DNA from: Anaerolineae bacterium
GTDB taxonomy: Bacteria; Chloroflexota; Anaerolineae; Aggregatilineales; J027
Reading direction: 5' to 3'
Length of the DNA stretch: 64,000 nucleotides
NCBI GenBank assembly: GCA_021463865.1
Contig: JAJTXY010000011.1
Span: 1,761-65,760, forward strand
In this document: piece by piece, positions 1-64,000 of the stretch
Position numbering within the stretch: the stretch's first letter is position 1
How the letters are laid out: every line of letters starts with the position of its first letter
Made by a program: the position numbers and the translations under genes
Notes under the pieces: model-generated
Told to the model about the DNA's origin: nothing
Seen by the model: the letters and a program-made list of their open reading frames with translations, nothing else
The model's database searches: none

Positions 1-469
1 ACTTGATCGTGTCCTCATTCAGCCCGCGATTAAACAGATAATCCCGCGCTCTCCGACCCCGATCTCCCCACAGCGTCTTTTCCCCGACGGCGATAATCTC
101 CCGCGCCTCACTCTGCCAGAGACTATCCGGTGGCTCTCCTTTCGCTCCCCCTCTACTATTGGAGAGGGGGCCGGGGGGTGAGGTTCTTTGGATTGATTGC
201 CCATGTGGATTCAACCGCTCCACCGCCTCCCGATACTCCAACCCGTGAAATTTCATCACCCACCCAACCGCATCCCACCCCTGATTGCACGCACCAAAAC
301 ACCGCACGCCATCCTCCCACACCACCAATGAGTATCCTTTGCTCTCATTGTGCAGCGGACACTTATAGATATTATTCTTCTGGCTGTGATGATGGGGCGG
401 CCCCAAATCCGCCTCCACCACCTGCCGACAATCCAACCCCTTGATCCAATCAAACGCCTGCCTAGTCAT
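1..469 (-). CDS. DNA primase-like protein, N-terminal CHC2 zinc-finger part (partial, runs off left edge)
   Basis: Manual translation from ATG 469..467 is open to position 1. It reads MTRQAFDWIKGLD...YKCPLHNESKGYSLVVWEDGVRCFGACNQGWDAVGWVMKF...ARDYLFNRGLNEDTIK. The CPxHxE...CFGxC pattern resembles the DnaG/phage primase zinc finger. The ORF is absent from the ORF track because it has no stop in the window. Confidence 0.6.
   Translation of the reverse strand, partial: MTRQAFDWIKGLDCRQVVEADLGPPHHHSQKNNIYKCPLHNESKGYSLVVWEDGVRCFGACNQGWDAVGWVMKFHGLEYREAVERLNPHGQSIQRTSPPGPLSNSRGGAKGEPPDSLWQSEAREIIAVGEKTLWGDRGRRARDYLFNRGLNEDTIK
145..186. repeat. GC-rich palindromic repeat, copy 1 (CCCCCTCT-N8-AGAGGGGG followed by GGGGGGTGAGG)
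   Basis: Inverted repeat seen directly. It shares its architecture with copies at 4508, 8407 and 57151. It lies in-frame in the primase ORF, translated ...SPPGPLSNSRGGAKGE... Confidence 0.6.
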
Positions 470-474
470 CACCA

Positions 475-894
475 TCACATACCCCCATCTTTCAGCTTCT
501 CCAATACCCGCCGAAATTTGAGAAATGCCCGTGCCAATTCCTTATGCCCGTTAATCGTCCCACGCACATCCATCCACACCCCCGGCGAAAGCACTGGCGC
601 GATAGCTTCCACGTGGTCATATTTGGCGACCAAAGCCTCTGCACTGTCCAGCGGGATATTCATCGCCACAATCGCCACTGCCTCAATCATTTCTTTGGCC
701 CCCATCTCATCAACCGTCAGCCCTTCCCACGAGGCCAGCGCGAAATCTTCTTTGCTGATGTGCCGAATCTCATTCCCGACCTGCACCATGTACACCGGGC
801 CCGGTTTGTTCATCATGAACCCCGGCAGGATGGAGACGACAAACGCCTCCTCCCCCGTCTTTAGCTGATACTTCTGTCCGCCACGAATCTCCAT
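475..894 (-). CDS. hypothetical protein (139 aa)
   Basis: ORF with protein-like composition in the operon orientation. Its stop lies 5 nt before the primase ATG. Confidence 0.5.
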   Translation of the reverse strand: MEIRGGQKYQLKTGEEAFVVSILPGFMMNKPGPVYMVQVGNEIRHISKEDFALASWEGLTVDEMGAKEMIEAVAIVAMNIPLDSAEALVAKYDHVEAIAPVLSPGVWMDVRGTINGHKELARAFLKFRRVLEKLKDGGM

Positions 895-1005
895 TATCAG
901 AATGACCTTTCTTTGAATCCTAATCCTCTAACCCACGCGCGGCATCTTCGATGTTCCCGATCTTCTCTTCGACCATCTTAGTCACTTCGATAGTCCTCTC
1001 GTCCC

Positions 1006-1461
1006 CTACCAACCGAGCCACTTGCAGCATTCCCCCGCTGCCGCTACGTTTTCCAGAATGGCGATCTTTGCCCGCAGGCTGCCATTGGGTTTCCCTTTCG
1101 GTGTAATGGGGGAGGTAATAGTCGCCTTCGACCCATTACCATTGGACGGCTTTTCTTCTGGCAAGGTGAGATCGTAACTATCTCGAATCTCAAACTGCCA
1201 ATCGGCACTCCGCTTTCGTCCCCCACCCGGTTTGCGTCCCGGCTTTGGCCCCGGTTTCCGCTCTGTCCCAATTAGCTCAATCAATTCGCCCTCGGTGCAT
1301 TCCAGTGCATCTGCCAAAGCCTCAATATGTTTCGTGGGCCGTGTGCCTGAAATCCACTGCGTAACCTGCCCCGAACCCACGCCAATCTTCTTCGCCAGTT
1401 GGTTCTGATTCATGTCCAATTCCGCCAACCGGTCTTTGATGAATTCTCCTAATGCGCTCAT
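1006..1461 (-). CDS. XRE-family helix-turn-helix DNA-binding protein
   Basis: MSALGEFIKDRLAELDMNQNQLAKKIGVGSGQVTQWISGTRP is a typical Cro/C1 HTH. I chose the internal ATG at 1461, which overlaps the upstream stop (TGATG). The C-terminus is basic and Gly/Pro-rich. Confidence 0.7.
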   Translation of the reverse strand: MSALGEFIKDRLAELDMNQNQLAKKIGVGSGQVTQWISGTRPTKHIEALADALECTEGELIELIGTERKPGPKPGRKPGGGRKRSADWQFEIRDSYDLTLPEEKPSNGNGSKATITSPITPKGKPNGSLRAKIAILENVAAAGECCKWLGW

Positions 1462-2003
1462 CACTTCCCCTCCAACCGGATAATCCCCGGCGTGCCATGC
1501 ACCAATTCCCGCGCAATCGTGTTTAACATCACCATCGCGGCGACGGCGGGTTGATTGGCCGGATGCCCCACGATGTAACACACCACACAATAGACCGTCT
1601 TGCCTTCATGCAGCGGGATATTCACCTCCGCCCATTCCGACTCAAAATCTTCCGCGTCCAAATGCTCGACCTTCACCCCCTGCTCATTGAAGGTCACGCG
1701 CCGATACAATTCGATATAGGCCGGTTGATTCAATAGCAGCCGCCTCTTAGCTTCCTCGGCTTCCTCCAAAATGATGGTTTCAACTTCCGCCGTATCTTCT
1801 AAATCATCCGACCATGAATCATCGGCCCAGCCCACGATGCGCGGATCATCATTCACCTGCACATTCACCGCGATTCCCTTCCACAGATAGCCCCCGCACC
1901 GAGGACATTCCGGCGCTTCCGGCACTTCATCCAACGACACGACCTCGACGGCACATTTCGCACCGCAGTGTTCGCATGTCTTTTCAATAATCTCAGTCAC
2001 CAC
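1461..2003 (-). CDS. zinc-ribbon protein (hypothetical)
   Basis: N-terminal CEHCGAKC...CPRCGG forms two CxxC pairs. The gene sits in the operon. Confidence 0.5.
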   Translation of the reverse strand: MVTEIIEKTCEHCGAKCAVEVVSLDEVPEAPECPRCGGYLWKGIAVNVQVNDDPRIVGWADDSWSDDLEDTAEVETIILEEAEEAKRRLLLNQPAYIELYRRVTFNEQGVKVEHLDAEDFESEWAEVNIPLHEGKTVYCVVCYIVGHPANQPAVAAMVMLNTIARELVHGTPGIIRLEGK

Positions 2004-2516
2004 TCACGCTCCTAAACTCAATAGATCTAAAATCCGATTGGAAAAGTCCTGTTGTAAGTCGCATTCTGTCAACACAAGCACCTTCATCCGCCGGGCCAGC
2101 GCCTTGACTTTCTGGCGGTCCCGCTCTGCATGAAACTGGTGTGCATAGAATCCATTGACCTCAATCGCCAACTCCCGCCCATGATGGGAGACGTGGAAAT
2201 CCACCAGATACACCTTGCCGCCGCGAACCTTGAACCACCATTCGCGCTGATAATAAAGTCCAAGCTCGTCCAACTTCTGGGCCACCAGCTGCTCCAAATT
2301 CGAGGGGTTGGCCCACCGATATTTTTGCATCTGCTGGACGGCGATCTTCTCTCCATACTTAGCTTTCGTCGCTGCCCATCCTTTCGGCGCAATGTTCCGG
2401 TTATGACACACCTTGCAAGTCTTAGACCGTCGTGCATTGCTTGGATGAACCAATCGCACTTGGCCGCATTGGGAGCAGATGACTTCTACTTTTTGGCCTT
2501 TTTTAGAACCAGCCAT
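2004..2516 (-). CDS. PD-(D/E)xK-type endonuclease-like protein (DUF559/Vsr-like) with N-terminal Cys4 motif
   Basis: The C-terminus YLVDFHV...LAIEVNGFYAH...ERDRQK resembles the D...E-x-N/K core of DUF559/Vsr nucleases. CSQCG...CKVCH is N-terminal. Start chosen at MAGSKKGQ. Confidence 0.45.
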   Translation of the reverse strand: MAGSKKGQKVEVICSQCGQVRLVHPSNARRSKTCKVCHNRNIAPKGWAATKAKYGEKIAVQQMQKYRWANPSNLEQLVAQKLDELGLYYQREWWFKVRGGKVYLVDFHVSHHGRELAIEVNGFYAHQFHAERDRQKVKALARRMKVLVLTECDLQQDFSNRILDLLSLGA

Positions 2517-2533
2517 CCGAAATTTTTCTCCAA

Positions 2534-2609
2534 TTCCGTCAGTGCTTTTGACACATGACACTTGACGAAATTTCCGTCAGTTGTCAAAACCACTGACACT
2601 TTTTTCGAT
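2534..2609. repeat. Two tandem 38-bp direct repeats (TTCCGTCAGT-N11-xTGACACTT), iteron/operator-like
   Basis: TTCCGTCAGT occurs at 2534 and 2572, and (A/C)TGACACTT at 2555 and 2593, exactly 38 nt apart. The repeats lie in the only sizeable intergenic gap inside the module. Confidence 0.6.
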
Positions 2610-2611
2610 TT

Positions 2612-4210
2612 TTAAATCAGCCGATACCGATATTTCCCGTTGCCAAATTCCTCGCCGGTGATAACTTGATCCATCAGCAGCGCATTAATCGCCGCCTTTG
2701 CATCCTGCCGGGGAATAGAGGTGCCTCGATAAATATCCCGTTCCGTCTGTGGCATCGCCGCACTACGCAGGAAATCAAGTATCCGGTCTTCATTCCGAAT
2801 GTCCCGATTCCGTCCAAGCTCCGTAATCAACCGGTGGGCTGATTCCCGCCACCGCTCGACCACCTGTTGAGCCAGCGCCCAATGCCCAATCTTGACCCGC
2901 ACATTTTTGTTGTCGTTATTTAAGATCCAATCCGTCGCGGCGATCTGGATTGCGACCTTCAGCACCATGACAGCAAACCGTCCATAGTTCCCGCGCATCC
3001 GTTCATCCAATCCCGAATCTGGTGCCGTGAATTGGTGCATCGCTTCAGCATACGCATTGAATCGTCGAATTACTTCCGGCTCTGCGCTTGCCGAAATCGC
3101 GTGCAATTCACCCGCTGGTGAGTCACCATCATCCAGCGCTTCGAGTGGTCGCGGATGTGGCAGCCGGCGATCCAAGTCTTGCAGGATAGAGAGAACCGAT
3201 GTGGGTGGGTCAAAGTGAACATCTTGCCTGCCGCTCGGTTGCCAGTGGATAACCTCATTCTCTGGTGTGCAGAGCGCGAAGCGTGCAAACAGTCCATCTT
3301 CCCATTCGCTCCCATTGGTCAGTCCTGCGAGCCGAGCCGGGGTTGTGGCGCCGAGGATGCTCAGATACGCCTGCCGAACGACCAGCTTCCCCATGCCGAG
3401 CACGGCCCGTTCATACACGTCCGGTGCATCATAGAAATTCATGACCACTTCCGCGAACCCCTTCATGTAATCCTTTTGGGAAAACAAAGTGGAGGCCTCG
3501 TCTACCACAATCCCCCGCTGCGCCGCATACGCCCGTCCTTTGTCCTCAATCGTCTTTTGGAAGGGTGATAAATCTTCGTAGTTGCTAACCGAGTTCCCTG
3601 CCATCTGCGAGAGAATCATTTCTGGCGTCGCCTGTGCTGCGAGTAGCAGGTGTGAAGCTGCTGACCGTGCCAGCGTCTCAACTGCCCTTAGCCCGGTGGA
3701 TTTTTTGTAATACGTCGTCGGGGCCACCCACAACACATAGAGGTTTGGATAGATGTCGGCAAAGTCCAATCGTAGGCTGATCCGCCGTGCAATCGTCAAC
3801 CCCAGCGCCCACAGTCCCCCCGATTCGAGGAAGATCGGGCTGGTCATGCTGGCCCGCTGCTTGGCCCATTCCATGTATCGGTGAAGCCACCAACCGCACT
3901 TCTCCGCCGCGACCAAATCCTCCTCATTCAGCTTGCAGGTTTCTGGCAGCGCTGGTACATGGATATGCTTTTTCTGGATCACCGGCACGGGCGGGGGGTC
4001 TTGTGGGTTAATCTCAAAAATCCGCCCCACGAACGAATCTCCCCACAACTGCCGGATCGCCTCAATCCGTTCTCGAAGCAAATCTTGATTTCCCCCGATC
4101 TGCTCCAAAATCATTCGCACAAAGGGATGGACGGGGAGGTCATCGGTTGGCATCCCCACCAGCGCCCGTGCCAGTGCATACGCCTCCGTCTGCCCTGCGA
4201 TAAGTGTCAT
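2612..4210 (-). CDS. large replication-associated protein (possibly DUF3987/primase-associated helicase-like)
   Basis: 532-aa ORF sitting between the partition and nuclease genes. The family assignment is from memory of DUF3987-type proteins only. No clear Walker A motif was seen. Confidence 0.4.
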   Translation of the reverse strand: MTLIAGQTEAYALARALVGMPTDDLPVHPFVRMILEQIGGNQDLLRERIEAIRQLWGDSFVGRIFEINPQDPPPVPVIQKKHIHVPALPETCKLNEEDLVAAEKCGWWLHRYMEWAKQRASMTSPIFLESGGLWALGLTIARRISLRLDFADIYPNLYVLWVAPTTYYKKSTGLRAVETLARSAASHLLLAAQATPEMILSQMAGNSVSNYEDLSPFQKTIEDKGRAYAAQRGIVVDEASTLFSQKDYMKGFAEVVMNFYDAPDVYERAVLGMGKLVVRQAYLSILGATTPARLAGLTNGSEWEDGLFARFALCTPENEVIHWQPSGRQDVHFDPPTSVLSILQDLDRRLPHPRPLEALDDGDSPAGELHAISASAEPEVIRRFNAYAEAMHQFTAPDSGLDERMRGNYGRFAVMVLKVAIQIAATDWILNNDNKNVRVKIGHWALAQQVVERWRESAHRLITELGRNRDIRNEDRILDFLRSAAMPQTERDIYRGTSIPRQDAKAAINALLMDQVITGEEFGNGKYRYRLI

Positions 4211-5817
4211 TCTGACACCTCACGTTTTTTTGTCTTGTGTTCCGTATCAAACTCGATTGCGGTGTCTTCTGCCAACGCCAGCGCCTCTGCCACTGCCTCT
4301 TCCACCTTGCTGTGCCACGTCATAAAATTAGGCAGCCCATAACCATGTGTCGTGACCCACCGCCAAACCTCATCTTTTGTCAACCGTGTAAAGTCTCGGA
4401 TGAGCATCAGCGTGTCCTTATCAAACAATGGATCTGTGCTTTTGACTGGCCGCTCCCAGTCCCGTCCATCATACGGATCATCTTCTTCCTCGATGTCCGG
4501 CGTTTGATTCCCCTCTCCACTGAGTGTGGAGGGGGCAGGGGTGGGGATGTTCTGCGCGGTTGGTTTCGCAGGCGCTTCGGCTAGAACCAATTCATTCTCT
4601 GCGTAACGGCCCGCCTTCAGTACCACTTCGTAATACCACTGGCCGTCCTTTGCATTCCAATTCCGCACACGCGAAATCCGATCTTGCAAACCCCGTGCCA
4701 AAACATAATCCCCGACCTTGAATCGTGGTTGCGTCTGTGGAACACCTCGGTTGCTCGGATACTCAGGTCGATCTCCCATCGGATACAAACCCGCTGCTTG
4801 TGCCCGCTGCTCACCCGGCCCGCCAGCCGCACCAGAATCGCCTCCATTGGCTTTTGCTTCATCCTGTGTGCTAGATGACTCATCATCCGATACCGTCCAG
4901 TTCTGGACGGTATAGCTCGGCGGACGGATGAAATTTAAGACGGTGGTTAACTTCCAATTGCCATCATCCGCCTTCTCCCATGTCCGCAAATCAAGCCGCA
5001 AAAGACTCCGATATTCCCGTAACCGACTGGGGTTTTGTTCCCCCATCGCATTCATCAACTGCCCACCCTTGCCGCGCGGAATCCTCCACTGGTCGCCATC
5101 TGCCACCTGTGCATAAAACGCCTGATCGGTTTCGCACTCCTCATAGGCTTTCCATTCCACATCCGGGTACAGTTGCATCAGCAGTAGCGCGAATTGCCGG
5201 GCCTTCCCAATCGCATTGAGGCTAGACCGCTGATTGTTCTCCGTCGCCTGCCCCCATACGTCGTACTCCCCAACCTTCGCCGCGATCTTCTCCCACCGTC
5301 CATCCCCATAGAAATATTCCAGCAGATGAAACGCCAACCACCGCCGCTCCCCGGTCTCGATCTTGTACGTATCGCCGACCCGGTACACCGTGATGGGGTT
5401 CTTCAGCTTGTCCCGTTTGATGGATGCCGCCAGTTGGGTCGTCTGCATCAGGTTGTAGTAAACCGGAAAGTGCTCCGCCTCCAATTCACTCCCATCCTGA
5501 CCTTCCCCCTCTGCCTCAAGCAGCTTCTCCAGTGGAAAGGTCTCCTCGGTCTCCTCTTTGGCGATCCGCAGCCACGCGCCGAATAATTGCATCATGTCCG
5601 CCAGATTTGACGATCTCCACAACTTCCGAACCGCTGTCGGCATCGTCCGTCGCGGCTGACGAAAATCCGGCTGAATCATCTCAATCGAGATCGCCTCGAT
5701 AGTTAGCTTGTCAGAATTTATTTTCGACCAGTCCAATCCCGACAATTCACCATACGTCGCGGCATCCACTTCCGCCGGGTCCGCCCCAAAATTGAAACTG
5801 CCTCGTTTTTTTGCCAT
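4207..5817 (-). CDS. ParB/Srx-fold (ParB-like nuclease domain) protein
   Basis: The N-terminus IEMIQPDFRQPRR...NPITVYRVGDTYKIETGERRWLAFHLL matches ParB N-terminal domain motifs. The gene directly follows ParA with an overlapping stop/start. Confidence 0.7.
   Translation of the reverse strand: MAKKRGSFNFGADPAEVDAATYGELSGLDWSKINSDKLTIEAISIEMIQPDFRQPRRTMPTAVRKLWRSSNLADMMQLFGAWLRIAKEETEETFPLEKLLEAEGEGQDGSELEAEHFPVYYNLMQTTQLAASIKRDKLKNPITVYRVGDTYKIETGERRWLAFHLLEYFYGDGRWEKIAAKVGEYDVWGQATENNQRSSLNAIGKARQFALLLMQLYPDVEWKAYEECETDQAFYAQVADGDQWRIPRGKGGQLMNAMGEQNPSRLREYRSLLRLDLRTWEKADDGNWKLTTVLNFIRPPSYTVQNWTVSDDESSSTQDEAKANGGDSGAAGGPGEQRAQAAGLYPMGDRPEYPSNRGVPQTQPRFKVGDYVLARGLQDRISRVRNWNAKDGQWYYEVVLKAGRYAENELVLAEAPAKPTAQNIPTPAPSTLSGEGNQTPDIEEEDDPYDGRDWERPVKSTDPLFDKDTLMLIRDFTRLTKDEVWRWVTTHGYGLPNFMTWHSKVEEAVAEALALAEDTAIEFDTEHKTKKREVSE
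4508..4551. repeat. GC-rich palindromic repeat, copy 2
   Basis: ttcccctctccactgagtgtggagggggcaggggtggggatgtt is nearly identical to copy 3. It lies in-frame in the ParB-like CDS, translated NIPTPAPSTLSGEGNQ. Confidence 0.7.
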
Positions 5818-6605
5818 TACCGAGCCATCTCCATTTCCGCTTCAAATCGTTCAACAAACCCTGCCCAATCCTTCGCCGCCTGTGAGCTCGGCGCATATGT
5901 CCAGATCGGTTCTTGCACTTGTGCCGCTGACGGCCAATCGGTGGAGAGGTTGATCGGCGCCCACACCAGATCACCAAATTGATCCTCCAGAGCCGTGAGG
6001 TTATCTGCATGATTGCGTGTGCCTGCCCGGTACATCATCGGCAAGATTCCCAGTTCGCGGATCATTTGACCCCCTGCATGAGACCGCCGACCATTCGCCT
6101 CTTTAACGTGTTTCATCGTCTCCATCAGGCTATCCAGCGAGTTATATTCCAACTCAGTCAGATAGATCACCCAGTCCGCCGCCATCAAAATCGCACTGTG
6201 CAAAAGTGATGGGGTGGGTGGGGTATCAATCACCACCTGATGAATCACCTGTGCCAATTGCCGCAGCCGGGTATCCAGCATCCACACGTCTGCCATCATC
6301 AGCGGGATGCCGCGTGTCTCAACATTGCTAGGCACGCAGTACAGATTTCCCCCACCGCCATACACCTCTGGGGCCACCTGTCGCAGCACCTTTTTCCACT
6401 GCCCGTCTTCCTCGTCTGCCCGGATCAGCAGGTTATAGAGACCAGCTTGTTTGGGCAGCCGCATGGCCCGTGTCGCGTGCCCCTGTGGATCGGCATCCAC
6501 TACCAGCGCACTTTGACCCGCCGAGGCCAACCACATGGCTAAATGGGTAGAGATCGTCGTTTTTCCGATCCCGCCCTTCTCACCAATTCCTACGCCTACT
6601 TTCAT
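5817..6605 (-). CDS. parA: ParA/Soj-family partition ATPase
   Basis: Deviant Walker A GEKGGIGKTT, plus ALVVDADPQGHAT. Confidence 0.9.
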   Translation of the reverse strand: MKVGVGIGEKGGIGKTTISTHLAMWLASAGQSALVVDADPQGHATRAMRLPKQAGLYNLLIRADEEDGQWKKVLRQVAPEVYGGGGNLYCVPSNVETRGIPLMMADVWMLDTRLRQLAQVIHQVVIDTPPTPSLLHSAILMAADWVIYLTELEYNSLDSLMETMKHVKEANGRRSHAGGQMIRELGILPMMYRAGTRNHADNLTALEDQFGDLVWAPINLSTDWPSAAQVQEPIWTYAPSSQAAKDWAGFVERFEAEMEMAR

Positions 6606-6715
6606 GACAAATCTCCTATTCGATTTTTATGCGCTTCCAACGCTTTTTTGATATGATTAAGATGCCAATCCGGAAGGGTTTGGTAGGATACCGGAGCTAA
6701 CCCCTCCGGTTGTCT

Positions 6716-6976
6716 TCAACTATTTTTGTTGCGTGTCTTTCCAAACGGCTCCAAGCACCGTGCGACATCTTCCATCAGGCCTTGCGCCACCCGATTAAGT
6801 TCGATCACTCCGTTGATGACCGGGGTATCGGCTACTTCTTCGGCCTGTGCATACAGCGTCTGGGCCTGCACCACAATTAAGTCCATCTTTGCCGCCAGTT
6901 CGACCAGCGCCATCGGGTTATTCCGCGTCTTCTTCGCCATCTTCCCCGTCCTCACCTTCGTCTGGCCGCATCCCAT
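6716..6976 (-). CDS. hypothetical small protein (start uncertain)
   Basis: ORF in operon orientation. Possible starts are at 6940 or 6913. Confidence 0.35.
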   Translation of the reverse strand: MGCGQTKVRTGKMAKKTRNNPMALVELAAKMDLIVVQAQTLYAQAEEVADTPVINGVIELNRVAQGLMEDVARCLEPFGKTRNKNS

Positions 6977-7610
6977 AAAAATCCGGGTCAGCCTTCGCCA
7001 TGAGTTCCTTCAGTTTCAGATAGACCGCTTCCATGATGTCCACATTCTGCTTGGTAATCCGCAGCGGATTTGGGATCGTGTTGTATTCACTCAGTCGCAG
7101 GATCAAAAACGCCGTGTCATACACGTCCGGCACCGCCGCGTTATCCACCAACAGCCCGAAAACGGAGGCCAAGTTCTCAACAAAATCATCACCAGCGACG
7201 TTTTCTGCCCAGCTTTCATATAGATAGGTGCTGAGTGTCTCTTCAATGTCCTCCACCGCTGCCAAAACTTGGGGGTTGTCGGTATCCATCCAATCTTCCA
7301 GCGCCTCAACAATTTCTTCAGCCTTTTGTTCGGCCAATTGCTGAAGCGAAATCGCCTCGTCTCGTTGTTCCAGCGCTGCCGCAACCATCATCCGGCCATC
7401 CTCAATGACCTGTACAAATTTCTCTTCGATGGCGCCCACCATCTCGATAGACAAAATGTAGGCATCCTCGTCCGGCATCTGATCCGAGATGACGGCTTTG
7501 AGGTTATCCAACAACGTCCCGACCACTGCCGGCAGATTACTTTGGGTCTCTTGGGGCTGCTCGTCCGTCTGAATATTAGGCTGCTCACTCACCTTGCACC
7601 GCCTTCTCAA
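6918..7610 (-). CDS. hypothetical acidic protein (start possibly GTG 7592)
   Basis: Highly acidic ORF. GTGAGTGA overlaps the upstream stop. Confidence 0.45.
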   Translation of the reverse strand: MRRRCKVSEQPNIQTDEQPQETQSNLPAVVGTLLDNLKAVISDQMPDEDAYILSIEMVGAIEEKFVQVIEDGRMMVAAALEQRDEAISLQQLAEQKAEEIVEALEDWMDTDNPQVLAAVEDIEETLSTYLYESWAENVAGDDFVENLASVFGLLVDNAAVPDVYDTAFLILRLSEYNTIPNPLRITKQNVDIMEAVYLKLKELMAKADPDFYGMRPDEGEDGEDGEEDAE

Positions 7611-8100
7611 GCATCTTGGTCAATTCGCGGATCGCCGTCTCTTCATCCAGTTCCATATTCAGAATCTGATTGAAAAGCGTGTCCCATTCTTTGGAACTCT
7701 CGCCCGTCATTTCGGCGAAGGTCTCCGCCAGATCATTGATCGTCATGTCCGCAGCTTCGGCAAATAACTCCGCCGGATACTGCTCTTCATAGTAGGCCAG
7801 CATCCCGTTCGCGTCGTCGAGCTTCTGGGCCACATAGCCAAGCTCGTCCGCGATCTTGTCTCGCTGCTCTTCCATTTCGAGCGCATAGGCCACCGCTTCA
7901 TCCCGTTGTTCAAGGATGTCGCGCATAAATTCCGCCGCTTCTTGGCTGAATTCTGCAACGGCCACCTCCGCACTCTCGACGATGGAGATCGCCACATCCA
8001 GCGCCTCTCCCCTCATCTGCGACGCTAAAAACTGCTTCAGCGTCTCCGTCTGTGTGACGACCAGCGCCAGTTTGTCGTGCTGATCCACTCCTACATTCAC
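7585..8100 (-). CDS. hypothetical acidic coiled-coil-like protein
   Basis: ORF in the operon with a 4-nt overlap with the upstream gene. Confidence 0.45.
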   Translation of the reverse strand: MNVGVDQHDKLALVVTQTETLKQFLASQMRGEALDVAISIVESAEVAVAEFSQEAAEFMRDILEQRDEAVAYALEMEEQRDKIADELGYVAQKLDDANGMLAYYEEQYPAELFAEAADMTINDLAETFAEMTGESSKEWDTLFNQILNMELDEETAIRELTKMLEKAVQGE

Positions 8101-8885
8101 TGTGCAACCTTCTCCTTCTGCTGTTGCCTACGCTCCGCCTTCCGTGTTTCATACCGCTGGCGAAGCTCCAGATTTGCGTTATCAATCGCCTGCTGGGTTC
8201 GTGCTTCTAGGTCTTCTGCTTCTGCCTCCTTAAATCGGGTTGCTTGGACGATCTCAAAACAAGCCGGGTCGCCCGGCGGAATAATCAAAATCCTGCCCTT
8301 GCCATCCGGATCAAACGCCTTCGACACCCCCCCCGGCGCATTCTTTTCGATTGCGGTTGCCTTCCGAGAAACGAATTTCTGTCGGTCTGAATTGGCGGGC
8401 TTTTCATTCCCCTCTCCACTCAGTGGGGAGGGGTTAGGGGTGGGGATGTTTTCCGGCTTCGGCTCCGGCTTGGGTTGCGGATACGGCACACCAATACCGG
8501 GTATGGGATTCGGCGGCGATGATGGGCAGTTCGGATCAGTCACATATCCCGCTGCCTGCAATTTCTCAATCTCCGCCTTGGCCTTGGGGTCAATGTGTCC
8601 CTTGCTGGCCCGCCGACGTGCCACCCGTATTTCTGCCAATGCCTGTGCTTCTTCGCGCTGGGCATCCGTAACCGTCGTCGCCTTGTACATCACATCCGCA
8701 AACGCCGCCCCGTCCAACCGAGGTTTGGGTGCAGGCCTCGCCGCGACCATTTCCGGCGCTGGGGGCAGATAATTGCCAAACAACTTCATGGCAGCCGCGA
8801 ACCCGGCCTCATATCCCGCCGTGAACCCAACGCCGAACCCAGCATCAAAACTGGGTTTATAAACAACTTCTCGCCCTGTATTCAT
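8097..8885 (-). CDS. hypothetical protein with Pro-rich linker (first gene of module)
   Basis: 262-aa ORF with RBS GAGAGGA before its ATG. It contains repeat copy 3. Confidence 0.5.
   Translation of the reverse strand: MNTGREVVYKPSFDAGFGVGFTAGYEAGFAAAMKLFGNYLPPAPEMVAARPAPKPRLDGAAFADVMYKATTVTDAQREEAQALAEIRVARRRASKGHIDPKAKAEIEKLQAAGYVTDPNCPSSPPNPIPGIGVPYPQPKPEPKPENIPTPNPSPLSGEGNEKPANSDRQKFVSRKATAIEKNAPGGVSKAFDPDGKGRILIIPPGDPACFEIVQATRFKEAEAEDLEARTQQAIDNANLELRQRYETRKAERRQQQKEKVAQ
8407..8450. repeat. GC-rich palindromic repeat, copy 3
   Basis: ttcccctctccactcagtggggaggggttaggggtggggatgtt. It lies in-frame, translated NIPTPNPSPLSGEGNE. Confidence 0.7.
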
Positions 8886-9081
8886 CGTGTCCTCTCTGCT
8901 ATAATTAGGTTATTCGGGCAGCGGCTGCGTCAGACACCAGCCGTTTTTGTTTTTCTGGTTTATTCGTGATAAAACAAAAGCAGCTTCCTCAATGCTTTCC
9001 ATAAGCCACAGGAAACTGCTCTGCTATCAAGCCTATTAAATTGCAATATTACGTGATACTCAGGGTTATCACTAGGTAATC

Positions 9082-10086
9082 ATGACGGACACCCTAACAC
9101 ACCTCCAAAAAGCCACCTGTATTGCCACCAGCAATATTGCATTTGTAAAATATTGGGGGCGGATCAATGATACCCTCCGCCTACCCATGAACGGTTCGAT
9201 TTCGATGAATTTGGATTCGGCCTTCACAACGACCACCGTCGAATTTGATGAATCATTGACCGCCGACCAATTTTCACTGGCAAACCAACCCGCCAATGCC
9301 AAACAATCTGCACGAGTGTTTAGCCATGTAGATCGCATCCGGGCTATGGCAGGTATTCAAACACGGGCACGGGTGGCTTCAGAAAATAATTTCCCAACCG
9401 GTGCAGGCATTGCCTCATCCGCCTCAGCCTTTGCCGCCCTCAGTGTCGCCACAGTCAGAGCCGCTGGATTATCACTCTCCGAACGTGAATTAACCCTCTT
9501 GGCGCGGCAAGGGTCGGGGTCGGCCTGTCGTTCCATACCAGCGGGTTTTGTCGAATGGCATTACGGGGAAACCAATGAAGCATCCTTTGCCGAACAAATC
9601 GCCGCACCAGAGCATTGGGACATCCGTGACTTAATCGCAATTACCCAGACTACCCATAAAGAAGTTGGGTCAGCCGATGGCAATAAATTGGTCAGCACCA
9701 GCCCCTTTAATGACACCCGCGTTAAATTGGCCGGGGCAAGCCTTAATATCATCCGTCGCGCGATTTTGGAAAAGAATTGGACAACTTTTGGTGAAGAAAC
9801 CGAACGTGAGGCCATCCGACTGCATGTGATTGCGATGACCTCGCAACCACCGATTTATTATTGGAGTCCGGTGACATTGGCAATCATCCAAGCGGTAAAT
9901 GAGTGGCGGCGGGATGGACTCGAGGCCTATTTTACAATTGACGCCGGAGCGAATGTGCATGTCCTAGCCAAAGCCGAGGATGCCGATGAGGTAGAAAATC
10001 GCTTGTGGCAGCAAGAGGGGGTCAAAATTGTGCTGCACAACAAACCCGGCATGGGAGCGCAGATAGTCGAATCCCATCTTTTTTAG
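9082..10086 (+). CDS. mvaD: diphosphomevalonate decarboxylase family protein (possibly phosphomevalonate decarboxylase)
   Basis: NIAFVKYWGRINDTLRLPMNGSISMNLD and PTGAGIASSASAFAAL are GHMP-kinase-fold MVD motifs. Confidence 0.8.
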   Translation: MTDTLTHLQKATCIATSNIAFVKYWGRINDTLRLPMNGSISMNLDSAFTTTTVEFDESLTADQFSLANQPANAKQSARVFSHVDRIRAMAGIQTRARVASENNFPTGAGIASSASAFAALSVATVRAAGLSLSERELTLLARQGSGSACRSIPAGFVEWHYGETNEASFAEQIAAPEHWDIRDLIAITQTTHKEVGSADGNKLVSTSPFNDTRVKLAGASLNIIRRAILEKNWTTFGEETEREAIRLHVIAMTSQPPIYYWSPVTLAIIQAVNEWRRDGLEAYFTIDAGANVHVLAKAEDADEVENRLWQQEGVKIVLHNKPGMGAQIVESHLF

Positions 10087-10135
10087 TGCTACTTGACCAG
10101 CAAGGCAGTTATCGCTAAAATGCGTAATCACACAA

Positions 10136-10216
10136 GGGGCAGTGGCGAAATGGCAAACGCAGCAGTCTTAAAAACTGCGGAGGAAACTCTTGTGGGTTCG
10201 ACTCCCACCTGCCCTA
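10136..10216 (+). tRNA. tRNA-Leu (anticodon UAA), type II with long variable arm, no encoded CCA
   Basis: Hand-folded cloverleaf. Acceptor GGGGCAG/CTGCCCT, 3-bp D stem GCG/CGC, anticodon arm GCAGT-CTTAAAA-ACTGC, variable arm GGAGGAAACTCTT, T arm GTGGG-TTCGACT-CCCAC, discriminator A. Confidence 0.9.
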
Positions 10217-10258
10217 CATCGTAGATTAAATGGAAAATTTTATAAATGTTACAATCAG

Positions 10259-10292
10259 CCTGATTCAAAAGTGATTTGAGTCGGGTTTTTTT
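10259..10292 (+). terminator. intrinsic terminator after tRNA-Leu
   Basis: CCTGATTCAAA-agtga-TTTGAGTCGGG forms an 11 bp stem including G-U pairs, followed by T7. Confidence 0.6.
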
Positions 10293-10409
10293 GTTTAAAA
10301 TGGACTTCACATTTGCTAGGGTTTGGTTACATTAGATAATTTGTACAGGAATTCACGAAACTAGCGCGTCTTTGTCTGCGTAGACTACTAATAGATATAG
10401 GAGTAAAGG

Positions 10410-12614
10410 ATGGCTGGTAAGAGCTATGATCTCTGGCTGAGAGCAACCCGCGACAATCTGAAAGACCTTTACAGTTTCATGGCAGCAGTCAGCGCGGCCC
10501 TCAATCTCGATGAAAAAACTCACTTCGATATTGAACTCGCCAGCGAAGAAGCAATTACCAACATCATGTCCCATGCCTATCAAGGGGATGAAGAGGGTCG
10601 AATTTTTATGCGACTCACCCAGATGAATGGCGAGCTTCGTCTCCACATTCAAGATTGGGGCAAGCCATTCGACCCAGAGTCCATTCCCGATTATGACCCC
10701 CATGCCCCCATTGAAAGGCGCATCAAGGGTGGGATGGGAATGCACTTTATGCGTACCTTGATGGACAACGTAGACTATAAATTTGATGGAGCGAATGGAA
10801 CTACATTGACGATGACAAAGATTTTGGATTTAGACGCGCTTCGGGGTGCTCCCCAACCCGAAATCGAACGCGAATTACTGGTTTTTGAGGAGGTCGGTTG
10901 GGCGTTGACCAATGCCCGCGATGTGGACGACCTGCTCAATTTGATTGTGGACAAGCTGCGCCAAGTGGTAGATGCGGATCGCGGCACATTGTATTTAATG
11001 GATGAGCAGACGGGTGAACTGGTCTCCAAAGTGCTACATGATGATACAGGCCGCCTCACCGAAATCCGCCTGAAGATGGGGCAGGGTATCGCGGGACATG
11101 TGGCCCAAACGGGGGAAACGGTCAACGTTTTTTCGACCAAAGATAATCCGTATTTTGCTAAATCCTTCGACCAAGCATCCGGCTATGTCACCCGCAATAT
11201 GATTTGTACCCCCATGCGCGATGGCCGCCGAAGGGTCATCGGGGTGATCCAGCTACTCAATAAATTGCATGGTGTGTTCACCCCCCGCGACGAAACCATC
11301 CTCAAGGTGCTGGCCTCTGAAGCCGCCATTGCCATCGAAAATGCCCGACTGCTGGCATCGGAACAATCCAAACGTGAATTGGCCGATACTCTGCGCGAAA
11401 TCACTGCGATCATCAACAGTACACTCGAACTGCAAGAAGTATTGGATTTGATGTTGCAGGAACTGGAGCGGGTGCTGCCCTTTGATGGCGGGGCCATTCT
11501 GTTGACTGATGGCGAGGATATGGTTATTCGGGCCATTCGGGGCTATGCTGATCAAGAAACCAGCGACACTTTAGAATCACGTCTTTTTAAAACATCGGAA
11601 AACGTCTTATTTCAAGAAATGATTTCCACTTGGGAGCCGATTATTATCCCGGATGTGGAGCAAGACCCACGTTGGATAAAAATTAGCACCACCGCCGGGA
11701 TGCACAGTTGGATGGGTGTCCCATTGATTGTGGAAGATCGTGTCATCGGAGAATTGGGCATTACCAGCCGCCAGATCAATTTTTATGCCGATGAACACGC
11801 TGAGGTAGCACAGGCGTTTGCCAATCAAGCCGCCGCCTCGATTGAACGCGCCCGCCTCTATCAACAAACGATTTTGCAAGCCCGTCTGCAACAAGAAGTC
11901 GAGACCGCCAAGAAAATCCAAACCAGCTTTTTGCCAGAATTCGCGCCAAGCTACCCCGGTTGGGATATTGCCGCCAGTTGGCAACCTGCCCAAGAGGTCG
12001 CGGGCGATTTTTATGACTTTTTTAACCTACCAGATGGTCGAATTGGTTTTGTGGTAGCGGATGTATGCGGCAAGGGCATTCCAGCGGCCTTGTTTATGGC
12101 CCTTTCGCGCACCATTTTCCGTGTCTTGGCGATGTCATCGGAAGACGCTCCTGACCAATTGCTGCATGAAGTTAATAATCAGATTCGCGCTGATAATCGG
12201 GCTAATTTGTTCGTCACGCTGTTTTATGGGGTATTGGACCCGCTCAATGGTGAACTGCATTACTGCAATGGGGGTCATAATCCCCCCGTCTTTGTCGGAA
12301 ACGATGGAAGTTATAAAATGATAGAAGCTGGTGGGACAGCGCTCGGCATTTTTGCCAACGTCCCCTATCGAGCCGAAAAAATAACTTTACAACCGGGCGA
12401 TGTCTTGGTCGCCTATACTGACGGTGTGACCGAGGCCATCAACCGTGAGGAATTTGAATATGGCGAAGAAAATCTGATGGAGTGTATCTATCGCAATCGC
12501 CACTATACAGCGCAGGAAATCTCGTTGGCAATCGCTACCGATGTTTATACTTTTTCGCACGGCCTGCCCCCAGCTGACGATGCGACCATCGTGGTGATTA
12601 AGCGCAGCGAATAA
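10410..12614 (+). CDS. fused signalling protein: RsbW/SpoIIAB-like HATPase domain + two GAF domains + PP2C (SpoIIE-type) phosphatase
   Basis: The N-terminus [14 protein letters not shown]...GGMGMHFM is anti-sigma-kinase-like. Two GAF-like segments follow (GTLYLMD...GIAGHVA; ...AILLTD...WMGVPL). The C-terminus AGDFYDF...[15 protein letters not shown]...GGHNPP...YTDGVTE is PP2C/SpoIIE-type. Confidence 0.75.
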
Positions 12615-12658
12615 TCAAAAATCTATTTATATCCAAACAAAGGCAGGTAAAAATCCCC

Positions 12659-14413
12659 ATGTCTGCTGTTACATCTTCTGTCCCAAGCGACCTTGATATT
12701 GCACAGGCCGCCACGCTCCAACCCATCCTCAAAATTGCTGATTTACTTGGTTTAAATGAGGATGACCTCGATCTATATGGTAAATACAAAGCCAAAGTCC
12801 ATCTCGATGTCCTAAAACGCTTCAAAGATCGCCCGCAAGGCAAATACATTGAAGTCACCGCCATTACCCCTACCCCGTTGGGCGAAGGCAAAACAACCAC
12901 TTCAGTTGGTCTGACCCAAGCCCTCGGCCAGTTGGGGCGCAACGCCATTGTCTGTCTGCGTCAACCCAGTCAGGGGCCGACCTTTGGTATCAAGGGTGGG
13001 GCTGCCGGGGGTGGTTATAGCCAAGTCATCCCAATGGAAGATTTTAATTTACACCTGACGGGTGACATCCACGCTATCAGTGCTGCCCACAATCTTGTGG
13101 CCGCGGCTATTGATTCGCGCATCTTCCACGAGAGCACCCGTACCGACGAGCAGCTTGCCAAACAGGGCCTGACCCGTCTGGATATTGACCCCTACAACAT
13201 CACATGGAATCGGGTGGTGGATGTCAATGACCGCGTACTCCGTAATGTCATCGTCGGTTTGGGGCCACACGCCGATGGTCTGCCGCGTCAAACAGGCTAT
13301 GACATCACTGTCGCCAGCGAAATAATGGCGATTTTGGCCCTCTCCACCAGCCTGCAAGATTTACGGCAGCGGGTTGGACGGGTCGTAATTGGTACCAATC
13401 GGGCAGGCAAACCCATCACGCTTGAAGATATGAAGGTGGCAGGCGCGGTCACTGTCTTGATGAAAGACACCATCATGCCAAACCTGCTGCAAACGCTTGA
13501 GGGGCAGGCGGCCTTTATCCATGCTGGCCCCTTCGCCAATATCGCACACGGCAACAGCAGCGTGATTGCCGACCAAATCGCCCTCCGCTTGGGTGAATAT
13601 GTGGTGACGGAAAGCGGTTTTGGTTCAGACATGGGCATGGAGAAATTCTTCGACATCAAATGTCGGGTCAGTGGCCTGATTCCTCATTGTGTGGTACTGG
13701 TCAGCACCATCCGCGCCATGAAGATGCACGGCGGCGGGCCAAAAGTAACCCCCGGCAAGAAATTGGACAAAGCGTATCTGGAAGAAAATCTGAAACTGCT
13801 CGAAGCAGGTGCAGTCAATATGGTGGCGCATATCGAAATTGCTCGTAAATTCGGTGTGCCCGTCGTGGTCGCCATCAATCGCTTCACCCAAGACACCCCT
13901 GCTGAGATTGCATTGGTGAAGAAAATTGCCGAGGCCGCTGGTGCCCATGCCGCGATTGCGACCAACCATTGGGCCGAAGGAGGTAAAGGGGCGTTGGAAC
14001 TCGCCGAAGCTGTTGAAGATGCTGCCAATCAACCCAGTGACTTCCGTTTCCTCTATCCGCTGGACATCCCGATTAAAGACAAAATCCGCACACTGGCCCG
14101 TGAGGTTTATGGTGCTGAGGACGTCTCGTTTGACCCGAAGGCCGAAGAACAAATCGAAGCGTATGAAGCGAATGGTTTTGGCGGTCTGCCCATTTGTATG
14201 GCAAAGACCCACCTCAGCCTCAGCCATAACCCTGATTGGAAAGGCCGTCCGACAGGCTACACCTTCCCGATTCGTGAAGTGCGAGCCAGCGTTGGCGCAG
14301 GATTCATTTATCCCATCGCGGGTGAGATGCGCACCATGCCCGGCCTAAGCCTAAAACCCGCCTATATGAGCGTGGACATTGACGAAAATGGTCGAGTCAT
14401 GGGTTTGTTCTAA
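12659..14413 (+). CDS. fhs: formate--tetrahydrofolate ligase
   Basis: [15 protein letters not shown], the length of 584 aa and the overall FTHFS pattern. Confidence 0.95.
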
Positions 14414-14416
14414 GCA

Positions 14417-14968
14417 ATGAATGATGAACTCCGGCTTCTATTTGAGACCGATCAGGCCGAACGGATAGATCATCCCAAGTATGGGACGCCGGAGTATTGG
14501 GCGCTGCGTGAACGAGATCGTCTGCGGCGGGTGCGGGTGAGAGAAATCATCGCATCTGGTGGCTGTACAACCGCAGAAGATTTTTATCACGCGGCGCTGA
14601 TCTTTCAACACGGGGATGCACTTGAGGAAATCGCACAGGCCCATCAACTGGCGAAGCAAAGTGTGGATTTAGGCCATGCCTCGGCCCGTTGGTTGGCGGC
14701 GGCTTCGCTGGATCGCTGGCTGATGGTTCAAGGCCAACCGCAGAAATTCGGCACGCAGTTTGTTCCAGACGGCAAACGTCATCGCCTGTGGGATGTTGAC
14801 CCCACGACTACCGATGCCGAACGCACCGCATGGGATGTCCTCACCCTCGCTGAACAATTGGAACGGGCCGAAGAACTCAACCGGACTGGCGAACCCATGC
14901 CGCCAGTGGATGACGCCCCACAGTGGCTTAAAGATGCTGTTCGACGCTGGGAAAGCACAGAATCCTAA
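14417..14968 (+). CDS. hypothetical protein
   Basis: 183-aa ORF starting 3 nt after fhs. No motif recognised. Confidence 0.55.
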   Translation: MNDELRLLFETDQAERIDHPKYGTPEYWALRERDRLRRVRVREIIASGGCTTAEDFYHAALIFQHGDALEEIAQAHQLAKQSVDLGHASARWLAAASLDRWLMVQGQPQKFGTQFVPDGKRHRLWDVDPTTTDAERTAWDVLTLAEQLERAEELNRTGEPMPPVDDAPQWLKDAVRRWESTES

Positions 14969-15020
14969 CTCTATGTTATGATTGGGGTGCAGCGTAAAAT
15001 CTTCTTTAAGGGTGAATGTC

Positions 15021-16301
15021 ATGCCAGATGTAAACCAATTAGTCGAAAAAGCGATCACTGCTTATAAAGCCAAGCAAAAATCACAGGCCCGTGAATTGTT
15101 GATGCAGGCCGTTGATATGGATGATAAACATGAACAGGCATGGTTATGGCTGAGTGCAGTCGTGGACTCAGTGGAAGATCAGCAGGTCTGTTTAGAAAAT
15201 GTGCTGACCATCAACCCAAAAAATGATCGCGCCCGTAAAGGTCTGGAAGAACTTTATAAAAAACAAGGCAAGCCCATGCCGCCCCAATTTGCCAACCCCG
15301 GTGGAGCACAACCATCCTCATCACTGGGAAGCGGTTGGGATGCGGTGGATGATAGTTGGGGAGCGGTCAATGCTTCCAATAGTGGTACATCTAATCGCAG
15401 CAACCCATTTGACGGAACAGGCTTTGATGCTAACCCGTGGGGATCGGATTCTAATGACGCCCTCTATGGGGCCGCAGCCAGCCCAGATGCTCCTCCCACC
15501 AGCGTCGAATGGAACAAGGGCGGCGATAAATCAGCCTACGGTTCTGGTCGGCAGGTCGCACAGCCGAGTTCGGATGAATATGACCAATGGCTCGCCAGCC
15601 TCAATTTAGGTCAAGGGCCTTCTAGCACACCAGCCGCCACTCCAACACCGCCTCCGCCACCCGCCGCGAGTCCTTGGAATTCTACATCCACACCAACACC
15701 CTCAAGCAGCGCATTTTCATTTGATGCAGACGATCTTTCGAGCAATCTAAATGCCGCTGTCCGTTCGGAGGGGACAAAGAAGAAGGACAGTGATCCATTT
15801 GGCGGGGCTTCAGCTTTCGCGGACGATTCGGATACGCATTCGCCCTTTGATTTTGGCACCCCTCCCCAAAAAACCTCTGGTCGCGCCGCAGAACCTATTG
15901 AGCCATTTCAGGTGACGACCCGTCTCTCTGATTTCTCAGACGAAACAAACCAACGCACCTCTTTTTTTGATGACGAGCCGCCCTCTATTTTTGGCGATGA
16001 AGATGACCCCTTTGGAGCAGGCACGGACTTCGCTTTTGATGACGATGATCCGTTTGCAGGTATCAACGAAAATATACCCGTCGCGTCTAGTAAGCCCGCT
16101 AAGGCAACCAAGAAGAAAGAGAAGAAACCCAATTCCCGCAAACCGACCATCTCTGCCGAAGAAGCCATGTATTACGCGGCGATTCCGACGGACATCACGG
16201 CCAAAGCCAAAAGTGGCGGTCAGGGAATGTTGATGTTGAGCACCTTAATGTTGCTGATTCTCAATATTGTGGCGGTGGTTGGTCTGGTGATGAGCCTATA
16301 A
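15021..16301 (+). CDS. TPR-like N-terminal domain protein with long disordered Ser/Pro/Asp-rich region and C-terminal TM anchor
   Basis: The N-terminus ...ARELLMQAVDMDDKHEQAWLWLSAVV...INPKNDRARKGLEEL is a TPR-like pair. The C-terminus MLMLSTLMLLILNIVAVVGLVM is hydrophobic. Start chosen at MPDVNQL. Confidence 0.6.
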   Translation: MPDVNQLVEKAITAYKAKQKSQARELLMQAVDMDDKHEQAWLWLSAVVDSVEDQQVCLENVLTINPKNDRARKGLEELYKKQGKPMPPQFANPGGAQPSSSLGSGWDAVDDSWGAVNASNSGTSNRSNPFDGTGFDANPWGSDSNDALYGAAASPDAPPTSVEWNKGGDKSAYGSGRQVAQPSSDEYDQWLASLNLGQGPSSTPAATPTPPPPPAASPWNSTSTPTPSSSAFSFDADDLSSNLNAAVRSEGTKKKDSDPFGGASAFADDSDTHSPFDFGTPPQKTSGRAAEPIEPFQVTTRLSDFSDETNQRTSFFDDEPPSIFGDEDDPFGAGTDFAFDDDDPFAGINENIPVASSKPAKATKKKEKKPNSRKPTISAEEAMYYAAIPTDITAKAKSGGQGMLMLSTLMLLILNIVAVVGLVMSL

Positions 16302-16304
16302 AAA

Positions 16305-16341
16305 GAAAAAGGGCGACCCACTACTGGTATCGCCCTTTTTT
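16305..16341. terminator. bidirectional intrinsic terminator between convergent genes
   Basis: AAAAA-GGGCGA-N13-TCGCCC-TTTTTT. Confidence 0.7.
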
Positions 16342-16351
16342 GTTCGTAGGA

Positions 16352-19168
16352 TTAGACCACGACACTAATCATCTTGCGGTCAGCGATGTAGATGACTTTG
16401 CGCGGCTGCTTACCTTCCAAATATTTCTGGACGGCAGGCGAGGCCAATGTGTATTGCGTCGCTTCCTCTTGCGTCACCCCAGCGGGTACAACGATACGGT
16501 CACGCACCTTGCCATTCACTTGAATCACCAATTCAATTTCATCCTCGGCGGCAATAGCAGGATCATACACAGGCCACTGCTGATGATGGATACTGTAGGG
16601 TTGACCCATGCGGGCCCATAGCTCCTCCGCAATAAACGGCGTCACCGGAGCCATCAATTTCAGCATGGTTTCAACGGCCTCTTGCCATGCCTCGGCGCTA
16701 ACATCGCCCGCCCGTTGGATGGCATTTTTGAATTCCATCAGACCTGCCACCGCCGTATTAAAGCTAAACGCGCCCATATCGTCAGTGACCCGTTTGATAG
16801 CCTGATGTGTCTTACGCCGCAGATCACGATCCGCTTTGCTGGTATCTTCAACCGCCGCAACCGCAGATGGGGCGGCGTGGACGATATTCCACACGTCCTC
16901 CAACCAGCGCACGACACCCTTAATGCCCTGACTATCCCATGGGCCGCCTTTCTCCCACCGGAAGGCAAACATCATATAGGCGCGGGTGGTATCCGCTCCA
17001 TACTGCTCCACAATCTGATCAGGGTTGACCACATTGCCCTTGCTCTTGGACATCTTTTCTACGTCCAAACGATATTTAATCTGGTCAATGCCGCCGCCTG
17101 CCCCAAAGCCAGCGATTTCAAAAGTGGTGTCCGGGTCAGTTTCGACAATCACATCCCGGCCTTCGGGTGTTTCAACGGTCAGTGTATTCTCGCTGCGTTT
17201 GGTCACCTCACCCACGACAATTGTCGCACTGGCCGAGGGGGCATCCTCAAATGAACCAATGACAGCCACATCGTTAGCCATGAACTTGTGTCCTTCATAA
17301 TGACCGGATGCCACGATGATATGTCCATCACGTGGTTCACCCAAAATGATGCCCTGATTGCGCAGGACAATCATGGGTTCATTGAAAATACGCTCAATTT
17401 CGGCCTCAGTTGCCCCGTTTTGGCGCATGACGGCGATAGTATCATCAAAAATGCCGCAGTCCCGCATGGCTTTGGTGAAGTAGCGTGTGTACAACAGGTG
17501 CATCGTGGCGTGTTCAATCCCGCCCGTGTAGGTATCCACTGGCAGCCAATAAGCTGCTTCTTGTGGATCAAAGGCCTCGTCATTATCCCACGGGCTTAGA
17601 TAGCGATATTGATACCATGATGAGCACATAAAGGTATCCATCGTATCGGTTTCGCGTTTGGCAGGGCCGCCACACTTGGGACAGGTCGTATTTAGGAAAC
17701 CGGGGTGTGAGCGTAATGGACTTTCACCCGTTGGCATGAATTCCACATCGTCCGGCAGCAGCACGGGCAGGTCACTTTCGGGGACAGGCACTGCCCCACA
17801 GTTGTCACAATAGATAATCGGAATCGGCGCACCCCAATAGCGCTGACGGCTAATTAACCAATCGCGCAGGCGGTAGTTAATTCCTAGTTTGCCGATCTGA
17901 TTTTCTTCCAGCCATGCCGTCACCGCTTTGACACCGGGATTCTTACTGCCCTTCTCTTCATTCACCGGCGTGCCATTAAACGGGCCGCTGTTGACCATCA
18001 CCCCTGACCCTGACCATGCCTCGACCATCGTATCGCCATTCAAAGGTTCGGTGCCTTCTGGCTGAATCACAGGGATAATCGGTAGGTTGAATTTACGGGC
18101 AAAAGCGAAGTCGCGTTCATCATGGGCTGGCACTGCCATAATCGCCCCTGTTCCGTAGGTCAGCAGGACATAATCGGCAATCCAAATTGGAATCCGCTCC
18201 CGATTAACTGGATTAATGGCATACCCCCCCGTCCACACCCCCGTTTTTTCTTTCCCTTCGGCGGTACGATCAATTTCCGACTTGCGTCCAGCCGCCTCAA
18301 TATAAGCCGCCACCTCATTTTGTTGGGCTGGCGTCGTCACTTTTTGTACCAATGGGTGTTCGGGGGCCAACACCATAAAAGTCGCCCCCCACAGTGTGTC
18401 GGGTCGGGTGGTAAAGATTTCGATGGGGTCTTCATCTTCGGTCATGAAGGTGACATAAGCTCCTTCACTGCGCCCGATCCAATTTTCCTGCATGAACCGT
18501 ACACGCTCCGGCCAATCAATCTTGCTATAGTCCAGCAGTTCTTCGGCATATTTGGTAATGCGGAAAAACCATTGGTCTAGGTCTTTCTTGATGACGGGTG
18601 TCCCGCAGCGTTCACAAACGCGATCTTCGCCAACAACCTGCTCACGAGCTAACGTAGTATTGCAGTTCGGACAGAAATCCACCGACGACATTTTCTTATA
18701 GGCTAGGCCGTTTTCATAAAACTTCAGGAAAAACCATTCCGTCCATTTGTAGTATTCGGGGTCGCAGCTAATGACCTCGCGGGACCAATCAAACATCGCC
18801 CCCATCTTTTTCATTTGGCCTTCCATCCGCTTGATATTGGCATACGTCCATGTTTTGGGATGGATACGACGTTGAATAGCGGCGTTTTCGGCGGGCAAGC
18901 CAAACGCATCAAAGCCCATCGGGAACATTACATTGTAACCCTGCATCCGCATAAAACGGGCACGTGCATCGGATGGGGCCATTGGATACCAATGACCGAT
19001 ATGCAAGTCACCACTGGTATAGGGGAGCATCGTCAGCGCATAATATTTAGGGCGGCTGCGGTCAATTTGGCTGCGATACAGTTCATCTTGCTCCCATTTT
19101 TCGCGCCATTTGGCTTCAACTTCTGACGGGACATAGGTCATCGTTTTTTGCTGGTCAGTCATCGTCAT
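16352..19168 (-). CDS. leuS: leucine--tRNA ligase
   Basis: HIGHWY (HIGH motif), KMSKSKGN, a CP1 editing domain pattern and a length of 938 aa. Confidence 0.95.
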   Translation of the reverse strand: MTMTDQQKTMTYVPSEVEAKWREKWEQDELYRSQIDRSRPKYYALTMLPYTSGDLHIGHWYPMAPSDARARFMRMQGYNVMFPMGFDAFGLPAENAAIQRRIHPKTWTYANIKRMEGQMKKMGAMFDWSREVISCDPEYYKWTEWFFLKFYENGLAYKKMSSVDFCPNCNTTLAREQVVGEDRVCERCGTPVIKKDLDQWFFRITKYAEELLDYSKIDWPERVRFMQENWIGRSEGAYVTFMTEDEDPIEIFTTRPDTLWGATFMVLAPEHPLVQKVTTPAQQNEVAAYIEAAGRKSEIDRTAEGKEKTGVWTGGYAINPVNRERIPIWIADYVLLTYGTGAIMAVPAHDERDFAFARKFNLPIIPVIQPEGTEPLNGDTMVEAWSGSGVMVNSGPFNGTPVNEEKGSKNPGVKAVTAWLEENQIGKLGINYRLRDWLISRQRYWGAPIPIIYCDNCGAVPVPESDLPVLLPDDVEFMPTGESPLRSHPGFLNTTCPKCGGPAKRETDTMDTFMCSSWYQYRYLSPWDNDEAFDPQEAAYWLPVDTYTGGIEHATMHLLYTRYFTKAMRDCGIFDDTIAVMRQNGATEAEIERIFNEPMIVLRNQGIILGEPRDGHIIVASGHYEGHKFMANDVAVIGSFEDAPSASATIVVGEVTKRSENTLTVETPEGRDVIVETDPDTTFEIAGFGAGGGIDQIKYRLDVEKMSKSKGNVVNPDQIVEQYGADTTRAYMMFAFRWEKGGPWDSQGIKGVVRWLEDVWNIVHAAPSAVAAVEDTSKADRDLRRKTHQAIKRVTDDMGAFSFNTAVAGLMEFKNAIQRAGDVSAEAWQEAVETMLKLMAPVTPFIAEELWARMGQPYSIHHQQWPVYDPAIAAEDEIELVIQVNGKVRDRIVVPAGVTQEEATQYTLASPAVQKYLEGKQPRKVIYIADRKMISVVV

Positions 19169-19193
19169 CTCCCTTTACTTATAAAAATGCAAC

Positions 19194-19223
19194 AAAAAAC
19201 CGCACGGTTTGGGCCGCACGGTT
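19194..19223 (-). terminator. intrinsic terminator/attenuator hairpin ending about 25 nt before the leuS start codon
   Basis: On the minus strand, AACCGTGCGG-CCCAAA-CCGTGCGGTT forms a 10 bp stem with 2 G-U pairs, running into TTTTTTG. The RBS AAAGGGAG and the ATG at 19168 follow. Confidence 0.65.
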
Positions 19224-19263
19224 CTTGAAAGTTCCCGGTTAAGTGTTAAAGGGGGCTGGTCGC

Positions 19264-19410
19264 TTAACGTTTATCTAAGCGCCGTGAACGCTCCCGCACT
19301 GGAATCGGTTGAGGAACAGGCGGCGTCGGTTGCAGTATTCTACCAAGTGTATTAAGAAGCTCCCGCAGGCGGTCAGCGACACGAGTGTTATTTTCAGCTT
19401 TCTTGCTCAC
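19264..19410 (-). CDS. small hypothetical protein (48 aa from GTG; the ORF track gives a 69-aa version from 19473)
   Basis: AAAGGAG lies 7 nt before GTG 19410. The product reads VSKKAENNTRVADRLRELLNTLGRILQPTPPVPQPIPVRERSRRLDKR. Confidence 0.4.
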   Translation of the reverse strand: MSKKAENNTRVADRLRELLNTLGRILQPTPPVPQPIPVRERSRRLDKR

Positions 19411-19471
19411 GGCACGCTCCTTTGACAGGTAAGATTCAAAGCCGCTAGTTTTTACCGATGGTGTTAGAAAC

Positions 19472-19502
19472 ATTATAAAGGCATTTCCTGCAAAATGGTC
19501 AA
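19472..19502 (-). promoter_or_regulatory. possible sigma70-type promoter downstream of the T-box terminator
   Basis: TTGACC (19502-19497) and TATAAT (19477-19472). The 19-nt spacer is longer than optimal. Confidence 0.3.
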
Positions 19503-19548
19503 TTATTTATAATCTTTTGACGTGATGTCTGTCATGTTTCTTTCGTCA

Positions 19549-19912
19549 GTAAAAAACAAAAATCCCTCTCATCTACCCTGTCAAGCCATTTTTAGCTGAC
19601 AGGAACGAAAGGGATTTCGCGGTACCATCCTGATTGATGACAATTCTCTAACAAATTTGGTGGACCTGAGGGGATTCGAACCCCTGACCTCTTCAATGCC
19701 ATTGAAGCGCTCTCCCAGCTGAGCTACAGGCCCATATCATCCACTTAATTGCCGCGTAACGTGCGCTTTTACGGCACAGCCTACTTTATCATTTCAACTG
19801 TGCGGCTCTGGGGCGAGTTTAGCCTTTTACGGTGTGTGTCGAGTCCACCATTGTTGGGTTTCCACCATCCCCAACTCGCTGCAACACTGGCCTACTATTC
19901 CCCTTCAAAGCC
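19549..19912 (-). promoter_or_regulatory. T-box riboswitch leader, Leu (CUC) specifier, with embedded tRNA-Ala gene
   Basis: Read on the minus strand. K-turn: GGC-UUUGAA-GGGG...CCCC-AGA-GCC. Specifier loop: 5' AAUAGUA and 3' AAA-CUC-G, with CUC at 19817-19815. AG bulge AGCGA; distal stem-loop GUUGGG-GAUGGUGGAAA-CCCAAC. T-box sequence AAUCAGGAUGGUACCGCG at 19635-19618. Antiterminator: CAGGA/UCCUG plus CGAAA-UCCC-UUUCG flanking the 7-nt bulge UGGUACC. Terminator: AAAUCCCU...CCUGUCA...UGACAGG...AGGGAUUU followed by a U-run. Confidence 0.8.
19658..19733 (-). tRNA. tRNA-Ala (anticodon GGC), CCA encoded
   Basis: GGGCCTG-TA-GCTC-AGCTGGGA-GAGC-G-CTTCA-ATGGCAT-TGAAG-AGGTC-AGGGG-TTCGAAT-CCCCT-CAGGTCC-ACCA. 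This is a perfect cloverleaf with the G3:U70 alanine identity pair. Confidence 0.95.
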
Positions 19913-19941
19913 ATTGGCATATCAATTTGTAAGGTACAAGG

Positions 19942-19971
19942 ATTTTAAACGTCGTGCCCACCCATTGTCAA
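19942..19971 (-). promoter_or_regulatory. probable promoter of the T-box/tRNA-Ala/leuS leader
   Basis: TTGACA (19971-19966), an 18-nt spacer and TAAAAT (19947-19942), immediately after the LCP gene stop. Confidence 0.5.
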
Positions 19972-19979
19972 GGTTTGGT

Positions 19980-21206
19980 TTAAGGTTGTGCGGCAGTTGG
20001 AGGCGCGAACAATTCTGCCACCAATGCCAAAATATCACTCACGATGGGTACGAGAATATCTTCGCCATTTGGCCCAACCTGTGGAATAGTCTCCCCATAG
20101 GTAATCGAGCCATTTTTGATATTCTCACGCGGGATTTGCTCGGCTACCAATGCTAATTCCAATAGCTCTTGGAAGGTCATATCGGTCTGCACATTGGCGC
20201 TGACCGATTCCCAAATATTCTGTGCCTCCGAAAACAATCCCGTCGCCCCACCCAACGACATCAACTTCTCACGCACCGCAAAAATCACCTCTTGCTGGCG
20301 GGTTGCCCGGTCAATATCACCATTTTCGGTGGCACGAGTACGGGCATATTCCAATAACCGCTCGGCAGGCAGATTTTGACAACCCGCATCGAAATGCACT
20401 GGGCGAATACCGTAGCTCCCATCAGGATATTTCGGGTCGTCAATCGGTGCGGGTGGGCAAACTTCGACCTCCCCAATCGCATTGACAAAGGTGATAAAGG
20501 CATCAAAGTTAATCATGATATAGTAATCAATGTTGATGCCGATGAGTCCTTGAATTACCTGTTTGACATATTCCGGCCCCCCACCGGGATACTGGATGCT
20601 CTCACCGACAATATTGGCCGTGTTGATTTTGCCCTCGCTCCCAATGCTCGGAAACGTCACATAAAGGTCACGGGGGATGGACAAAATCGCCCCGGTCTTG
20701 GCAAGCGGATTCAGGCTCAACAGCATAATGGTGTCAGTCGGAAACGGCCCAGTTTCGCCCTGTCGCTGGTCAATGCCAAGCAGCAAAATATTGACGCGGC
20801 GCGGGTCTGCTAATTGATAATCAATGGGATTGAGACTAGCCTCTGTCGTTGCAACTTCCGTACTCACCGGGTCGGGGGTTGCCGTCGAATCGGTTGGGAT
20901 GGGTGTGCCATCTACCGCAGAGGTTGTTGCATCAGATGTAACTTGCACGGTAGGCTGAATGATGATGGGCGGCGGCGTCACATCTGTGCCAGTACCGGGG
21001 GCTTCGGGTTCTTTCAATCCCAAAAGCAACTCGGCTACCCGGACGACATCCACACCCTCTTCCAATGGCGCAATTTCGTTGAGTTCTTCCGTTCGGGTAC
21101 GGGCCTGTGAATAGGTAACTATGCCAGCCGCAATCGTGCCGACCATTGCCACAATCACCCACCCCATAATCGCCCATAGTGGTATACGCATCAAAATTCG
21201 CTCCAA
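19980..21206 (-). CDS. LytR-CpsA-Psr (LCP) family cell-envelope phosphotransferase
   Basis: N-terminal TM segment, then NILLLGIDQR...TDTIMLLSLNP...ILSIPRDLYV. Confidence 0.85.
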   Translation of the reverse strand: MERILMRIPLWAIMGWVIVAMVGTIAAGIVTYSQARTRTEELNEIAPLEEGVDVVRVAELLLGLKEPEAPGTGTDVTPPPIIIQPTVQVTSDATTSAVDGTPIPTDSTATPDPVSTEVATTEASLNPIDYQLADPRRVNILLLGIDQRQGETGPFPTDTIMLLSLNPLAKTGAILSIPRDLYVTFPSIGSEGKINTANIVGESIQYPGGGPEYVKQVIQGLIGINIDYYIMINFDAFITFVNAIGEVEVCPPAPIDDPKYPDGSYGIRPVHFDAGCQNLPAERLLEYARTRATENGDIDRATRQQEVIFAVREKLMSLGGATGLFSEAQNIWESVSANVQTDMTFQELLELALVAEQIPRENIKNGSITYGETIPQVGPNGEDILVPIVSDILALVAELFAPPTAAQP

Positions 21207-21292
21207 GTCATCGCATCATTTGCAAGGCGGCCCGATTATATATCCGCCTATGGGACTTGAATAGACGTGTTGCCGCTGTTTGCCTGACGCCC

Positions 21293-22305
21293 TCACTGTG
21301 GATTCGTATTTATGCGGAAGGAACCTAACCATTCTTCAGGCGAGGCGCTGCCTACCCATACCTCTTTGTAGAATAAGGGTTGAATGTCTACCGTCAAGCC
21401 AAATCCGAAATCTACTCGGTTGATAATGGCAATTTCAATCGTTTCAAGCGCCTCTAAATCCTCATAGGTTTGCAGCGTATTCCACAAAATAGGGCTGAGG
21501 ATTTCATTACATCTTTCCGGTTCACATTTGTCTTTCGTCCATACCAATATCGTAAGTGTGTCGTTAGTACGAGTAACTTCGACCCGAAAGACTTCGTCTG
21601 GTAGATCTTTGTTGACCGTCTCATATAAATCCGATAACGGGTTCAATGAGTTGGCGAAGAGAGCCACCAGCGCACCGAAAATAGCAAGGCATACCGGAAT
21701 TACTTCATTTGATTTGGAGCGCTGCGGAGCGCGGTACTGAGAATAGGCATCTGGCATATAGATTTCATGGATCACGCATGAGCCAGCAATGAGATCGTGT
21801 GGCCCTTGTCGCGTCACCCGATTAAAAAGATAACCATATAGGAGCGCTAAAGTGCCTCCAATGAAAACCCATCCGACCAGAATTTTCCCAGTCCCGATGT
21901 AAAAAATACACTGAGATTCCAACCATTGAGGGCCAGAATTGAGCACAAAATCACCGAGCGCAGTAGAGATTTTTTGAAAGTAAGAGTTTTCCCATGTGCA
22001 TCAGTTACGGTCAGTTTCAAAAAGCCTTTACCTACAGTCTGCCCATTGTTATAGCGAGTGGGAATTGCAAAATAACCCACTGCGATGAGAAAGCTAAAAA
22101 CACGACCACTCGGCCCGATACTGAATAAAAACGAACGGAAGAACAGGGATAAGAAGAAAAAGATAACCGCAAGGCATATTAGATCAATGATGTCAGCAGC
22201 AATTCGATACCAGAATTCGGCAATTGGCAAAGGATAAGGCTGTTGGGTAGATAGAGGCGCTTCGGATGTGGATTGAGGGTTTACAGTAGCGGCATCATTT
22301 GACAT
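21293..22305 (-). pseudogene. RDD-family membrane protein split by a frameshift at a T6 run (or an assembly error)
   Basis: ORF 21847..22305 carries the RDD N-terminal part (YRIAADIIDLICL...). ORF 21293..21946, in another frame, carries the conserved end (NRVTRQGPHDLIAGSCVI). The frames switch at GTATTTTTTACA near 21900. Confidence 0.55.
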
Positions 22306-22348
22306 AGACTCTTACTCCATACTTCCTTATGATACCCCCAAAGCCAAC

Positions 22349-22373
22349 AAAAAAGCCCCGCGAATGGGGCTTT
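22349..22373 (-). terminator. intrinsic terminator after the M24 peptidase gene
   Basis: Minus strand: GCCCC-ATTCGC-GGGGC-TTTTTT. Confidence 0.6.
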
Positions 22374-22402
22374 CATGCCAAATGTCACGGCGAAAAAGTG
22401 GC

Positions 22403-23641
22403 TTAGTTCTGGTTTTGAATTGGGATAACCAAGTCATAGGTGCAGTCGGTTAAATTATGCGCTGTGCCGGACTCATCAAGGTAAACCGAATCCTCAATGC
22501 GAATACCCCATCCTTTATCGGGGTAATACAAGCCGGGTTCAATCGTGATGACATCGCCCTTCTCGAACACACGGTCATCGGGCGAATAATTGCTAATCCC
22601 CGGTGCTTCATGCACATCCAAACCGATGCCATGCCCCAAACTGTGGGTATACCCTTCGTTACCCCCCGGTTTAGTCTTCGGCGTGGGGTGTCCGCGTTCC
22701 TCAAAAATATCACACACCAATTCCTGTAACTCGCGGGTGCGCTGTCCTACGGTCAGGCTCTCCAACGATTGAGTGAACGCATACATCACCAAGCGATGGG
22801 CTTCTTCGACCTCTGGTGTGGCATATCCCAGCGACCATGTGCGCGTCATGTCATGATAATAGCCGCCGCCGATGGGCCGGGGGAACAAATCGAACACCAG
22901 TGTCTTGCCCAATTCCAGCGGTTGATCTTCTTCACCGCGACTGTGAGGCAAAGCCGAATCGCGCCCCTGTGCAAAAATCATCCCGCCTGAATCCTCAAGT
23001 CCATATTCCATCAGCTTCAACCGCACAAAATGTTTGACATCGCCGATGGTGAGGGGTTTGCCGTCCGCCTTATACACCACATTGTTTTTGGCCTTATGTC
23101 CTGCCAACCACTCGCGGGTTTCGGTCATGACCTTGCTGGAACGCTCACCGGAATCACGCAATTTGGCGATTTCATCGGCGTCCTTGCCACGACGGGCTAA
23201 TGCAAAAATACTGGTGTCGTCGTCTTCTACAATTTCAATCAAATCGGCATAGTCACGCTCGAAGCGTTTGAGCATTTTCCATGTCCCCATGACATCCCCC
23301 ACGCCATAAAATGCTACGCGGCCCTTGATGTCTAGTTGGGTCAAAATATTGCGCCAATATTCCCGACTGACAGCTTGATGATCGCTGCGATATTTTTGCA
23401 TAAGTTCTGCCAAACCAAAGTCCGTCATGTTATAGACTTTCAGCCCGCTCTTGGCCGCTTCATCCAGTTCCATACCATTCGCAATCAATACCGCCTCCGA
23501 GCCGCGCTTTTTAATCACCGTCGCATGGGCATGGATGCCATTGGCAAGATAATCACGATAAGGATTGGGTTCTTCAGTACCGGGGATAATCAGGGCGTCA
23601 ATGTTGCGCTCAGTCATCAGGCGGTCTAAATCAGATTTCAT
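22403..23641 (-). CDS. M24-family Xaa-Pro aminopeptidase/creatinase-fold peptidase
   Basis: HSLGHGIGLDVHE and VITIEPGLY...GIRIED are metal-ligand motifs. Confidence 0.85.
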   Translation of the reverse strand: MKSDLDRLMTERNIDALIIPGTEEPNPYRDYLANGIHAHATVIKKRGSEAVLIANGMELDEAAKSGLKVYNMTDFGLAELMQKYRSDHQAVSREYWRNILTQLDIKGRVAFYGVGDVMGTWKMLKRFERDYADLIEIVEDDDTSIFALARRGKDADEIAKLRDSGERSSKVMTETREWLAGHKAKNNVVYKADGKPLTIGDVKHFVRLKLMEYGLEDSGGMIFAQGRDSALPHSRGEEDQPLELGKTLVFDLFPRPIGGGYYHDMTRTWSLGYATPEVEEAHRLVMYAFTQSLESLTVGQRTRELQELVCDIFEERGHPTPKTKPGGNEGYTHSLGHGIGLDVHEAPGISNYSPDDRVFEKGDVITIEPGLYYPDKGWGIRIEDSVYLDESGTAHNLTDCTYDLVIPIQNQN

Positions 23642-23727
23642 TGGGGGACTCCTCCATTAAAAAAAATTTCAGTGCTGGTTATCGAATTTACTATAAGGGT
23701 AAAGGGGGGGTTCAGACGCATTAAGTA

Positions 23728-24132
23728 TCAGTTCTCATCAAGTTGGGTAGCGCGTTCGCGGAGGCGCAAAAAGACTTCGATCACCACAACCGCCAACGCC
23801 AAAAATACGGCGATAGGGAGCGATAATACACGTGGGATTTGCAACCATGCACAGGTCGCCACATAGAGGCCAATCCAGAGGCTTTGGCGCACTACCACCC
23901 AATCCGGCACAACCAGTGGGCCGCCGCCAAACCGATTATTTAAAAAACGCACAAAGGGCATGACCGTGCCGCTGATAGCAATATAAAGCAGTACAAAAAA
24001 CATCCAACGTGGGCCGGGGTTGGGCAAAACGGTTCTGACCAATACAAACAATCCACCCCAACCGACGAGAATCATCAGTCCAGCGGCTAGGTTAAGTCCA
24101 TAATGAGTGGGCAGTCCGGGGCGTTCGTCCAT
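23728..24132 (-). CDS. hypothetical integral membrane protein
   Basis: 134 aa with four hydrophobic segments. Confidence 0.55.
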   Translation of the reverse strand: MDERPGLPTHYGLNLAAGLMILVGWGGLFVLVRTVLPNPGPRWMFFVLLYIAISGTVMPFVRFLNNRFGGGPLVVPDWVVVRQSLWIGLYVATCAWLQIPRVLSLPIAVFLALAVVVIEVFLRLRERATQLDEN

Positions 24133-24281
24133 AGAAATTGATTATAACTTTGTTCCTGACTACCGGAAACGACCAAAATTTTGAAAAAGGAATTGGGTCA
24201 TAGGCGATTTTGATGTAAGATAATGGCGTTTGATTTTGAAATCATCCCGGCTGCGGGTTTAAAACACAGGGAAATTAAACA

Positions 24282-24686
24282 ATGGCAACCAACGCGACAA
24301 CATGGTTTTATAAAGAACCAGAAAAAGGCCGCCCCTATTTTATTTCAGAACGTGTGACACATACCTTTTGGGCCAACCGCCTAAGTGATGTTTATTTCAC
24401 CTGCACCCATGCCGAATCGCCCTATAAAGTCGAAGGCGTGTGGCAGGGCATCAAAGTAGAGTTGGAGTGGGAAGTAGGCAAACATTTCGTTCTTCGCAGC
24501 GACAAGGCCGATGAAGGCTTAATCGCCGTGTGCGCTGAGGTGCTTGGCTTTAAGCCCACTGTTACCTATACCGATGGCGATGGCAACAGCATTACTGAAT
24601 GGTTTACAAAGGCTGCTGATGGCAAAGAACGCCTGAAAGTCCTACAAGGCAACCCTGCCTACAAAAACGTTCGGCGTAAATCATAA
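24282..24686 (+). CDS. hypothetical protein
   Basis: 134-aa ORF. No motif recognised. Confidence 0.5.
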   Translation: MATNATTWFYKEPEKGRPYFISERVTHTFWANRLSDVYFTCTHAESPYKVEGVWQGIKVELEWEVGKHFVLRSDKADEGLIAVCAEVLGFKPTVTYTDGDGNSITEWFTKAADGKERLKVLQGNPAYKNVRRKS

Positions 24687-24711
24687 TGATGGGTCGTTTG
24701 GCCCATCCTGA

Positions 24712-25287
24712 ATGGAGGCCACGATGAAGTACGACATTGAAAAAAATCTCCGCACCCTTCGGGCAATGGTCGAGGCATTGACCCCCTACCTCTATGAAGA
24801 GGAACTCTTTGGTCATTTGGGTGATAACATGCCCAAAATGACGGTTGGCGGACTGCTGCTTCGGCTGCATCAATTGGAAGGGCTGCAAGCGGTACTCAAC
24901 AAAAACCAACAAACTCAGTTGGCCGAAACCCGCCAAAAATTTGAGCAGATGCGTTACGAATGGCGTACTCACTATGAAAAAAAGGTGCTGCAAGAGTTGA
25001 GATCGCGGGCCGAAACCTCCCTGCGCTATCTCCAAGATGCCACCGATGCGATGGGTGATTGGGGTAACCAAATCGAAAAGCGCACCATTATGGCTGAACT
25101 CATGAACGAGGCCAGCGCCCAAAACATTGCCATGCCTGCCGAGCTAAAAGGCTTAGTTAACGAAGCAGACGGTTTTCTGCGCCGCTATTTCAAAGCAGGT
25201 GGATTCTTTTGGGACGAACGCCTCACCAATGCTTATCCCCAAGAGGCCTACTGGTGGCTCTACGGCAAACCCAATCAGGAAGATTAG
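24712..25287 (+). CDS. hypothetical protein
   Basis: 191-aa ORF, helical-looking. No motif recognised. Confidence 0.5.
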   Translation: MEATMKYDIEKNLRTLRAMVEALTPYLYEEELFGHLGDNMPKMTVGGLLLRLHQLEGLQAVLNKNQQTQLAETRQKFEQMRYEWRTHYEKKVLQELRSRAETSLRYLQDATDAMGDWGNQIEKRTIMAELMNEASAQNIAMPAELKGLVNEADGFLRRYFKAGGFFWDERLTNAYPQEAYWWLYGKPNQED

Positions 25288-25338
25288 CGTCAAAAAAGGG
25301 ACGATTTCGGTGAAGTCGCCCCTTTTGTGGATATGGGT

Positions 25339-26748
25339 CTATTGGCAAGCCGCAAATGTCTCCGACACCACCACATACCCGCGAATATTCTGGGATACAA
25401 TCGCCCCACCAATATCCGTCTCCACATTGATGAAAATGACATACATACCGGGAGTCAGTCCCGTCGTATCGGCATAGACGGTCACGACATCATCCGACGT
25501 AGCAAGCGCTGGGGAAACGGTCACCTCTGGCCCACTTAGCGAGAGAGCGGGTTCAATCTTGGCATCAAACCCTGTACCCGGATAACCTGTATTGCGGACT
25601 TGGAATTGACCCACCTCGATAATCGCCGGACACGAATAGCCAATCTCTACCGCCATATCATCAAGAGCGACTAACGTCATTTCGGCGATTTCCCGTACCG
25701 GACGGCGCGGCATAGCAGCGACACTATAGAGCGCCAATGTCGGTTGCCCATCTGAGCGCAAAATTGAAAACCAGCGCATGTGGTTGCATTGCGACAACAC
25801 ACCCGGCCCTAACATTGACCAATTGAGATTCCATAAGAACATTGGCCCGGCCCACGCCCAATTTTTATCGGCGAAATCAAAAGCCCGTGCAATATAATCC
25901 GCTTGCGTTTGACCGGATACCTTCATCCAGCTAAATCCGGCAAATGAGAGGTCGCTCGCCAAGCAGTTGAGTCCTTCTTCTGCCGGGTCGCGCAGCCAAC
26001 CAAATTCAGTGAGCCACATCGGTTTGCTGCCTAAATCATATTCGAGCATCAAGTCACGCATCAGTTCAGTACGCCTAAAATTGAGGGTACGTGCATTGGG
26101 GGCATCTTCCGGCGGTGCATTATAACCGTAGGGGTGATAACCAAAGGCATCGAAATAGTTTCCCGCCCCGTTTTCAAACATCTCACGGGCAAAATCAACA
26201 TCGGTAATGGCATCGCGGCTGGGGGTGGTAATCGTAGGGGCAAGACCACCCGAAACTACAATCAAATGCGGGGCAACGGCTTTAATTTCAGTATAAACAA
26301 TACGCAGTAGTTGGGTATATTCCCACGCATTTGGGCCACGCGGCCATTCCATCTGCAAGTTTGGTTCATTATGGACTTCAACCGCCTCTACCCCTAAATC
26401 CACCAATTTCAAAGCCCGTGCGCGGACGCCCGATTTCAGGCCATCCCAATTGCCGTCACCGGGCCAAATTAGGTCGTAGCGATACAGCACTTTTTGGTTG
26501 CGATAGTAGCCCGCTTCAGTATCGGTATAGACTTTGACCCAATCCATGCCCAAGCGATCCACCCAACCGAGATCAACACTGGTATGGGGGGCAACATGGA
26601 TACCATAACCTAGATGTGGTCTTGGAATCATCGCGGCGATAGACTGAACATACGGTGATTCAGTGGCGAAGACACGGCGCGGCATTCCCCCCATTAGAGA
26701 AAGAAGGGTAAGCAGCACAGTCAGAACAAGGGTGATTTTTTGTTTCAT
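25339..26748 (-). CDS. secreted glycoside hydrolase, clan GH-A-like (GH5/GH39-type motifs) with C-terminal beta domain
   Basis: Signal peptide MKQKITLVLTVLLTLLSL. VEVHNEPN is an acid/base NEP motif and MWLTEFGW is a nucleophile TE motif. Confidence 0.55.
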   Translation of the reverse strand: MKQKITLVLTVLLTLLSLMGGMPRRVFATESPYVQSIAAMIPRPHLGYGIHVAPHTSVDLGWVDRLGMDWVKVYTDTEAGYYRNQKVLYRYDLIWPGDGNWDGLKSGVRARALKLVDLGVEAVEVHNEPNLQMEWPRGPNAWEYTQLLRIVYTEIKAVAPHLIVVSGGLAPTITTPSRDAITDVDFAREMFENGAGNYFDAFGYHPYGYNAPPEDAPNARTLNFRRTELMRDLMLEYDLGSKPMWLTEFGWLRDPAEEGLNCLASDLSFAGFSWMKVSGQTQADYIARAFDFADKNWAWAGPMFLWNLNWSMLGPGVLSQCNHMRWFSILRSDGQPTLALYSVAAMPRRPVREIAEMTLVALDDMAVEIGYSCPAIIEVGQFQVRNTGYPGTGFDAKIEPALSLSGPEVTVSPALATSDDVVTVYADTTGLTPGMYVIFINVETDIGGAIVSQNIRGYVVVSETFAACQ

Positions 26749-26883
26749 TCCACTCGCCTAATAACTTTTCCACTTTTGACCATTTCCTAGTCTAAAGAAT
26801 TTGCCCGACTTTTGCCACCTACCACTTCCCAGAATCGTTGTTACAATTCAGCCCGTTATCCATACCAGAGAACCTATTTCTGC

Positions 26884-28425
26884 ATGACGCATTCAAGTGT
26901 TTCAAAACGTCGTTTATGGCTGATGGTCGGCCTGTTATGGCTGCTATGGTTTACCCGCGCCCATCAAATCATGGCCCTTGCGGTTTTTGTGGATGAAAGC
27001 CTGCATATTTTACGTGCCCAGATGGTTTTTGACTTCAACGACGCTACAGCTTCTATCCTGCCGGGCAAACTGCTGCTCTATTATTATCTGGGTCTATTCA
27101 ATCCGCAGGATGTGGGTGGGGCATGGCTTTCGCGGGAGGCGATTGCTTTACTTGCACCATTGGGGGCAGCCTTGACCTACACCCTTGCCCAACAGTTATT
27201 TCATCGCTGGTCAACCAGTCTGCTGGCAGTAATTTTATATGCCCTCTCCCCTTTTATGCTGTTTTTTGAGCGCATGGCCCTCTCCGATACCTTCACGATG
27301 ATTTTTGGGCTATCATTGGCGATTGTTTCCCTAAAACTAGCCCGCCACCCCACCTGCAAAAATAGCATCCTCGTGGGGCTATTGTTCGGCTTGGCACTCT
27401 TGGCAAAACTGATTGCCCTTCCTTGGATCATACTGCCCTTTCTTGCCTTACGCCTCTGGGGGCAAGCCAATTTACGTCAACTATGGAATAAGGTTGTCAT
27501 CATCGGGATTGCCGCTGCTATCCCCCTGCTTCCTTCAGCCTTTTATGTGGTCTATCAAGAAGCTGCCCAAATCGAAAATAAGCAGGAAGTTGTTACGACC
27601 ACCCTGTTTGTGCCCGCATCACAGAGCCGACTGGAGCAAATCACCCACAATCTGGATATTTATACCGAGGCGGTCTGGACAATGCTGACACCCCCACTAT
27701 TGTTCCTGATTTTATGCCTTACCTTTTGGCAGCTTCGCAGACGGCCCAAAGAGATTTTTTACCTGTTGAGTATCACCTTTTCAGTTTGGGGATTTATCGT
27801 TGTGACAAGCGCCCAACCCAGTACCCGTTATCTGGTGTTAGGCATTCCACCCCTCTTGATGGTTGGTTCGGTTGGTTTGGACGATTTATGGCGCACCTAT
27901 CGGTCATCTTCTCAAGTGATTTACCGAGTTGCCACCGCTGTCGCCATTGTAATCACGCTGATTAGCGGAATGCTGGGAATCCGATTTCTGTTCGATGGGT
28001 GGAATGACCCCACCAAGCTAATCCTAGCAAATCGGGACATCTGGGAATATTTTGAAAATACCGCGACGGGGTATGGCCTGCGAGAGGCCTCTGATGATTT
28101 GCCCAATCTACCTCCGCTGCAATCGGAAGATTCGACGATTCATGTAGCAGGATTTGTAGGAGCGTGTCACACCCTGCGACTGTACTTGCCTGCGGATTCC
28201 AACGTCGAATTGACCTGCCCCTATTTCAAATGGAGCATCGAACAAGCCCCCATTACCCTTGCCGAATGGGAACAGCGCATCAAAACCGATGGGGCATGGT
28301 ATATTTTAGCCGATGATCGCCAACCAATGGATTTATTCAGCCTGCCGTTTACGTGGGAAGAATTGGCTGTCTATAAACGGCCCTATGATGGCGTGACCGT
28401 GCGGTTATATCGCGTCAGCCCTTAA
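26884..28425 (+). CDS. GT-C fold membrane glycosyltransferase, GT39/ArnT (PMT_2)-like, paralog 1
   Basis: Multi-TM protein with a first-loop motif VDESLHILRAQ and SPFMLFFERMALSD. It shares the C-terminal soluble domain WNDPTKL...YKRPYDGVTVRLYRV. Start chosen at MTHSSVSKRR. Confidence 0.6.
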   Translation: MTHSSVSKRRLWLMVGLLWLLWFTRAHQIMALAVFVDESLHILRAQMVFDFNDATASILPGKLLLYYYLGLFNPQDVGGAWLSREAIALLAPLGAALTYTLAQQLFHRWSTSLLAVILYALSPFMLFFERMALSDTFTMIFGLSLAIVSLKLARHPTCKNSILVGLLFGLALLAKLIALPWIILPFLALRLWGQANLRQLWNKVVIIGIAAAIPLLPSAFYVVYQEAAQIENKQEVVTTTLFVPASQSRLEQITHNLDIYTEAVWTMLTPPLLFLILCLTFWQLRRRPKEIFYLLSITFSVWGFIVVTSAQPSTRYLVLGIPPLLMVGSVGLDDLWRTYRSSSQVIYRVATAVAIVITLISGMLGIRFLFDGWNDPTKLILANRDIWEYFENTATGYGLREASDDLPNLPPLQSEDSTIHVAGFVGACHTLRLYLPADSNVELTCPYFKWSIEQAPITLAEWEQRIKTDGAWYILADDRQPMDLFSLPFTWEELAVYKRPYDGVTVRLYRVSP

Positions 28426-28435
28426 GGAGTCCAAA

Positions 28436-29125
28436 GTGAATATCGAATTCCGTCTGGCCGTGCCCGCCGACGCGCCCCATATTTTCGCAATTAAACAAGC
28501 GGTCTGGCCTTCAGAATCGCCCAAAGGTCAGGCCTATATTGCCGAGGTCATCGCCCTGCCCGACCACGCCACCCACCTTGCTTTTGTGGACGACACACCA
28601 GCGGGTTTTGTGGATGGATTTATGACCTACACCCCGGAAGGTTTGCCGCGCTGGGAAGTGGATTTGCTAGCAGTGCATCCCGACTTTAGGGGCAAAGGCA
28701 TCGCGGTACGGTTGGTCGCCCTTAGCACCGAAACCGGACAGGCCCGCGGCGCGAATTTTGCTCGTGGCTTAGTCGAGATTGAAAACACAGCCAGCCAGCG
28801 CACCTTTGCCCGCTGTGCCTATACCCTCGAAAATCAACATCATGCGTTAATGGTAGGGTCAGAAATACTGATAGACATCCTTATTCTCCCGCCCGAAAAC
28901 ACCCTGTTGACCCCCGTCCAGACCATCAATTATTGCGGTATCTGGGTCGAGGGAGTGTATCAAAAAAACAGCTTCTTGGCGGGGCAAGTTCTCTGCACGC
29001 GGCACGCATGGGACTTAACCGGGGCGGTTATCCCCACCAACGATACAACGGCCCTACAAGTTGCCCAAGAACTTGAGTTCACCCTCGTCGGGCATTATCA
29101 ATGGTGGAAACGGAGTCTGGTGTGA
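28436..29125 (+). CDS. GNAT-family N-acetyltransferase
   Basis: LLAVHPDFRGKGIAVRLV is GNAT motif A. GTG start, with AAGGAG 7 nt upstream. Confidence 0.7.
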   Translation: MNIEFRLAVPADAPHIFAIKQAVWPSESPKGQAYIAEVIALPDHATHLAFVDDTPAGFVDGFMTYTPEGLPRWEVDLLAVHPDFRGKGIAVRLVALSTETGQARGANFARGLVEIENTASQRTFARCAYTLENQHHALMVGSEILIDILILPPENTLLTPVQTINYCGIWVEGVYQKNSFLAGQVLCTRHAWDLTGAVIPTNDTTALQVAQELEFTLVGHYQWWKRSLV

Positions 29126-30726
29126 AACGCTCACAAGAAATTCTCCCCACCGCCCTGTTGATTTTATTGGCCTTTTTCATTCGTGCCCATTCCATCGAGA
29201 GCCTCCCTCCTTTTAACGATGAAAGCCTGCATATCCGCCGCGCTGAACTGATCTATAAATTTACAGATCGTAATCTCAACATGACGCTCGGCAAGCTGCT
29301 TAGTTATTATTGGATTGGCCTGTTTCACCCTGCCCGCTTGGATGCCATTTTTGTAGGCCGAACCGCCAGCACCCTCTTTGCCCTGTTGGGTCTTGCTGCC
29401 GCCTACAGCACCGCCCGTCTTTTATTTGGGCGGATTGGCGGCTGGGTAACACTCGTGCTGGCCTCGTTTTCGCCCTTCATGATTTTTTTTGACCGCCTTG
29501 CCCTTTCGGACGCCCTGACCGCTGCATTGGGCATGTTGGTCATTTGGGCTTCGCTGTTAATGATGCGTCGGGCTAACTGTGGCAAACGCTGTCCATTAGC
29601 GATTTGGGCTGGCATTTTGAGTGGTTTGGTCATTATTTCCAAACTACTCGGCCTCCCGATGGCAGGAGTGCCGTTGGTCGCGGTGATAACCCTCAATCAA
29701 TCCAAATTCAGTGGGTTTAACCTCCAAAGCCTCCGTCAAATTTTGCGCACCCATCGGGATAAACTCACCACTGTCTATATCACCTTTGGTTTGGTAATGC
29801 TGCCGTTTATCTGGCATATCGCAGACCGCACCATCACAGGCAAATACGTCAATGTCGTCAACAACAACCTGATTAACGGAGCCGCTGAAGAAAAATCACC
29901 CCCACAGGTCTTGATTGATAACCTCTATAGTTTGTGGACAGCCAATCAAGTGCTGCACGGCTCTATTTTATGGATTTTGACCCTGATTGGGGCGGCATAT
30001 GTGCTGTGGAGGCGCCCCCGTGAAGGCAGCTATCTCATTCTCTCCACCCTACTGGCGTGGAGCATGTCGCTCGTGTTCGCAGCGGATTTATCCACTCGCT
30101 ATCTCACCCTCGGTGTGTTGCCCTCGCTGGTGATCTTAGGCGGTGCGGTTAGCTTGACCATCCAAGAGGCTGCCAAGATAAATATTGAAAAGCCTACCCT
30201 GCCCGTCACCATGCCCGAACGCGCTGCCATCGCGGTGCTGTTGGTGTGGCTGGTCTGGATTCCCCTCCCCTTTATCAACCACGCATGGAACGACCCAACC
30301 AAACTCCACCTTCCCGAAGCTGACCAATGGGAATATTTTGGCAATTTCGGTTCGGGCTATGCGTTGGTGGATGCTGCCCGCGACATGGAAAATTTACCCC
30401 GTTCCGAGCCAAGTGGACGTGTACAGGTCATAGGCCTAGTCGGTTCATGTCATCAAATCAGGTTGTATCTGGACGAACATGGCCCAGTAAAGCTAGAATG
30501 TCCGTTCTTTGGGTGGCAAGGCGAATTTATGCAAGAGGTCGCCAACTTGATAGATGAGCGAGTAGCGGAAGAAAGCACCGTGTATTTGTTGGTCGAGCCA
30601 GAACTGCGCTTTACCGATCTTTCGATGCTGCATGTTGGCTGGGAACTAATCCACCGCTATCCACGTCCTTTAAACGGGATGACGGTTGAGTTATGGCGAG
30701 TCTATCCAAATACCACCCGACCATAA
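29101..30726 (+). CDS. GT-C fold membrane glycosyltransferase, GT39/ArnT-like, paralog 2
   Basis: NDESLHIRRAE, SPFMIFFDRLALSD and WNDPTKL...YPRPLNGMTVELWRV. The start may instead be GTG 29122, overlapping the GNAT stop. Confidence 0.6.
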   Translation: MVETESGVKRSQEILPTALLILLAFFIRAHSIESLPPFNDESLHIRRAELIYKFTDRNLNMTLGKLLSYYWIGLFHPARLDAIFVGRTASTLFALLGLAAAYSTARLLFGRIGGWVTLVLASFSPFMIFFDRLALSDALTAALGMLVIWASLLMMRRANCGKRCPLAIWAGILSGLVIISKLLGLPMAGVPLVAVITLNQSKFSGFNLQSLRQILRTHRDKLTTVYITFGLVMLPFIWHIADRTITGKYVNVVNNNLINGAAEEKSPPQVLIDNLYSLWTANQVLHGSILWILTLIGAAYVLWRRPREGSYLILSTLLAWSMSLVFAADLSTRYLTLGVLPSLVILGGAVSLTIQEAAKINIEKPTLPVTMPERAAIAVLLVWLVWIPLPFINHAWNDPTKLHLPEADQWEYFGNFGSGYALVDAARDMENLPRSEPSGRVQVIGLVGSCHQIRLYLDEHGPVKLECPFFGWQGEFMQEVANLIDERVAEESTVYLLVEPELRFTDLSMLHVGWELIHRYPRPLNGMTVELWRVYPNTTRP

Positions 30727-30749
30727 TGGGTTATCACAGGTGAGATGTA

Positions 30750-32495
30750 ATGAGTGAGATTGCCAAGCATTCAACGGCAGCCGAGGCCGTAACCGCCCCA
30801 ACCACAGACCGTACTATCCCCCAAAGCGTCGCACAAAAACAAGATTTGGCTGTCGGCGCAGGGATTCAAGTTTTTACCCACCTCCTGCCGATGATTGGCT
30901 TATTATGGGGGTTCTTTTTGCTGCGTGCCCATATGATTGATGTCCACATGGCCTATTTTATTGATGAACTCAATCACGTCAGCCGCGCCCAAGTGGTCTG
31001 GTCGTTTTCGGACATCCAAATCAGCACCACCCCCAGCAAATTTCTGCTCTACTATTACATTGGCCTGTTCGACCTGCCGAACTACCTACCGGGATGGTTG
31101 GCTCGTACCCCCGTCGCCCTGTTTGCGATGGTTGGGGCAGCCTCGACCTATACCTTCACCCGCATGTGGTTTTCGCGTGCCGCCGCCCTCACCGCTGTAA
31201 TTGTCTTGGCCGTATTCCCATTCATGATCTTCCACGAGCGTATGGCCCTTACCGACCCTCTGACCGCCTCAATTGTCATGATGTCCCTGTGGTACAGTCT
31301 GGTGTTGGGGCGACATCCTTCCAAACGCGGGGGCCTCATTTTGGGTCTGATGCTCAGTTTTATGATTGCCGCCAAAATTTTGTCCGTCCCACTATTGGCA
31401 ATGCCCGTCGCGGTGATGGCCTTGTTTGGAAAAAAACCACTGCGCCTTAACCAGAATCTGCGCCAACAAGCCATCGAGTTATGGAAGATATACGGCCCAA
31501 CCTTGTTAAACGCTGCATTGGTGGTCAGCGTAATCTGGGGCATCATCATGGGCTTTTATTTTATACATGGCTTGTTATACCCCGAAGAATCCCGTCCACT
31601 GGTGGATGATTATCTCTATGGCCTACCCGACAGTGATACGGTGCTAGATGGCAACATGACCCATGTTGAAGAAGCCTTCCGCTACTTATGGGGGCCTCTG
31701 CTTACTGCCATAAGTTTTGTCGGCATTCTAGTGCTGGTGTGGAAACGCTGGCGTGAGGCGGCCCTGTTGGTAGGATGTATTCTTGCCGTGTGGCTACCGT
31801 TGATATTTGTGGCCCAGCGTCCCAATTCGCGTTATCTATCCGTCGTCGGTCATCTATGGGTCATATTGGCCGTGGGTGGGATGTTCATTCTCAAAGATGA
31901 ACTAAGCCGACTCTTGAAACCGACCCCGCTGAAGTTTGTCCAATGGACTCCCGTTGTTTTGTTGGGAGTATGGGTCGTGACCTTTGGCACACCTTTTAGT
32001 TATCAGAATATCTATGAGCCGACAGCCCTCAAATTACCCGAACGCGAAACACACGGCTACTTCCGCAATTTCACCGGATTTGCCCTACGTGATGCCCTCG
32101 AACTGGTCGAAACTCTACCTCCCATATCGGAAGGCACTAACCAGCGGGTGGTAGTAGGTATCATTCGTTCGTGTCCTTTCCTGCATTATCATATGGCAGA
32201 GGACGCCCCCATCAAGATTATCTGCCCGCCCGAACGCGAAGTGCGGCATGAAGTATTAAATGCTGCGCTAGAACAATACGGCGCGGTGTATATGTTTAAT
32301 GAACAACTGCCACCCCCGCGTACCGATCTCGTTTTGCATCGTGAACGGATAGCAGGTCGCGCCCAGTGGTTGGCAACCTATCACCGTCCGCATGGTGGTA
32401 TTATCGTAGACGTATATATCGTCTACCCCGGTCAAATTCCGGTTAGTGGTGTCCGTACCACCCCCGATGACGACGAGATACCTTTGGTTAAGTAA
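30750..32495 (+). CDS. GT-C fold membrane glycosyltransferase, GT39/ArnT-like, paralog 3
   Basis: IDELNHVSRAQ, FPFMIFHERMALTD and YHRPHGGIIVDVYIVYP. It shares long identical runs with paralog 4. Confidence 0.6.
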   Translation: MSEIAKHSTAAEAVTAPTTDRTIPQSVAQKQDLAVGAGIQVFTHLLPMIGLLWGFFLLRAHMIDVHMAYFIDELNHVSRAQVVWSFSDIQISTTPSKFLLYYYIGLFDLPNYLPGWLARTPVALFAMVGAASTYTFTRMWFSRAAALTAVIVLAVFPFMIFHERMALTDPLTASIVMMSLWYSLVLGRHPSKRGGLILGLMLSFMIAAKILSVPLLAMPVAVMALFGKKPLRLNQNLRQQAIELWKIYGPTLLNAALVVSVIWGIIMGFYFIHGLLYPEESRPLVDDYLYGLPDSDTVLDGNMTHVEEAFRYLWGPLLTAISFVGILVLVWKRWREAALLVGCILAVWLPLIFVAQRPNSRYLSVVGHLWVILAVGGMFILKDELSRLLKPTPLKFVQWTPVVLLGVWVVTFGTPFSYQNIYEPTALKLPERETHGYFRNFTGFALRDALELVETLPPISEGTNQRVVVGIIRSCPFLHYHMAEDAPIKIICPPEREVRHEVLNAALEQYGAVYMFNEQLPPPRTDLVLHRERIAGRAQWLATYHRPHGGIIVDVYIVYPGQIPVSGVRTTPDDDEIPLVK

Positions 32496-32579
32496 ACCAT
32501 ATCCAAAAGCGGTGAATCACTATAAATTCGTGGAAGGTCTATTCACCATTCAAAAGGGGCAGGTTGTCTTACAAACAGC

Positions 32580-34433
32580 ATGGGAGACAGCCAGATTATG
32601 AACACGTCAGGGAAGCAATCGGTTAATCAAACTATACTCTCTCCCGTATCCAACATCGTAATTGCGCCGCCGTTGGGCCATACCGGAGATATGACATCTC
32701 ATCCTACTTCGACTCTTCACCAACCCCATGCCGCCACTGCCGACTATGCTGGGTTGCGAGTCTTTGTTGGGATACTGCCTGTCGTCGCATTGCTGCTGGG
32801 TTTCTTTTTTGTCCGAGCGCATGTGATTGATGGCCCAATGCCCTATTTTGTAGACGAAATCCGCCACATCGAACGTGGGCGCATCGTCTGGTCATTTTCG
32901 GATACCCAGACCAGCACCACACCGGGCAAATTTCTCCTCTACTATTGGATCGGCCTATTTGATCTGCCCGATCATCTGCCGGGGTGGATGGCACGTACAC
33001 CCGTCGCCCTATTCACCATGTTGGGTGCAGCAGGGACATTCGCGCTGGCCCGTTTGATGTTTTCCCGCCAGACAGCCCTCCTTGCGCTTGCGATCTTGGG
33101 CGTTTTCCCATTTATGACCTTTTATGAGCGTCTCGCCCTAAGCGATTCCATGACGGCAGCATTGGTGGTACTCATGGCATGGTGGAGTTTAGTGGTTTTG
33201 CGCCAACCCACCGCCAAAAATGGTTTGATTTTGGGTGTACTACTGACGTTTATGCTGGCCGCCAAAATTCTCGCTGTTCCACTGCTCATCATGCCCGTCT
33301 TGGCGGTTATCCTGCTGAGTAAACACCACTTCATTTCGCGCTTTAATTTGAGCCAACAAAGCCTCGATGCGTGGCGGGCCTATCATAAACCTCTGCTGGT
33401 TGCCTTCGTGCTGACTGGAATCATTTGGGGGCTGCTGTTAGGCTTCTACAAATATCGCCAACTGACCGACCCCGCTGGTACAAGCCCAATCGTAGACCGC
33501 TACTTGTACGAAGGGGTGCGTTCCAATCTGCATATGGCGCAGCAGTTGTCTATCAGCGGACGCCTTATCAATAATTTGCGACGCACCGGGGAAGTGGTTT
33601 TTTATCTCTGGGGGCCGCTTTTGGCAGGGCTAACCCTTATTTCTTTGCCAGTTTTGGGGAAAAAGCAATGGCGTGAAACGGTGTTTTTATTGGCTGGGGT
33701 GGTGGTGTTATGGGGCACGGTTATTTTTTCAGCGGGCCGCCTCACGACGCGCTACCTGATGCCTGTGGGACACCTGTGGGTCATCTTAATCGCCGCCGGG
33801 GTGTTGGCACTGCAATCTGAGATGAATCAACGGCAGGGTCGTTGGCGCACCTTTGCATGGACACCCTTAGCTGTACTGCTGATTTGGGGCATTGCATTTG
33901 GTGGCCCATTCTATAATAAGTTGGTCGAAAATCCCGCCGAACTCGCCTTACCCGAACGCGACACCTACGAATATTTCCAGAACCAGACGGGCTATGCGGT
34001 GCGCGATGTTCTCCAAGATGTTGCCCAAATGCCCATTATTTCGCGTGATACCGATGTCCCGATTGTGTTTGGTATGGTCAGAACGTGTTCCTACCTCAGT
34101 AACCATATTTCGGCAGATGTATACAACCGCCTGCGGATTGTATGCAGCCCCGAATATACCGAATGGCCCGGACGGGATTGGCCCGATAACGTTATGCGTT
34201 ATACTTATCTCAATAACCTGTTAGCCGAACATGGCCCGGTTTATCTCATGATAGAAGAATTTCAAGAGGAAAGGGACAACCGCTTTCTCCAAATTGACCC
34301 GCGTATTTTGCAGGGACGTTTGGAATGGGTTGCCACCTACCACCGTCCCCATAATGGCGTACAAGTCAGCCTATATATCGTTCATCCACAAGGCCAACTC
34401 ATGAGCAATCTGCGGCCCTCACCGGAAAATTAA
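32580..34433 (+). CDS. GT-C fold membrane glycosyltransferase, GT39/ArnT-like, paralog 4
   Basis: VDEIRHIERGR, FPFMTFYERLALSD and YHRPHNGVQVSLYIVHP. Confidence 0.6.
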   Translation: MGDSQIMNTSGKQSVNQTILSPVSNIVIAPPLGHTGDMTSHPTSTLHQPHAATADYAGLRVFVGILPVVALLLGFFFVRAHVIDGPMPYFVDEIRHIERGRIVWSFSDTQTSTTPGKFLLYYWIGLFDLPDHLPGWMARTPVALFTMLGAAGTFALARLMFSRQTALLALAILGVFPFMTFYERLALSDSMTAALVVLMAWWSLVVLRQPTAKNGLILGVLLTFMLAAKILAVPLLIMPVLAVILLSKHHFISRFNLSQQSLDAWRAYHKPLLVAFVLTGIIWGLLLGFYKYRQLTDPAGTSPIVDRYLYEGVRSNLHMAQQLSISGRLINNLRRTGEVVFYLWGPLLAGLTLISLPVLGKKQWRETVFLLAGVVVLWGTVIFSAGRLTTRYLMPVGHLWVILIAAGVLALQSEMNQRQGRWRTFAWTPLAVLLIWGIAFGGPFYNKLVENPAELALPERDTYEYFQNQTGYAVRDVLQDVAQMPIISRDTDVPIVFGMVRTCSYLSNHISADVYNRLRIVCSPEYTEWPGRDWPDNVMRYTYLNNLLAEHGPVYLMIEEFQEERDNRFLQIDPRILQGRLEWVATYHRPHNGVQVSLYIVHPQGQLMSNLRPSPEN

Positions 34434-34438
34434 ACTTT

Positions 34439-35356
34439 ATGGACAAACGTACCCTGATTGTCGTCAATCCTAATGCTGGCAGTGGTCGTGCTGGCAAGCT
34501 GTGGCATCAAATTGAGCCGATGTTGTGGAAAGAACTGGGTGAATTAGTCGTCGCCATCACCCAACGCCTCGAAGATGTCGCTGAACACCTCGACAAAGCC
34601 CGCGCGGCTGGCATTTCACGGGTCATTGCAATAGGCGGGGACGGGACAAATCATGCCCTTGTCAACGCCATCCAAACCCTTGCCAAAGCCGACCCCTCCG
34701 CCCCACCCATGATCTTTGGACAGCTACCGATTGGCACAGGCCGCGATTTTTCCCGTACCCTCAATATTCCGATTGACCCCGAAGCCGCCGTCAAATGGAT
34801 CACGCAAGCCAATCCTAAGTCCCTCGATTTGGGCCACCTGACTTATGATGATGCCAACCGCTATTTTTTGAATATCGCCAGTGCAGGCATCGGGGGTGAG
34901 GTAGATCGTCGCGTCAATGCTCGCAGCAAACGCCGCCCTTGGACATTTAAATTAGCCACTGTTCAAGCCCTGCTCAGTTACAGCCCCAAAAAGATCAAGG
35001 TCATGTTGGATGGAGCGGCGTGGTATGAAGGCAAAGCATGGGCTGTGGTCGTCGCCAACGGACGCATGTTTGGGCACGGTATGAAAATCGCCCCCAATGC
35101 CGAAATTGACGATGGCCTATTTGATGTGGTCTTGATTGAAGATACGCCGCGTCTCTCTGCTATTCTTGCGCTCAATTCCGTATACAGCGGTAAGCATTTG
35201 CTGCGGGAGGATGTGCATTATAAGCAGGCTAAAGTGGTGACTGTCGAATGTCAGGCCAGTGCCATCGGCCTCGATATTGATGGCGAACACGCCACCGGAA
35301 ATCATTTAAACTTTTCGGTTGAGCCGGGGGCATTAAAGATGCTGGTCAGTGGATAA
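34439..35356 (+). CDS. YegS/BmrU-type lipid kinase (DAGK catalytic domain)
   Basis: NPNAGSGRA...VIAIGGDGTNHALVNA... Confidence 0.8.
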   Translation: MDKRTLIVVNPNAGSGRAGKLWHQIEPMLWKELGELVVAITQRLEDVAEHLDKARAAGISRVIAIGGDGTNHALVNAIQTLAKADPSAPPMIFGQLPIGTGRDFSRTLNIPIDPEAAVKWITQANPKSLDLGHLTYDDANRYFLNIASAGIGGEVDRRVNARSKRRPWTFKLATVQALLSYSPKKIKVMLDGAAWYEGKAWAVVVANGRMFGHGMKIAPNAEIDDGLFDVVLIEDTPRLSAILALNSVYSGKHLLREDVHYKQAKVVTVECQASAIGLDIDGEHATGNHLNFSVEPGALKMLVSG

Positions 35357-35368
35357 GAGGATTGGGTT

Positions 35369-36013
35369 ATGCGGCAATTCGCTATCGCGCTCATATTAAT
35401 TTTGGCTCTGGTGGCCTGTGATAAGGACGACCAACCGACGAAAATAGCACCGACGCCAACGCCAACCGTGAGTGTTATCACCAATTTTACTGGCCCCATT
35501 CTTAATTCTGGCGGTGGGTCAGGCGAAGCGTGTGGTGAAGCTGATCCCAATAATCCTGACGCCGCGTGTGGTGTGCCGGGAATATCCTCTATCGAAAATT
35601 CTGGCAGTAGCGCCCCCCTGCCACTTACCGAACAAACCGCTTTTGGCCTGACCATTGGCGTGCCAGACGGATTTTCCCCCGTCGAACTAAGCAACCGATT
35701 ACTGATCAGTGCCACCGACCCCGCCAACACCCCCGGCGAATTCACCGTCATTATTCGGCGTGTCACGGCGGATGAATTAACAGGCTATCTCGACCAGATT
35801 GCCGATTTGGATGCCACCAAGCAGTTTGACCGCCAAAATGCGAATGGTTCAATGACAGGCTATACCATTCCCTATGGAGAACGGGGTGAGGTTGCGGTAT
35901 TTGACTTAGGTGAAGGGCAGTCGTTATTTATCAATGGCTTTGCTGCGCCGGGCTATTGGGACACCTATAGCGCGACTTTTGAAGCGATGTTAGATTCGCT
36001 TCGTTTAGCTTAA
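35369..36013 (+). CDS. putative lipoprotein
   Basis: The signal MRQFAIALILILALVAC carries a lipobox-like LVAC. Confidence 0.6.
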   Translation: MRQFAIALILILALVACDKDDQPTKIAPTPTPTVSVITNFTGPILNSGGGSGEACGEADPNNPDAACGVPGISSIENSGSSAPLPLTEQTAFGLTIGVPDGFSPVELSNRLLISATDPANTPGEFTVIIRRVTADELTGYLDQIADLDATKQFDRQNANGSMTGYTIPYGERGEVAVFDLGEGQSLFINGFAAPGYWDTYSATFEAMLDSLRLA

Positions 36014-36021
36014 AAACAAAA

Positions 36022-36052
36022 CAGAGTATCCCAAAGGATACCCTGTTTTTTT
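36022..36052 (+). terminator. intrinsic terminator
   Basis: CAGAGTATCC-caaa-GGATACCCTG followed by T7. Confidence 0.65.
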
Positions 36053-36053
36053 G

Positions 36054-36125
36054 CTGGGAGACCTGGACTCGAACCAGGACTGATGGATCCAAAGTCCACT
36101 GTTCTGCCGATTAAACTATCTCCCA
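36054..36125 (-). tRNA. tRNA-Gln (anticodon UUG), no encoded CCA
   Basis: TGGGAGA-TA-GTTT-AATCGGCA-GAAC-A-GTGGA-CTTTGGA-TCCAT-CAGT-CCTGG-TTCGAGT-CCAGG-TCTCCCA-G. An extended -10 (TGGTAAAAT) lies at 36148-36140. Confidence 0.9.
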
Positions 36126-36279
36126 CTGTGAACGTCCCCATTTTACCATAGGTTGTCAATCCCACTCAATAGTCGGTAAACAAAATTTCATCTTCACCCG
36201 CAAGTCACTTATTGCCTATGCAGAAAAACCGACACATAATCTTGCATAGCACTTTCAAGATAACCAAAGGATTTGAGGA

Positions 36280-38211
36280 ATGGGCTTCAAGAATACTTTC
36301 CCCCAATTGATACTCATACTGGCCCTTCTAACCAGCCTTATTGCTCCTATGGCGGCATTTGCTAATCCCCCACGCCAAACACCCCTGACCCAATATGTCC
36401 AAAGTAGCGATGGGCGGGTATCGCTGCGTCTGCCCGATAGTTGGACATATACTGATGTGGTGGCAAGCGAAAATATTCTCACCTATGGGGATTCCGCCGA
36501 CGCCGTAACAGGTCGCCTCAATGATGTGCGCGGTCAAACCAGCTTTATCGTGGGTAATGGCGGCACGATTGTCCTGCTTAATGTCGCCGATTATGGCTAT
36601 ACGACAGCCTCAATCGAGGTTCTAAAATCCGTGATGGATTCGGGTCTCCTCGGCGTTCAAGATGTTGGAGGGACTGTCCTTGAACAGCCTCAAGAAGTCG
36701 AAATCAATCCCGGTCAAACGATTTTTTTGGCCGTTATCGAAGCGGGCAGTGAAAAGGGTTATGCTGCCACGATTGGATTTGGCGACATGATGGCGCTCAT
36801 GACTGCTACAGGGACCCCTGCCACATGGGAATCCAACCGCGATCTGCTGTATTCGATTATTCAGTCGGTGCGTATGCCTGCCGACCCCAGCACTGCCCCG
36901 CCGGATGAGAATTTACCCCCTGAAGATGAAGTGACCGTCGTTCGGGCCACCGATGGCAGTCTATCTGTTGGAATTCCGACGGGGTGGAGCTTCAAAGATC
37001 AGTTGACCGATAACCAAATTTTTGTATTTGGCGAGACTGAAGCCGAAGCCGAAAATCGTTCAGTGTTTTGGATTTCCAACGAAGAAATAGTGGTCGGCGG
37101 GAAGGGTGGATTAATTTCCTCACGTCCCCTCTCTGAAATTGGCCTTGACCCTGCAACAGTCAATATCGGCAACACCTCCAACAACTTTATCCGGAATTTG
37201 GGTGTGACAGTAGTCGAAGTTCGACAGCTATTTACCGTCAATAATGCCCCCGGTGCCTATGCCGTTGTGGATTGGGGTCAGCAGCGCGGCTTTTTGGCAT
37301 TTATTGTCTTTGGTGAGATGCTGGCAATCGTCTACATCTCAGATTCGCCCGCAAATTTTGAAGCCTCCCGCGATACTCTATTCCCAATTCTTGAATCCGT
37401 TCGTATTCCGGCAGAAATCGCCGCTCCGCCCACCGCTGGAACAGGTGGAAATAATCCGCCAAATAATGGGGGAACAGGCTTAGGCGGTGTATTAGGCAAT
37501 ACGGGCAACACCTCTACTGTCGCCCTGCCCCAAGCCCTACGTAACGAAGCCGAGACGCTTGAAATATTGCTGCCTGAAAACTGGCAGACGTTTATAGCGT
37601 CTAGCGAGGAAGCCCTCATCGCTGGAGGCGATACCATCTATTTTGCCAGCAGCCAATCTGAAATTGATGTCCTGCGAAATTCCGGTCTCCCAGCAGCGGC
37701 AGGCGGGGTCATCATTTTCTTTGACCGCATTTTGATAGACGCCACCAAGAGTCTAACCCCCGAAGAGATTTTTGCGCTACTCGACCCTTCAGAATTGACA
37801 GGGCGATCCACCACGCAGACGGATACCATCAATGGTAATCAGGCCATCTGGTTTGAATTTAATCAGGAAACTCCAACGCAAACACATGGTTATTGGGTGA
37901 TATTTGTTTTTGAGGATAAGCTGGCATTGATGGCCCTACGAACAGCGCCCAGCGATTGGGAACAATCCGGGGCAATATTGGAGGCCATTTTCCGGTCTGT
38001 GCGCTACAACCCTGAAGGGTTAAGTGGTCTAGGCAGTACAGGCGGTTTGGGCGGCCTCGGCGGTTCAGCCACCCCTGCCCCATTACGTCCCGGCGGTGCC
38101 ACCCCCACGCCGACCCGTCCATCCGCCAGCCCGACACCAACCTTTACGCCAACCACCGATTCAGGTCAAATTCAAACGACCCCCACGCCTACTTTGTCAT
38201 CGGTAGGATAA
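36280..38211 (+). CDS. secreted protein with three internal repeats of an unknown domain and a Pro/Thr-rich C-terminus
   Basis: Signal peptide present. The repeat ends recur as SNRDLLYSIIQSVRMP, ASRDTLFPILESVRIP and QSGAILEAIFRSVRYNP. The tail reads ...PTPTRPSASPTPTFTPTT. Confidence 0.6.
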   Translation: MGFKNTFPQLILILALLTSLIAPMAAFANPPRQTPLTQYVQSSDGRVSLRLPDSWTYTDVVASENILTYGDSADAVTGRLNDVRGQTSFIVGNGGTIVLLNVADYGYTTASIEVLKSVMDSGLLGVQDVGGTVLEQPQEVEINPGQTIFLAVIEAGSEKGYAATIGFGDMMALMTATGTPATWESNRDLLYSIIQSVRMPADPSTAPPDENLPPEDEVTVVRATDGSLSVGIPTGWSFKDQLTDNQIFVFGETEAEAENRSVFWISNEEIVVGGKGGLISSRPLSEIGLDPATVNIGNTSNNFIRNLGVTVVEVRQLFTVNNAPGAYAVVDWGQQRGFLAFIVFGEMLAIVYISDSPANFEASRDTLFPILESVRIPAEIAAPPTAGTGGNNPPNNGGTGLGGVLGNTGNTSTVALPQALRNEAETLEILLPENWQTFIASSEEALIAGGDTIYFASSQSEIDVLRNSGLPAAAGGVIIFFDRILIDATKSLTPEEIFALLDPSELTGRSTTQTDTINGNQAIWFEFNQETPTQTHGYWVIFVFEDKLALMALRTAPSDWEQSGAILEAIFRSVRYNPEGLSGLGSTGGLGGLGGSATPAPLRPGGATPTPTRPSASPTPTFTPTTDSGQIQTTPTPTLSSVG

Positions 38212-38230
38212 TTTTTGCGCCAATCTCACA

Positions 38231-38271
38231 CCCCTTCACCTAAGATCGTTCAAAGGGAAGGGGCAATTTTT
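38231..38271 (+). terminator. intrinsic terminator after the 643-aa gene
   Basis: CCCCTTC-N19-GAAGGGG-CAA-TTTTT. Confidence 0.55.
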
Positions 38272-38289
38272 GAATGCGAGTATGTAACC

Positions 38290-38475
38290 ATGAAAGTCGC
38301 TTTTCAAACTCATAATTTAAGTATGGAAGAATGTATCGCACGACTTGAAAGCCTTTGCACTACGAGAACCTTCTCAAGAAAAGGTTTCGATATATCCCCA
38401 AAAGCTAACTCTGGGTTTAGTCTGAAAAATTACCTTCAATGCCGCTTGATCCCCTTTTCTCTGGCGTATTCTTGA
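38290..38475 (+). CDS. hypothetical small protein in AT-rich island (possibly the 5' part of a frameshifted gene)
   Basis: The ORF starts MKVAFQTHNLSMEE. The next ORF continues in another frame after an A5 run. Confidence 0.25.
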   Translation: MKVAFQTHNLSMEECIARLESLCTTRTFSRKGFDISPKANSGFSLKNYLQCRLIPFSLAYS

Positions 38476-38483
38476 ACAAAAAT

Positions 38484-38798
38484 ATGGAAACTTGGATTTA
38501 TGGATACATTGGAATTTCATACAGGTTAAGAGCCTTTCTGGTTGGCCTAGCAGCCCTTAACCTAACATTAGCTATGTATTTATGGTTTCTGGTCGAAAAT
38601 GATGAGAGTTCAATAGTCGGGGTTCTATGTCTGCTATTAATTTCCCTTGCCCTCGTGAGCTTAATGGCGTTAATCGGTACTTGGTGGAGAGAATATAGAA
38701 GCACACCCCATTTTATTGCCTATATCGAAAGGGCCTTTGACACAAAGGTGGTCAAAAAAGGTTGGTTCAATTCGGCGGCAAAAAGGCTTGTACATTAA
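38484..38798 (+). CDS. hypothetical membrane protein (AT-rich island)
   Basis: METWIYGYIGISYRLRAFLVGLAALNL... has two hydrophobic segments. Confidence 0.35.
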   Translation: METWIYGYIGISYRLRAFLVGLAALNLTLAMYLWFLVENDESSIVGVLCLLLISLALVSLMALIGTWWREYRSTPHFIAYIERAFDTKVVKKGWFNSAAKRLVH

Positions 38799-39558
38799 AC
38801 GTGGCTTCAACTTGGGTGGGCAGCATCGGGTCAAGGTGATTAGCGGCGATATACGCCTCCACCGCAGCTATACCCGCCTCCATTTGCGCGTCGGTCATGC
38901 GCCATGTCTGTGACCATTTGCGCTCTCGTAGATGCTGCACATAGGTAGCGGGTGAACGCAGGGTCGCATATGAATGGCGCAGTTCTGACCCAACGCTTCG
39001 CCACCCCGCCTCCGACAAAAAAGTTTGACGTTTCTCCCATGAAATCGGGCGAGTCGTCTCCTCAAAATGGCTGGTCGCTTCACGCCACGTCCTTTCCAGC
39101 ATATTTTCCGTCCCACGATCATTCCAGCCGTGCAGCAGCATCCCTCCCGGACGCAATATCCGCCTGATCTCATCAAGAACATCCATATAATTGGGAATCA
39201 GATGGAACACATGCACGGCGATAACCGCATCCACTGAATGGTTTGCAAAAGGCAAATGCGCGGCATTCCCTTCAATCAGGACAATCCGTTCACCGCCGTC
39301 TTTTTGGCGGAGGCGCTGCATCATTGCCAGCGATATATCAAGGCCAAGATAAGTACCCACACGCGGCGCAAGCGGGAGTGCAATTCGCCCCGTGCCCACT
39401 CCTATTTCCAATATGCGGCTGCGGGGGGTTAATTGACCTGCCTCGACAAATAAAGCAACCGCCTCATGCTCGACCCCCGGCGGAAATCCACGAGTCTCAT
39501 CATAATAATCGGCGGCACGATCAAAAGATACATATTGCAAAGTCGTCTGCATTGTCAC
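38767..39558 (-). CDS. class I SAM-dependent methyltransferase
   Basis: ILEIGVGTGRIALPLA (motif I), plus DAVIAVHVFH. Confidence 0.8.
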   Translation of the reverse strand: MTMQTTLQYVSFDRAADYYDETRGFPPGVEHEAVALFVEAGQLTPRSRILEIGVGTGRIALPLAPRVGTYLGLDISLAMMQRLRQKDGGERIVLIEGNAAHLPFANHSVDAVIAVHVFHLIPNYMDVLDEIRRILRPGGMLLHGWNDRGTENMLERTWREATSHFEETTRPISWEKRQTFLSEAGWRSVGSELRHSYATLRSPATYVQHLRERKWSQTWRMTDAQMEAGIAAVEAYIAANHLDPMLPTQVEATFNVQAFLPPN

Positions 39559-39573
39559 TCTGCTCCAATAAAC

Positions 39574-41148
39574 TCACCAAAAACCGGGCAAAGGTGGAAC
39601 ATCCACATGATAAGCGGCGGCTTGCACATAACTTACTACAGCCACAGCCGCACCTCCTAAAGTGCCGATGGCTGCCAATACAAATAGGATACCGAGTACC
39701 AATACAATTAATCGTACCATCTCCACGTCCGCTTGGCTAATAGTGGCTTCGCTGGCCGTGCTCTCGAAAAAGGTGATTTCGGGATAGGCTTTTTCTAATT
39801 CGGCCTCATATTGATTGCCAATGACATAAGCAGCTACCACCAGCATCAAAAACATCAGCAGTGACACCACCGCCAAGATTATCCCGATGACCCCCCAGCG
39901 CCGCGCCGAACGCCACCGCCGGATACGTATATGGGCCGCACCTGAACCATCTTCAAAAACATACCCATCGGGTTCAAGGAAAATCGTCACCTTGTCTTTG
40001 CGGAAACCGGAAAATAGCAAAATCAGAAAGTACCACAGCGCCCCGATGACACTGGTTACGGCCACCACCCACCAGATAAGCCCCAACGACTTGCCATAGG
40101 CCAACATGATTTTGCCGGGGCCTTCACCCTTCAGCTTATAGCCACCATTCAGATACGTCTGGGTGCGCTGACGTAGCCAATAATCTGACGGGCCAGCGGG
40201 CTGTGGAGCGCCCCATCCTTGCTGCATAGGCATCGAGCGCGGCGGCGCAGCTTGTGCATAAGCCATTGATGGCGCGGCTGCCATCGTAACAGCCGATACA
40301 GGGGGCGGCGTATAGGGCGCACGCGGAATCTGCATTGGTTGGGGAACAGGTGGTGCATACTGCGGCATATAGGCATTCGGCACTGTCTGCCGATCCATCG
40401 GATGCGAAGCCGTTTCAGCAGGAATCGTGACCATTGGTGACCCGCGTGCAGGTGTAGTGGCTGGCGAAGGTGGCTGTTGAAAAGCCTCTGTCCGCGCTTC
40501 CGAGAAACCGCTAGGTGGGCTATCATCTATAATGGTTTTCATACCACTGGGGCTTGGCGCAACTGGCGGTTGAAACTCGTTGGGAGTTGAATCTACAATC
40601 CCAACCGGCTCGCTGTCGTCTTCCCTAACTTCTTCGCTGATTTCCTCAATCGCTTTTGGGTAAGCCTCTTCGCGGGATTGGAGGCCTTCATTTGGTACAG
40701 GACGAGCTTCATCTTCCATACCAACAATCGTCTGTGCCTGATAGATCGAAGGCAGTGGCTCATCCGTCTTAAATTCGATGGGCTGTTCATTCAACACACG
40801 CTCAAGTTCATCGGCGGCCTGATACGCTGGTTGTGAATCAATCACCGTCGCCATTGGTTCATAAGCCGATTCCGTACTCGGCGTAGGCAGCAAGACGGGT
40901 TCGGCTGGCGATTCTTCAACCAACGTCCGAGCCTGAAAATCCTCCTCCGCGCCTATGATCGTTTTGACATCGGCAATATCGCTCAATAGTCCATCGCAGC
41001 GAGGGCATCGCTGGGTATCACCACTTACAGCCGCACCGCAGTGTGGACAGATACGAAGTTCTGATGGCAACTTGGCCTCCTCAGAAAATTTAAGATACTC
41101 AGAACCCCATTGTACGACGAGAAAAATGAATTGGGTGTCGCCAGCCAA
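39574..41148 (-). CDS. zinc-ribbon (CPHC...CPRC) protein with Pro-rich linker and C-terminal multi-TM domain
   Basis: ICPHCGAAVSGDTQRCPRCDG, a long Pro/Ala-rich region and four hydrophobic helices at the C-terminus. Confidence 0.6.
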   Translation of the reverse strand: MAGDTQFIFLVVQWGSEYLKFSEEAKLPSELRICPHCGAAVSGDTQRCPRCDGLLSDIADVKTIIGAEEDFQARTLVEESPAEPVLLPTPSTESAYEPMATVIDSQPAYQAADELERVLNEQPIEFKTDEPLPSIYQAQTIVGMEDEARPVPNEGLQSREEAYPKAIEEISEEVREDDSEPVGIVDSTPNEFQPPVAPSPSGMKTIIDDSPPSGFSEARTEAFQQPPSPATTPARGSPMVTIPAETASHPMDRQTVPNAYMPQYAPPVPQPMQIPRAPYTPPPVSAVTMAAAPSMAYAQAAPPRSMPMQQGWGAPQPAGPSDYWLRQRTQTYLNGGYKLKGEGPGKIMLAYGKSLGLIWWVVAVTSVIGALWYFLILLFSGFRKDKVTIFLEPDGYVFEDGSGAAHIRIRRWRSARRWGVIGIILAVVSLLMFLMLVVAAYVIGNQYEAELEKAYPEITFFESTASEATISQADVEMVRLIVLVLGILFVLAAIGTLGGAAVAVVSYVQAAAYHVDVPPLPGFW

Positions 41149-41166
41149 AAGGCGTAGGTGACAAAG

Positions 41167-42120
41167 CTACCACTCGAACGGGAACGGTTCGGAATCAGTC
41201 GTGTCATTCTCAGACGGAGCAGGCACATCTGCCAGAGGCGTAGGCGCTGGGCCATTCGGTTCAGGTTTGGGTGTCTCATCAGCCACAGCGAGTATTGGCT
41301 GCGTATCGGGATTAGGGCTTGGTGGTGAAGAAGGAGGCCGAAGCAGGGTTGGGGCCTCAGCGCGTTTGGCAAGCTGCTTTTCATAGAACCAAAATGCTTC
41401 AAGCCAGTCCACCAATTTGGCAACTATATCCGGCGTCAAGCGAACGGCGGCCTCGAAGCGTTTGGGTGAAAACGCATAGATCCGTGCGAAGTTTTCACGC
41501 ACGACAAAAATGAGATAATCCTCTTCCCAGCGTTGTTTTGTCCACAAAAAGGCGATTCCACTACTCCGCCGCATTAATTCCAGCCAACGCTGCCGTTCGC
41601 CTGTCTCAATCGCACCAACCATAAAACGCATCGAAACCATGCTGCCCAATGTAAAGGTAATTTCGAGCGCCTGCGTCTCCAAAAACATATCTACTGTGAC
41701 CATCGCCGAATCATCTTGACTGGTCAAAATGGCAACGGCTTTACGTTTAATATCTGGCCCCGGTTTGGAGGGTCGAAAACTGCCCTGTGAGAGCAAAGGG
41801 GCATGGGCATAGCGTTTGGCAAGCTCCGTATCCAGATCAATTTCACCCGTGAAAAACTCCATCAATTCGACGGGGGCTTTGGTACGGATATTGAGTTGGT
41901 GTCCTGTGTCTTTTAGTTCTTTGACAACCCGCTGACGATCATCATTGGTAATGCGTTGTGTCAATTCGCGGGCGGCTTTAATCAACTGCTCAACGGGTAT
42001 GGATTCCTCTTCAGTGACAGGAACCATTTTGGCAGTTGTTTCCATCGGCAGCGGAACTTCAACGGGTGTATCAAACACTGCCGGACGAGGAGGTTTTGCG
42101 TTGTCGGGCTGCTCAGACAT
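41167..42120 (-). CDS. hypothetical protein with Pro-rich C-terminus
   Basis: ORF with start chosen at MSEQPDNAKPP, which leaves a divergent intergenic region. Confidence 0.5.
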   Translation of the reverse strand: MSEQPDNAKPPRPAVFDTPVEVPLPMETTAKMVPVTEEESIPVEQLIKAARELTQRITNDDRQRVVKELKDTGHQLNIRTKAPVELMEFFTGEIDLDTELAKRYAHAPLLSQGSFRPSKPGPDIKRKAVAILTSQDDSAMVTVDMFLETQALEITFTLGSMVSMRFMVGAIETGERQRWLELMRRSSGIAFLWTKQRWEEDYLIFVVRENFARIYAFSPKRFEAAVRLTPDIVAKLVDWLEAFWFYEKQLAKRAEAPTLLRPPSSPPSPNPDTQPILAVADETPKPEPNGPAPTPLADVPAPSENDTTDSEPFPFEW

Positions 42121-42255
42121 GCCCGGCCTTTCTTTTACATAATAGATGGTACGTTTAAGATGATTATACGACGGGCGACCCAATTCGCCAAAAGTTAACT
42201 GCTTGAGATTGATAGAAATTCGTTGTACGATGTGGCTAACCAATAAGGAGCGGCT

Positions 42256-42864
42256 ATGGGTCTCGAAATTGAGTGCAAATTGTATTTCCCGTCCCTAGAA
42301 ACAATTCAAGCGCATCTCTTCCAAGCAGGCGCACAGCTGACGAATCCCCGCACCTACGAACATAACATCCGCTATGAGGGGCCTAATGGGGATTTTACAT
42401 CACACGGGATTGTTTTACGTCTGCGGCGCGATCAAGACATCCGGCTAACCTATAAAGCCCCTGCTCCCCAAGTTGCAGGAGGAATGGTCACACGTTTGGA
42501 ATTAGAAACCACTGTTGGTGATTTTGAGACAATGGATACCATCTTGAAGCATCTGGGCTATCGGCACAGCATGGTTTATGAAAAATATCGCACGACCTAT
42601 CATCTGCCCGATATACCCGATGTAGAATTAGTGATGGATGAGATGCCCTATGGTAATTTTTTAGAAGTTGAAGGTACACCTGAAGGCATCGAAGTGGCCC
42701 TTGCCAAACTAAATTTGACCGATGCGCCGCGCATTGAGATGGGATATGTAGACTTATTTGAACTACTCCGCGGGTACTATCAATTTGCCTTCCGTGACCT
42801 GACCTTCCAAAATTTCACCGGATTAAATATTGACCCGCAGATATTTGTGCCACCCCACAAATAA
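42256..42864 (+). CDS. CYTH-domain protein (class IV adenylate cyclase / triphosphatase family)
   Basis: N-terminal EIECK (the ExExK signature) plus a pattern consistent with the CYTH family. Confidence 0.8.
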   Translation: MGLEIECKLYFPSLETIQAHLFQAGAQLTNPRTYEHNIRYEGPNGDFTSHGIVLRLRRDQDIRLTYKAPAPQVAGGMVTRLELETTVGDFETMDTILKHLGYRHSMVYEKYRTTYHLPDIPDVELVMDEMPYGNFLEVEGTPEGIEVALAKLNLTDAPRIEMGYVDLFELLRGYYQFAFRDLTFQNFTGLNIDPQIFVPPHK

Positions 42865-42998
42865 TCATGACATTCTGCCCTGTTTTTAATTTGCCACACT
42901 TTGATTGTAATGCTACACTACCCTTGACTGGCCCAAAATGAGAATGACACCGTACTTATCCTGTTTAAAATAATCACAGGGTCGGGAGGTTTTACTAG

Positions 42999-44240
42999 AT
43001 GCGAAGGCAAGTATTGATTGGCGTTGCAGGCATATTCCTTGCGACGTTTATAATCGCCGGATGCCGCTATCGGTCTGCTGGTGAAGATAGACAGCCGACC
43101 CCGCCCGGTGAAATAGCGTTAGTGGATTTGCAGACACCACAAACTCCAGATTTTGCTGCGACAGAAACGAGCGCGGTCTTAACCCTTCAGGCGCAAACGC
43201 CCTCTAGCACCCCAACCGCGTCTGAATCACCAACGGTTTGGACAAGTATAGGCGTCGAAACAACCGCGCTACCAACATTCACGGGGACAGCTACCTTTAG
43301 TCAGCCCGTGCAGTTCCCAACAGCAACGCCGACTACACCCGTAGTAGCTGCGATTCTGCCCTCTGCCACACCAACTTCACTGCCGTCCGCTACTAGCACC
43401 GTAACCAGCACTGCAACATCAACCGCTACATCCACTTCTACTTCAACGAGCATTGTACCGACGGCGACCTCTACACCCAGCGCGACACCAACCAACACCC
43501 TGCCGCCGTTCCCATCAAATACGCCTACTTCACAAATCACTTCGACCTTTACGCCGTTCCCAACGCTTACGCTCACGATTGCCCCGACCGTGATAGGGCA
43601 AGGGGGCGGATCGGAATTGCAGGCGACCCTCCTGCCCCAGCAAATGACCGCGACGGCCATCATCTTTAACGCCACAGCCACTGCCGCCGCCGCACAGGGC
43701 ACTCAATTAGCCATAACACCACAAGTGCCTATTGGTACAACCCCCGACGCAGGTGGAGTGACGGGTCAGACCACACCCTCTTCCCAATTCCCCGACTGCG
43801 ACTATCTCATCCAGCCCGGTGATAAATTGGGGGTGATCGCCCGTACCTATAATGTGGCGATTGCAACGCTGGCCTCGTATAACAACATCACCAATTGGGA
43901 CTATATTAAAGCGGGCGACACGATCAAGATTCCCGGCTGCGGACGCAATGCGACACCTACCCCAACAGGTACACCTGCCCCATCGGGTGGTGTGACGGGT
44001 GGCACTACGCCGGATAACTCGCTTGGCCCAGTGCAGTATGTCGTCGTTGGCGGCGACAATATCTATAAGTTGTCCGTCCGCTTCTGCGTTACCATGCGGG
44101 ATATTGTGGTTGCCAATCCGCGCATTACCAATATCAACATTATCATCGCTGGCGATACGCTAACCATTCCGGCGCGGACGCTGCCCTGCGGCACAGCCAC
44201 CGCCACCCCAACCCTACAAGTACAAGGCGCGACAGGCTAA
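42999..44240 (+). CDS. secreted protein with long Thr/Ser/Pro-rich region and two LysM domains
   Basis: YLIQPGDKLGVIARTYNV...IKAGDTIKIP and YVVVGGDNIYKLSVRF...IIAGDTLTIP. The linker reads TSTATSTATSTSTSTS. Confidence 0.8.
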   Translation: MRRQVLIGVAGIFLATFIIAGCRYRSAGEDRQPTPPGEIALVDLQTPQTPDFAATETSAVLTLQAQTPSSTPTASESPTVWTSIGVETTALPTFTGTATFSQPVQFPTATPTTPVVAAILPSATPTSLPSATSTVTSTATSTATSTSTSTSIVPTATSTPSATPTNTLPPFPSNTPTSQITSTFTPFPTLTLTIAPTVIGQGGGSELQATLLPQQMTATAIIFNATATAAAAQGTQLAITPQVPIGTTPDAGGVTGQTTPSSQFPDCDYLIQPGDKLGVIARTYNVAIATLASYNNITNWDYIKAGDTIKIPGCGRNATPTPTGTPAPSGGVTGGTTPDNSLGPVQYVVVGGDNIYKLSVRFCVTMRDIVVANPRITNINIIIAGDTLTIPARTLPCGTATATPTLQVQGATG

Positions 44241-44269
44241 TTTAGGGCGTAATTCATTTGAAACGCTTA

Positions 44270-44303
44270 AAGACCCGCACCCATCCATGTGTGGGTCTTT
44301 TAT
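44270..44303 (+). terminator. intrinsic terminator
   Basis: AAGACCCGCAC-ccatccat-GTGTGGGTCTT-TTAT. Confidence 0.6.
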
Positions 44304-44323
44304 CATTTAAAAGGGCTAAACGA

Positions 44324-44881
44324 ATGACTCAACCACCAAATGACGATGCGTTAATTGAAGTCGAAATCGGCGCAGAAGATATTTATAAGGGGCGTCTGAT
44401 CCATTTGCAGCGCAAACAGGTACGTCTGCCTAATGGCGAAACAGCCCAACGGGAAATTATTCTGCACCCCGGCGCGGTGGCAATGGTGCCGCGTACCTCC
44501 GATGGGCAAATTTTGCTGGTGCGCCAATATCGTAAAGCCGCCGAACGCATTCTATTGGAAGTGCCTGCCGGAACCTTGACTCCCGGTGAGGATATTTGGA
44601 AAGCCGCCGAACGTGAACTGCGTGAAGAAATTGGCTATCGGCCCGGTAAACTAACCAAACTTGGGGGGATTTTTGTTGCCCCCGGCTATTCCACCGAATA
44701 TATCCATCTCTTTCTGGCCGAAGAATTGGTGCATGATCCGCTAACACTTGACCACGATGAATTTATTGAGCCTGTTGCCGTCACAATGGAACAAGCCCTT
44801 GAGAAAATCCGCAATGGTGAGATTGAAGACGCTAAAAGCATTAGCAGCTTGTTGTTGACCCAGCAATTTATGGTCAAATAG
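44324..44881 (+). CDS. NUDIX hydrolase (ADP-ribose pyrophosphatase-like)
   Basis: Nudix box GTLTPGEDIWKAAERELREEIGY. Start chosen at MTQPPNDD. Confidence 0.8.
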   Translation: MTQPPNDDALIEVEIGAEDIYKGRLIHLQRKQVRLPNGETAQREIILHPGAVAMVPRTSDGQILLVRQYRKAAERILLEVPAGTLTPGEDIWKAAERELREEIGYRPGKLTKLGGIFVAPGYSTEYIHLFLAEELVHDPLTLDHDEFIEPVAVTMEQALEKIRNGEIEDAKSISSLLLTQQFMVK

Positions 44882-45117
44882 GGCGGCAATCTACGCCACC
44901 TATCATGCAAATCTGTGCCGATTGTCACAATCATACAAACCGGATTTAGGCCCTTTGTGCAAATAGCCAATATAGCCTCCCTCGGTTTCGAGTTAAATTG
45001 TTTTTAAGCGATCACCTGAAGGGCAAAAAAAGACGACACCCTAAAGGAACTCCATCCGCTCAAATAAATTTTTTTGCGGTCATAGGGCACTCGGCTCCGA
45101 AACTGCACATGGGGATA

Positions 45118-45169
45118 CGCATATCCGGTGGCTATAGCATGGGGGCTGGCTACCGGATATGTGTTTTTG
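45118..45169 (+). terminator. strong terminator-like hairpin in a long intergenic region
   Basis: CGCATATCCGGTGGC-N16-GCTACCGGATATGTG forms a stem of about 15 bp, followed by TTTTT. Confidence 0.55.
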
Positions 45170-45194
45170 TGTCGCCATTCCGCGTCATTTATTT

Positions 45195-45223
45195 TTGCAT
45201 CTGCACCCCACTCCCACTATACT
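45195..45223 (+). promoter_or_regulatory. probable promoter for the 45266 gene
   Basis: TTGCAT, a 17-nt spacer and TATACT. Confidence 0.45.
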
Positions 45224-45265
45224 GACCTCCACTCAACCGCTTCTTACCCATCGGGAGGAATTGAG

Positions 45266-46591
45266 ATGTTGGGATCAGCCGTACTAGATACCGCCATCGG
45301 CCTGATTTTCATATTTTTCGTTTTTGGAACCATGTGTTCCGGTGGATTTTCCATGATCTCACGCGCCCTTGAGATGCGAGGCAAATTGCTTCAACAAGGG
45401 CTGTTGTACCTGCTCGACGCCGACGTGCAGCAGCAGATAATGGATCATCCCCTTATCAAAAGCACCCGTCTAAAACAAGGCAGCATTGCTGCTGAAAATA
45501 AACTGATGCAGTATATACGCCGCCTCCCCATCATTAAAAATCTATTTCCAGCCCGCAGTTTATTGACCTATAACCCTAACCCAGATTACATCGCCCCATC
45601 CACCTTCTCACGGGCCTTATTAGATTTGATAATCGCTACGGGCGAAGACATCCAAAAGCAGAATCCGAATGCGCGATATTCGATTGATGACCTTGCGGCT
45701 CTTTTTGCCAATAATGTCGGTGAGACCCTCCAAGAAAAGAAAGTCAAAGAGCAGGCCATCAACTATGTGCGTTACAAACTCGGCACCTTGATTGACCAAA
45801 ACGAGGGTACGGTCATTGAAGGGGTGGACAAGCTGATTATCGAAATTGGCATCAAAGACCCCAAGGTTTGCGACGAAATCCGTTTCCAAGTTCGCAATGC
45901 CTTCACCTATCGTGCGGAAGTGCTTGACCTCATTACGCTTGGCCTAACTGAAATTAAGCTCCCCGATCAGACCAAAGAATTTTTCCAGCGGCAGATCGAA
46001 CTTATTATTCGCCAACAAGGGCTGGATGAAAAAATCGAGACGACCAAAGAGAAATTTGAGCAGGTTGTGACAGGGGTAGAAAACTGGTACAACCGCGCGA
46101 TGGACAGTCTCACCACGATTTTTAAACGGACAAGCCAAGCATGGATTTTTGCAATTGCCCTCGTTTTGGCGGTGGTTTTTAATGTCAACACCATCAACAT
46201 CGCCCAATCGCTTTGGACGAATACTACCTTGCGCGATTCGGTTGTGGCAGCAGCAGATCAGCGCGTTTTGGAAGAACAATCTAGGGCACAAGGAAACGAA
46301 GAAACCAACCCGGTGACTATCTTCCGCGAAGACTTAGCCTCGCTGCGCATTCCCGTCGGCTGGACAGCAGGAGAATTAGAATCAATTGGACTGCCGACTG
46401 CATTGGCCCAATCAGGCGATACTCAGCGTTCCGAGCTAACGCTCTTTAAAGCGGTTATTGGCTGGGGGTTGACCGTGATCGCGGGGGTCATGGGAGCGCC
46501 CTTCTGGTTCGATATGCTCAATCGGTTGCTTAATTTACGCGGTGGTGGAAGAGCAACAGCCAAAGCCGATGAAGATGACGCGAAGAGTTAA
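45266..46591 (+). CDS. conserved-looking hypothetical membrane protein
   Basis: RBS GGGAGG, with start MLGSAVLDTAIGLIFIFFVF. There is an N-terminal TM segment and two C-terminal TM segments (APFWFDMLNRLLNLRG). Confidence 0.6.
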   Translation: MLGSAVLDTAIGLIFIFFVFGTMCSGGFSMISRALEMRGKLLQQGLLYLLDADVQQQIMDHPLIKSTRLKQGSIAAENKLMQYIRRLPIIKNLFPARSLLTYNPNPDYIAPSTFSRALLDLIIATGEDIQKQNPNARYSIDDLAALFANNVGETLQEKKVKEQAINYVRYKLGTLIDQNEGTVIEGVDKLIIEIGIKDPKVCDEIRFQVRNAFTYRAEVLDLITLGLTEIKLPDQTKEFFQRQIELIIRQQGLDEKIETTKEKFEQVVTGVENWYNRAMDSLTTIFKRTSQAWIFAIALVLAVVFNVNTINIAQSLWTNTTLRDSVVAAADQRVLEEQSRAQGNEETNPVTIFREDLASLRIPVGWTAGELESIGLPTALAQSGDTQRSELTLFKAVIGWGLTVIAGVMGAPFWFDMLNRLLNLRGGGRATAKADEDDAKS

Positions 46592-46596
46592 ATTTT

Positions 46597-46630
46597 GAGG
46601 CGGGATATTCCATCATCAGTACCCCGCCTC
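46597..46630. terminator. hairpin between convergent genes
   Basis: GAGGCGGG-N18-CCCGCCTC. The T tract is weak. Confidence 0.4.
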
Positions 46631-46642
46631 TTGATATTTCTT

Positions 46643-47458
46643 CTAGGGCTGGCGGGAAGGTGGCTTCAGTTCATACCCTGCTACAATCAAGTCTGTCTTG
46701 GCAACATTAGCAAGGCTGTCTCCGGCAAAAACTTGGACGATACCGCCCAGTTCAAGGGCCGCACCGGGCTGCCAATAGCCATGTTCATCGAGGCCGATGG
46801 GGGAAACCTGAACTAATGAAATGAGATCTCCCTCCGCATCAGACAATACAAATGTGGCAACGGGTTGAACCAATGCAATCCCGCTGTTATTGATGGCAGT
46901 ACCACGCACTTCGCCCGTATCCGGCAGCAGTTCAGCCGTGACAGTGGCATCAAAATAAGGTTCGTATCCATCAAATGTTAATTCGCCGGAGCGCACAATC
47001 AGCGTCGCAAGGCCATCATAATCTACGGGTACGGGATAAATCCCCATCACGGGCACCAATTTGTCCGGCGGGATATTGACATAAGAACTCACCACCGAAG
47101 CATCCGTCAATCGCAAGTTCTCGTCGTCTAAAAACGTGATAATGGCCGAAACATTTTCAATGGTCTCGCCTGTATCATTCCGCACCAAATACATTGGATA
47201 AAGGTAGCCATCTTTTTCAACAACCGTATAGGACACAAGGGTTAGATCTTCTACCGCACGAATAATCCGTGTCATGGGAAAACCAGAAATTTCGGCTTCT
47301 CCCAAGAAGACCGCCTCTGTCCCATTGGCAGCAGGCGTCTGCGGCGACCCATCATTATCACCGCCGTTATCGTCTTTATCATCACCCCCACCACATGCCG
47401 TCAGCAGCATCGCCACCAGCACAAGGAGCGTCCCATAGCCTAGAAGCCGTTTCAACAT
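46643..47458 (-). CDS. putative lipoprotein
   Basis: MLKRLLGYGTLLVLVAMLLTACGG is a lipobox LTAC. Confidence 0.6.
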   Translation of the reverse strand: MLKRLLGYGTLLVLVAMLLTACGGGDDKDDNGGDNDGSPQTPAANGTEAVFLGEAEISGFPMTRIIRAVEDLTLVSYTVVEKDGYLYPMYLVRNDTGETIENVSAIITFLDDENLRLTDASVVSSYVNIPPDKLVPVMGIYPVPVDYDGLATLIVRSGELTFDGYEPYFDATVTAELLPDTGEVRGTAINNSGIALVQPVATFVLSDAEGDLISLVQVSPIGLDEHGYWQPGAALELGGIVQVFAGDSLANVAKTDLIVAGYELKPPSRQP

Positions 47459-47557
47459 GCAGTGACCTCCCCAAACCTGAAAAATGCGCGTTTTAAGTAT
47501 ACCGAAGGCCTACCCGAAAAAGTCGTAATGATTTGTTGGGGCATGACAACAATTTGC

Positions 47558-48100
47558 CTAATTGGATTCCGGTGAAATAATCGGCTTTGGATCATAAGTG
47601 CCCATGCCCTCTAGCCCACGATCCGTCTCCCACGGATAGACAATATGTGCATCTGTAATCGCCCCATAAAAATCTGGTTCGGTCTTCACAAACAATGAGC
47701 GATAGGGATTAAAGTGGAACACACAGGTATAGGCCTTTGCGCCAGCCGCCTCACACCGACTGCGAACGGCGGTGCTGGTACGTCCGCTGCCCCACACATC
47801 GTCAATCGTCAAAACCCGCAGTCCGGTCAGCAAGTCGGTATCGGGGAATTGTAGGAATTTAGGCCATGCTTTAAGGCCCTCGCCCATAATCGTATCTGTG
47901 CCAAAACTGACCGCCGCCGTCAACACCTTAGAAATATCCAGTGCCTCGGCCAGCAAGCCCCCCGGCACAATCCCCCCGCGTGTAATCATCACCATTGCGT
48001 CAAAACTTCCCACACTCCGCAGTTGTGGGATGAGAATGTCCACTAATTTATCAACATCTTCCCATGTAAGTAACTCATGGCGAATAGGGCGTTGCGACAT
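47558..48100 (-). CDS. type I phosphoribosyltransferase family protein (purine PRTase-like)
   Basis: PRPP-binding motif VLTIDDVWGSGRT. Confidence 0.7.
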   Translation of the reverse strand: MSQRPIRHELLTWEDVDKLVDILIPQLRSVGSFDAMVMITRGGIVPGGLLAEALDISKVLTAAVSFGTDTIMGEGLKAWPKFLQFPDTDLLTGLRVLTIDDVWGSGRTSTAVRSRCEAAGAKAYTCVFHFNPYRSLFVKTEPDFYGAITDAHIVYPWETDRGLEGMGTYDPKPIISPESN

Positions 48101-48365
48101 AAAGTTCGTTCCTTGAAAAAATACTACTTTCCCAGTACAAGCGGCCCATTATAAGAAAATTCGCTTAACCGTGCCACTCGACATCTCTTAACTATTGTCT
48201 TTTTGCACTTGCCTGTCAAGTACCCTCAAAAACACGTTATAATTGAAACCCGATCGCTTAAAAACTTAACATCTTTAGCTGTAGGGGCTTGATAGAAAAA
48301 GATTCCGAAAGTTTTGTCCAATCACCCCTATATTCTAATTCCAATCTTGGAGGCAAAAACGCTCG

Positions 48366-49925
48366 ATGCTGCCTGAATTTCGCAATGAACCACAAACTGA
48401 TTTTAGTAATCCTGCCAATGTCGAAGCCTTTGCAACGGCAGTGGAATATGTCCGTTCACAGCTAGGTCGTCGCTACCCAATTGTCGTGGGTGGGGAAGAA
48501 TATTGGCCCGGTCAAACCTTTGATTCCATCAATCCCGCCCGCCCAGCAGAAGTCGTAGGCACGTTTGCACAAGGGACAAAAGAACTCGCCGAAAAAGCTG
48601 TGCCGATTGCTCACGAAGCCTTTTTGAAATGGCGCCGCACCCCCGCCTATGAACGCGCCCGTTATTTGCTACGTGCCGCTGGTGAAATGCGCCGCCGTAA
48701 ACATGAATTTTCGGCATGGATGGTTTTTGAAGTTGGCAAGAGTTGGGTTGAAGCCGATGCGGACACCGCCGAAGCGATCGATTTTCTCGAATATTATGCT
48801 CGCCAGATGATGCGCCTCGATAATGCACGCGAACTGTTGACCCCGTTGGCTGGCGAAGAGTTGGATTTGCAATACATCGGCTTGGGTGTCGGGGCGGTCA
48901 TTCCCCCTTGGAACTTCCCCAATGCCATTATGACGGGCATGACCAGCGCCGCGATTGTCGCCGGAAACTCCGTCATCCAAAAACCCGCCAGCACTAGCCC
49001 AGCCATTGCTTATAAGCTGTGCGAATTGTTCTGGGAACAGGGCTTGCCCGCAGGGGTTTTGAATTTCCTACCCGGCCCCGGCGGTGCGATTGGCGATACG
49101 ATTGTAGATCATCCCCTCACCCGCTTTATCGCCTTCACTGGCTCCAAAGAAGTGGGGATGCGGATTTTTGACCGCGCCGCCAAAGTATCCCCCGGTCAAC
49201 TTTGGCTCAAACGTACTGTCCTCGAAATGGGGGGCAAAGATGCGGTGGTCGTGGACGAGACCGCCCATCTGGAAAAAGCCTCGGTTGCGATTGTCGCCAG
49301 CGCCTTTGGTTTTCAAGGGCAAAAATGTTCGGCAGGCAGCCGCGCCATCATCGTCAACAGTGTCTATGATGAAGTGGCAGGTCGTGTCGCTGAATTAACC
49401 CAAAAATTGACCGTCGGCGAAACGGATAAGGGTCAAAATGTCTATATGGGGCCAGTCGTGGATCGCAAAGCCTTTAACAGTATCATGGACTATATCAAAC
49501 ACGGGCGTGAGCATCACACCCTGCTGGCGGGTGGTAATGCCATCGAAACCAACACGAATGGCTATTTTATTGAACCTACGGTGTTTGGTGATGTCCCCGG
49601 TGATGCCAAGATCGCCCAAGAAGAAATCTTTGGGCCAGTGTTGGCGATGATCCGCGCCAAGAATTTTGATGATGCGATTGATATTGCTAACAGCACCGAA
49701 TATGGTCTGACAGGGGCGCTGTTCTCCAATGATCGGGCACGCTTGGAGCGGGCACGCCACGAATTCCACGTGGGGAATCTCTATTTCAACCGCAAGTGTA
49801 CGGGGGCAATGGTCGGCGCTCATCCCTTTGGTGGATTTAATATGAGTGGCACGGATAGCAAGGCAGGCGGCCCGGATTACTTGCTGCTGTTCACCCAAGC
49901 CAAGAGCATTGCGGAATTACGTTAG
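48366..49925 (+). CDS. rocA: L-glutamate gamma-semialdehyde (1-pyrroline-5-carboxylate) dehydrogenase
   Basis: ALDH motifs LEMGGKDAVVVD and FGFQGQKCSAGSR, typical of RocA/PruA-type P5CDH. Length 519 aa. Confidence 0.8.
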   Translation: MLPEFRNEPQTDFSNPANVEAFATAVEYVRSQLGRRYPIVVGGEEYWPGQTFDSINPARPAEVVGTFAQGTKELAEKAVPIAHEAFLKWRRTPAYERARYLLRAAGEMRRRKHEFSAWMVFEVGKSWVEADADTAEAIDFLEYYARQMMRLDNARELLTPLAGEELDLQYIGLGVGAVIPPWNFPNAIMTGMTSAAIVAGNSVIQKPASTSPAIAYKLCELFWEQGLPAGVLNFLPGPGGAIGDTIVDHPLTRFIAFTGSKEVGMRIFDRAAKVSPGQLWLKRTVLEMGGKDAVVVDETAHLEKASVAIVASAFGFQGQKCSAGSRAIIVNSVYDEVAGRVAELTQKLTVGETDKGQNVYMGPVVDRKAFNSIMDYIKHGREHHTLLAGGNAIETNTNGYFIEPTVFGDVPGDAKIAQEEIFGPVLAMIRAKNFDDAIDIANSTEYGLTGALFSNDRARLERARHEFHVGNLYFNRKCTGAMVGAHPFGGFNMSGTDSKAGGPDYLLLFTQAKSIAELR

Positions 49926-49974
49926 AGAAATCAGACTTTAGTCGGGTTATTTCCTAAATTCCATTTGATAGGCT

Positions 49975-50005
49975 AAAAGGGCATGATCTAAGATGTGCCC
50001 TTTTT
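49975..50005 (+). terminator. intrinsic terminator
   Basis: AAAAGGGCA...TGCCC-TTTTT. Confidence 0.5.
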
Positions 50006-50061
50006 GTTCCCTATCTTCCAGAAAAATTTAGGTCGGAACAAAAATCCAATCAGTAGCGTCT

Positions 50062-50128
50062 ATGCAGATGTAGACAATTGGCACAGCATTCTGCATTTGT
50101 CTACAATGGTGGCAAATTCTACAATGGC
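50062..50128 (+). promoter_or_regulatory. repeat-rich promoter/operator region upstream of the metalloprotease gene
   Basis: ATGCAGA-TGTAGACAA (50062-50077) is mirrored by TCTGCAT-TTGTCTACA (50090-50105). TCTACAATGG is a direct repeat at 50100 and 50119, and each copy contains a TACAAT -10-like hexamer. Confidence 0.35.
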
Positions 50129-50230
50129 GTAGAGGCTGTGAGGGGGTATCGGGATTATTGAAGTAAGCTGCTATTATCAATCACCTTTCCGAATCCGCCG
50201 TGTGTTGTTATGTATACAGGAGATCAAACC

Positions 50231-51973
50231 ATGAAAAAGAGCGCATCGCCGCAGCGCAAAATACGTCCTCGCCTTAAGTGGCGGTTGCCTGCTATTCTCT
50301 TGGTCCTTGCGTTCGTCAATGTAGCGATTTTTGCATCCATGATTGCATCGGATGGTTCAGCCCCCATGATGGCTAAAACCGCCTATGCACAGGGGGGCAG
50401 CGAGGCCACTGATAAAGTTGAACCCATTGACCATTATCCGGTCCCGGGTGAAAATGGAGCATTAGCTTACTCGCTACGTGATCCTTGGGACAAAACAAGC
50501 CTGACTTATTTCTTCCACAACTGCCCCACCAACCTCGACTGTGAACAAGCACGCCAAGCCATTCGGGATAGCTTCCAAACTTGGGCCAATGTATCCTCTT
50601 TAATCTTCGCCGAAGTCACCGATGCTTCACAGGCTGACATGGAAGTCACATGGGCCTCTAGTGGTGATCCTGAAGGCACACTGGGTATCGTGGGTGGCGT
50701 TTTGGCCTACTGCTTCTTCCCCCGTTACGGCGGCGATATGTGGATTGACGACGCCGAACCGTGGTCAATTGGAGATGGTGCCCCTTCCGATATTATTTCG
50801 ACGGCGGTACATGAAATCGGTCACGGCATAGGCTTGGGCCACAGCGAATTCACGACGGCGATTATGTACCCCTATGCGGGTTATGCCACTAAACTGGGTG
50901 ATGACGACATCAGTGCCATTCAATCCCTCTATGGCCCTCCCGGCAGCACCACCAGCACACCCACCAATACCACCCCACCCAACGGCACGAATGGGATTCC
51001 CAGCAATAATGTCCCCGGTGATGTGGCGGAAGTTGAAGGCGAAATTACCAACAAGGAATCCGCATCGGTGTTCGATCTGGCCGTTGAAGCCAACACCACC
51101 GTTACCGTGACGATGGAAACCACCAGCGGCGATCTTGATCCCTATGTCGGCATTATGACGGCTGACCGTACCACTGTGGTTGTCGAGAATGACAACTACG
51201 ATGCCACGACCACCAATGCACAGGTTTCCGCCTATTTTGCCGAAGCTGGCAATTATATTGTGGTTGCAACCCGTTTTGGATTCCAAGATGGTGCAACAAC
51301 CGGGACATTCAAAGTCACGGCGCAATTTGAATCGGGTGATACGACAGGCGGCACAAATCCGAATATCCCACCCGGCCCAACGACCTTCAAATGGCGCATC
51401 AGCAATTACACTGATATCGAATTGTGTGGCGTGTTCTTTAGCGCATCTGATGCCTCAGATTGGGGGCCAAACCAAATCGAAGGTGAACGCCTTGCCCCAA
51501 TGACATATTTTGAATGGGACATCCAACCCGGCACCTATGACGTTCAAGTAGCGGACTGCAATAACAACACACTAGAAGCCTACAAAATCGAAGTCAGCCG
51601 TGACCTTGAGGTGCAAATCTACCTTGATCGTATCACCAGTGTGCCATTGGGGACACCACCACAGGATACGCCGACCAATCAGACCCCCAATGACCAGACG
51701 GTGACGCTGCGAATCAGCAACCTTGCCGGAACCGACCTGTGCCAAGTGTATGTGAGTGCAAGCACGGAAACCAATTGGGGCGATAACCAGTTGGAGGCGA
51801 ATGAGGTCTTTGCCAACCAGACGTATATCGAATGGAGTGTGCCGCCGGGGAGCTATGACGTCAAAGTGTTTGACTGTCTCAACAATACCCTCGAAGCCTA
51901 CCAATTCGATGTCACCAACGGCCTAGACATTCAAATCTTTGCTACCGAAATCGTCGGCGTACCTCTGCAATAA
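50231..51973 (+). CDS. secreted M10 (matrixin-type) zinc metalloprotease with PPC-like domain and duplicated C-terminal module
   Basis: VHEIGHGIGLGHS...MYP (the HExxHxxGxxH motif plus a Met-turn). The two C-terminal repeats begin TFKWRISNYTDIELCGVFF... and VTLRISNLAGTDLCQVYV... Confidence 0.8.
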   Translation: MKKSASPQRKIRPRLKWRLPAILLVLAFVNVAIFASMIASDGSAPMMAKTAYAQGGSEATDKVEPIDHYPVPGENGALAYSLRDPWDKTSLTYFFHNCPTNLDCEQARQAIRDSFQTWANVSSLIFAEVTDASQADMEVTWASSGDPEGTLGIVGGVLAYCFFPRYGGDMWIDDAEPWSIGDGAPSDIISTAVHEIGHGIGLGHSEFTTAIMYPYAGYATKLGDDDISAIQSLYGPPGSTTSTPTNTTPPNGTNGIPSNNVPGDVAEVEGEITNKESASVFDLAVEANTTVTVTMETTSGDLDPYVGIMTADRTTVVVENDNYDATTTNAQVSAYFAEAGNYIVVATRFGFQDGATTGTFKVTAQFESGDTTGGTNPNIPPGPTTFKWRISNYTDIELCGVFFSASDASDWGPNQIEGERLAPMTYFEWDIQPGTYDVQVADCNNNTLEAYKIEVSRDLEVQIYLDRITSVPLGTPPQDTPTNQTPNDQTVTLRISNLAGTDLCQVYVSASTETNWGDNQLEANEVFANQTYIEWSVPPGSYDVKVFDCLNNTLEAYQFDVTNGLDIQIFATEIVGVPLQ

Positions 51974-51993
51974 CAAGTAGACTTCAGCAAATT

Positions 51994-52020
51994 GGGGCGA
52001 CTTCTCATCGCCCCTTTTTA
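51994..52020. terminator. terminator between convergent protease genes
   Basis: GGGGCGA-cttctca-TCGCCCC-TTTTT. Confidence 0.6.
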
Positions 52021-52046
52021 TTTGCCTGTTGTTTGCCAATCCGTGA

Positions 52047-53351
52047 TTACTGCCCGAATGGGGTAACTGTCGGTGGGAAACGAAATTCGATGGTCGGAGA
52101 GGGCATTTGTGTAGGTACTGTGCCCGAAATACCAAGCCATTCCCGCCATTGTGATTCAATTTCGGTGATGGTTAAGCCAAGCACTTGTTCCAACGACGTT
52201 TTAAAATAATCCGTGATTTCGTACCCCGGCAGATTTTCGGGTGCGGCCAACAGTGTAATCAACTCACGGTGGGCCTCCCAGCCATAATTTTCGACCAACC
52301 ACTTATTGAAGGTATAGCCCACATCGTAGCCCCAGCGTCCGCGACCATCCGGCCCTTCATCAAAGGTATCCGGGCCTTCGCCCACAAACAAACTATCAAG
52401 CGTGGCATATTGCAGGGCATCACGTACCCGCCCTTCATAATCATATTGCCGACTTAATTCCAGATAGGTCGAATTGCCCTCGGTAAACCACGCTGGGGCA
52501 CGCGATTCATAAAGGTCATATTGATATAGATGCCCAATTTCGTGAATGACAGTGCCATAAGCAAAATCTTGAATATCATTACCATAAATGAGTTGGATAA
52601 ACGCCCCCCAATAACCGCTGGCTTGCCCAATAAAATCAATGCCACGCAGTACATATTCCTGAGAGCGCCATTCCTCAAAAGTGGTCTCATCCGCAAACAG
52701 CACCATACGCGGTTTATAGGAGAGCAGCCGTCCAAAGGCCTCAAGATACAGGGGACGAGCCTCCGCCATCGCCTCAAATGCCAAATCTACCGCGTTTTGG
52801 GGAAAGCCCTCTTGAACAAAAATAATTAAGTCTTCGGATTCTTCGCGTTCCCATTCGTGGGTATCGTCGCTGTACTCGCTCCCCACAAACCAATCGCTCC
52901 AATAGATCGTTCCAGCGCTATCCAGTAGCCGCCAACGATAATTGATAGCAACCCAAGGGGGAATTTCATCAGCCTCACGGCCTTCCACAATAACCATCAC
53001 CTTGCCCGTTTCGGCATCCACCTCCCCGCGTCGCCGCACATCTTCAGGGTACGTCGGGGTATGCGAATAATAGATGCTGGCGGAAACAATTTCCCCTGCA
53101 CTGCTTTTAGCAAACGCCTCAAACTGAAACCCATCGGGATAAAAACTGGTAAACGTAGAGTCGGTCAGTGTCCATTCGGCCTCACCACCCTCGACATAGG
53201 CCGGTTCGTCATATTTGGGGGTTTCTTCCGGGGTGGGGGTCGCGGTTGTGGCATCTTGCGCCGTAGCCTGCCATTGCGCCGTGCCGATCAGACCGAGCAT
53301 AAAAATCAGCACTAGAGCCGCCGAGATCAAAAAAATCGCTTGTTTTCGCAT
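52047..53351 (-). CDS. secreted/anchored HExxH zinc peptidase-like protein
   Basis: The signal/TM MRKQAIFLISAALVLIFML, then VIHEIGHLYQ. Confidence 0.55.
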   Translation of the reverse strand: MRKQAIFLISAALVLIFMLGLIGTAQWQATAQDATTATPTPEETPKYDEPAYVEGGEAEWTLTDSTFTSFYPDGFQFEAFAKSSAGEIVSASIYYSHTPTYPEDVRRRGEVDAETGKVMVIVEGREADEIPPWVAINYRWRLLDSAGTIYWSDWFVGSEYSDDTHEWEREESEDLIIFVQEGFPQNAVDLAFEAMAEARPLYLEAFGRLLSYKPRMVLFADETTFEEWRSQEYVLRGIDFIGQASGYWGAFIQLIYGNDIQDFAYGTVIHEIGHLYQYDLYESRAPAWFTEGNSTYLELSRQYDYEGRVRDALQYATLDSLFVGEGPDTFDEGPDGRGRWGYDVGYTFNKWLVENYGWEAHRELITLLAAPENLPGYEITDYFKTSLEQVLGLTITEIESQWREWLGISGTVPTQMPSPTIEFRFPPTVTPFGQ

Positions 53352-53434
53352 TGCAAAAAATGCCTTCCTGAACAACCCTCTGGCAAATAAAGCCAGTATA
53401 GGCGATTCAGGCAAGGCGTCAAATTTTAGGGGTT

Positions 53435-54514
53435 TTAAGCCAGTTGTTGAATGATGGTATCGGTAAATTCGGTAGTGCTAAGATAAGACCCACCCCCGGC
53501 AATATCGGCGGTGCGTGCGCCTGTGTCCAATGTGGCGGCTACCGCTTTTTCAATTGCCTGCGCCTCATTTTCTAAACGCAGACTATATCGCAGCAGCAGG
53601 GCAGCACTCATAATCGTTCCGGTGGGGTTGGCGATACCCTTGCCCGCAATATCCGGCGCTGACCCATGAATCGGCTCATACAGGCCATACGAACTTTCAT
53701 TGAGCGAGGCCGAGGGTAGCATCCCCAACGACCCTGCCAATACGCTGGCTTGGTCGGTCAAAATGTCACCAAACATATTTTCGGTGACGACCACATCCCA
53801 TTCGCCGGGGCGGGTCATCAACAGCATAGCAAACGAATCCACCAATTGATGCGACAGGCTGATTTCGGGGTAATCTTCCGCCACGACTTCAACAGTGCGC
53901 CGCCACAAGCGTGATGAGGCCAGCACATTTGCCTTATCTACTGAGCAGACCTTCTTTTTACGCAGGCGGGCCGCATCAAACGCAACTTTAGCAGCGCGGG
54001 CCACTTCAAACGGCGCATAGACCATCGTGTCATAGGAGGTATCAGTGGAATCCAGCACGATGTCACCCTGCCATTCCTTGTGCGGCCCAAAATAGAGGCC
54101 ACCCGTCAATTCGCGGATGAACAAAATATCCACATCTTTGAGCAGTTCGGGCTTGAAGGGTGTGTATTGCAACAGGGCGGGCCACGCCTTGACAGGACGC
54201 AAATTGGCGAACAGGCCAAAGTGTTTCCGCAGTCCCAAAATGCCTTCTTCGGGACGGGGTGCGCCGGGGGGAGTGCTGCCAGCGGGTCCACCCACCGCCC
54301 CCATCAAAATCGCGTCGCATTGCTCGGCGATGGTAAGCGTTTCGGCGGGTAAGGGGCTGCCTGTTTGGTTGATGGCAGCAATCCCTAATAGGGCCTCATG
54401 ATAGGTAAACGAATGACTATATTTGGCGGCGACGGCATCCAATACACGGATGGCGGCCTGTACCACCTCCGGCCCGATGCCATCACCGGGGAGTAAAGCG
54501 ATTTTAGCTTGCAT
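53435..54514 (-). CDS. leuB: 3-isopropylmalate dehydrogenase
   Basis: KIALLPGDGIGPEV...NMFGDILTD...GSAPDIAGKGIANP. Confidence 0.9.
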   Translation of the reverse strand: MQAKIALLPGDGIGPEVVQAAIRVLDAVAAKYSHSFTYHEALLGIAAINQTGSPLPAETLTIAEQCDAILMGAVGGPAGSTPPGAPRPEEGILGLRKHFGLFANLRPVKAWPALLQYTPFKPELLKDVDILFIRELTGGLYFGPHKEWQGDIVLDSTDTSYDTMVYAPFEVARAAKVAFDAARLRKKKVCSVDKANVLASSRLWRRTVEVVAEDYPEISLSHQLVDSFAMLLMTRPGEWDVVVTENMFGDILTDQASVLAGSLGMLPSASLNESSYGLYEPIHGSAPDIAGKGIANPTGTIMSAALLLRYSLRLENEAQAIEKAVAATLDTGARTADIAGGGSYLSTTEFTDTIIQQLA

Positions 54515-54530
54515 GAATCTCTCCAAAAAT

Positions 54531-54941
54531 TTAGTGAAAGGCAGCGCGTAAATCGGCTGCTAATTTATCCAATGTCGCCCGATCCGTTATCGTATTGCGG
54601 CGGCTGGCGTGATTGTCATTTTCATGGCGCGGCAGCAAATGCAAGTGGAAATGAAACACGTCTTGATTAGCCACCCGCCCATTCGATTGAAACACCGATA
54701 GGCCCTCGCATTTCGACACTTCTCGAATGACCCGTGACAACTTCACCGCAACTTGCATAATCGCAGCAGCCTGCTCATCGGTCAAATCATAGATCATCGG
54801 GGCGTGGACACGCGGCACCACCAACACTTTATAGGGATTGGCTTGCCTGATGTCCATAAACGCCACGACCTGCTCATCTTCATAAACAAAACTGCCAGCG
54901 GCTTCTTTGGCGATAATTTTACAAAAGATACAGTCAGTCAT
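54531..54941 (-). CDS. HIT-family (histidine triad) protein
   Basis: CIFCKI... and HFHLHLLP. Confidence 0.85.
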   Translation of the reverse strand: MTDCIFCKIIAKEAAGSFVYEDEQVVAFMDIRQANPYKVLVVPRVHAPMIYDLTDEQAAAIMQVAVKLSRVIREVSKCEGLSVFQSNGRVANQDVFHFHLHLLPRHENDNHASRRNTITDRATLDKLAADLRAAFH

Positions 54942-54944
54942 AGG

Positions 54945-56519
54945 TTATCCATCATGTTGTACCGAACACAGGCCATATTCAACCGAATCCGCTAATGCCC
55001 GCCAGCTTGCCGCGATAATGTTGGTACTGGCCCCGACGGTGCTCCAACGCTGATGTCCATTGCGCGTATCAATCAACACACGGGTGGTCGCGCCTGTCGC
55101 CGAGCCGCTGTCCACAATACGCACCTTATAATCCACCAAATGGAATTCGGCTAGACGGGGATAGACGGGTAGGAGGGCTTTTCGTAAAGCACGATCTAGC
55201 GCATTAACCGGGCCATTGCCATCGGCGACGGTATACAATTCTTCCCCCTCCACCGACAGTTTAATGGTAGCCTCCGTGACCATGCCGCGCCCCCGCCGCT
55301 GCTCAACCAAAACCATATAGTCAATCAGGTCAAAGGGTGCTTTGTAATCGGGTTGGGCACGCCGCAGCATCATGGCTACCGAAGCATCCGCCCCTTCAAA
55401 CGCATAGCCTTGATGCTCCAAATGTTTGATTTCATCCAGCACCTTACGGGCGATATGGTCTTCCGCGTCCAGCTTAAACGCCTCGGCCAGTGCCAAAATG
55501 TTACCCCGCCCCGATAAATCCGAGACAAGGAAGCGCATTTCATTACCGACCAGCGTCGGGTCAATATGCTGATAGCTGTCTACATGCCGCCGCATCGCCG
55601 CCACATGAATCCCGCCCTTATGCGCAAAGGCACTTTTGCCGACATAGGGGCGATTGCCATAGGGGGTCTGATTGGCGATTTCGGCTACCGTGCGTGCCAC
55701 ATGCGTCAGACGGCGAATTTTGCCATCGGGCAGCGTCTCCAAGCCCATTTTAATTTCAAGGTCGGGGATGATGCTGCACAAATTGGCATTGCCACAGCGT
55801 TCACCATAGCCATTAATCGTGCCCTGCACATGCACCGCCCCGGCCCGTACCGCCGCCAGCGAATTGGCGACCCCTAGTTCTCCGTCATTGTGGGTATGGA
55901 TGCCTAGCGGGACATTCGGCAGGGCTTGGGCCACAAATTTGACGATTTCCTCTAGTTCCCAATACATCGTGCCGCCGTTGGTATCACACAGCACGACCAA
56001 ATCTGCCCCGCCATCTACCGCCGCTTGCAGGGTATCGAGCGAGTATTCATTATCCAGCTTGAAGCCGTCAAAAAAATGCTCGGCGTCGTAGATAACCTCT
56101 TTACCCTGTGTTTTGAGGTAGGCCAGACTTTCGCGGATAATCCGCAGATTTTCTTCAGGGGTGGTACAGATGACTTCAGTGACGTGCAGCATGGAGGTTT
56201 TGCCCACTACGGTGACGACAGGCGTTTGGGCATCCAGCAGGGCGCGGATATTGGCATCATCGGCAGGATCACCCCCCACCCGACAGGTCATGCCAAATGC
56301 AGCGATTTTGGCGTGGTTCAATTTCACATCGCGCACCGCTTCAAAATAAGCCGCGTCTTTGGGATTGCTACCGGGCCAGCCGCCTTCGATATAGGCCACC
56401 CCAAGATCATCCAAAATCTCGGTAATCTTGAGTTTATCATCCACCGAGAGCGAAATCCCTTCGCCCTGTGTTCCATCCCGCAGCGTCGTATCGTATATAT
56501 CAATGCGCGTCATAGTCAT
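54945..56519 (-). CDS. cimA: citramalate synthase (LeuA-related, CimA type)
   Basis: The N-terminus IYDTTLRDGTQGEGISLSVDDKL..., the length of about 524 aa and the C-terminal regulatory domain are typical of the CimA clade. A separate LeuA is present nearby. Confidence 0.7.
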   Translation of the reverse strand: MTMTRIDIYDTTLRDGTQGEGISLSVDDKLKITEILDDLGVAYIEGGWPGSNPKDAAYFEAVRDVKLNHAKIAAFGMTCRVGGDPADDANIRALLDAQTPVVTVVGKTSMLHVTEVICTTPEENLRIIRESLAYLKTQGKEVIYDAEHFFDGFKLDNEYSLDTLQAAVDGGADLVVLCDTNGGTMYWELEEIVKFVAQALPNVPLGIHTHNDGELGVANSLAAVRAGAVHVQGTINGYGERCGNANLCSIIPDLEIKMGLETLPDGKIRRLTHVARTVAEIANQTPYGNRPYVGKSAFAHKGGIHVAAMRRHVDSYQHIDPTLVGNEMRFLVSDLSGRGNILALAEAFKLDAEDHIARKVLDEIKHLEHQGYAFEGADASVAMMLRRAQPDYKAPFDLIDYMVLVEQRRGRGMVTEATIKLSVEGEELYTVADGNGPVNALDRALRKALLPVYPRLAEFHLVDYKVRIVDSGSATGATTRVLIDTRNGHQRWSTVGASTNIIAASWRALADSVEYGLCSVQHDG

Positions 56520-56536
56520 CTGTCCCCTTCAGAAAT

Positions 56537-57130
56537 TCATGATTGAAGCGTCTGTACTCGCGCCGGGTGGCTGACTTCAAACGCCTCAATTTCAGGTGTC
56601 TGCTTCATCAAATAGCCAAGTTCGTCAATGCCTTCCAATAGGCACGTCTTGGAAAACGGGTCAATCGGGAAGGAGGCCTTTTGTCCATTGGGCAAGGTCA
56701 CGGTCTGGCTGGCGAGGTCAATATGAATTTCGGCTTCTGGTGCTTCCTCCGCCAAATCCAACAGGGCTTGGTGGGTCTCCGCATCTACCACAATCGGCAG
56801 TAGTCCATTTTTCAGCGAATTGTTGCGGAAAATATCGGCAAAGTAGGTGCTAATGACGGCCCGAAAACCATACGCTTTCAATGCCCAAGGTGCATGTTCA
56901 CGCGAGGAGCCACAGCCAAAGTTATGCCCCGCCACCAAAATATGCCCGTTCTGATAACGCGGATTATTGAGTACAAAATCGGGGTCTTGCCGCCAATCGG
57001 TAAAGCAACCTTCCGCTAGCGAATTTTTATCCGTCACCTTGAGATAACGCGCCGGGATAATCTGGTCGGTATCAATATTTTCAATCGGCAGCGGCACTAA
57101 ACTGGCGCTAAATGGTTTCAATGGTTCCAT
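56537..57130 (-). CDS. leuD: 3-isopropylmalate dehydratase small subunit
   Basis: [14 protein letters not shown]...[17 protein letters not shown]. Confidence 0.9.
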
Positions 57131-57150
57131 GTTGTTTCAACTCTCCACTA

Positions 57151-57210
57151 GCCTCATCCTCGTGTGCCCCTCTCTCAAAGCGTTTGGAGAGAGGGGTTGG
57201 GGATGAGGGC
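57151..57210. repeat. GC-rich palindromic repeat, copy 4 (full nested palindrome, intergenic)
   Basis: GCCTCATCC-tcgtgtg-CCCCTCTCTC-aaagcgtttg-GAGAGAGGGG-ttgg-GGATGAGGGC. Confidence 0.7.
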
Positions 57211-57212
57211 TT

Positions 57213-57836
57213 CTAATACGGTCTGCGATATTCAAAGTGGGGCATCTCGCCCATGTCGTTGGTCAAAAAGGTCAGCGTCGAAACCGAACAATGGGCAATG
57301 TAATTGGCAATGGGGTCAAGTTTGGGCAGTTCTGTGCGTGCTACTTTGACATCCACTGGCATCCCCATCGCCCACAACACCGTAAACGCGATCACGTCCC
57401 CATGTGAAACCGCGATCACATGTTGACCGGGATAGGCGCGGCGGGTACGGCGGATAAATTTTTGCGCCCGTGACCACACTTGCAGCGGTTGTTCATAGGG
57501 CGGGTGGGATTCGCTGTACAAATCCCACTTTCGCGCATCTAGCTCGGCATAGGTACACCCTTCATACGGGGTATGGACTTCGTTCAACAGTGCCGTCGTC
57601 GTGACATTCATCCTATGCGGCCCTGCAATGATTTTGGCGGTTTGTTGGGCACGCAGCAGAGGGCTAGAAAATATCTTGGCGATTTTTTCACCCTTGAGTA
57701 ATTCGGCGGCGGCACGTGCTTGATCCTTGCCCTCGTCGGCTAATCGAAAACGAGGCATCCGCTGATAAAAGATTTCCTGCGGATTATGCACAAGCCCATG
57801 CCGCACCAATGAGATTTTTGTTTCCACTCGTGACAT
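57213..57836 (-). CDS. histidine phosphatase (phosphoglycerate mutase-like) family protein
   Basis: The LVRHG motif near the N-terminus, plus AVSHGDVI. Confidence 0.8.
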   Translation of the reverse strand: MSRVETKISLVRHGLVHNPQEIFYQRMPRFRLADEGKDQARAAAELLKGEKIAKIFSSPLLRAQQTAKIIAGPHRMNVTTTALLNEVHTPYEGCTYAELDARKWDLYSESHPPYEQPLQVWSRAQKFIRRTRRAYPGQHVIAVSHGDVIAFTVLWAMGMPVDVKVARTELPKLDPIANYIAHCSVSTLTFLTNDMGEMPHFEYRRPY

Positions 57837-57838
57837 TC

Positions 57839-59281
57839 CTACGCTGGTGAGACTTCATAAGCGCGTTCGGCGACCATTGTACGCGGGTCGGTGACAACGC
57901 CATTGATAGCCGAAGCTACCGCTGTCAATGGACTGGCAAGGAAGGTTCGACCACCCCGCCCCTGACGCCCCTCAAAATTACGATTGCTAGTGCTGACGGC
58001 ATATTGCCCCGGTTGCAACTGGTCACCATTCATGGCGATACACATGCTGCATCCGGCCTCACGCCATTCCGCCCCAGCTTCAACAAAGACCTTGTGCAAT
58101 CCTTCCGCCTCAGCTTGGCGTTTGACCGTCTGTGACCCCGGTACAACCAACATCCGCACGCCTTCCGCCACCCGATGGCCTTTAATCATCTCGGCGGCTT
58201 GTCGCAAATCACTGATACGGGAATTGGTGCAAGAACCGACAAACACGACATCTACCTTATGTCCCAAAAGCGGCTGACCGGGCTGCAAATCCATATAGGC
58301 CAGTGCTTTGTCGAGGGCCATCTTTTGGCTGTTGTCGCTGATCTGTTTGGGATCGGGGACACGCTCGGTGATGGACATGCCCATGCCCGGATTTGTGCCA
58401 TAGGTAATCATCGGGGCAAGGGTGTTGGCGTCTAAAATCAACTGTTTGTCATAGATCGCGCCTTCATCGGAGGGCAGGGTGCGCCAATAGGCCACCGCTT
58501 TATCCCAGTCCGCGCCTTGTGGGGCATGAGGTCGCCCCTGAATGTAATCAAAGGTTGTTTCGTCGGGGGCAATTAAACCAGCCCGCGCCCCGCCCTCAAT
58601 GCTCATATTACAAATAGTCATGCGTGCTTCCATCGAAAGACTGCGAATGGCGCTGCCCGTATATTCAAAGACATGGCCTGTGCCGCCGCCAATGCCGATG
58701 TTGGCAATCACCGCCAGAATAATATCTTTGGCCGTGACGCCCTCTTGTAATTGACCATCCACACGGATTTCATAGGTACTTGGCTTGTTTTGCAGCAGGG
58801 TTTGGGTCGCCAAGACGTGCGCGACTTCGCTTGTGCCGATGCCAAAGGCCAACGCCCCAAAAGCGCCGTGTGTGCTGGTGTGGCTATCCCCGCAGACAAT
58901 CGTCATCCCCGGCTGTGTCAGGCCAAGTTCTGGCCCGATAACATGCACAATGCCCTGTTTTTCCGTGCCGAGTTCAAATACCGGAATGCCGTGATCGTTG
59001 CAATTGTCCACCAGCGTCTTGAGTTGGGTGACGGCCATCGCATCGGTCACAGGAATCAGGCCATCCGCGCCGCGTGGGGTCGTCGGTGTACTGTGATCCA
59101 TCGTGGCGATGGTCTGAAGCGGACGACGGGCCTTAATTCCACGTTGGCGCAGTTCGGTAAACGCCTGTGGGGAGGTCACTTCATGGACAAGATGAAGGTC
59201 AACATACAACACCGCTGGTGAATTGGGCGGGTGGCTGACGACATGGGCATCCCAGATTTTTTCAAAGAGGGTCTTAGGCAT
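57839..59281 (-). CDS. leuC: 3-isopropylmalate dehydratase large subunit
   Basis: [15 protein letters not shown]...CGDSHT...GSCTNSR... Confidence 0.95.
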
Positions 59282-59363
59282 CTCACAACTTCCTTGTTAT
59301 ATTTATGTTTGCAATTATAAGAGATGATCTGATCTCATTTTTAAATCAATTTTTTCCATATGA

Positions 59364-59816
59364 TTAATATAAAACTTTAAAACCCACCCAAAATACAATA
59401 AGACATAAAAATAATGCAAAAAATAATATCATTATCGTATCGCTAGACGTATTGGTGCTTGATAGATTCATGTAAAACGCCCCTGATTGAATGCGCATTT
59501 CTCTTTCATAACATTCTGGGCATAATTTTGCATTTGTTGTACTTACATAATCCTTAGTTGACCAATCATCTTCAATAATAGCTCTTTGCATATGATTATT
59601 ACAAATAGGTTTTTTACACCCATAACAACGGTCTATAGTTTGATCATAACAAATATAGCATTTTTCCTTTGTGAGTAGAATTTTCGTCGCACATTCTGAA
59701 CATACGGCTTTAAATTCATTGATTGCAGGGTGTTGTACATAATGTGCTTTACATGCCATCATAAGACAACTAGGGCATGTAAAGACTTCAGGCTGATAGC
59801 AAATGTGACATGGCAT
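59364..59816 (-). CDS. Cys-rich protein with two C-x2-C-x7-C-x2-C-x4-C-x2-H modules and a C-terminal TM anchor (AT-rich insert)
   Basis: CHICYQPEVFTCPSCLMMACKAH and CYICYDQTIDRCYGCKKPICNNH, plus CSEC and CPEC pairs. The C-terminus is IMILFFALFLCLIVFWVGF. The sequence is visibly much more AT-rich than its flanks. Confidence 0.5.
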   Translation of the reverse strand: MPCHICYQPEVFTCPSCLMMACKAHYVQHPAINEFKAVCSECATKILLTKEKCYICYDQTIDRCYGCKKPICNNHMQRAIIEDDWSTKDYVSTTNAKLCPECYEREMRIQSGAFYMNLSSTNTSSDTIMILFFALFLCLIVFWVGFKVLY

Positions 59817-59914
59817 AACTGGGATTCTCCAAAATCATCCAAATTATTAAAAAGGCAGTCAAATAATAGAAAGGATAAGTTACTGTTTTTAGAATTTCGA
59901 CTGCCATAGGAATC

Positions 59915-61534
59915 CTAACTCTCCACTGACACCGCTGCCACGACGCCCTCAGCGGGAATATCACCCATACCGAGGACGGCAATCATGCGGTTAAGAGCTG
60001 CCATATACGCTTTGGCACTTGCCACAATAATGTCAGAATCGGCCCCATAGCCGCCAAAAGTGCGGGGGTCATGGTCGCCATTCTGGGCTGGCGAAATACG
60101 GACGGTCACTTCACCGAGGGCATCAATCCCTTCCGTGACGCTATGCACGCTATATTCAATCAGCACGTTCTTAATCTGGACAACGGCATCAATGGCCCGA
60201 TAGCAGGCATCCACTGGCCCTGTCCCCACTCGTGCCTCAATCTTTTCTTCGCCAGCCGGGGTCTGGATTTTGACTGTGGCGGTGGGCATCCCCATCGTGC
60301 CGCAGGACACTTGCATATCCAGCAGTCTAAAAAATTCCTTTGGCCCTTGAAATTCATCAATCATCAGGGCTTCGAGATCGGCATCGGTCACATTCTTTTT
60401 GGCGTCAGCAACGGCTTTGAATCGGGCAAAAATTTGATTCAGGGCATCCCCTTCGACTTCATAACCCAATTCTTTCAGGCGCACCTTGAGGGCGTGGCGT
60501 CCACTGTGTTTGCCCAATACCAATGAACTGGCGTGAAGGCCCACCGATTGCGGGGTCATGATTTCATAGGTGCTTTTTTCTTTCAGCACGCCATCCTGAT
60601 GAATCCCCGCTTCATGGGCAAAAGCGTTCGCGCCGACAATGGCCTTATTCGGCTGAACAGGCATTCCGGTGTAATTGCTGACGAGGCGGCTGGAACGGGT
60701 AATCTGGGTGGTGTCAATGTTGGTACGCAGACCATAAAATTGAGGGCGGGTTGCCAATGCCATCACCACTTCTTCCAGCGAGGTATTGCCAGCGCGTTCG
60801 CCAATGCCATTGACGGTCACTTCGACCTGACGTGCGCCACCGCGTACCCCTGCCAGCGAATTGGCCGTCGCCAGACCCAAATCATTGTGGCAGTGGACTG
60901 ACCAGATTACGCCACTCCCCGGCCCTGCTCCCGGCGTCTCAGCAATCAGACTAGAAATCAATTCGCCGTATTCATCTGGCGTGACATAACCCACCGTGTC
61001 GGGGATATTGAGGGTGGTCGCCCCACATTCCACCGCAATCGTCAGAATTTGGATCAGAAAAGCCGGGTCGGTGCGGCCTGCATCCATTGGGCTAAATTCG
61101 ACATCATCACACAGCGAACGGGCCAGTGTCACCATTTCGCCCACGGTGTCGAGGGCTTGGGCCTGCGTCATGCGGGTCTGATATTTCAGATGAATATCGC
61201 TGACCCCTAAAAAAGTGTGAATACGGGGATGGGCAGCCTCACGCACGGCTTCATAACAGGCGCGGATGTCTTTTTCGACGGCGCGGGCCAAGCCACAAAT
61301 CACCGGGCCATCTTCCGTCCCGACCTCTTGGGCAATACGGCGCACCGCCTCAAAATCATCAGGGCTGGCGGCTGGAAAACCCGCCTCAATAATGTCTACC
61401 CCCATACGGGATAACTGACGGGCGATTTCCAGTTTTTCAGCACTGGTCAGGCTGGCGCCCGGTGATTGTTCACCGTCACGCAGGGTGGTATCAAAAATGC
61501 GTACTACACTGTCATCCATAACTTTCGTACTCAT
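59915..61534 (-). CDS. leuA: 2-isopropylmalate synthase
   Basis: [15 protein letters not shown]...[16 protein letters not shown]..., with a C-terminal LeuA dimerisation/regulatory domain. Confidence 0.9.
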
Positions 61535-61661
61535 GGTCGGGTGATCCTTTTTGACTGTTGATTAAGCGAATACGTGCAAAACATGGCAAACCCCTAAGCT
61601 CATAAAGGCCATCCTCTGCCATCCAGAACCACCCCCTTTCATCCTCTCGTCAATTGACCGA

Positions 61662-62672
61662 TTATTCTTGTTTGATAGATTTCGGATTGATAAACGGCAT
61701 CATACCACGTAGTTCTTGGCCCACCTGTTCAATCATGTGGTTATGTTCTTCTTTGCGGCGACCATTGAACCACGGACGACCATCTTTGTTCTCTTTTATC
61801 CAGCGTTGCGCAAACGTGCCATCTTGGATTTCATGCAGAATGCCAGACATTTCTTCGCGGATGGCATCCGGTACAATGCGTTCGCCGGAGACATATCCAC
61901 CATATTCGGCGGTATCGCTGACGCTATACCACATATAAGACAACCCGCCTTGATAAATCAGGTCTACGATTAATTTCAGTTCATGCAGACATTCAAAATA
62001 GGCGATTTCCGGTTGATAGCCTGCCTTGACCAGTGTTTCAAAGCTGGCACGGATTAGACCCGCAACCCCGCCGCACAAGACCACTTGCTCCCCAAAGAGG
62101 TCGGTTTCGGTTTCTTCGGTGAAAGTGGTCTGGATAACACCGGCCCGCGTACAACCAATCCCTCTGGCATAGGCCAGCGCATTGGCGAGGGCTTCTCCGC
62201 TGGCATCTTGTTCAACCGCCACCAGACCGGGAGTGCCACCACCTTCAGTGTAGACTTCCCGTACACGATGACCGGGGGCTTTGGGTGCAACCATGCTGAC
62301 ATCCACACCTGCCGGAGGTTTGATTTGCCCATAGCGGATATTGAAGCCATGCGCGAACATGAGGGTGTTGCCGGGTTGCAGGTTCGGCGCGATTTCTTTG
62401 TGATAAACCTCAGCCTGAAGGGTGTCGGGGATGAGGATCATCACGACATCACCCTGTTTAGCGGCCTCGGCAACAGTGAGTACGGTGAGGCCATCAGCAG
62501 TGGCTTTGGCGCGGCTTTTGCTGCTTTCATGCAGTCCCACGACCACCTTGACCCCACTGTCCCGCAAATTGAGCGCGTGGGCATGACCCTGACTTCCATA
62601 ACCGATAATTGCGACTGTCTTGCCTTCCAACCGTTTCAGATCGGCGTCTTTATCATAAAAAATAGTTGCCAT
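61662..62672 (-). CDS. ilvC: ketol-acid reductoisomerase
   Basis: [21 protein letters not shown]... Confidence 0.95.
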
Positions 62673-62720
62673 CTTGCTTGCGTTCCTTATGTGATTGAGA
62701 AAAATAAATGCGTTATCTGG

Positions 62721-63293
62721 CTATTCGTCGTCATGTCCCGCCGACCCGCCGCCATTGACCGACGGGGCATAGGCCGCAAAACGGGTGGATTTATAGTCGC
62801 GCTGTTCCATTGTGCGAATGCCGCGCCCCATGCTGACCCGTCCGGTTCGCACCATCTCAACAATTTCAAATTGGTGGAGGGCCTCTACAAAACTTTCAAC
62901 ACTTTCCTCGGCCCCGGCCAGTTCCACAATCGTCACTTCTGGGCCAATATCTACCAAGCGTGCGCCGCGTTCATAACAGAGGTCGGTGACGGCATTACGG
63001 GCATACGCATCGGGGGTTCTGACCTTAACCAGTGCCAAGTCGCGGTTAATGGTGGGAATATTGGTGACATCCTGTACTTCGATCACGTCAATCAGCTTGT
63101 ACAGCATCATGACGACCTTTTTGCCGTCCCCCGGTTCGGCTTCCATCACCACCGTGATACGCGAAATATCAGGGTTATGGGTGCGGCCAACGGTCAAGCT
63201 ATCCATATTAAAGTTGCGGCGGCGGAACAGGCTGACCACGCGGTTTAGCACACCGGGCTTGTTTTCGACCAAACAGATTAGGGTATGTTTCAT
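62721..63293 (-). CDS. ilvN: acetolactate synthase small (regulatory) subunit
   Basis: HTLICLVENKPGVLNRVVSLFRRRNFNMDSLTVG (ACT domain). Confidence 0.9.
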   Translation of the reverse strand: MKHTLICLVENKPGVLNRVVSLFRRRNFNMDSLTVGRTHNPDISRITVVMEAEPGDGKKVVMMLYKLIDVIEVQDVTNIPTINRDLALVKVRTPDAYARNAVTDLCYERGARLVDIGPEVTIVELAGAEESVESFVEALHQFEIVEMVRTGRVSMGRGIRTMEQRDYKSTRFAAYAPSVNGGGSAGHDDE

Positions 63294-63408
63294 CTTTTCT
63301 TTCTCCTGATACCTCAGCTATCTCATAAATCCCCCTTCCCATCACCCCCGGCTCGGTTCTAGCTCTACCGTCAATCACCGGAGGTGTGGGTTGGTTAGGA
63401 GGAGCACT

Positions 63409-64000
63409 TCAGATAGCTGTCGGATTATTTTCAAAATCGGGCGATTCACTTGGCTTGGGGCGGCGGATCATGGCATGTAGGTCTGCCCCGGCGGGTACCA
63501 TCGGGTACACAATATCGTTTTGAACGACCACAAATTCAATCAACGTCGGGCCATCAATGCTGCGTGCCCACTGCACAGCCTCTTCGATTTCCTCTTTGGT
63601 GCTGACCCGTCGCGCGGGAATATCATAGGCGGCAGCCAGCTTCACAAAGTCAGGATTTTTCAGCGGGGTGGATTGGTAACGTTCCTCATAAAAGAATTCC
63701 TGCCATTGGCGCACCATCCCCAAGAACGAATTGTTAATAATGGCGATGTTAATGTTGACATGCTCCTGCATCGCAGTGCCGAGTTCGGTCAGCGTCATTT
63801 GGAATCCGCCATCGCCAACAATTGCCCAAACTTCCTCGTCAGGGCGACCCAATTTTGCACCAATCGCGGCGGGCATCCCAAAGCCCATTGTGCCCAAACC
63901 ACCACTCGTCAAAAGGCTGTGCGGGCGGGTGTGCGGATAATATTGAGCTTCCAACATTTGATGCTGACCCACATCGCTGACAGTGAGCGCTTTGCCTTCT
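63409..64000 (-). CDS. ilvB: acetolactate synthase large subunit, C-terminal part (partial, continues beyond right edge)
   Basis: GGLGTMGFGMPAAIGAKL...VGDGGFQMT is a ThDP-binding motif. The frame is open to position 64000. Confidence 0.9.
   Translation of the reverse strand, partial: EGKALTVSDVGQHQMLEAQYYPHTRPHSLLTSGGLGTMGFGMPAAIGAKLGRPDEEVWAIVGDGGFQMTLTELGTAMQEHVNINIAIINNSFLGMVRQWQEFFYEERYQSTPLKNPDFVKLAAAYDIPARRVSTKEEIEEAVQWARSIDGPTLIEFVVVQNDIVYPMVPAGADLHAMIRRPKPSESPDFENNPTAI

Follow-up and report, generated by a model that had tools for sequence, protein, structure and literature searches.

Triplex-motif repeats in the coding linkers of a Chloroflexota-type replication-partition module and their relatives around DUF559 nuclease genes

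Results

The window analysed here, a 64-kb stretch of an Anaerolineae bacterium contig (JAJTXY010000011.1, positions 1,761 to 65,760), opens with a Chloroflexota-type replication-partition module and carries four copies of a G/C-rich repeat, all on the + strand, three of them in coding sequences and none of them paired. Copy 1 (146–186), of the layout CCCCCTCTAC-tattg-GAGAGGGGG-cc-GGGGGGTGAGG, lies in a primase ORF (Zn-ribbon/Toprim; N-terminal part at 1–477, − strand, with the remainder beyond the window start), between the CHC2 zinc ribbon and the Toprim domain, with its C-rich strand as the sense strand of the ORF, and encodes SPPGPLSNSRGGAKGE. Copy 2 (4508–4551) encodes NIPTPAPSTLSGEGNQ in the C-terminal linker of a 536-aa ParB_N-like protein (4207–5817, − strand), and copy 3 (8407–8450) encodes NIPTPNPSPLSGEGNE in a predicted disordered linker of a 262-aa protein of unknown function (8097–8885, − strand). 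Copy 4 (~57164–57211) lies in the intergenic spacer that separates a His_Phos gene from leuD, within a leuC-x-leuD-leuA cluster, and has a longer stem with a tail-like segment flanking both sides. The first-pass annotation had already placed a diverged copy in the primase linker past the zinc finger, near-identical copies of ~44 nt in two unrelated ORFs and a fourth copy between genes of the leu operon, and all these placements hold, copies 2 and 3 differing at 4 of 44 nt and sharing 84% identity over 63 nt (family D4). Its statement of a shared frame is true for copies 2 and 3 only; copy 1 is read in another.

The pattern CCCCTCTN{5,20}GAGGGGN{1,6}GGGRTGRGG matched exactly these four sites in the window and nothing in 100 shuffles of it, and a sequence-agnostic, rule-based finder of purine-motif triplexes returned exactly the same four copies and none in five shuffles; none is expected by chance. 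A partial match at 35876–35891 was rejected as a further copy. A fifth copy, also intergenic, lies 1.6 kb outside the window start, immediately past an ORF of 76 aa that also belongs to the module (L121 10041–10079). Within the window, the module holds three copies in 9 kb and the chromosome one in 55 kb.

The repeat is the known G/C-rich intrastrand triplex motif (TM, class II of Holder et al. 2015; BoxC/PIT in E. coli) and not a new element. TMs are 35–45 nt long and consist, in order, of a C-rich arm, a loop with the complementary G-rich arm, a 2–4-nt spacer, and a further G-rich segment in mirror symmetry to the G-rich arm; the window copies read CCCCTCTCC / GGAGAGGGG / GGGGTGAGG, which defines their register, or the variant GGGGAGGGG / GGGGTGGGG. 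A C-rich arm of at least 8 nt, a loop and a complementary G-rich arm were found in all four copies, followed after a 1–6-nt spacer by a mirrored G-rich arm compatible with G.G-C, A.A-T and T.A-T triads with at most one mismatch, and each copy is predicted to fold into a hairpin on both strands alike, with energies between −8.7 and −11.4 kcal/mol (z −1.8 to −4.1). Bases of the third strand change together with those of the second arm (A/A 315, G/G 26, mixed 5, in counts that ignore phylogeny), and the G-rich strand, as single-stranded DNA, can form a predicted hairpin with a purine-motif third strand. Triplex formation by ssDNA in vitro was demonstrated by CD and NMR for TM_ECO only, and a triplex in vivo was not found (Holder et al. 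2015, NAR 43:10126, PMC4666352).

The window copies do not match the consensus of TM_ECO sensu stricto (BoxC), CCCTCNCCC N3-6 GGGNGAGGG N3 GGGNGAGGG; their membership of the TM family follows from the architecture and from the E. coli sequences of Holder et al. 2015, from which they differ by a register shift only (CCCCTCTCC/GGAGAGGGG/GGGGTGAGG versus CCCTCNCCC/GGGNGAGGG/GGGNGAGGG). Common to both are the four-part order described above, with a central T in the mirrored G-rich segment, a length of 34–45 nt, and hypervariable flanks; across the family as a whole, TMs are multi-copy, dispersed and found as inverted pairs. By contrast, TM_ECO/BoxC/PIT occur in Enterobacteria rather than in a Chloroflexota-type module, and the E. 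coli copies were analysed as intergenic (Holder et al. 2015, PMC4666352), while three of the four window copies lie in coding sequence. Earlier work on TMs, by Bachellier and by Hoyne & Maher, is cited in Holder et al. 2015 (PMC4666352). The origin and spread of BoxC/PIT/TM have been unexplained since the 1990s.

The genic copies sit in disordered, indel-rich inter-domain linkers, with residues 119–193 of the 262-aa protein at a pLDDT below 50 (AF2) and with indel-rich orthologue alignments for the linkers of the ParB-like protein, the primase and the 262-aa protein. Among orthologues of the 262-aa protein, the number of TMs is zero, one, a different one, or two: TM1 (copy 3) occurs alone in the window and in L132, a distinct TM2 alone in L127, both in tandem in L133, and neither in L134. 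TM1 and TM2, adjacent in one linker, differ from one another in reading frame among the orthologues, and the tandem TMs of L133, with equal tail and C-rich arm, encode IPTPSPSPLREEG and TPPLAPPLTKGGERG from their different frames. TM1 is identical between the window and L132 at 37 of 39 positions, including 13 of 13 third-codon positions, with 59% identity in the rest of the gene. A distant ParB homologue has its TM elsewhere in the linker. These frame differences, the copy-number variation, the identity at third positions and the intergenic copies together show that the repeat is a hairpin-forming element conserved at the DNA level and tolerated in coding sequence, as the first-pass annotation had proposed, and not a protein motif. 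Such tolerance follows from the conserved part of the TM being stop-free in five of six frames, in which it encodes a flexible peptide rich in Pro, Ser, Leu, Gly and Glu.

The description of the copies as inserted is not supported for those in the primase and ParB-like genes: no clean empty site for either was present among the orthologues compared, and linkers of TM-less orthologues are of nearly equal length (27 versus 31 aa in the primase). Related modules on other contigs (L127, L132 and L133) carry TM copies at matching sites, copy 1 being identical in L127, so that a long residence in this host, also suggested in the first-pass annotation, does not follow. A lineage of ~65% identity has no TM across 9.5 kb. 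Identity to L127 begins at window position ~4548, the tail edge of copy 2, where the alignment passes from unalignable to 95.6% over 2 kb; on this alignment, copy 2 sits at a recombination junction that makes the ParB-like gene a mosaic. With some eight block boundaries in all, the coincidence of one of them with a TM has a chance expectation of roughly 5–10%. The TMs of the window probably travel passively with the replication-partition module rather than serving as functional sites of it.

In wider searches the pattern matched at least 120 stretches each of viral and of genome DNA, from many phyla, with inverted TM pairs occurring in other genomes. In a family-wide sample, ~40% of TMs were intergenic versus 7% expected, and many others were genic, with PriA, peptidase M19 and fucosidase among the Pfam-verified hosts. 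TMs pointed both ways relative to genes, 51 versus 41 in one wide sample and 29 versus 48 in another, near what the single stop-containing frame predicts. Gene calls in the foreign loci were crude (longest-ORF greedy).

Matched inverted TMs also flank genes for a DUF559 (Vsr-like PD-(D/E)XK) nuclease, forming cassettes of 440–630 nt. All seven DUF559 domains in TM-selected loci were TM-flanked, and in 80 loci picked solely by DUF559 homology, a sample biased towards relatives of the LeuRS-borne query, a TM lay within 200 nt of 57 of 82 domains, at a density of 2.78 per kb near the domain versus 0.11 per kb elsewhere. Within a cassette, the left TM is the reverse complement of the right one, variant-specific bases included, and differing cassettes bear differing TM variants, the triplex logic being kept in all. 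In-frame cassettes occur at two sites of LeuRS and in IleRS, MetRS, MetH, a helicase and methylases. At these same LeuRS sites, what relatives carry ranges from the full cassette through a TM pair lacking the nuclease and a solo TM to no element at all, and at another position in the LeuRS of L317 a solo TM constitutes a clean +10-aa insertion compared with two other LeuRS sequences. The 3′ end of the E. coli DUF559 gene ycjD lies inside a degenerate TM, with BoxC/TM_ECO no. 9 located 168 nt downstream. A literature search of incomplete coverage found no paper connecting DUF559 or ycjD with TM repeats, a link also not made by Holder et al. 2015 (PMC4666352). Six-frame HMM scans detected no DUF559 in the window or in L121–L134, and the window copies are solo TMs, which makes their tie to a nuclease one of analogy.

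In the DUF559 cassettes the TM tails point either outward (the majority) or inward, and a simple transposon with terminal inverted repeats would not be expected to show both. A PD-(D/E)XK nuclease alone is not a transposase, and TMs could be target sites of the DUF559 nuclease instead of terminal repeats.

Discussion

Taken as a whole, the copies are very probably members of the TM family that behave as DNA-level linker elements, with the solo copies as putative cassette remnants. Solo copies would be the remnants or non-autonomous ends of a small mobile cassette made up of a DUF559 gene between matched inverted TMs, and those of the window are, on our analysis, probably non-autonomous relatives of such cassettes. 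The DUF559 nuclease may break DNA at TMs, with repair copying from other TM-bearing sites; break repair from TM-bearing templates would spread and homogenise TMs, and the same process could also give rise to the local hypervariability and the recombination junction. A more specific proposal, which we put forward tentatively and at somewhat less than even chances, is that BoxC/PIT/TM form the inverted termini of a minimal mobile element whose only gene is that of the DUF559 nuclease. Under this proposal the cassette would enter linkers or loops of conserved proteins in frame, its TM ends doubling as flexible-linker codons, nuclease-less pairs and the solo TMs of the window and of E. coli would be non-autonomous derivatives, and ycjD would be the resident nuclease of BoxC in E. 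coli.

We regard an RNA-level element, that is, an mRNA hairpin acting on stability, processing or translation, as very improbable. The hairpin is predicted to fold on the sense (C-rich) strand too and the module copies are all oriented alike relative to transcription, but no Rfam family matched, the orientation to genes is mixed in the wide samples, the third segment suits a purine-motif triplex, which does not form in RNA, and PIT elements showed neither promoter nor terminator activity (Holder et al. 2015, PMC4666352).

A REP/REPIN-type element moved by a RAYT (an HUH tyrosine transposase), akin to the mobile or REP-like element suggested in the first-pass annotation, is highly improbable. 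The REPIN-RAYT systems, reportedly described by Bertels & Rainey in 2011, do resemble TMs. A TM is likewise a short GC-rich palindrome extended on one side by conserved sequence, TMs occur as inverted pairs in other genomes much as REPINs are mobile as inverted doublets, and they flank a single nuclease gene as REPs flank RAYT. However, the GTAG or CGTC head is absent from the TM copies, the TM-linked enzyme is a DUF559 PD-(D/E)XK nuclease and not an HUH Y1 transposase, no Y1 transposase (Y1_Tnp) was found among the module ORFs, and REPs are extragenic whereas TM copies are often genic; we know of no in-frame RAYT cassettes.

Four to five copies in one orientation within ~10 kb encoding ParA, ParB and primase might suggest a cis-site of the module, such as a ParB centromere (parS), iterons or a primase/single-strand initiation signal, but this is very improbable given that TMs also occur in the chromosomal leu cluster, in unrelated genomes and in viruses, that close modules have anywhere from 0 to 2 copies at a site and the 65%-identical module none, and that the copies lie inside coding linkers and do not adjoin parAB. 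That protein selection keeps a Pro-rich linker peptide, IPTPxPSxLSGEG, is scarcely credible, for although copies 2 and 3 encode a near-identical peptide in one frame and the TM-less orthologue P0245 has a loosely similar one (PQPPSSEPTIEGK), the differing frames of the L133 tandem and of copy 1, the intergenic copy 4 and fifth copy, the invariant third-codon positions of TM1 and the non-coding TM DNA of many phyla all speak against it.

The likeness to Rickettsia palindromic elements (RPE) drawn in the first-pass annotation is fair as a phenomenon and is a resemblance of behaviour only. RPE, reportedly described by Ogata et al. in 2000, are likewise palindromic repeats lying in frame inside unrelated protein genes, tolerated since they add surface or linker peptide. 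They are ~100–150 bp, AT-rich and restricted to Rickettsia, and to our knowledge have neither a triplex-type third segment nor an associated nuclease; the window copies, ~40 nt long, GC-rich and with relatives in many phyla, do not belong to them. RPE are mentioned in PMC1779305. Inteins and homing endonuclease genes (PMC2874743) resemble the DUF559 cassettes only, in which a selfish nuclease likewise sits in frame in essential genes (aaRS, MetH). The cassettes, unlike inteins, lack a Hint splicing domain, and the DUF559 insert is apparently retained in the host protein between TM-encoded flexible peptides.

The window illustrates that a repeat described as intergenic can live in genes as an in-frame disordered linker. 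TMs mark recombination breakpoints between related mobile modules, which bears on module mosaicism, and contigs break at TM copies during assembly. For annotation, TM-derived peptides such as PLSxxGEG and GEGxGVR are DNA artefacts and not motifs. If the TM–DUF559 association is true, it would provide a candidate mobilising enzyme for BoxC/PIT/TM, a testable function for E. coli ycjD, and an example of intein-like, non-splicing parasitism of essential genes by a nuclease gene.

The window repeat belongs to the G/C-rich triplex motif family

The window repeat is, judging by its sequence architecture, a member of the published family of intrastrand triplex motifs (TMs). Each of the window TMs, in the CCCCTCTCC register, carries a tail, GGGGTGAGG or GGGGTGGGG, that is the mirror image of its 3′ stem arm, GGAGAGGGG or GGGGAGGGG, which is the signature predicted for a purine-motif intramolecular triplex, and all copies also fold as a hairpin on either strand. 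The E. coli form, TM_ECO (BoxC or PIT), reads CCCTCNCCC N3-6 GGGNGAGGG N3 GGGNGAGGG and occurs 3610 times across 262 proteobacterial genomes, and cyanobacteria carry many G/C-rich TMs (Holder et al. 2015, PMC4666352). Single-stranded TM_ECO DNA forms a triplex in vitro, a triplex was not detected in vivo, promoter and terminator activity are lacking, and the flanks are hypervariable between strains (PMC4666352). The window element is built alike, but its register is shifted relative to TM_ECO. In a set of 346 non-redundant elements drawn from other loci, the second arm has a variable position that co-varied with its mirror position in the third segment (A/A 315, G/G 26, mixed 5; counts that ignore phylogeny), while the base in the first arm is fixed by the scan pattern, so that the G.T-wobble asymmetry between the first and second arms is not readable from its matches. 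Scanning the window and six loci rich in TMs against Rfam returned tRNAs only and no family for the TM.

Re-reading of the sequences bore out the repeat copies reported by the first-pass annotation, and the G-rich strand is the window + strand in all four. Copy 1 (146-186, +) lies in a Zn-ribbon/Toprim primase ORF running off the window start, copy 2 (4508-4551, +) in a ParB_N-like 536-aa ORF (4207-5817, −), copy 3 (8407-8450, +) in a 262-aa ORF without Pfam match (8097-8885, −), and copy 4 (57164-57211, or 57167-57208 in narrower bounds, +) between a His_Phos gene and leuD, within the leuC-x-leuD-leuA cluster. Copies 2 and 3 differ at 4 of 44 nt (repeat family D4, 84% identity across 63 nt), copy 1 is further diverged, and copy 4, which has a longer stem than the other copies, recurs unchanged in a second metagenome contig, L337. 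A tail-like segment stands on both sides of the copy 4 hairpin (GCCCTCATCC...hairpin...GAGGATGAGGC), making a fold-back possible on either strand. The pattern CCCCTCTN{5,20}GAGGGGN{1,6}GGGRTGRGG matched exactly these four copies in the window and nothing in 100 dinucleotide-preserving shuffles; a rule-only triplex finder using no fixed sequence likewise returned exactly the four copies, with none in five shuffles. A further candidate at 35876-35891 was rejected as a weak chance partial match inside an ORF. The window also holds, at 30750-34433, adjacent paralogous ORFs of 581 and 617 aa (repeats D1/D2, ~71% identical, 1890-nt spacing).

The mobile module at the window start encodes, in minus-strand order, the 262-aa ORF, two small ORFs, ParA, the ParB-like ORF, a DUF3987 protein, a putative nuclease, a 180-aa ORF, an HTH protein, a 139-aa ORF and the primase, with a GC content of 54.5% versus 51.1% in the remaining window. 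tRNA genes were located at 10136-10216 (+), 19661-19733 (−) and 36054-36125 (−), the first of them ~1.2 kb from the last module gene, with a mevalonate-diphosphate decarboxylase gene intervening. A fifth TM lies 1.6 kb outside the window start, immediately past the stop codon that ends a 76-aa ORF, at 10041-10079 of L121, a Logan contig whose sequence matches the module exactly. L121 starts within copy 3 (1-40) and its fifth copy lies ~50 nt from the contig end; these ends suggest that short-read assemblies break at the repeat.

TMs are conserved as DNA and tolerated in frame

The 262-aa family allowed a conserved DNA element to be distinguished from a conserved protein motif. In the window and in the related module L132, the copy termed TM1 (copy 3) is read in the frame C-CCC-ACC-CCT and encodes IPTPxPSPLxGEG, whereas L127 has only TM2, a different copy read in the frame CC-CCA-CCC-CTA and encoding TPPLTPPLTKGGERG; in L133, TM1 and TM2 stand in tandem and the length exceeds that of L132 by 33 nt, and the 59% identical L134 lacks a TM. 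TM1 of the window matches that of L132 at 37 of 39 positions, with third-codon positions identical in 13 of 13 cases versus 59% in the rest of the gene (0.59^13 ~0.001). This family comparison settles the question: copy-number variation, independence of frame and third-codon identity uphold the proposal that the repeat is a DNA element which coding sequences tolerate in frame, and the conservation is at the DNA level. As a correction to the first-pass annotation, a shared frame holds for copies 2 and 3 and fails for copy 1, which is read in another frame.

The TM peptide spans residues 146-160 of the 262-aa protein, inside a stretch (119-193) that an AF2 model, built on a shallow alignment, gives pLDDT <50 and no secondary structure, and a distant ParB homologue, L336, carries its TM at another linker position. 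At the position of the TM peptide, codons 130-143 of P0245 in L134 (GCA_009612955.1) encode PQPPSSEPTIEGK, with DNA ~46-50% identical to TM1; this peptide could be a decayed TM or an ancestral linker. The ~65% identical module lineage (L128 and L130) has no TM in 9.5 kb.

Insertion sites, residence and a recombination junction

Insertion of the repeat is not demonstrable for two of the three genic copies, those in the primase and ParB genes, for which comparison with TM-less orthologues gave no clean empty site. Clean gains were found elsewhere: TM2 adds 33 nt to L133 relative to L132, and one LeuRS is 10 aa longer by a solo TM. The Pro-rich primase linker is 27 aa in TM-less orthologues versus 31 aa with the TM, a nearly equal length that leaves no clean insertion boundary, and the ParB region is not alignable to the closest TM-less orthologue because a neighbouring domain is also missing there. 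In both genes the TM takes up a linker already present, without visible addition. Long residence of the module in this host, also put forward earlier, does not follow, since the copies also occur in related modules and TMs are packed much more densely in the module than in the chromosome next to it.

A comparison of the window module with L127 (NCBI GCA_030837925.1) revealed an abrupt change of identity at a TM. Identity between the two modules is 85% in the left genes. For ParA and the N-terminal two-thirds of ParB, the DNA essentially cannot be aligned and the proteins are 47% identical, and from window position 4548 onward identity is 95.6% over 2 kb. The switch falls on the tail edge of copy 2, so that the swapped partition cassette ends at a TM. 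The swap (window 4548-6553 versus L127 2364-4407) places a distant homologue in otherwise 85-96% identical modules, and its other boundary lies ~50 nt inside parA. The chance expectation is ~5-10% for one boundary in about eight to meet a TM in this way; the junction is suggestive and agrees with the unstable flanks reported for TM_ECO (Holder et al. 2015, PMC4666352).

Distribution of the TM across bacteria and viruses

The pattern matched at least 120 viral stretches and at least 120 species-representative genome stretches. Among the matches listed, viral contigs often carried several copies, usually on the same strand, and the genomes included many Chloroflexota, Bacteroidota, Planctomycetota and Pseudomonadota (Xanthomonas, Rhodanobacter, Pseudomonas), together with Cyanobacteria, Gemmatimonadota, Acidobacteriota, Armatimonadota-type MAGs, CPR and Myxococcota. 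By a crude longest-ORF gene call, ~40% of the TMs among the matches listed were intergenic versus 7% expected from random segments, and about half lay within some ORF. TMs between or inside the domains of Pfam-confirmed genes (PriA, peptidase M19, fucosidase) indicate that genic TMs are not peculiar to the window. The C-rich strand is the sense strand for all TMs of this module family, and the wide samples showed mixed orientation relative to genes among the matches listed, which is roughly expected given that the conserved part has a stop in one of six frames only (the TGA in GGTGAGG).

TMs flank DUF559 nuclease cassettes

TMs and the Vsr-like PD-(D/E)XK nuclease domain DUF559 (PF04480) are strongly and reciprocally associated. 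Three of ten long ORFs with genic TMs, encoding LeuRS, MetRS and a Type ISP enzyme, contain a DUF559 domain in mid-protein, in frame and with inverted TMs on both sides, and all seven full DUF559 domains found by an HMM scan of the 120 TM-selected genome loci listed are TM-flanked. In the reciprocal sample, 80 metagenome loci picked by DUF559 homology alone with a 4-sequence alignment as query, and biased towards relatives of the LeuRS-borne query, a TM lies within 200 nt of 57 of 82 DUF559 domains, on both sides in 36, and TM density is 2.78/kb near DUF559 versus 0.11/kb elsewhere.

The flanking TMs are matched: left and right TMs are reverse complements of each other in 24 cassettes, down to variant-specific bases and often the loop, and the primary TM sequence differs between cassettes with the triplex logic kept in all. 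Units are 440-630 nt long, and all seven within large ORFs are congruent to 2 mod 3 by our own boundaries, while stand-alone units are mixed. Hosts include LeuRS (two sites), IleRS, MetH, an Upf1-like helicase and a DNA methylase, and in-frame loci were recorded at L156 6620-7090, L144 2110-2650 and L245 4546-5025, and at about position 2000 in each of L256, L268, L281, L295, L302, L304, L306 and L317. Across four aligned LeuRS sequences, site 1 holds a cassette in two, a nuclease-less TM pair in one and nothing in one, and site 2 a cassette in two, a solo TM in one and nothing in one; we regard this alignment as the most direct evidence for the DUF559 lead.

In E. coli K-12, the DUF559 gene ycjD (L255, NC_000913.3 1351204-1351760) ends in SPSP-stop within a degenerate TM. 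Downstream of ycjD come a duplicate of part of its 3′ end and then, at 168 nt, BoxC/TM_ECO no. 9, an arrangement suggesting that ycjD encodes the BoxC-associated nuclease. In the literature searched, no paper tied DUF559 or ycjD to BoxC, REPIN or in-frame insertion. The HMM scan found no DUF559 in the window or related modules. The window ORF 2004-2561 (−), of 185 aa, combines an N-terminal Cys4 zinc ribbon with a PD-(D/E)XK-like nuclease motif at the C-terminus (YLVDF...LAIEVNG...RDRQK) and has 186 homologues in the representative library; it looked DUF559-like by eye and gave just weak matches (DUF790 0.007, MTES_1575 0.03, Bax1 0.024, I-Bth0305I 0.19), and we do not claim membership.

The window finding itself falls within a known TM family, and the TM-DUF559 cassette is the most novel candidate reading. 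A minority of cassettes have TM tails facing inward, so the TMs could be the target of the nuclease rather than its ends. We speculate that the DUF559 nuclease cuts at TMs, possibly recognising a transient triplex or hairpin on single-stranded DNA, and that repair from other TM-bearing sites would spread and homogenise the motif. Solo TMs, the window copies included, may be non-autonomous derivatives or remnants of DUF559 cassettes.

Follow-up and report, generated by a model that had tools for sequence, protein, structure and literature searches.

The stretch of Anaerolineae DNA that we analysed, 64,000 nt long and hereafter called the window, probably encodes a Leu(CUC) T-box riboswitch of the transcription-attenuating type, with a functional tRNA-Ala(GGC) gene seated in its Stem III loop, a single leader being at once the precursor of a tRNA-Ala and a leucine switch. 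The first-pass annotation of this DNA had already read two T-box halves on either side of a complete tRNA-Ala(GGC), and this reading is borne out by Rfam and ARAGORN in the window and, more strongly, by conservation and covariation in relatives. More than 100 sequences of Anaerolineae (Chloroflexota), from several orders, share this layout. The riboswitch and the tRNA gene are each of a textbook kind, and it is their nesting that is new, as far as we have found: our full-text literature searches returned no precedent for a functional gene nested in the sensing architecture of a riboswitch, and, as the annotation had remarked, no described T-box with an embedded tRNA gene.

The leader and all the other features described here lie on the minus strand. 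Its promoter, TTGACA-N18-TAAAAT (19942..19971), is near-consensus, with 11 of 12 matches in our promoter scan, and a CTTGACA...TAGAAT element stands at the same location in the related loci L002, L003, L004, L006, L042, L043, L049 and L079. A permissive scan of positions 19400-20100 gave a full-length match to the T-box model RF00230 (model 1-219) at 19598-19917, with 87 bits and an E-value of 1.8e-19, which spans the tRNA-Ala as had been anticipated. An 85-nt insert brings this score under the gathering score of 93, and a whole-window scan at that threshold does not report the T-box. In the RF00230 alignment the insertion is the tRNA, placed in the loop of Stem III.

All the T-box parts that had been listed by eye, from the promoter to the terminator U-run, were recovered in the sequence and in the Rfam alignment. 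The decoding half (19747..19917, the 5' part of the model) starts with Stem I, where we find a K-turn, UGAAG...AGUA, an AGCGA bulge, a GGUGG distal loop and a specifier loop; Stem II (GCACAG/CUGUGC, 19803-19798 and 19779-19774) and the IIA/B region follow, the latter with the F-box CGUUA at 19761-19757. Both the sequence and the Rfam alignment place the specifier codon CUC (Leu) at 19815..19817, in the context AAA-CUC-G. On the other side of the tRNA, the antiterminator (19600..19632, about 186-219 of the RF00230 model) is built from A1, CAGGA/UCCUG, and A2, CGAAA-UCCC-UUUCG with a closing G-U pair, separated by the T-box bulge UGGUACC (19627-19621). The UGGU of this bulge is complementary to ACCA, and bacterial tRNA-Leu carries A73. 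In the minimum-free-energy fold, a long terminator hairpin with its U-run (19551..19617; UUUUUGUUUUUU) is built with the 3' strands of both A1 and A2; it and the antiterminator are mutually exclusive. The leader thereby combines a whole-model match, Stem I, a Stem III with purine flanks, the UGGN bulge with a terminator, and a downstream gene that matches the specifier, as T-boxes do, and its predicted activity is antitermination of leuS in response to uncharged tRNA.

The embedded tRNA-Ala(GGC) gene (19658..19733) was described as 76 nt long, with a G3:U70 pair and an encoded CCA, and ARAGORN and RF00005 (65.9 bits, E 4e-12) agree. Its acceptor stem, GGGCCUG/CAGGUCC, is followed by the discriminator A73. 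Among 98 embedded copies we found 67 distinct sequences, with compensatory changes in the acceptor stem, and the G3:U70 identity pair is held in every acceptor variant listed. These tRNAs are under purifying selection. From this selection, and from orthology with a free-standing tRNA-Ala(GGC) in sister Anaerolineae, we infer that the tRNA is expressed, processed and aminoacylated. We considered whether the tRNA might pair its own ACCA end to the UGGU bulge and rejected this as a conserved feature, since only 52 of the 98 copies encode the CCA.

The tRNA had been thought to occupy the place of Stem III, which is instead intact and encloses it. The purine string AAGUG (RRRxG) and the 5' arm GAUGAUA were located at 19735..19746 by an anchored search, and the 3' arm UGUCAUC with the conserved AA at 19634..19642; in the minimum-free-energy fold the latter arm pairs with 19741-19735 around the cloverleaf. 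This gives a Stem III of 7 bp, with the canonical purine motif AAGUG...AA at its flanks and a loop of 92 nt made of the tRNA gene and its linkers, the tRNA starting 1 nt past the 5' arm and its CCA ending 15 nt short of the 3' arm. The RRRxG...AA motif was defined in a review that also describes the stem and loop of Stem III as variable and accepting of insertions (PMC7583486), and the relatives with an embedded tRNA retain these flanks.

The two arms covary across the tRNA. They reach a covariation score of 0.658, whereas shuffles give 0.277 and none of 500 attains the observed value, and controls with slid arms scored 0.08-0.19. Among 54 distinct arm pairs, pairing extends to 81% of the arm cells, compared with 59% after shuffling. 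As the linkers vary in length, full-leader MAFFT/RNAalifold alignments misalign Stem III, and we therefore used arms anchored on motifs, placed by fixed offsets from the flanking motifs. The strict [AG]AGTG anchor failed to place the arms in about 40 of 100 loci, and a few mis-anchored rows were kept, which makes the pairing figures conservative. Compensatory changes were also found in Stem I and Stem II (RNAalifold, 11 relatives). Since the arms on opposite sides of the tRNA covary, both must be in one RNA.

This last result bears on whether the locus is instead two overlapping independent units, with a tRNA promoter that goes unrecognised within the decoding half, an upstream half transcribed separately, and an embedding that is only positional. 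We regard this as highly improbable. Such a layout would leave the need for one RNA with covarying arms on either side of the tRNA unexplained, and it has little space: in 57 of 66 loci at most 26 nt lie between the Stem III arm and the first nucleotide of the tRNA, which leaves no room for a dedicated promoter in most copies, and the sequence further upstream is constrained T-box structure. In the window, our scan found no promoter-like site directly before the tRNA, as the first reading had it, although the scan relied on the sigma-70 consensus, from which Chloroflexota promoters may depart. A dedicated tRNA promoter was accordingly rejected for the window and seen only in a few relatives with long linkers. 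In this minority clade (L063, L073, L075 and L182) there are promoter-like elements inside the Stem III loop, which is what two units would predict, and there the tRNA can also be transcribed alone.

The composite is widespread among relatives, whose leuS leaders the annotation had proposed to align in order to see whether the insertion is conserved. Of 80 related leuS loci anchored on LeuRS, 16 have it, and in the LeuRS tree these fall into four or more clades of Anaerolineae; it is also present in about 108 of the 120 metagenome contigs among the matches listed, LeuRS following in most of them. Its recurrence in more than 100 independent assemblies shows that it is not due to chance, and led us to reject an assembly artefact. 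Conservation runs over deep divergence, with LeuRS proteins 55-70% identical across several clades. A full-length T-box match spanning the tRNA was obtained in 19 of 20 metagenome loci tested and in 6 of 6 genome loci; the metagenome scores reach 112.8 bits, and 7 of the 20 attain the gathering score, while some relatives are weak, at 40-55 bits. In 75 of 91 relatives, the 220 nt that follow the tRNA include a U-run. The specifier is CUC in all 74 related loci with a readable specifier context. The cross-talk between Ala and Leu that had been envisaged thus finds no support, and an alanine specifier was rejected, the nearby GCC/GCU triplets being part of the Stem I helix. Anaerolineae are abundant in activated sludge, soils and sediments.

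Downstream, the T-box leads to leuS (16352..19168), which encodes a leucine--tRNA ligase of 938 aa (TIGR00396, 974 bits for a cutoff of 548). The description of the T-box as the leader of leuS holds as to the gene that lies downstream, but not as to immediate adjacency: the two are separated by about 380 nt containing a small ORF and a hairpin. In the clade of the window the distance is about 380-650 nt. The ORF (19264..19410) has 48 aa, a GTG start and a GGAG ribosome-binding site, and homologous ORFs with the pattern xDRLRELLxxLxxxLxPxQPxPxPxPVRxxxRRR occupy the same position in L001, L004, L006, L043, L049 and L079. It had no significant Pfam match (best E 0.9), a longer 69-aa version had none in NCBIfam, and no Rfam family was found in relatives between the small ORF and leuS. 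A terminator scan revealed a terminator-like hairpin with a U-run at 19195..19226, 27 nt before the start codon of leuS, and a similar hairpin comes after the small ORF in L049. The spacer also holds a promoter-like TTGACC...TATAAT, seen by eye and with a spacing 1 nt too long for the scan. Given a spacer of this length with a promoter-like element, an ORF and a hairpin, leuS may be only partly under T-box control here.

These features could also be read as signs of a relic T-box, put out of action when the tRNA was inserted, with its 3' half remaining as a mere tRNA terminator and leuS being transcribed from another promoter. Such decay exists, for L071 has lost the specifier, Stem II and the 5' arm of Stem III and has kept a promoter and the tRNA along with T-box motif and terminator. 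The promoter-like element and the extra sequence between the terminator and leuS in the window, and the weak T-box scores of some relatives, go in the same direction. Yet, a relic is not expected to show covariation in Stem I and Stem II, or a Stem III that covaries across the tRNA and keeps its purine motifs, and some 100 sequences maintain both halves, with a CUC specifier that does not vary. Furthermore, in several lineages the terminator and leuS are too close for a promoter to fit. In the compact loci L063, L073, L010 and L017, the last two of the Ca. Promineifilum type, leuS comes right after the terminator, and only 36-71 nt separate leuS from the point 60 nt past the T-box motif. We thus find a relic very unlikely.

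Under the preferred reading, a riboswitch that has remained a riboswitch and become a tRNA precursor as well, transcription would start at the strong leader promoter and produce Stem I, Stem II, the IIA/B region and the 5' arm of Stem III. The tRNA and the 3' arm would come next, Stem III closing round the folded cloverleaf, and the polymerase would then reach the antiterminator and terminator. The switch would be decided co-transcriptionally about 100 nt past the tRNA, by uncharged tRNA-Leu(GAG). All transcripts, whether terminated or read through, would be precursors of tRNA-Ala, from which RNase P and a 3' processing enzyme would free the tRNA at a later time. The two genes would share one promoter and one conditional terminator: tRNA output would be constitutive and at a high level, and leuS, with the small ORF in the window, would receive the read-through fraction only. 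Processing of the tRNA would strip the decoding half of the leader from the read-through mRNA. In the window, Stem III pairs the 5' leader up to tRNA position -2, and this may slow RNase P. Co-transcription, a decision that precedes cleavage and continued regulation of leuS are what we infer from the architecture. Of the meanings offered at first reading, the evidence thus favours a tRNA that hitch-hikes on a constitutively transcribed, terminated leader.

The tRNA might be more than a passenger. One may imagine it as a working component of the riboswitch, whose body, stacked on Stem III, shapes the folding or timing of the discriminator, or whose excision by RNase P or RNase Z is obligatory for regulation; we deem this unlikely. 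If excision were obligatory, the switch would consist of two pieces joined by Stem III, the cut would set the 5' end and the stability of the leuS mRNA, and leuS output would be tied to tRNA-maturation capacity as well as to the charging of tRNA-Leu. We hold it to be distinctly unlikely that the tRNA is an active part in one of the more specific forms that can be formulated: a structural or kinetic module extending Stem III, a delay or folding clamp, or a regulatory excision by RNase P/RNase Z in which the cut stabilises or resets the leuS mRNA and couples tRNA maturation capacity to synthetase expression. An active part would fit the persistence of the layout in several deeply divergent clades. 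It would also fit the very tight embedding of many copies, with 0-5 nt on the 5' side and down to 3-6 nt on the 3' side, which could let the acceptor stem stack on Stem III. Nevertheless, linkers of 0 to more than 100 nt occur on the 5' side and of 3 to 31 nt on the 3' side, a spread that speaks against a fixed geometry. Moreover, close relatives work with an ordinary Stem III and a tRNA placed upstream, and in L062 the Stem III base is similar and encloses a loop of only 15 nt.

Regulatory cleavage of leaders has parallels, among them the cleaved leader of B. subtilis thrS. Our leader would resemble the latter and the met leader of S. aureus in the shortened 5' end of the mRNA and in the effect on the fate of the transcript, and would differ in that the predicted cleavage would be made by tRNA-maturation enzymes recruited by the embedded tRNA. 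The S. aureus met T-box leader is cleaved by RNase III, which affects mRNA stability and speaks for an active part of the tRNA (PMC7913692).

Other known systems share some of these traits. The canonical leuS T-box (RF00230; the Leu CUC leaders of the Bacillus type) has the same modules, CUC specifier and downstream leuS, but lacks the tRNA gene that fills the Stem III loop of the window and the 380 nt between terminator and leuS. Transfer RNAs that are co-transcribed with mRNA or rRNA and released by RNase P are known, as in the spacers of rRNA operons and the E. coli tRNA-tufB operon. They too share a promoter and mature from a longer transcript with another function, but they sit between functional units, whereas here the tRNA is inside a folded regulatory RNA whose halves must pair. 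A related arrangement is that of the sister Anaerolineae (L053-L080), where tRNA-Ala(CGC) and tRNA-Ala(GGC) precede an ordinary Leu T-box and leuS. The tRNA, the T-box specificity and the downstream gene are the same, but the tRNA comes before Stem I, and Stem III is an ordinary hairpin, sometimes a long one (loops of 5-93 nt). In L080, Stem I begins about 25 nt after tRNA-Ala(GGC), and the tRNA and T-box would evidently be co-transcribed. Finally, lineage-specific insertions occur in other T-boxes, such as stem Sa in staphylococcal glyS and those in Stem III or A2 of translational T-boxes (PMC9177973, PMC4574755, PMC7583486). These are also clade-restricted insertions in the discriminator domain that the switch tolerates, but they are simple hairpins devoid of coding role, while the insert of our leader is a gene in its own right, with a product that has to be excised from the riboswitch.

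We also searched metagenome contigs for other tRNAs in such a position, by taking the T-loop of any tRNA followed within 28-58 nt by the exact motif GTGGTACCRCG. With this exact motif required, none of the 120 matches listed had a tRNA other than tRNA-Ala(GGC) inside a T-box. A candidate tRNA-His in L124 was rejected, as inspection revealed a chance palindrome and no T-box, and about 10 further matches had no tRNA.

Our results imply that the T-box discriminator tolerates a structured insert of 75-120 nt in Stem III, and suggest that a riboswitch can stay under selection even though tRNA-processing enzymes are predicted to split its RNA in two. They may also provide a natural precedent for tRNA-scaffold designs. 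Finally, they expose a blind spot of genome annotation: both for the window and for most relatives that we checked, the insert drops the T-box below the Rfam gathering threshold, and where the T-box score passes the threshold, the T-box match overlaps the tRNA gene.

The leuS gene (16352-19168, minus strand; TIGR00396, 974 bits) is preceded by a single full-length match to the Rfam T-box model RF00230 (model positions 1-219; 19598-19917, minus strand), and this match flanks a tRNA-Ala(GGC) gene identified by ARAGORN (19658-19733, minus strand; 65.9 bits with the Rfam tRNA model). The T-box was detected by a permissive Rfam scan limited to 19400-20100, where it scored 87 bits (E 1.8e-19) against a gathering score of 93; at gathering thresholds no T-box was found and three tRNAs were the only matches in the window. 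The Rfam alignment accommodates the tRNA as 85 extra nucleotides within the Stem III loop. The first-pass annotation had read this leader, from sequence, as a Leu(CUC) T-box with an embedded tRNA gene, and every leader feature that it listed is visible in the RF00230 alignment and the sequence. Stem I has a K-turn with AGUA, an AGCGA bulge and a GGUGG distal loop, with the specifier CUC in the context AAA-CUC-G (19817-19815, minus strand). It is followed by Stem II (GCACAG/CUGUGC) and the F-box CGUUA and, beyond the tRNA, by the bulge UGGUACC, the antiterminator helices A1 and A2, and a long terminator hairpin that competes with them and has a U-run. When the leader is folded by minimum free energy, the cloverleaf and the terminator both form, together with a helix that closes around the cloverleaf.

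In one respect the annotation must be revised. It had put the tRNA in place of Stem III; instead, a 7-bp Stem III (GAUGAUA/UGUCAUC), flanked by the 5'-RRRxG...AA-3' purine motif, encloses the tRNA. The motif AAGUG and the 5' arm lie at 19746-19735, the 3' arm and AA at 19642-19634 (both minus strand); the tRNA starts 1 nt past the former arm, and 15 nt separate the end of its CCA from the latter. A review of T-boxes describes the purine motif as integral to, and indispensable for, the discriminator that senses aminoacylation, and Stem III as variable in both stem and loop and able to take up insertions (PMC7583486). We located the arms in relatives solely by fixed offsets from [AG]AGTG (5') and AA-N6-TGGTACC (3'). 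Among 54 distinct arm pairs (such as GACAAAU/AUUUGUC, GCCGGAU/AUCCGGC and GGUAGAA/UUCUACC), 81% of cells were paired, against 59% in shuffles, and 112 cells showed changes on both sides, against 46. The covariation score of 0.658 (0.277 in shuffles) was reached by none of 500 shuffles, and sliding the partner by 1-3 columns, as a control, gave 0.08-0.19. The idea that the tRNA and the T-box are independent overlapping transcription units is contradicted, because Stem III covaries across the tRNA. From this comparative evidence, the two halves of the T-box are evidently one RNA under selection.

The arrangement extends well beyond the window. We compared 80 loci anchored on LeuRS, the nearest of which is from an Anaerolineae MAG with 97% identity, placing the window in the Chloroflexota, class Anaerolineae, and found two layouts. 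The tRNA-Ala(GGC) lies inside Stem III (layout A) in the window and in 16 of the 80 loci (L001-L004, L006, L010, L011, L017, L042, L043, L049, L063, L071, L073, L075 and L079), whereas in about 20 of the 80 the Leu T-box is complete and of the ordinary kind, and tRNA-Ala(CGC) and tRNA-Ala(GGC) precede it (layout B). In a neighbour-joining tree of LeuRS, layout B and T-box-less loci are interspersed among the clades with layout A, of which there are at least four, including Aggregatilineaceae-like, Promineifilum, Ardenticatenaceae/Leptofilum and the window's own. A scan of metagenomes for a tRNA T-loop followed by GTGGTACCRCG within 28-58 nt matched at least 120 contigs. Among the 120 matches listed, about 108 have tRNA-Ala(GGC) and then the T-box motif, and LeuRS follows in most of these. 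The insertion is thus conserved in the leuS leaders of relatives, the comparison that the first-pass annotation had proposed. The Rfam T-box model aligned at full length across the tRNA in all six genome loci tested and in 19 of 20 metagenome contigs tested (39.9-112.8 bits, seven reaching the gathering score). Of 91 loci that could be assessed, 74 have a recognisable specifier context upstream of the tRNA, always with the codon CUC. Compensatory changes are also seen in Stem I and in Stem II. Among 98 copies of the embedded tRNA, 67 sequences are distinct. All acceptor variants listed retain G3:U70, and other positions of the acceptor stem carry compensatory changes; the tRNA is under purifying selection.

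The T-box might be a dead relic, and one locus, L071, illustrates that decay of this kind occurs, but the conservation of the layout makes this unlikely in general. In L071 (~3500-3790), the specifier strand is lost, along with Stem II and the 5' arm of Stem III; what persists is the 5' side and distal loop of Stem I, the tRNA, the T-box motif, the terminator and an internal promoter-like site. The T-box and the tRNA are each bona fide, and their nesting is widespread and under selection. It is also undescribed in the literature searched, as the annotation had supposed: full texts on nested tRNAs, Chloroflexota/Anaerolineae, Stem III insertions, the TBDB database and comparative T-box surveys gave no report of a tRNA gene inside a T-box, with subscription journals thinly covered and an earlier mention possible.

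How is the tRNA transcribed? The promoter scan recovered the leader promoter, TTGACA-N18-TAAAAT (19971-19942, minus strand; 11/12 matches), and one other minus-strand site (19531-19502), and detected nothing in the window that would serve the tRNA alone; none had been seen directly upstream of it in the first reading either. The linker from the 5' arm of Stem III to the tRNA is at most 26 nt in 57 of 66 well-anchored loci (median ~5 nt), and the sequence upstream of it is constrained T-box structure. With so little room, co-transcription from the leader promoter is, for most copies, the one economical interpretation. Long linkers set apart a minority (L063, L073, L075 and L182), which has a promoter-like element inside the loop, e.g. 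TTGCAC-17-TAAAAT; transcripts starting there would lack Stem I and should always end at the T-box terminator. In L063 we found no promoter-like site between tRNA-Ala(CGC) and Stem I (3314-3560), and in L080, a layout B locus (~2735-2890), ~25 nt separate tRNA-Ala(GGC) from the start of Stem I. These observations suggest that in this lineage the leuS T-box is habitually within a tRNA-Ala transcript, and its leader appears to be the tail of a tRNA-Ala operon transcript.

The most likely mechanism, we infer, is that of a dual-purpose RNA. Expression of tRNA-Ala(GGC) would be constitutive, because all transcripts from the strong promoter would contain it, and the T-box terminator, ~100 nt past the tRNA, would act both as its terminator and as a leucine-responsive gate for leuS. 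The discriminator could still form because Stem III would close around the folded tRNA. The T-box decision would be co-transcriptional and could therefore precede excision of the tRNA by RNase P and a 3' enzyme. After excision, the 7 bp of Stem III could keep the pieces joined; processing would remove the decoding half from the read-through mRNA. We think it rather improbable that the tRNA works as an active module or that cutting it out is a regulatory step. The deep retention of the arrangement and its very tight embedding in some lineages would fit such a role, but 5' linkers vary from 0 to >100 nt and 3' linkers from 3 to 31 nt, layout B is viable, and the locus L062, which lacks the tRNA, has a 15-nt loop on a comparable Stem III base. 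In three layout A genomes (L002 7579-7950, L006 7616-7977, L043 7602-7972; minus strand), the RNase P RNA gene (RF00010, 260-284 bits) lies ~800 nt 3' of leuS and in the opposite orientation, a curious neighbour given the leader's presumed need for RNase P; it is not present in the window.

Control of leuS seems to be the ancestral role of the T-box, because the terminator lies directly 5' of this gene in L010, L017, L063 and L073. In the window, a spacer of ~380 nt separates the terminator (~19551) from the leuS ATG (19168) and includes a 48-aa ORF with a GTG start (19410-19264, minus strand). Homologues occupy the matching position in six relatives (L001, L004, L006, L043, L049 and L079), forming a family of 43-49 aa with the pattern xDRLRELLxxLxxxLxPxQPxPxPxPVRxxxRRR; the ORF, without significant Pfam match (best E 0.9), is real. 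The window's T-box probably gates both this ORF and leuS, possibly alongside a second promoter. A promoter-like TTGACC-N19-TATAAT (19470-19502, minus strand), noted by eye with a spacer 1 nt beyond the scan maximum, lies between the T-box terminator, ~50 nt away, and the ORF; if active, it would allow T-box-independent transcription of the ORF and leuS. Transcription of leuS would also have to pass through a terminator-like hairpin with a U-run (19226-19195, minus strand), 27 nt upstream of the leuS start and after the ORF; L049 carries a similar one. Its candidate roles are attenuator, stabiliser or leaky terminator.

Other features of these loci deserve mention. The motif GTCTGCTCCCTTCTCGCGG, absent from the window and without match to any Rfam family, is conserved ~150-350 nt upstream of leuS in L004, L006, L043 and L079 (alignment A3, columns ~635-655); the ORFs across it in L004 and L006 use different frames, so that it would seem to act as RNA or DNA and not as coding sequence. 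In L075 (~630-4000), a 3.1-kb insertion parts leuS from the T-box with its embedded tRNA; it encodes ORFs of 339 and 642 aa, the latter with an ATPase-like N-terminus (GINDCGKST), and may be a mobile or defence-type element inserted at the leader-gene junction. The permissive Rfam scan called the embedded tRNA-Ala a sub-threshold tmRNA, not a tRNA, in six loci (L085, L100, L111, L128, L169 and L196; RF00023, 34-46 bits, gathering score 47). This artefact of clan competition might mislead automated annotation. Four MAGs labelled actinobacterial (Acidimicrobiia / Ca. Spongiisociaceae; L041, L044, L046 and L051) have tRNA-Ala(GGC) 0.9-1.5 kb upstream of a Chloroflexota-like LeuRS, with no T-box motif, possibly a sign of old synteny or of a transfer of the locus. 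Finally, an additional T-box of the ordinary kind (71-80 bits) is present in L002, L006 and L043, ~3.5 kb downstream of leuS (9887-10126, 10255-10494 and 10222-10460, respectively; minus strand).

Follow-up and report, generated by a model that had tools for sequence, protein, structure and literature searches.

The window analysed here, 64,000 nt of contig JAJTXY010000011.1 from the metagenome-assembled genome (MAG) of an uncultured Anaerolineae bacterium (Chloroflexota), carries four paralogous GT-C genes on the same strand, which together span positions 26884-34433 (all coordinates are window positions). These are paralog 1 (P1, orthogroup GTC1; 26884-28425, +; 513 aa from the ATG at 26884, or 537 aa from an alternative TTG start at 26812), paralog 2 (P2, orthogroup GTC2; 29101-30726, +; 541 aa), and paralogs 3 and 4 (P3 and P4, both of orthogroup GTC3/4; 30750-32495, +, 581 aa, and 32580-34433, +, 617 aa with 11 transmembrane [TM] helices). 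A gene for a GNAT-type N-acetyltransferase with a conserved C-terminal extension of ~95 aa (28436-29125, +) is inserted between P1 and P2, and P4 is followed by genes for a soluble lipid kinase of the YegS/Rv2252/BmrU family (34439-35356, +; 305 aa) and a lipoprotein (35369-36013, +; 214 aa, with a lipobox ending in LVAC). The genes are tightly packed, with intergenic gaps between -25 and +84 nt: the 3' end of the GNAT gene overlaps the start of GTC2 by 25 nt, the kinase starts 5 nt past the GTC4 stop, and the lipoprotein 12 nt past the kinase stop. Directly 3' of the lipoprotein stop codon, a terminator-like hairpin (36018-36049, listed without a strand; 14-bp stem flanked by T/A runs) is the strongest stem in the region 25000-39000 and probably marks the end of the operon. 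A sequence-only reading of this DNA had called the lipid kinase terminal; it does come after P4, but the transcription unit most likely continues through the lipoprotein, its last gene, to the hairpin. The next gene encodes a secreted 643-aa protein that contains three internal repeats and whose C-terminus is rich in Pro and Thr (36280-38211, +). It is conserved downstream in other loci (L001, L004-8) and resembles the lipoprotein weakly (E 0.007); it probably belongs to a separate transcript, and its link to the operon is uncertain. On the other side, a secreted GH39/PslG-like hydrolase of clan GH-A (25339-26748, -; 469 aa) is encoded divergently from the operon. An LCP gene is found 6 kb upstream.

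The four large proteins share 30-44% identity, and the ORFs proposed for them by the sequence-only reading were recovered at the same positions. Since even P1 and P4 align end to end (30% identity, BLASTP E 1e-54) and the four-way alignment contains 76 invariant columns, their paralogy is, as judged from the translations, far above chance. The D-E loop motifs from which this kinship had been proposed (VDESLHILRAQ, NDESLHIRRAE, IDELNHVSRAQ and VDEIRHIERGR) are all found in the translations, together with the C-terminal YxRPxxGxxVx(L/V)(Y/W)xV, the runs common to P3 and P4 (VWSFSD, TTPxKFLLYY, IGLFDLP and ARTPVALF), the WNDPTKL run of P1 and P2, and the core motif (S/F)PFMxFxERxAL(S/T)D, from which only P2 deviates by FDR instead of ER. 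The recent duplication suggested for P3 and P4 does not hold, given that they are only 44% identical and that other MAGs contain orthologs of either lineage. A neighbor-joining tree of the MAG loci resolves GTC1 and GTC2 each as an orthogroup clade and places orthologs from L001, L002, L008, L011, L014 and L017 in the P3 clade. On these sequence comparisons, the copies represent three old orthogroups (GTC1, GTC2 and GTC3/4) that stand side by side across Anaerolineae MAGs, with a gene order conserved down to 33-50% identity and with each orthogroup kept as an intact ORF in distant MAGs. The several acceptor specificities that had been suggested for the array would be compatible with three conserved orthogroups.

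A common signature runs through the whole family and can be written as R-x12-D-E-x2-H-x2-R ... P-x3-F-x-[ED]-R-x2-L-x-D ... K ... R-Y ... C-x18-C. In a census of 150 representatives with at most 50% identity to one another, the residues (P4 numbering) are near-invariant: D92/E93 in 148, R139 in all 150, R184 in 149, D189 in 147, K229 in 149, R391 in 148 and Y392 in 149, with C503 and C522 present in 142 and 133, respectively. The D-E, R, K, R-Y and Cys-pair elements are retained in all four paralogs, and P2 has a D for the E of the F-x-[ED]-R motif.

Members of the GT-C superfamily are recognised by a core of 11-16 TM helices and an acidic D-E or DxD motif in the first extracytoplasmic loop, ahead of the first helix of that loop. 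The membership of the paralogs, initially proposed from motifs, is borne out by both profile and structural matches. The Pfam family PMT_2 (PF13231, gathering cut-off of 26.1 bits) scores 36.1 for P4 and 28.1 for P3, with P1 (25.1) and P2 (24.4) just under the cut-off, and it matches 25 of the 25 family members at E<0.01 (best 8.6e-11). The AlphaFold (AF2) model of P4 (pLDDT 82.6, pTM 0.84) retrieves by Foldseek STT3 (E 2.5e-8), ArnT, ALG9/12, AglB, Pmt4, PglB and AftA with E values from 2.5e-8 to 6e-4; Pmt1-Pmt2 is also among the matches, and AftD (4e-3), EmbC (7e-3) and EmbB (6.5e-2) are matched weakly. Among the top matches, the highest target-normalised TM-scores (0.54-0.55) belong to ArnT. 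The model contains 11 hydrophobic TM helices with the N-terminus inside, and its outer loop 1 has a first helix (residues 91-105) that carries D92-E93 at its start. This orientation agrees with the positive-inside count over 25 sequences (K+R of 19.6% in the predicted inner loops versus 7.9% in the short outer loops) and with conservation, which is highest in outer loops 1, 2 and 5 and lowest in cytoplasmic loop 3; the C-terminal domain, placed outside, contains the invariant Cys pair. The further near-invariant residues on the outer face comprise a group in outer loop 2 (R139, R184 and D189), K229, and a pair in outer loop 5 (R391-Y392). On the basis of the model, each of the four proteins is a membrane enzyme of the GT-C fold that has a cytoplasmic N-terminus and 11 TM helices, and whose D-E loop and C-terminal domain are predicted to face outside; a cytoplasmic D-E loop would have spoken against the initial proposal.

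The public automatic annotation of the paralogs as "glycosyltransferase family 39 protein" claims more than the evidence supports, and the same applies to the "GT39/ArnT-like" label of the sequence-only reading, which is valid at the level of the superfamily and of PMT_2 but not in the strict sense of GT39 or ArnT. The modules that define PMTs, PMT (PF02366) and PMT_4TMC (PF16192) (PMC12331936), are absent from the four paralogs (E<0.1) and from the 25 family members (E<0.01). The family profile finds no GT-C match among all PDB sequences, hhalign gives a probability of 1.3% against E. coli ArnT, and neither the NCBIfam ArnT models nor the arabinosyltransferase Pfam match the paralogs. The helix number (11 versus 13) likewise separates them from ArnT.

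The C-terminal extracytoplasmic domain, described from the outset as unrecognised, remains without a structural relative by Foldseek. In P4, it covers residues ~451-612 (~160 residues) and adopts an α/β arrangement with no recognisable carbohydrate-binding fold. C503 and C522, the sole two cysteines of P4, are invariant in 25 of 25 aligned sequences, and the domain is probably stabilised by a disulfide.

The accessory genes are conserved with the array, and the family assignments of the GNAT and the kinase agree with those made from the sequence alone. The GNAT (PF00583, Acetyltransf_1, 47.7 bits against a cut-off of 20.7) separates GTC1 from GTC2 in all complete clusters; its orthologs conserve the acetyl-CoA motif R-G-x-G-I-A and a C-terminal Y-x-WW, and in the PDB it comes closest to aminoglycoside and diaminobutyrate N-acetyltransferases, with no E value below 2e-4. 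The kinase (DAGK_cat E 2.5e-24, YegS_C E 8e-36, TIGR00147 166.9 bits against a cut-off of 118.65) comes after the last GT-C gene in L001, L004-6, L008, L009, L012, L013, L015, L016 and L058. All substrate-specific equivalog models of NCBIfam score below their own cut-offs, so that none assigns it a particular lipid substrate. The lipoprotein, which has no Pfam or NCBIfam match, follows the kinase in distant clusters too (34-37% identity), and a PTPTPT-type Pro/Thr stretch right after the lipobox Cys is kept in all its orthologs.

The divergent hydrolase, already assigned to GH-A, carries a signal peptide and has no Pfam match as a single sequence; a profile built from 30 homologs, all of which retain E128 and E248, matches PslG (E 1.3e-8) as well as GH39 xylosidases (E 5.6e-5) over a stretch that includes the NEP (acid/base) and TE(F/W)GW (nucleophile) motifs. 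PslG, encoded in the operon for the Pseudomonas exopolysaccharide Psl, is a GH39-like endoglycosidase; both enzymes are encoded beside glycan-synthesis genes and both catalytic-Glu motifs align, but the similarity extends over ~135 residues only and the Anaerolineae protein has an extra β-rich C-terminal region. The hydrolase adjoins the operon in L004-6, L008, L012, L016, L021 and L058 and not in L055-L057. Members of the hydrolase family are found without the GT-C operon as well, and synteny extends to the flanking genes; this adjacency may therefore reflect the synteny of the lineage rather than function.

Taken together, we favour, with slightly more belief than doubt, the view that the locus is an Anaerolineae-specific envelope-glycosylation operon of seven genes (GTC1, GNAT, GTC2, GTC3, GTC4, lipid kinase and lipoprotein; 26884-36013) with the PslG-like hydrolase divergent upstream, and that its non-redundant enzymes act on one extracytoplasmic glycoconjugate. 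On the outer face of the membrane, each GT-C enzyme would draw its sugar from a polyprenyl-phosphate-sugar donor; the loop-1 Asp would serve as the base with the assistance of the loop-2 Asp, Arg/Lys/Tyr would grip the donor phosphate, and the C-terminal domain would place the acceptor. The four enzymes may then serve different positions or successive steps of the same product, most likely a wall-associated glycan or lipoglycan, which the hydrolase would trim or release as PslG does. More conjecturally, the cytoplasmic GNAT might acetylate an amino-sugar precursor and the kinase might supply or recycle a phosphorylated lipid anchor or carrier. The outer-face active site is suggested by outer loops 1, 2 and 5 being the most conserved, the catalytic assignment by the near-invariant signature residues, whose pattern of a loop-1 Asp, a loop-2 Asp and a loop-5 Arg/Tyr resembles that of the residues found essential in M. 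tuberculosis PMT (PMC12331936), the non-redundancy by the three orthogroups conserved in gene order across MAGs, the glycan context by the divergent PslG-like hydrolase and the LCP gene, and the operon structure by the short gaps and the terminal hairpin. A parallel is found in Corynebacteriales, where the EmbC-EmbA-EmbB (GT53) and Mpt/Aft paralogs, none of them redundant, use polyprenyl-phosphate sugars to make a single wall glycan or lipoglycan. They are likewise GT-C paralogs in tandem, each with a C-terminal extracytoplasmic domain, but Emb proteins are larger (about 1,100 aa, 15 TM) and end in CBM-type domains, and the paralogs match them only weakly by Foldseek. A precedent for an 11-TM GT-C enzyme with a C-terminal acceptor-binding domain, which we count in favour of this envelope-glycosylation model, is the GT136 enzyme ORF12, with its catalytic Asp in a small helical domain after TM1 and an acceptor-glycan-binding domain after TM11 (PMC11127046); its C-terminal domain is a β-rich CBM, in contrast to the α/β domain of the paralogs. 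Some observations count against the model. In three-component extracytoplasmic glycosylation systems (Gtr or GT136 type), a donor synthase and a flippase are encoded beside the GT-C gene (PMC11127046), whereas no GT2 polyprenyl-phosphate glycosyltransferase, flippase, MATE, GtrA or Wzx-type gene occurs in the 64-kb window or in the conserved clusters. In addition, the C-terminal domain displays neither a recognisable carbohydrate-binding fold nor a structural relative, and the neighbouring hydrolase may owe its place to lineage synteny.

Possible, though in our opinion rather unlikely, is that the paralogs are PMT-like protein O-glycosyltransferases, which would modify Ser/Thr in the Pro/Thr-rich tethers of secreted proteins and lipoproteins emerging from the membrane, among them the lipoprotein of the operon and the 643-aa protein, and would differ in substrate range or heterodimerise like Pmt1-Pmt2. 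PMTs (the protein O-mannosyltransferases of GT39; yeast Pmt1/2/4 and M. tuberculosis PMT) share with the paralogs an 11-TM core that runs from an inner N-terminus to an outer C-terminus; outer loop 1 has a D-E ahead of its first helix, outer loop 2 a further Asp and outer loop 5 an Arg/Tyr, and the loop-1 Asp, loop-2 Asp and loop-5 Arg/Tyr are essential in the M. tuberculosis enzyme by mutagenesis (PMC12331936). D92, D189 and R391-Y392 occupy these active-site loops, an equivalence by topology rather than by alignment, with an adjacent R-Y where PMTs have R-x2-Y. The Foldseek matches to Pmt4 and Pmt1-Pmt2, the PTPTPT-type stretch of the lipoprotein orthologs and the PT-rich tail of the 643-aa neighbour point in the same direction. 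However, such tethers are common in lipoproteins and hence unspecific, both PMT-defining modules are absent from all 25 members, and solved PMTs have no sequence link to the family. Furthermore, the paralogs have no MIR domain, PMTs have no counterpart of the ~160-aa C-terminal domain, and an adjacent PslG-like glycan hydrolase better suits a polysaccharide.

Less probable still would be a role as ArnT-like lipid modifiers, with the kinase phosphorylating a membrane lipid or glycolipid and the GT-C enzymes decorating lipid head groups with amino sugars modified by the GNAT, so changing the surface charge. ArnT (the undecaprenyl-phosphate-L-Ara4N:lipid A transferase of CAZy GT83; PDB 5EZM/5F15) shares with the paralogs the GT-C fold, a PMT_2-type core, an acidic motif in the first outer loop and a soluble α/β domain on the outer side after the last TM helix; its TM-scores, the PMT_2 profile as the matching family, the GNAT inside the operon and the lipid kinase fixed at the operon end would all fit. 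Nevertheless, the sequence relation and helix number considered above speak against it, Foldseek does not match the C-terminal domain of the paralogs to that of ArnT, and, in comparison with the E. coli arn operon, the partner genes for ArnA-D and ArnE/F are all absent from the 64-kb window. Moreover, an LPS outer membrane is considered to be missing from Chloroflexota (PMC10608941), as is lipid A, and three or four non-redundant transferases seem too many for head-group decoration. Finally, the sub-threshold PMT_2 scores of P1 and P2 might indicate that some paralogs are catalytically dead, as redundant remnants or non-enzymatic scaffolds around effectively one enzyme, which is very improbable given that none of the four has lost a near-invariant signature residue or the Cys pair and that each orthogroup persists as an intact ORF in distant MAGs.

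A bolder extension of the envelope-glycosylation model, which we consider unlikely, is that the paralogs constitute a new GT-C family at the CAZy level that is restricted to Anaerolineae, with the disulfide-bonded α/β domain as a new acceptor-binding fold. The three or four co-transcribed paralogs would then form a hetero-oligomeric assembly line for a Chloroflexota-specific lipoglycan or wall glycan that carries a GNAT-acetylated amino sugar and is built on a lipid anchor for which the YegS-type kinase provides the priming. If true, a counterpart of the mycobacterial LM/LAM-arabinan machinery would exist independently in Chloroflexota, about whose envelope chemistry hardly anything is known.

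To conclude, uncharacterised arrays of GT-C paralogs are common in bacterial genomes and the locus itself is ordinary in kind: it is a conserved operon, most likely envelope-decorating, whose transferases, though uncharacterised, belong to a well-known enzyme class and do not amount to a new kind of system. Anaerolineae are nevertheless abundant in sediments, digesters and biofilms and, to our knowledge, almost nothing is known of their cell-envelope chemistry. The conserved operon, the family signature and the predicted topology together offer a concrete target for this question.

Structural modelling and profile matches place the four paralogous membrane proteins of the window (P1 to P4; residue numbers are those of P4) in the GT-C fold class of glycosyltransferases. 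The AlphaFold2 model of P4 was built from an alignment of 25 sequences and has high confidence (pLDDT 82.6, pTM 0.84); its top Foldseek matches in the PDB are exclusively GT-C enzymes, including STT3 (E 2.5e-8), ArnT (5F15/5EZM, E 8e-8, TM 0.54-0.55) and also ALG9/ALG12, AglB, Pmt4, PglB and AftA. The Pfam model PMT_2 matches P1 to P4 across the TM2-TM6 region with 24.4-36.1 bits (cut-off 26.1), and does so at E<0.01 in 25/25 aligned family members; the GT-C assignment of the sequence-only reading is thus upheld by both profile and fold. None of these 25 members matched PF02366 (PMT) or PF16192 (PMT_4TMC), PDB sequence searches with profiles of the four paralogs or of the 25 members returned no solved GT-C enzyme and nothing meaningful, the hhalign comparison of the family profile with E. 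coli ArnT was insignificant (probability 1.3%), and no NCBIfam model scored above noise for P1 to P4. As judged from these searches, the family is isolated at the sequence level; its members carry the public NCBI label 'glycosyltransferase family 39 protein'. P1 and P4 share 30% identity over their full length (E 1e-54), for P3 and P4 the identity is 44%, and the four-way alignment contains 76 invariant columns. All motifs first cited for the paralogs were found in the translations, the sole deviation being F-D-R in P2 versus E-R elsewhere.

The helices of the P4 model and hydropathy define 11 TM segments. Across the 25 sequences, K+R account for 19.6% of the loops assigned as cytoplasmic versus 7.9% of the short loops assigned outside, while D+E show the opposite distribution and are richer outside. 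Because of this bias, the N-terminus is placed inside; outer loop 1 (81-134) is predicted to lie outside, as is the C-terminal domain (about 451-612). D92-E93 open the first helix of outer loop 1, and the conserved D-E loop is accordingly predicted to be extracytoplasmic rather than cytoplasmic, as the earlier interpretation required. Conservation is highest in outer loops 1, 2 and 5 and lowest in the large cytoplasmic loop. Among 150 full-length representatives sharing at most 50% identity with one another, D92, E93, H96, K117, R139, P177, F181, R184, D189, K229, R391 and Y392 are almost invariant. P1, P2, P3 and P4 all look catalytically competent, since each retains this set complete. In the PMT of M. 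tuberculosis, the loop-1 Asp, the loop-2 Asp and the loop-5 Arg/Tyr were found essential by mutagenesis (PMC12331936), and the P4 family displays what may be the same residue set when positions are equated by topology and not by alignment. In the model, the conserved acidic and basic site faces outward, where D92 would act as the catalytic base and a polyprenyl-phosphate-sugar would serve as donor. No donor synthase or flippase gene is present in the 64-kb window.

The C-terminal domain, not recognised from the sequence at the outset, keeps that status, as profile searches gave no Pfam and no PDB sequence match. Modelled alone, it yields a confident (pLDDT 84.3) five-stranded α/β structure, for which Foldseek returned only DHFR and methyltransferase-like α/β proteins (E >= 7e-3, TM <= 0.42), a relationship that we dropped as generic. 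A word-indexed homolog search with the domain profile retrieved two fragments, both from short contigs. Two cysteines of the domain are invariant in 25/25 aligned sequences, P4 having no other, and this pair would fit a disulfide in an extracytoplasmic domain. The domain may dock the acceptor.

The gene for P1 (+) extends from 26812 or 26884 to 28425 and encodes 537 aa from a TTG or 513 aa from the ATG chosen by the sequence-only reading. It is followed on the same strand, according to the ORF list, by genes for a GNAT (28436-29125, 229 aa, with a 25-nt overlap with the following GT-C gene), P2 (29101-30726, 541 aa), P3 (30750-32495, 581 aa), P4 (32580-34433, 617 aa), a lipid kinase (34439-35356, 305 aa) and a lipoprotein (35369-36013, 214 aa). 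Packing is tight, with intergenic distances of -25 to +84 nt in the ORF list, and a hairpin with a 14-bp stem and a T-run lies directly 3' of the lipoprotein gene; these seven genes likely form one transcription unit (26884-36049). The 23-nt spacer between P2 and P3 (30727-30749) is occupied in four close relatives (loci L004, L005, L006 and L021) by a visibly AT-rich gene for a 315-aa Macro-domain protein (7282-8229 in L004; PF01661, E 7e-18). This suggests that an ADP-ribose-binding or hydrolase gene was either recently inserted into the operon or lost in the lineage of the window.

At a threshold of E<1e-30, an exhaustive profile search recovered 445 representative clusters, the majority 480-570 aa long and matched over their full length. 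The hosts are Chloroflexota, mostly Anaerolineae, for every named member and for 50 of 51 genome loci; the exception (L053), a MAG labelled Gammaproteobacteria, is the weakest locus but one (E 2e-4, 30% identity, residues 76-191). A BLAST comparison of the window proteins with the ORFs of 54 related loci revealed a recurring cluster, in the order hydrolase (-) / GTC1 - GNAT - GTC2 - GTC3 (- GTC4) - kinase - lipoprotein with three or four GT-C genes. This cluster is present both among close relatives (L004-L008, L021/L001) and in remote MAGs (L009, L012, L013, L015, L016, L058), the latter with GT-C proteins that share 33-55% identity with those of the window. The NJ tree resolves three orthogroups, GTC1 (with P1), GTC2 (with P2) and GTC3/4 (with P3 and P4), and dates the GTC3/GTC4 divergence before these species. 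It therefore rules out the recent tandem duplication initially proposed for P3 and P4, and indicates an array that is old and maintained rather than recently expanded. The three maintained orthogroups share one operon with the GNAT, the lipid kinase and the lipoprotein. Synteny also extends to genes further out (M24 peptidase, CYTH, LysM, NUDIX), so that conserved gene order by itself is weaker functional evidence than tight packing. After distant single-copy members of the GT-C family, a convergent gene for a class-I SAM methyltransferase recurs, with ~30% identity to that at 38767-39558 of the window (L027, L028, L030, L033-L035, L037-L040, L042, L044, L045, L047).

The kinase clearly belongs to the YegS/Rv2252/BmrU family and scores under the cut-off of every substrate-specific model. 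The GNAT has an acetyl-CoA motif and a conserved C-terminal extension of ~95 residues (T-x2-Y-x-G-x-W-x-E-G ... Y-x-W-W) that matched no family. Orthologs of the lipoprotein (L012, L013, L015, L016) all show a short PTPTPT-S/L-type stretch right after the lipobox Cys, then a conserved F-x-G-P-x-L-N motif. The divergent 469-aa secreted hydrolase (25339-26748, -) gave no Pfam match as a single sequence; a profile of 30 homologs matched PslG (E 1.3e-8) and also GH39 xylosidases, and both catalytic glutamates (NEP and TEFGW motifs) are invariant, in support of the GH-A hydrolase proposed earlier. With >300 clusters at 50-60% identity in Anaerolineae, this protein represents a large, well-conserved and unnamed glycoside hydrolase family, annotated there merely as 'hypothetical protein' and lacking a Pfam model. 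An obligate link with the operon was dropped, as homologs are also found without it; one (L055) adjoins polysaccharide genes for a GT2 and a Wzx-like flippase.

Further away, an LCP (LytR-CpsA-Psr) gene (19983-21206, -), 6 kb upstream, is syntenic in a locus where the GT-C operon is absent (L056); LCP enzymes join glycopolymers to peptidoglycan. A 643-aa secreted protein (36280-38211) comprises three ~190-aa repeats, each beginning with an L-x-[LV]-x-[LI]-P-x-x-W type motif, then a linker rich in Gly and, at the C-terminus, a Pro/Thr-rich tail. No Pfam family covers it, and its likeness to the lipoprotein is weak (E 0.007). Two genes lacking a family assignment (39574-41148 and 41167-42243, both -) adjoin the cluster in all relatives, and the product of one combines a zinc ribbon at its N-terminus with a long Pro-rich region and TM helices at its C-terminus. 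The left end of the window (1-9000), with a - strand run of DUF3987, ParB_N, ParA/AAA_31 and HTH proteins, a GC of 0.53-0.55 versus about 0.50 and a strongly negative GC skew, possibly derives from the integration of a plasmid- or phage-like element.

Tandem GT-C paralogs bearing extracytoplasmic C-terminal domains are known in the case of Emb. We lean towards a glycan or lipoglycan as the acceptor of P1 to P4, because the neighbouring gene encodes a PslG-like protein, the operon has an analogy in the EmbCAB and Mpt/Aft GT-C sets, and GT136 offers the precedent of a GT-C with 11 TM helices that binds its acceptor through a C-terminal domain (PMC11127046). Protein O-glycosylation, to which the PMT-like layout of the active site and the Pro/Thr-rich tether kept in all orthologs of the operon lipoprotein would point, is a secondary, less probable reading, and an ArnT-like lipid modification is less probable still.

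In literature searches on Chloroflexi GT39, on Anaerolineae envelope glycosyltransferases and on links between YegS kinases and GT-C enzymes, no account of this cluster was found. To conclude, P1 to P4 are an uncharacterised, lineage-restricted family in a well-known enzyme class that automatic annotation already recognises, and their host operon is conserved, with accessory genes that lack an explanation. The paralogs would act non-redundantly on one envelope glycoconjugate; that they form a new family in CAZy, have a novel fold for acceptor binding and build a Chloroflexota-specific lipoglycan is the bolder and unlikely extension of this reading.
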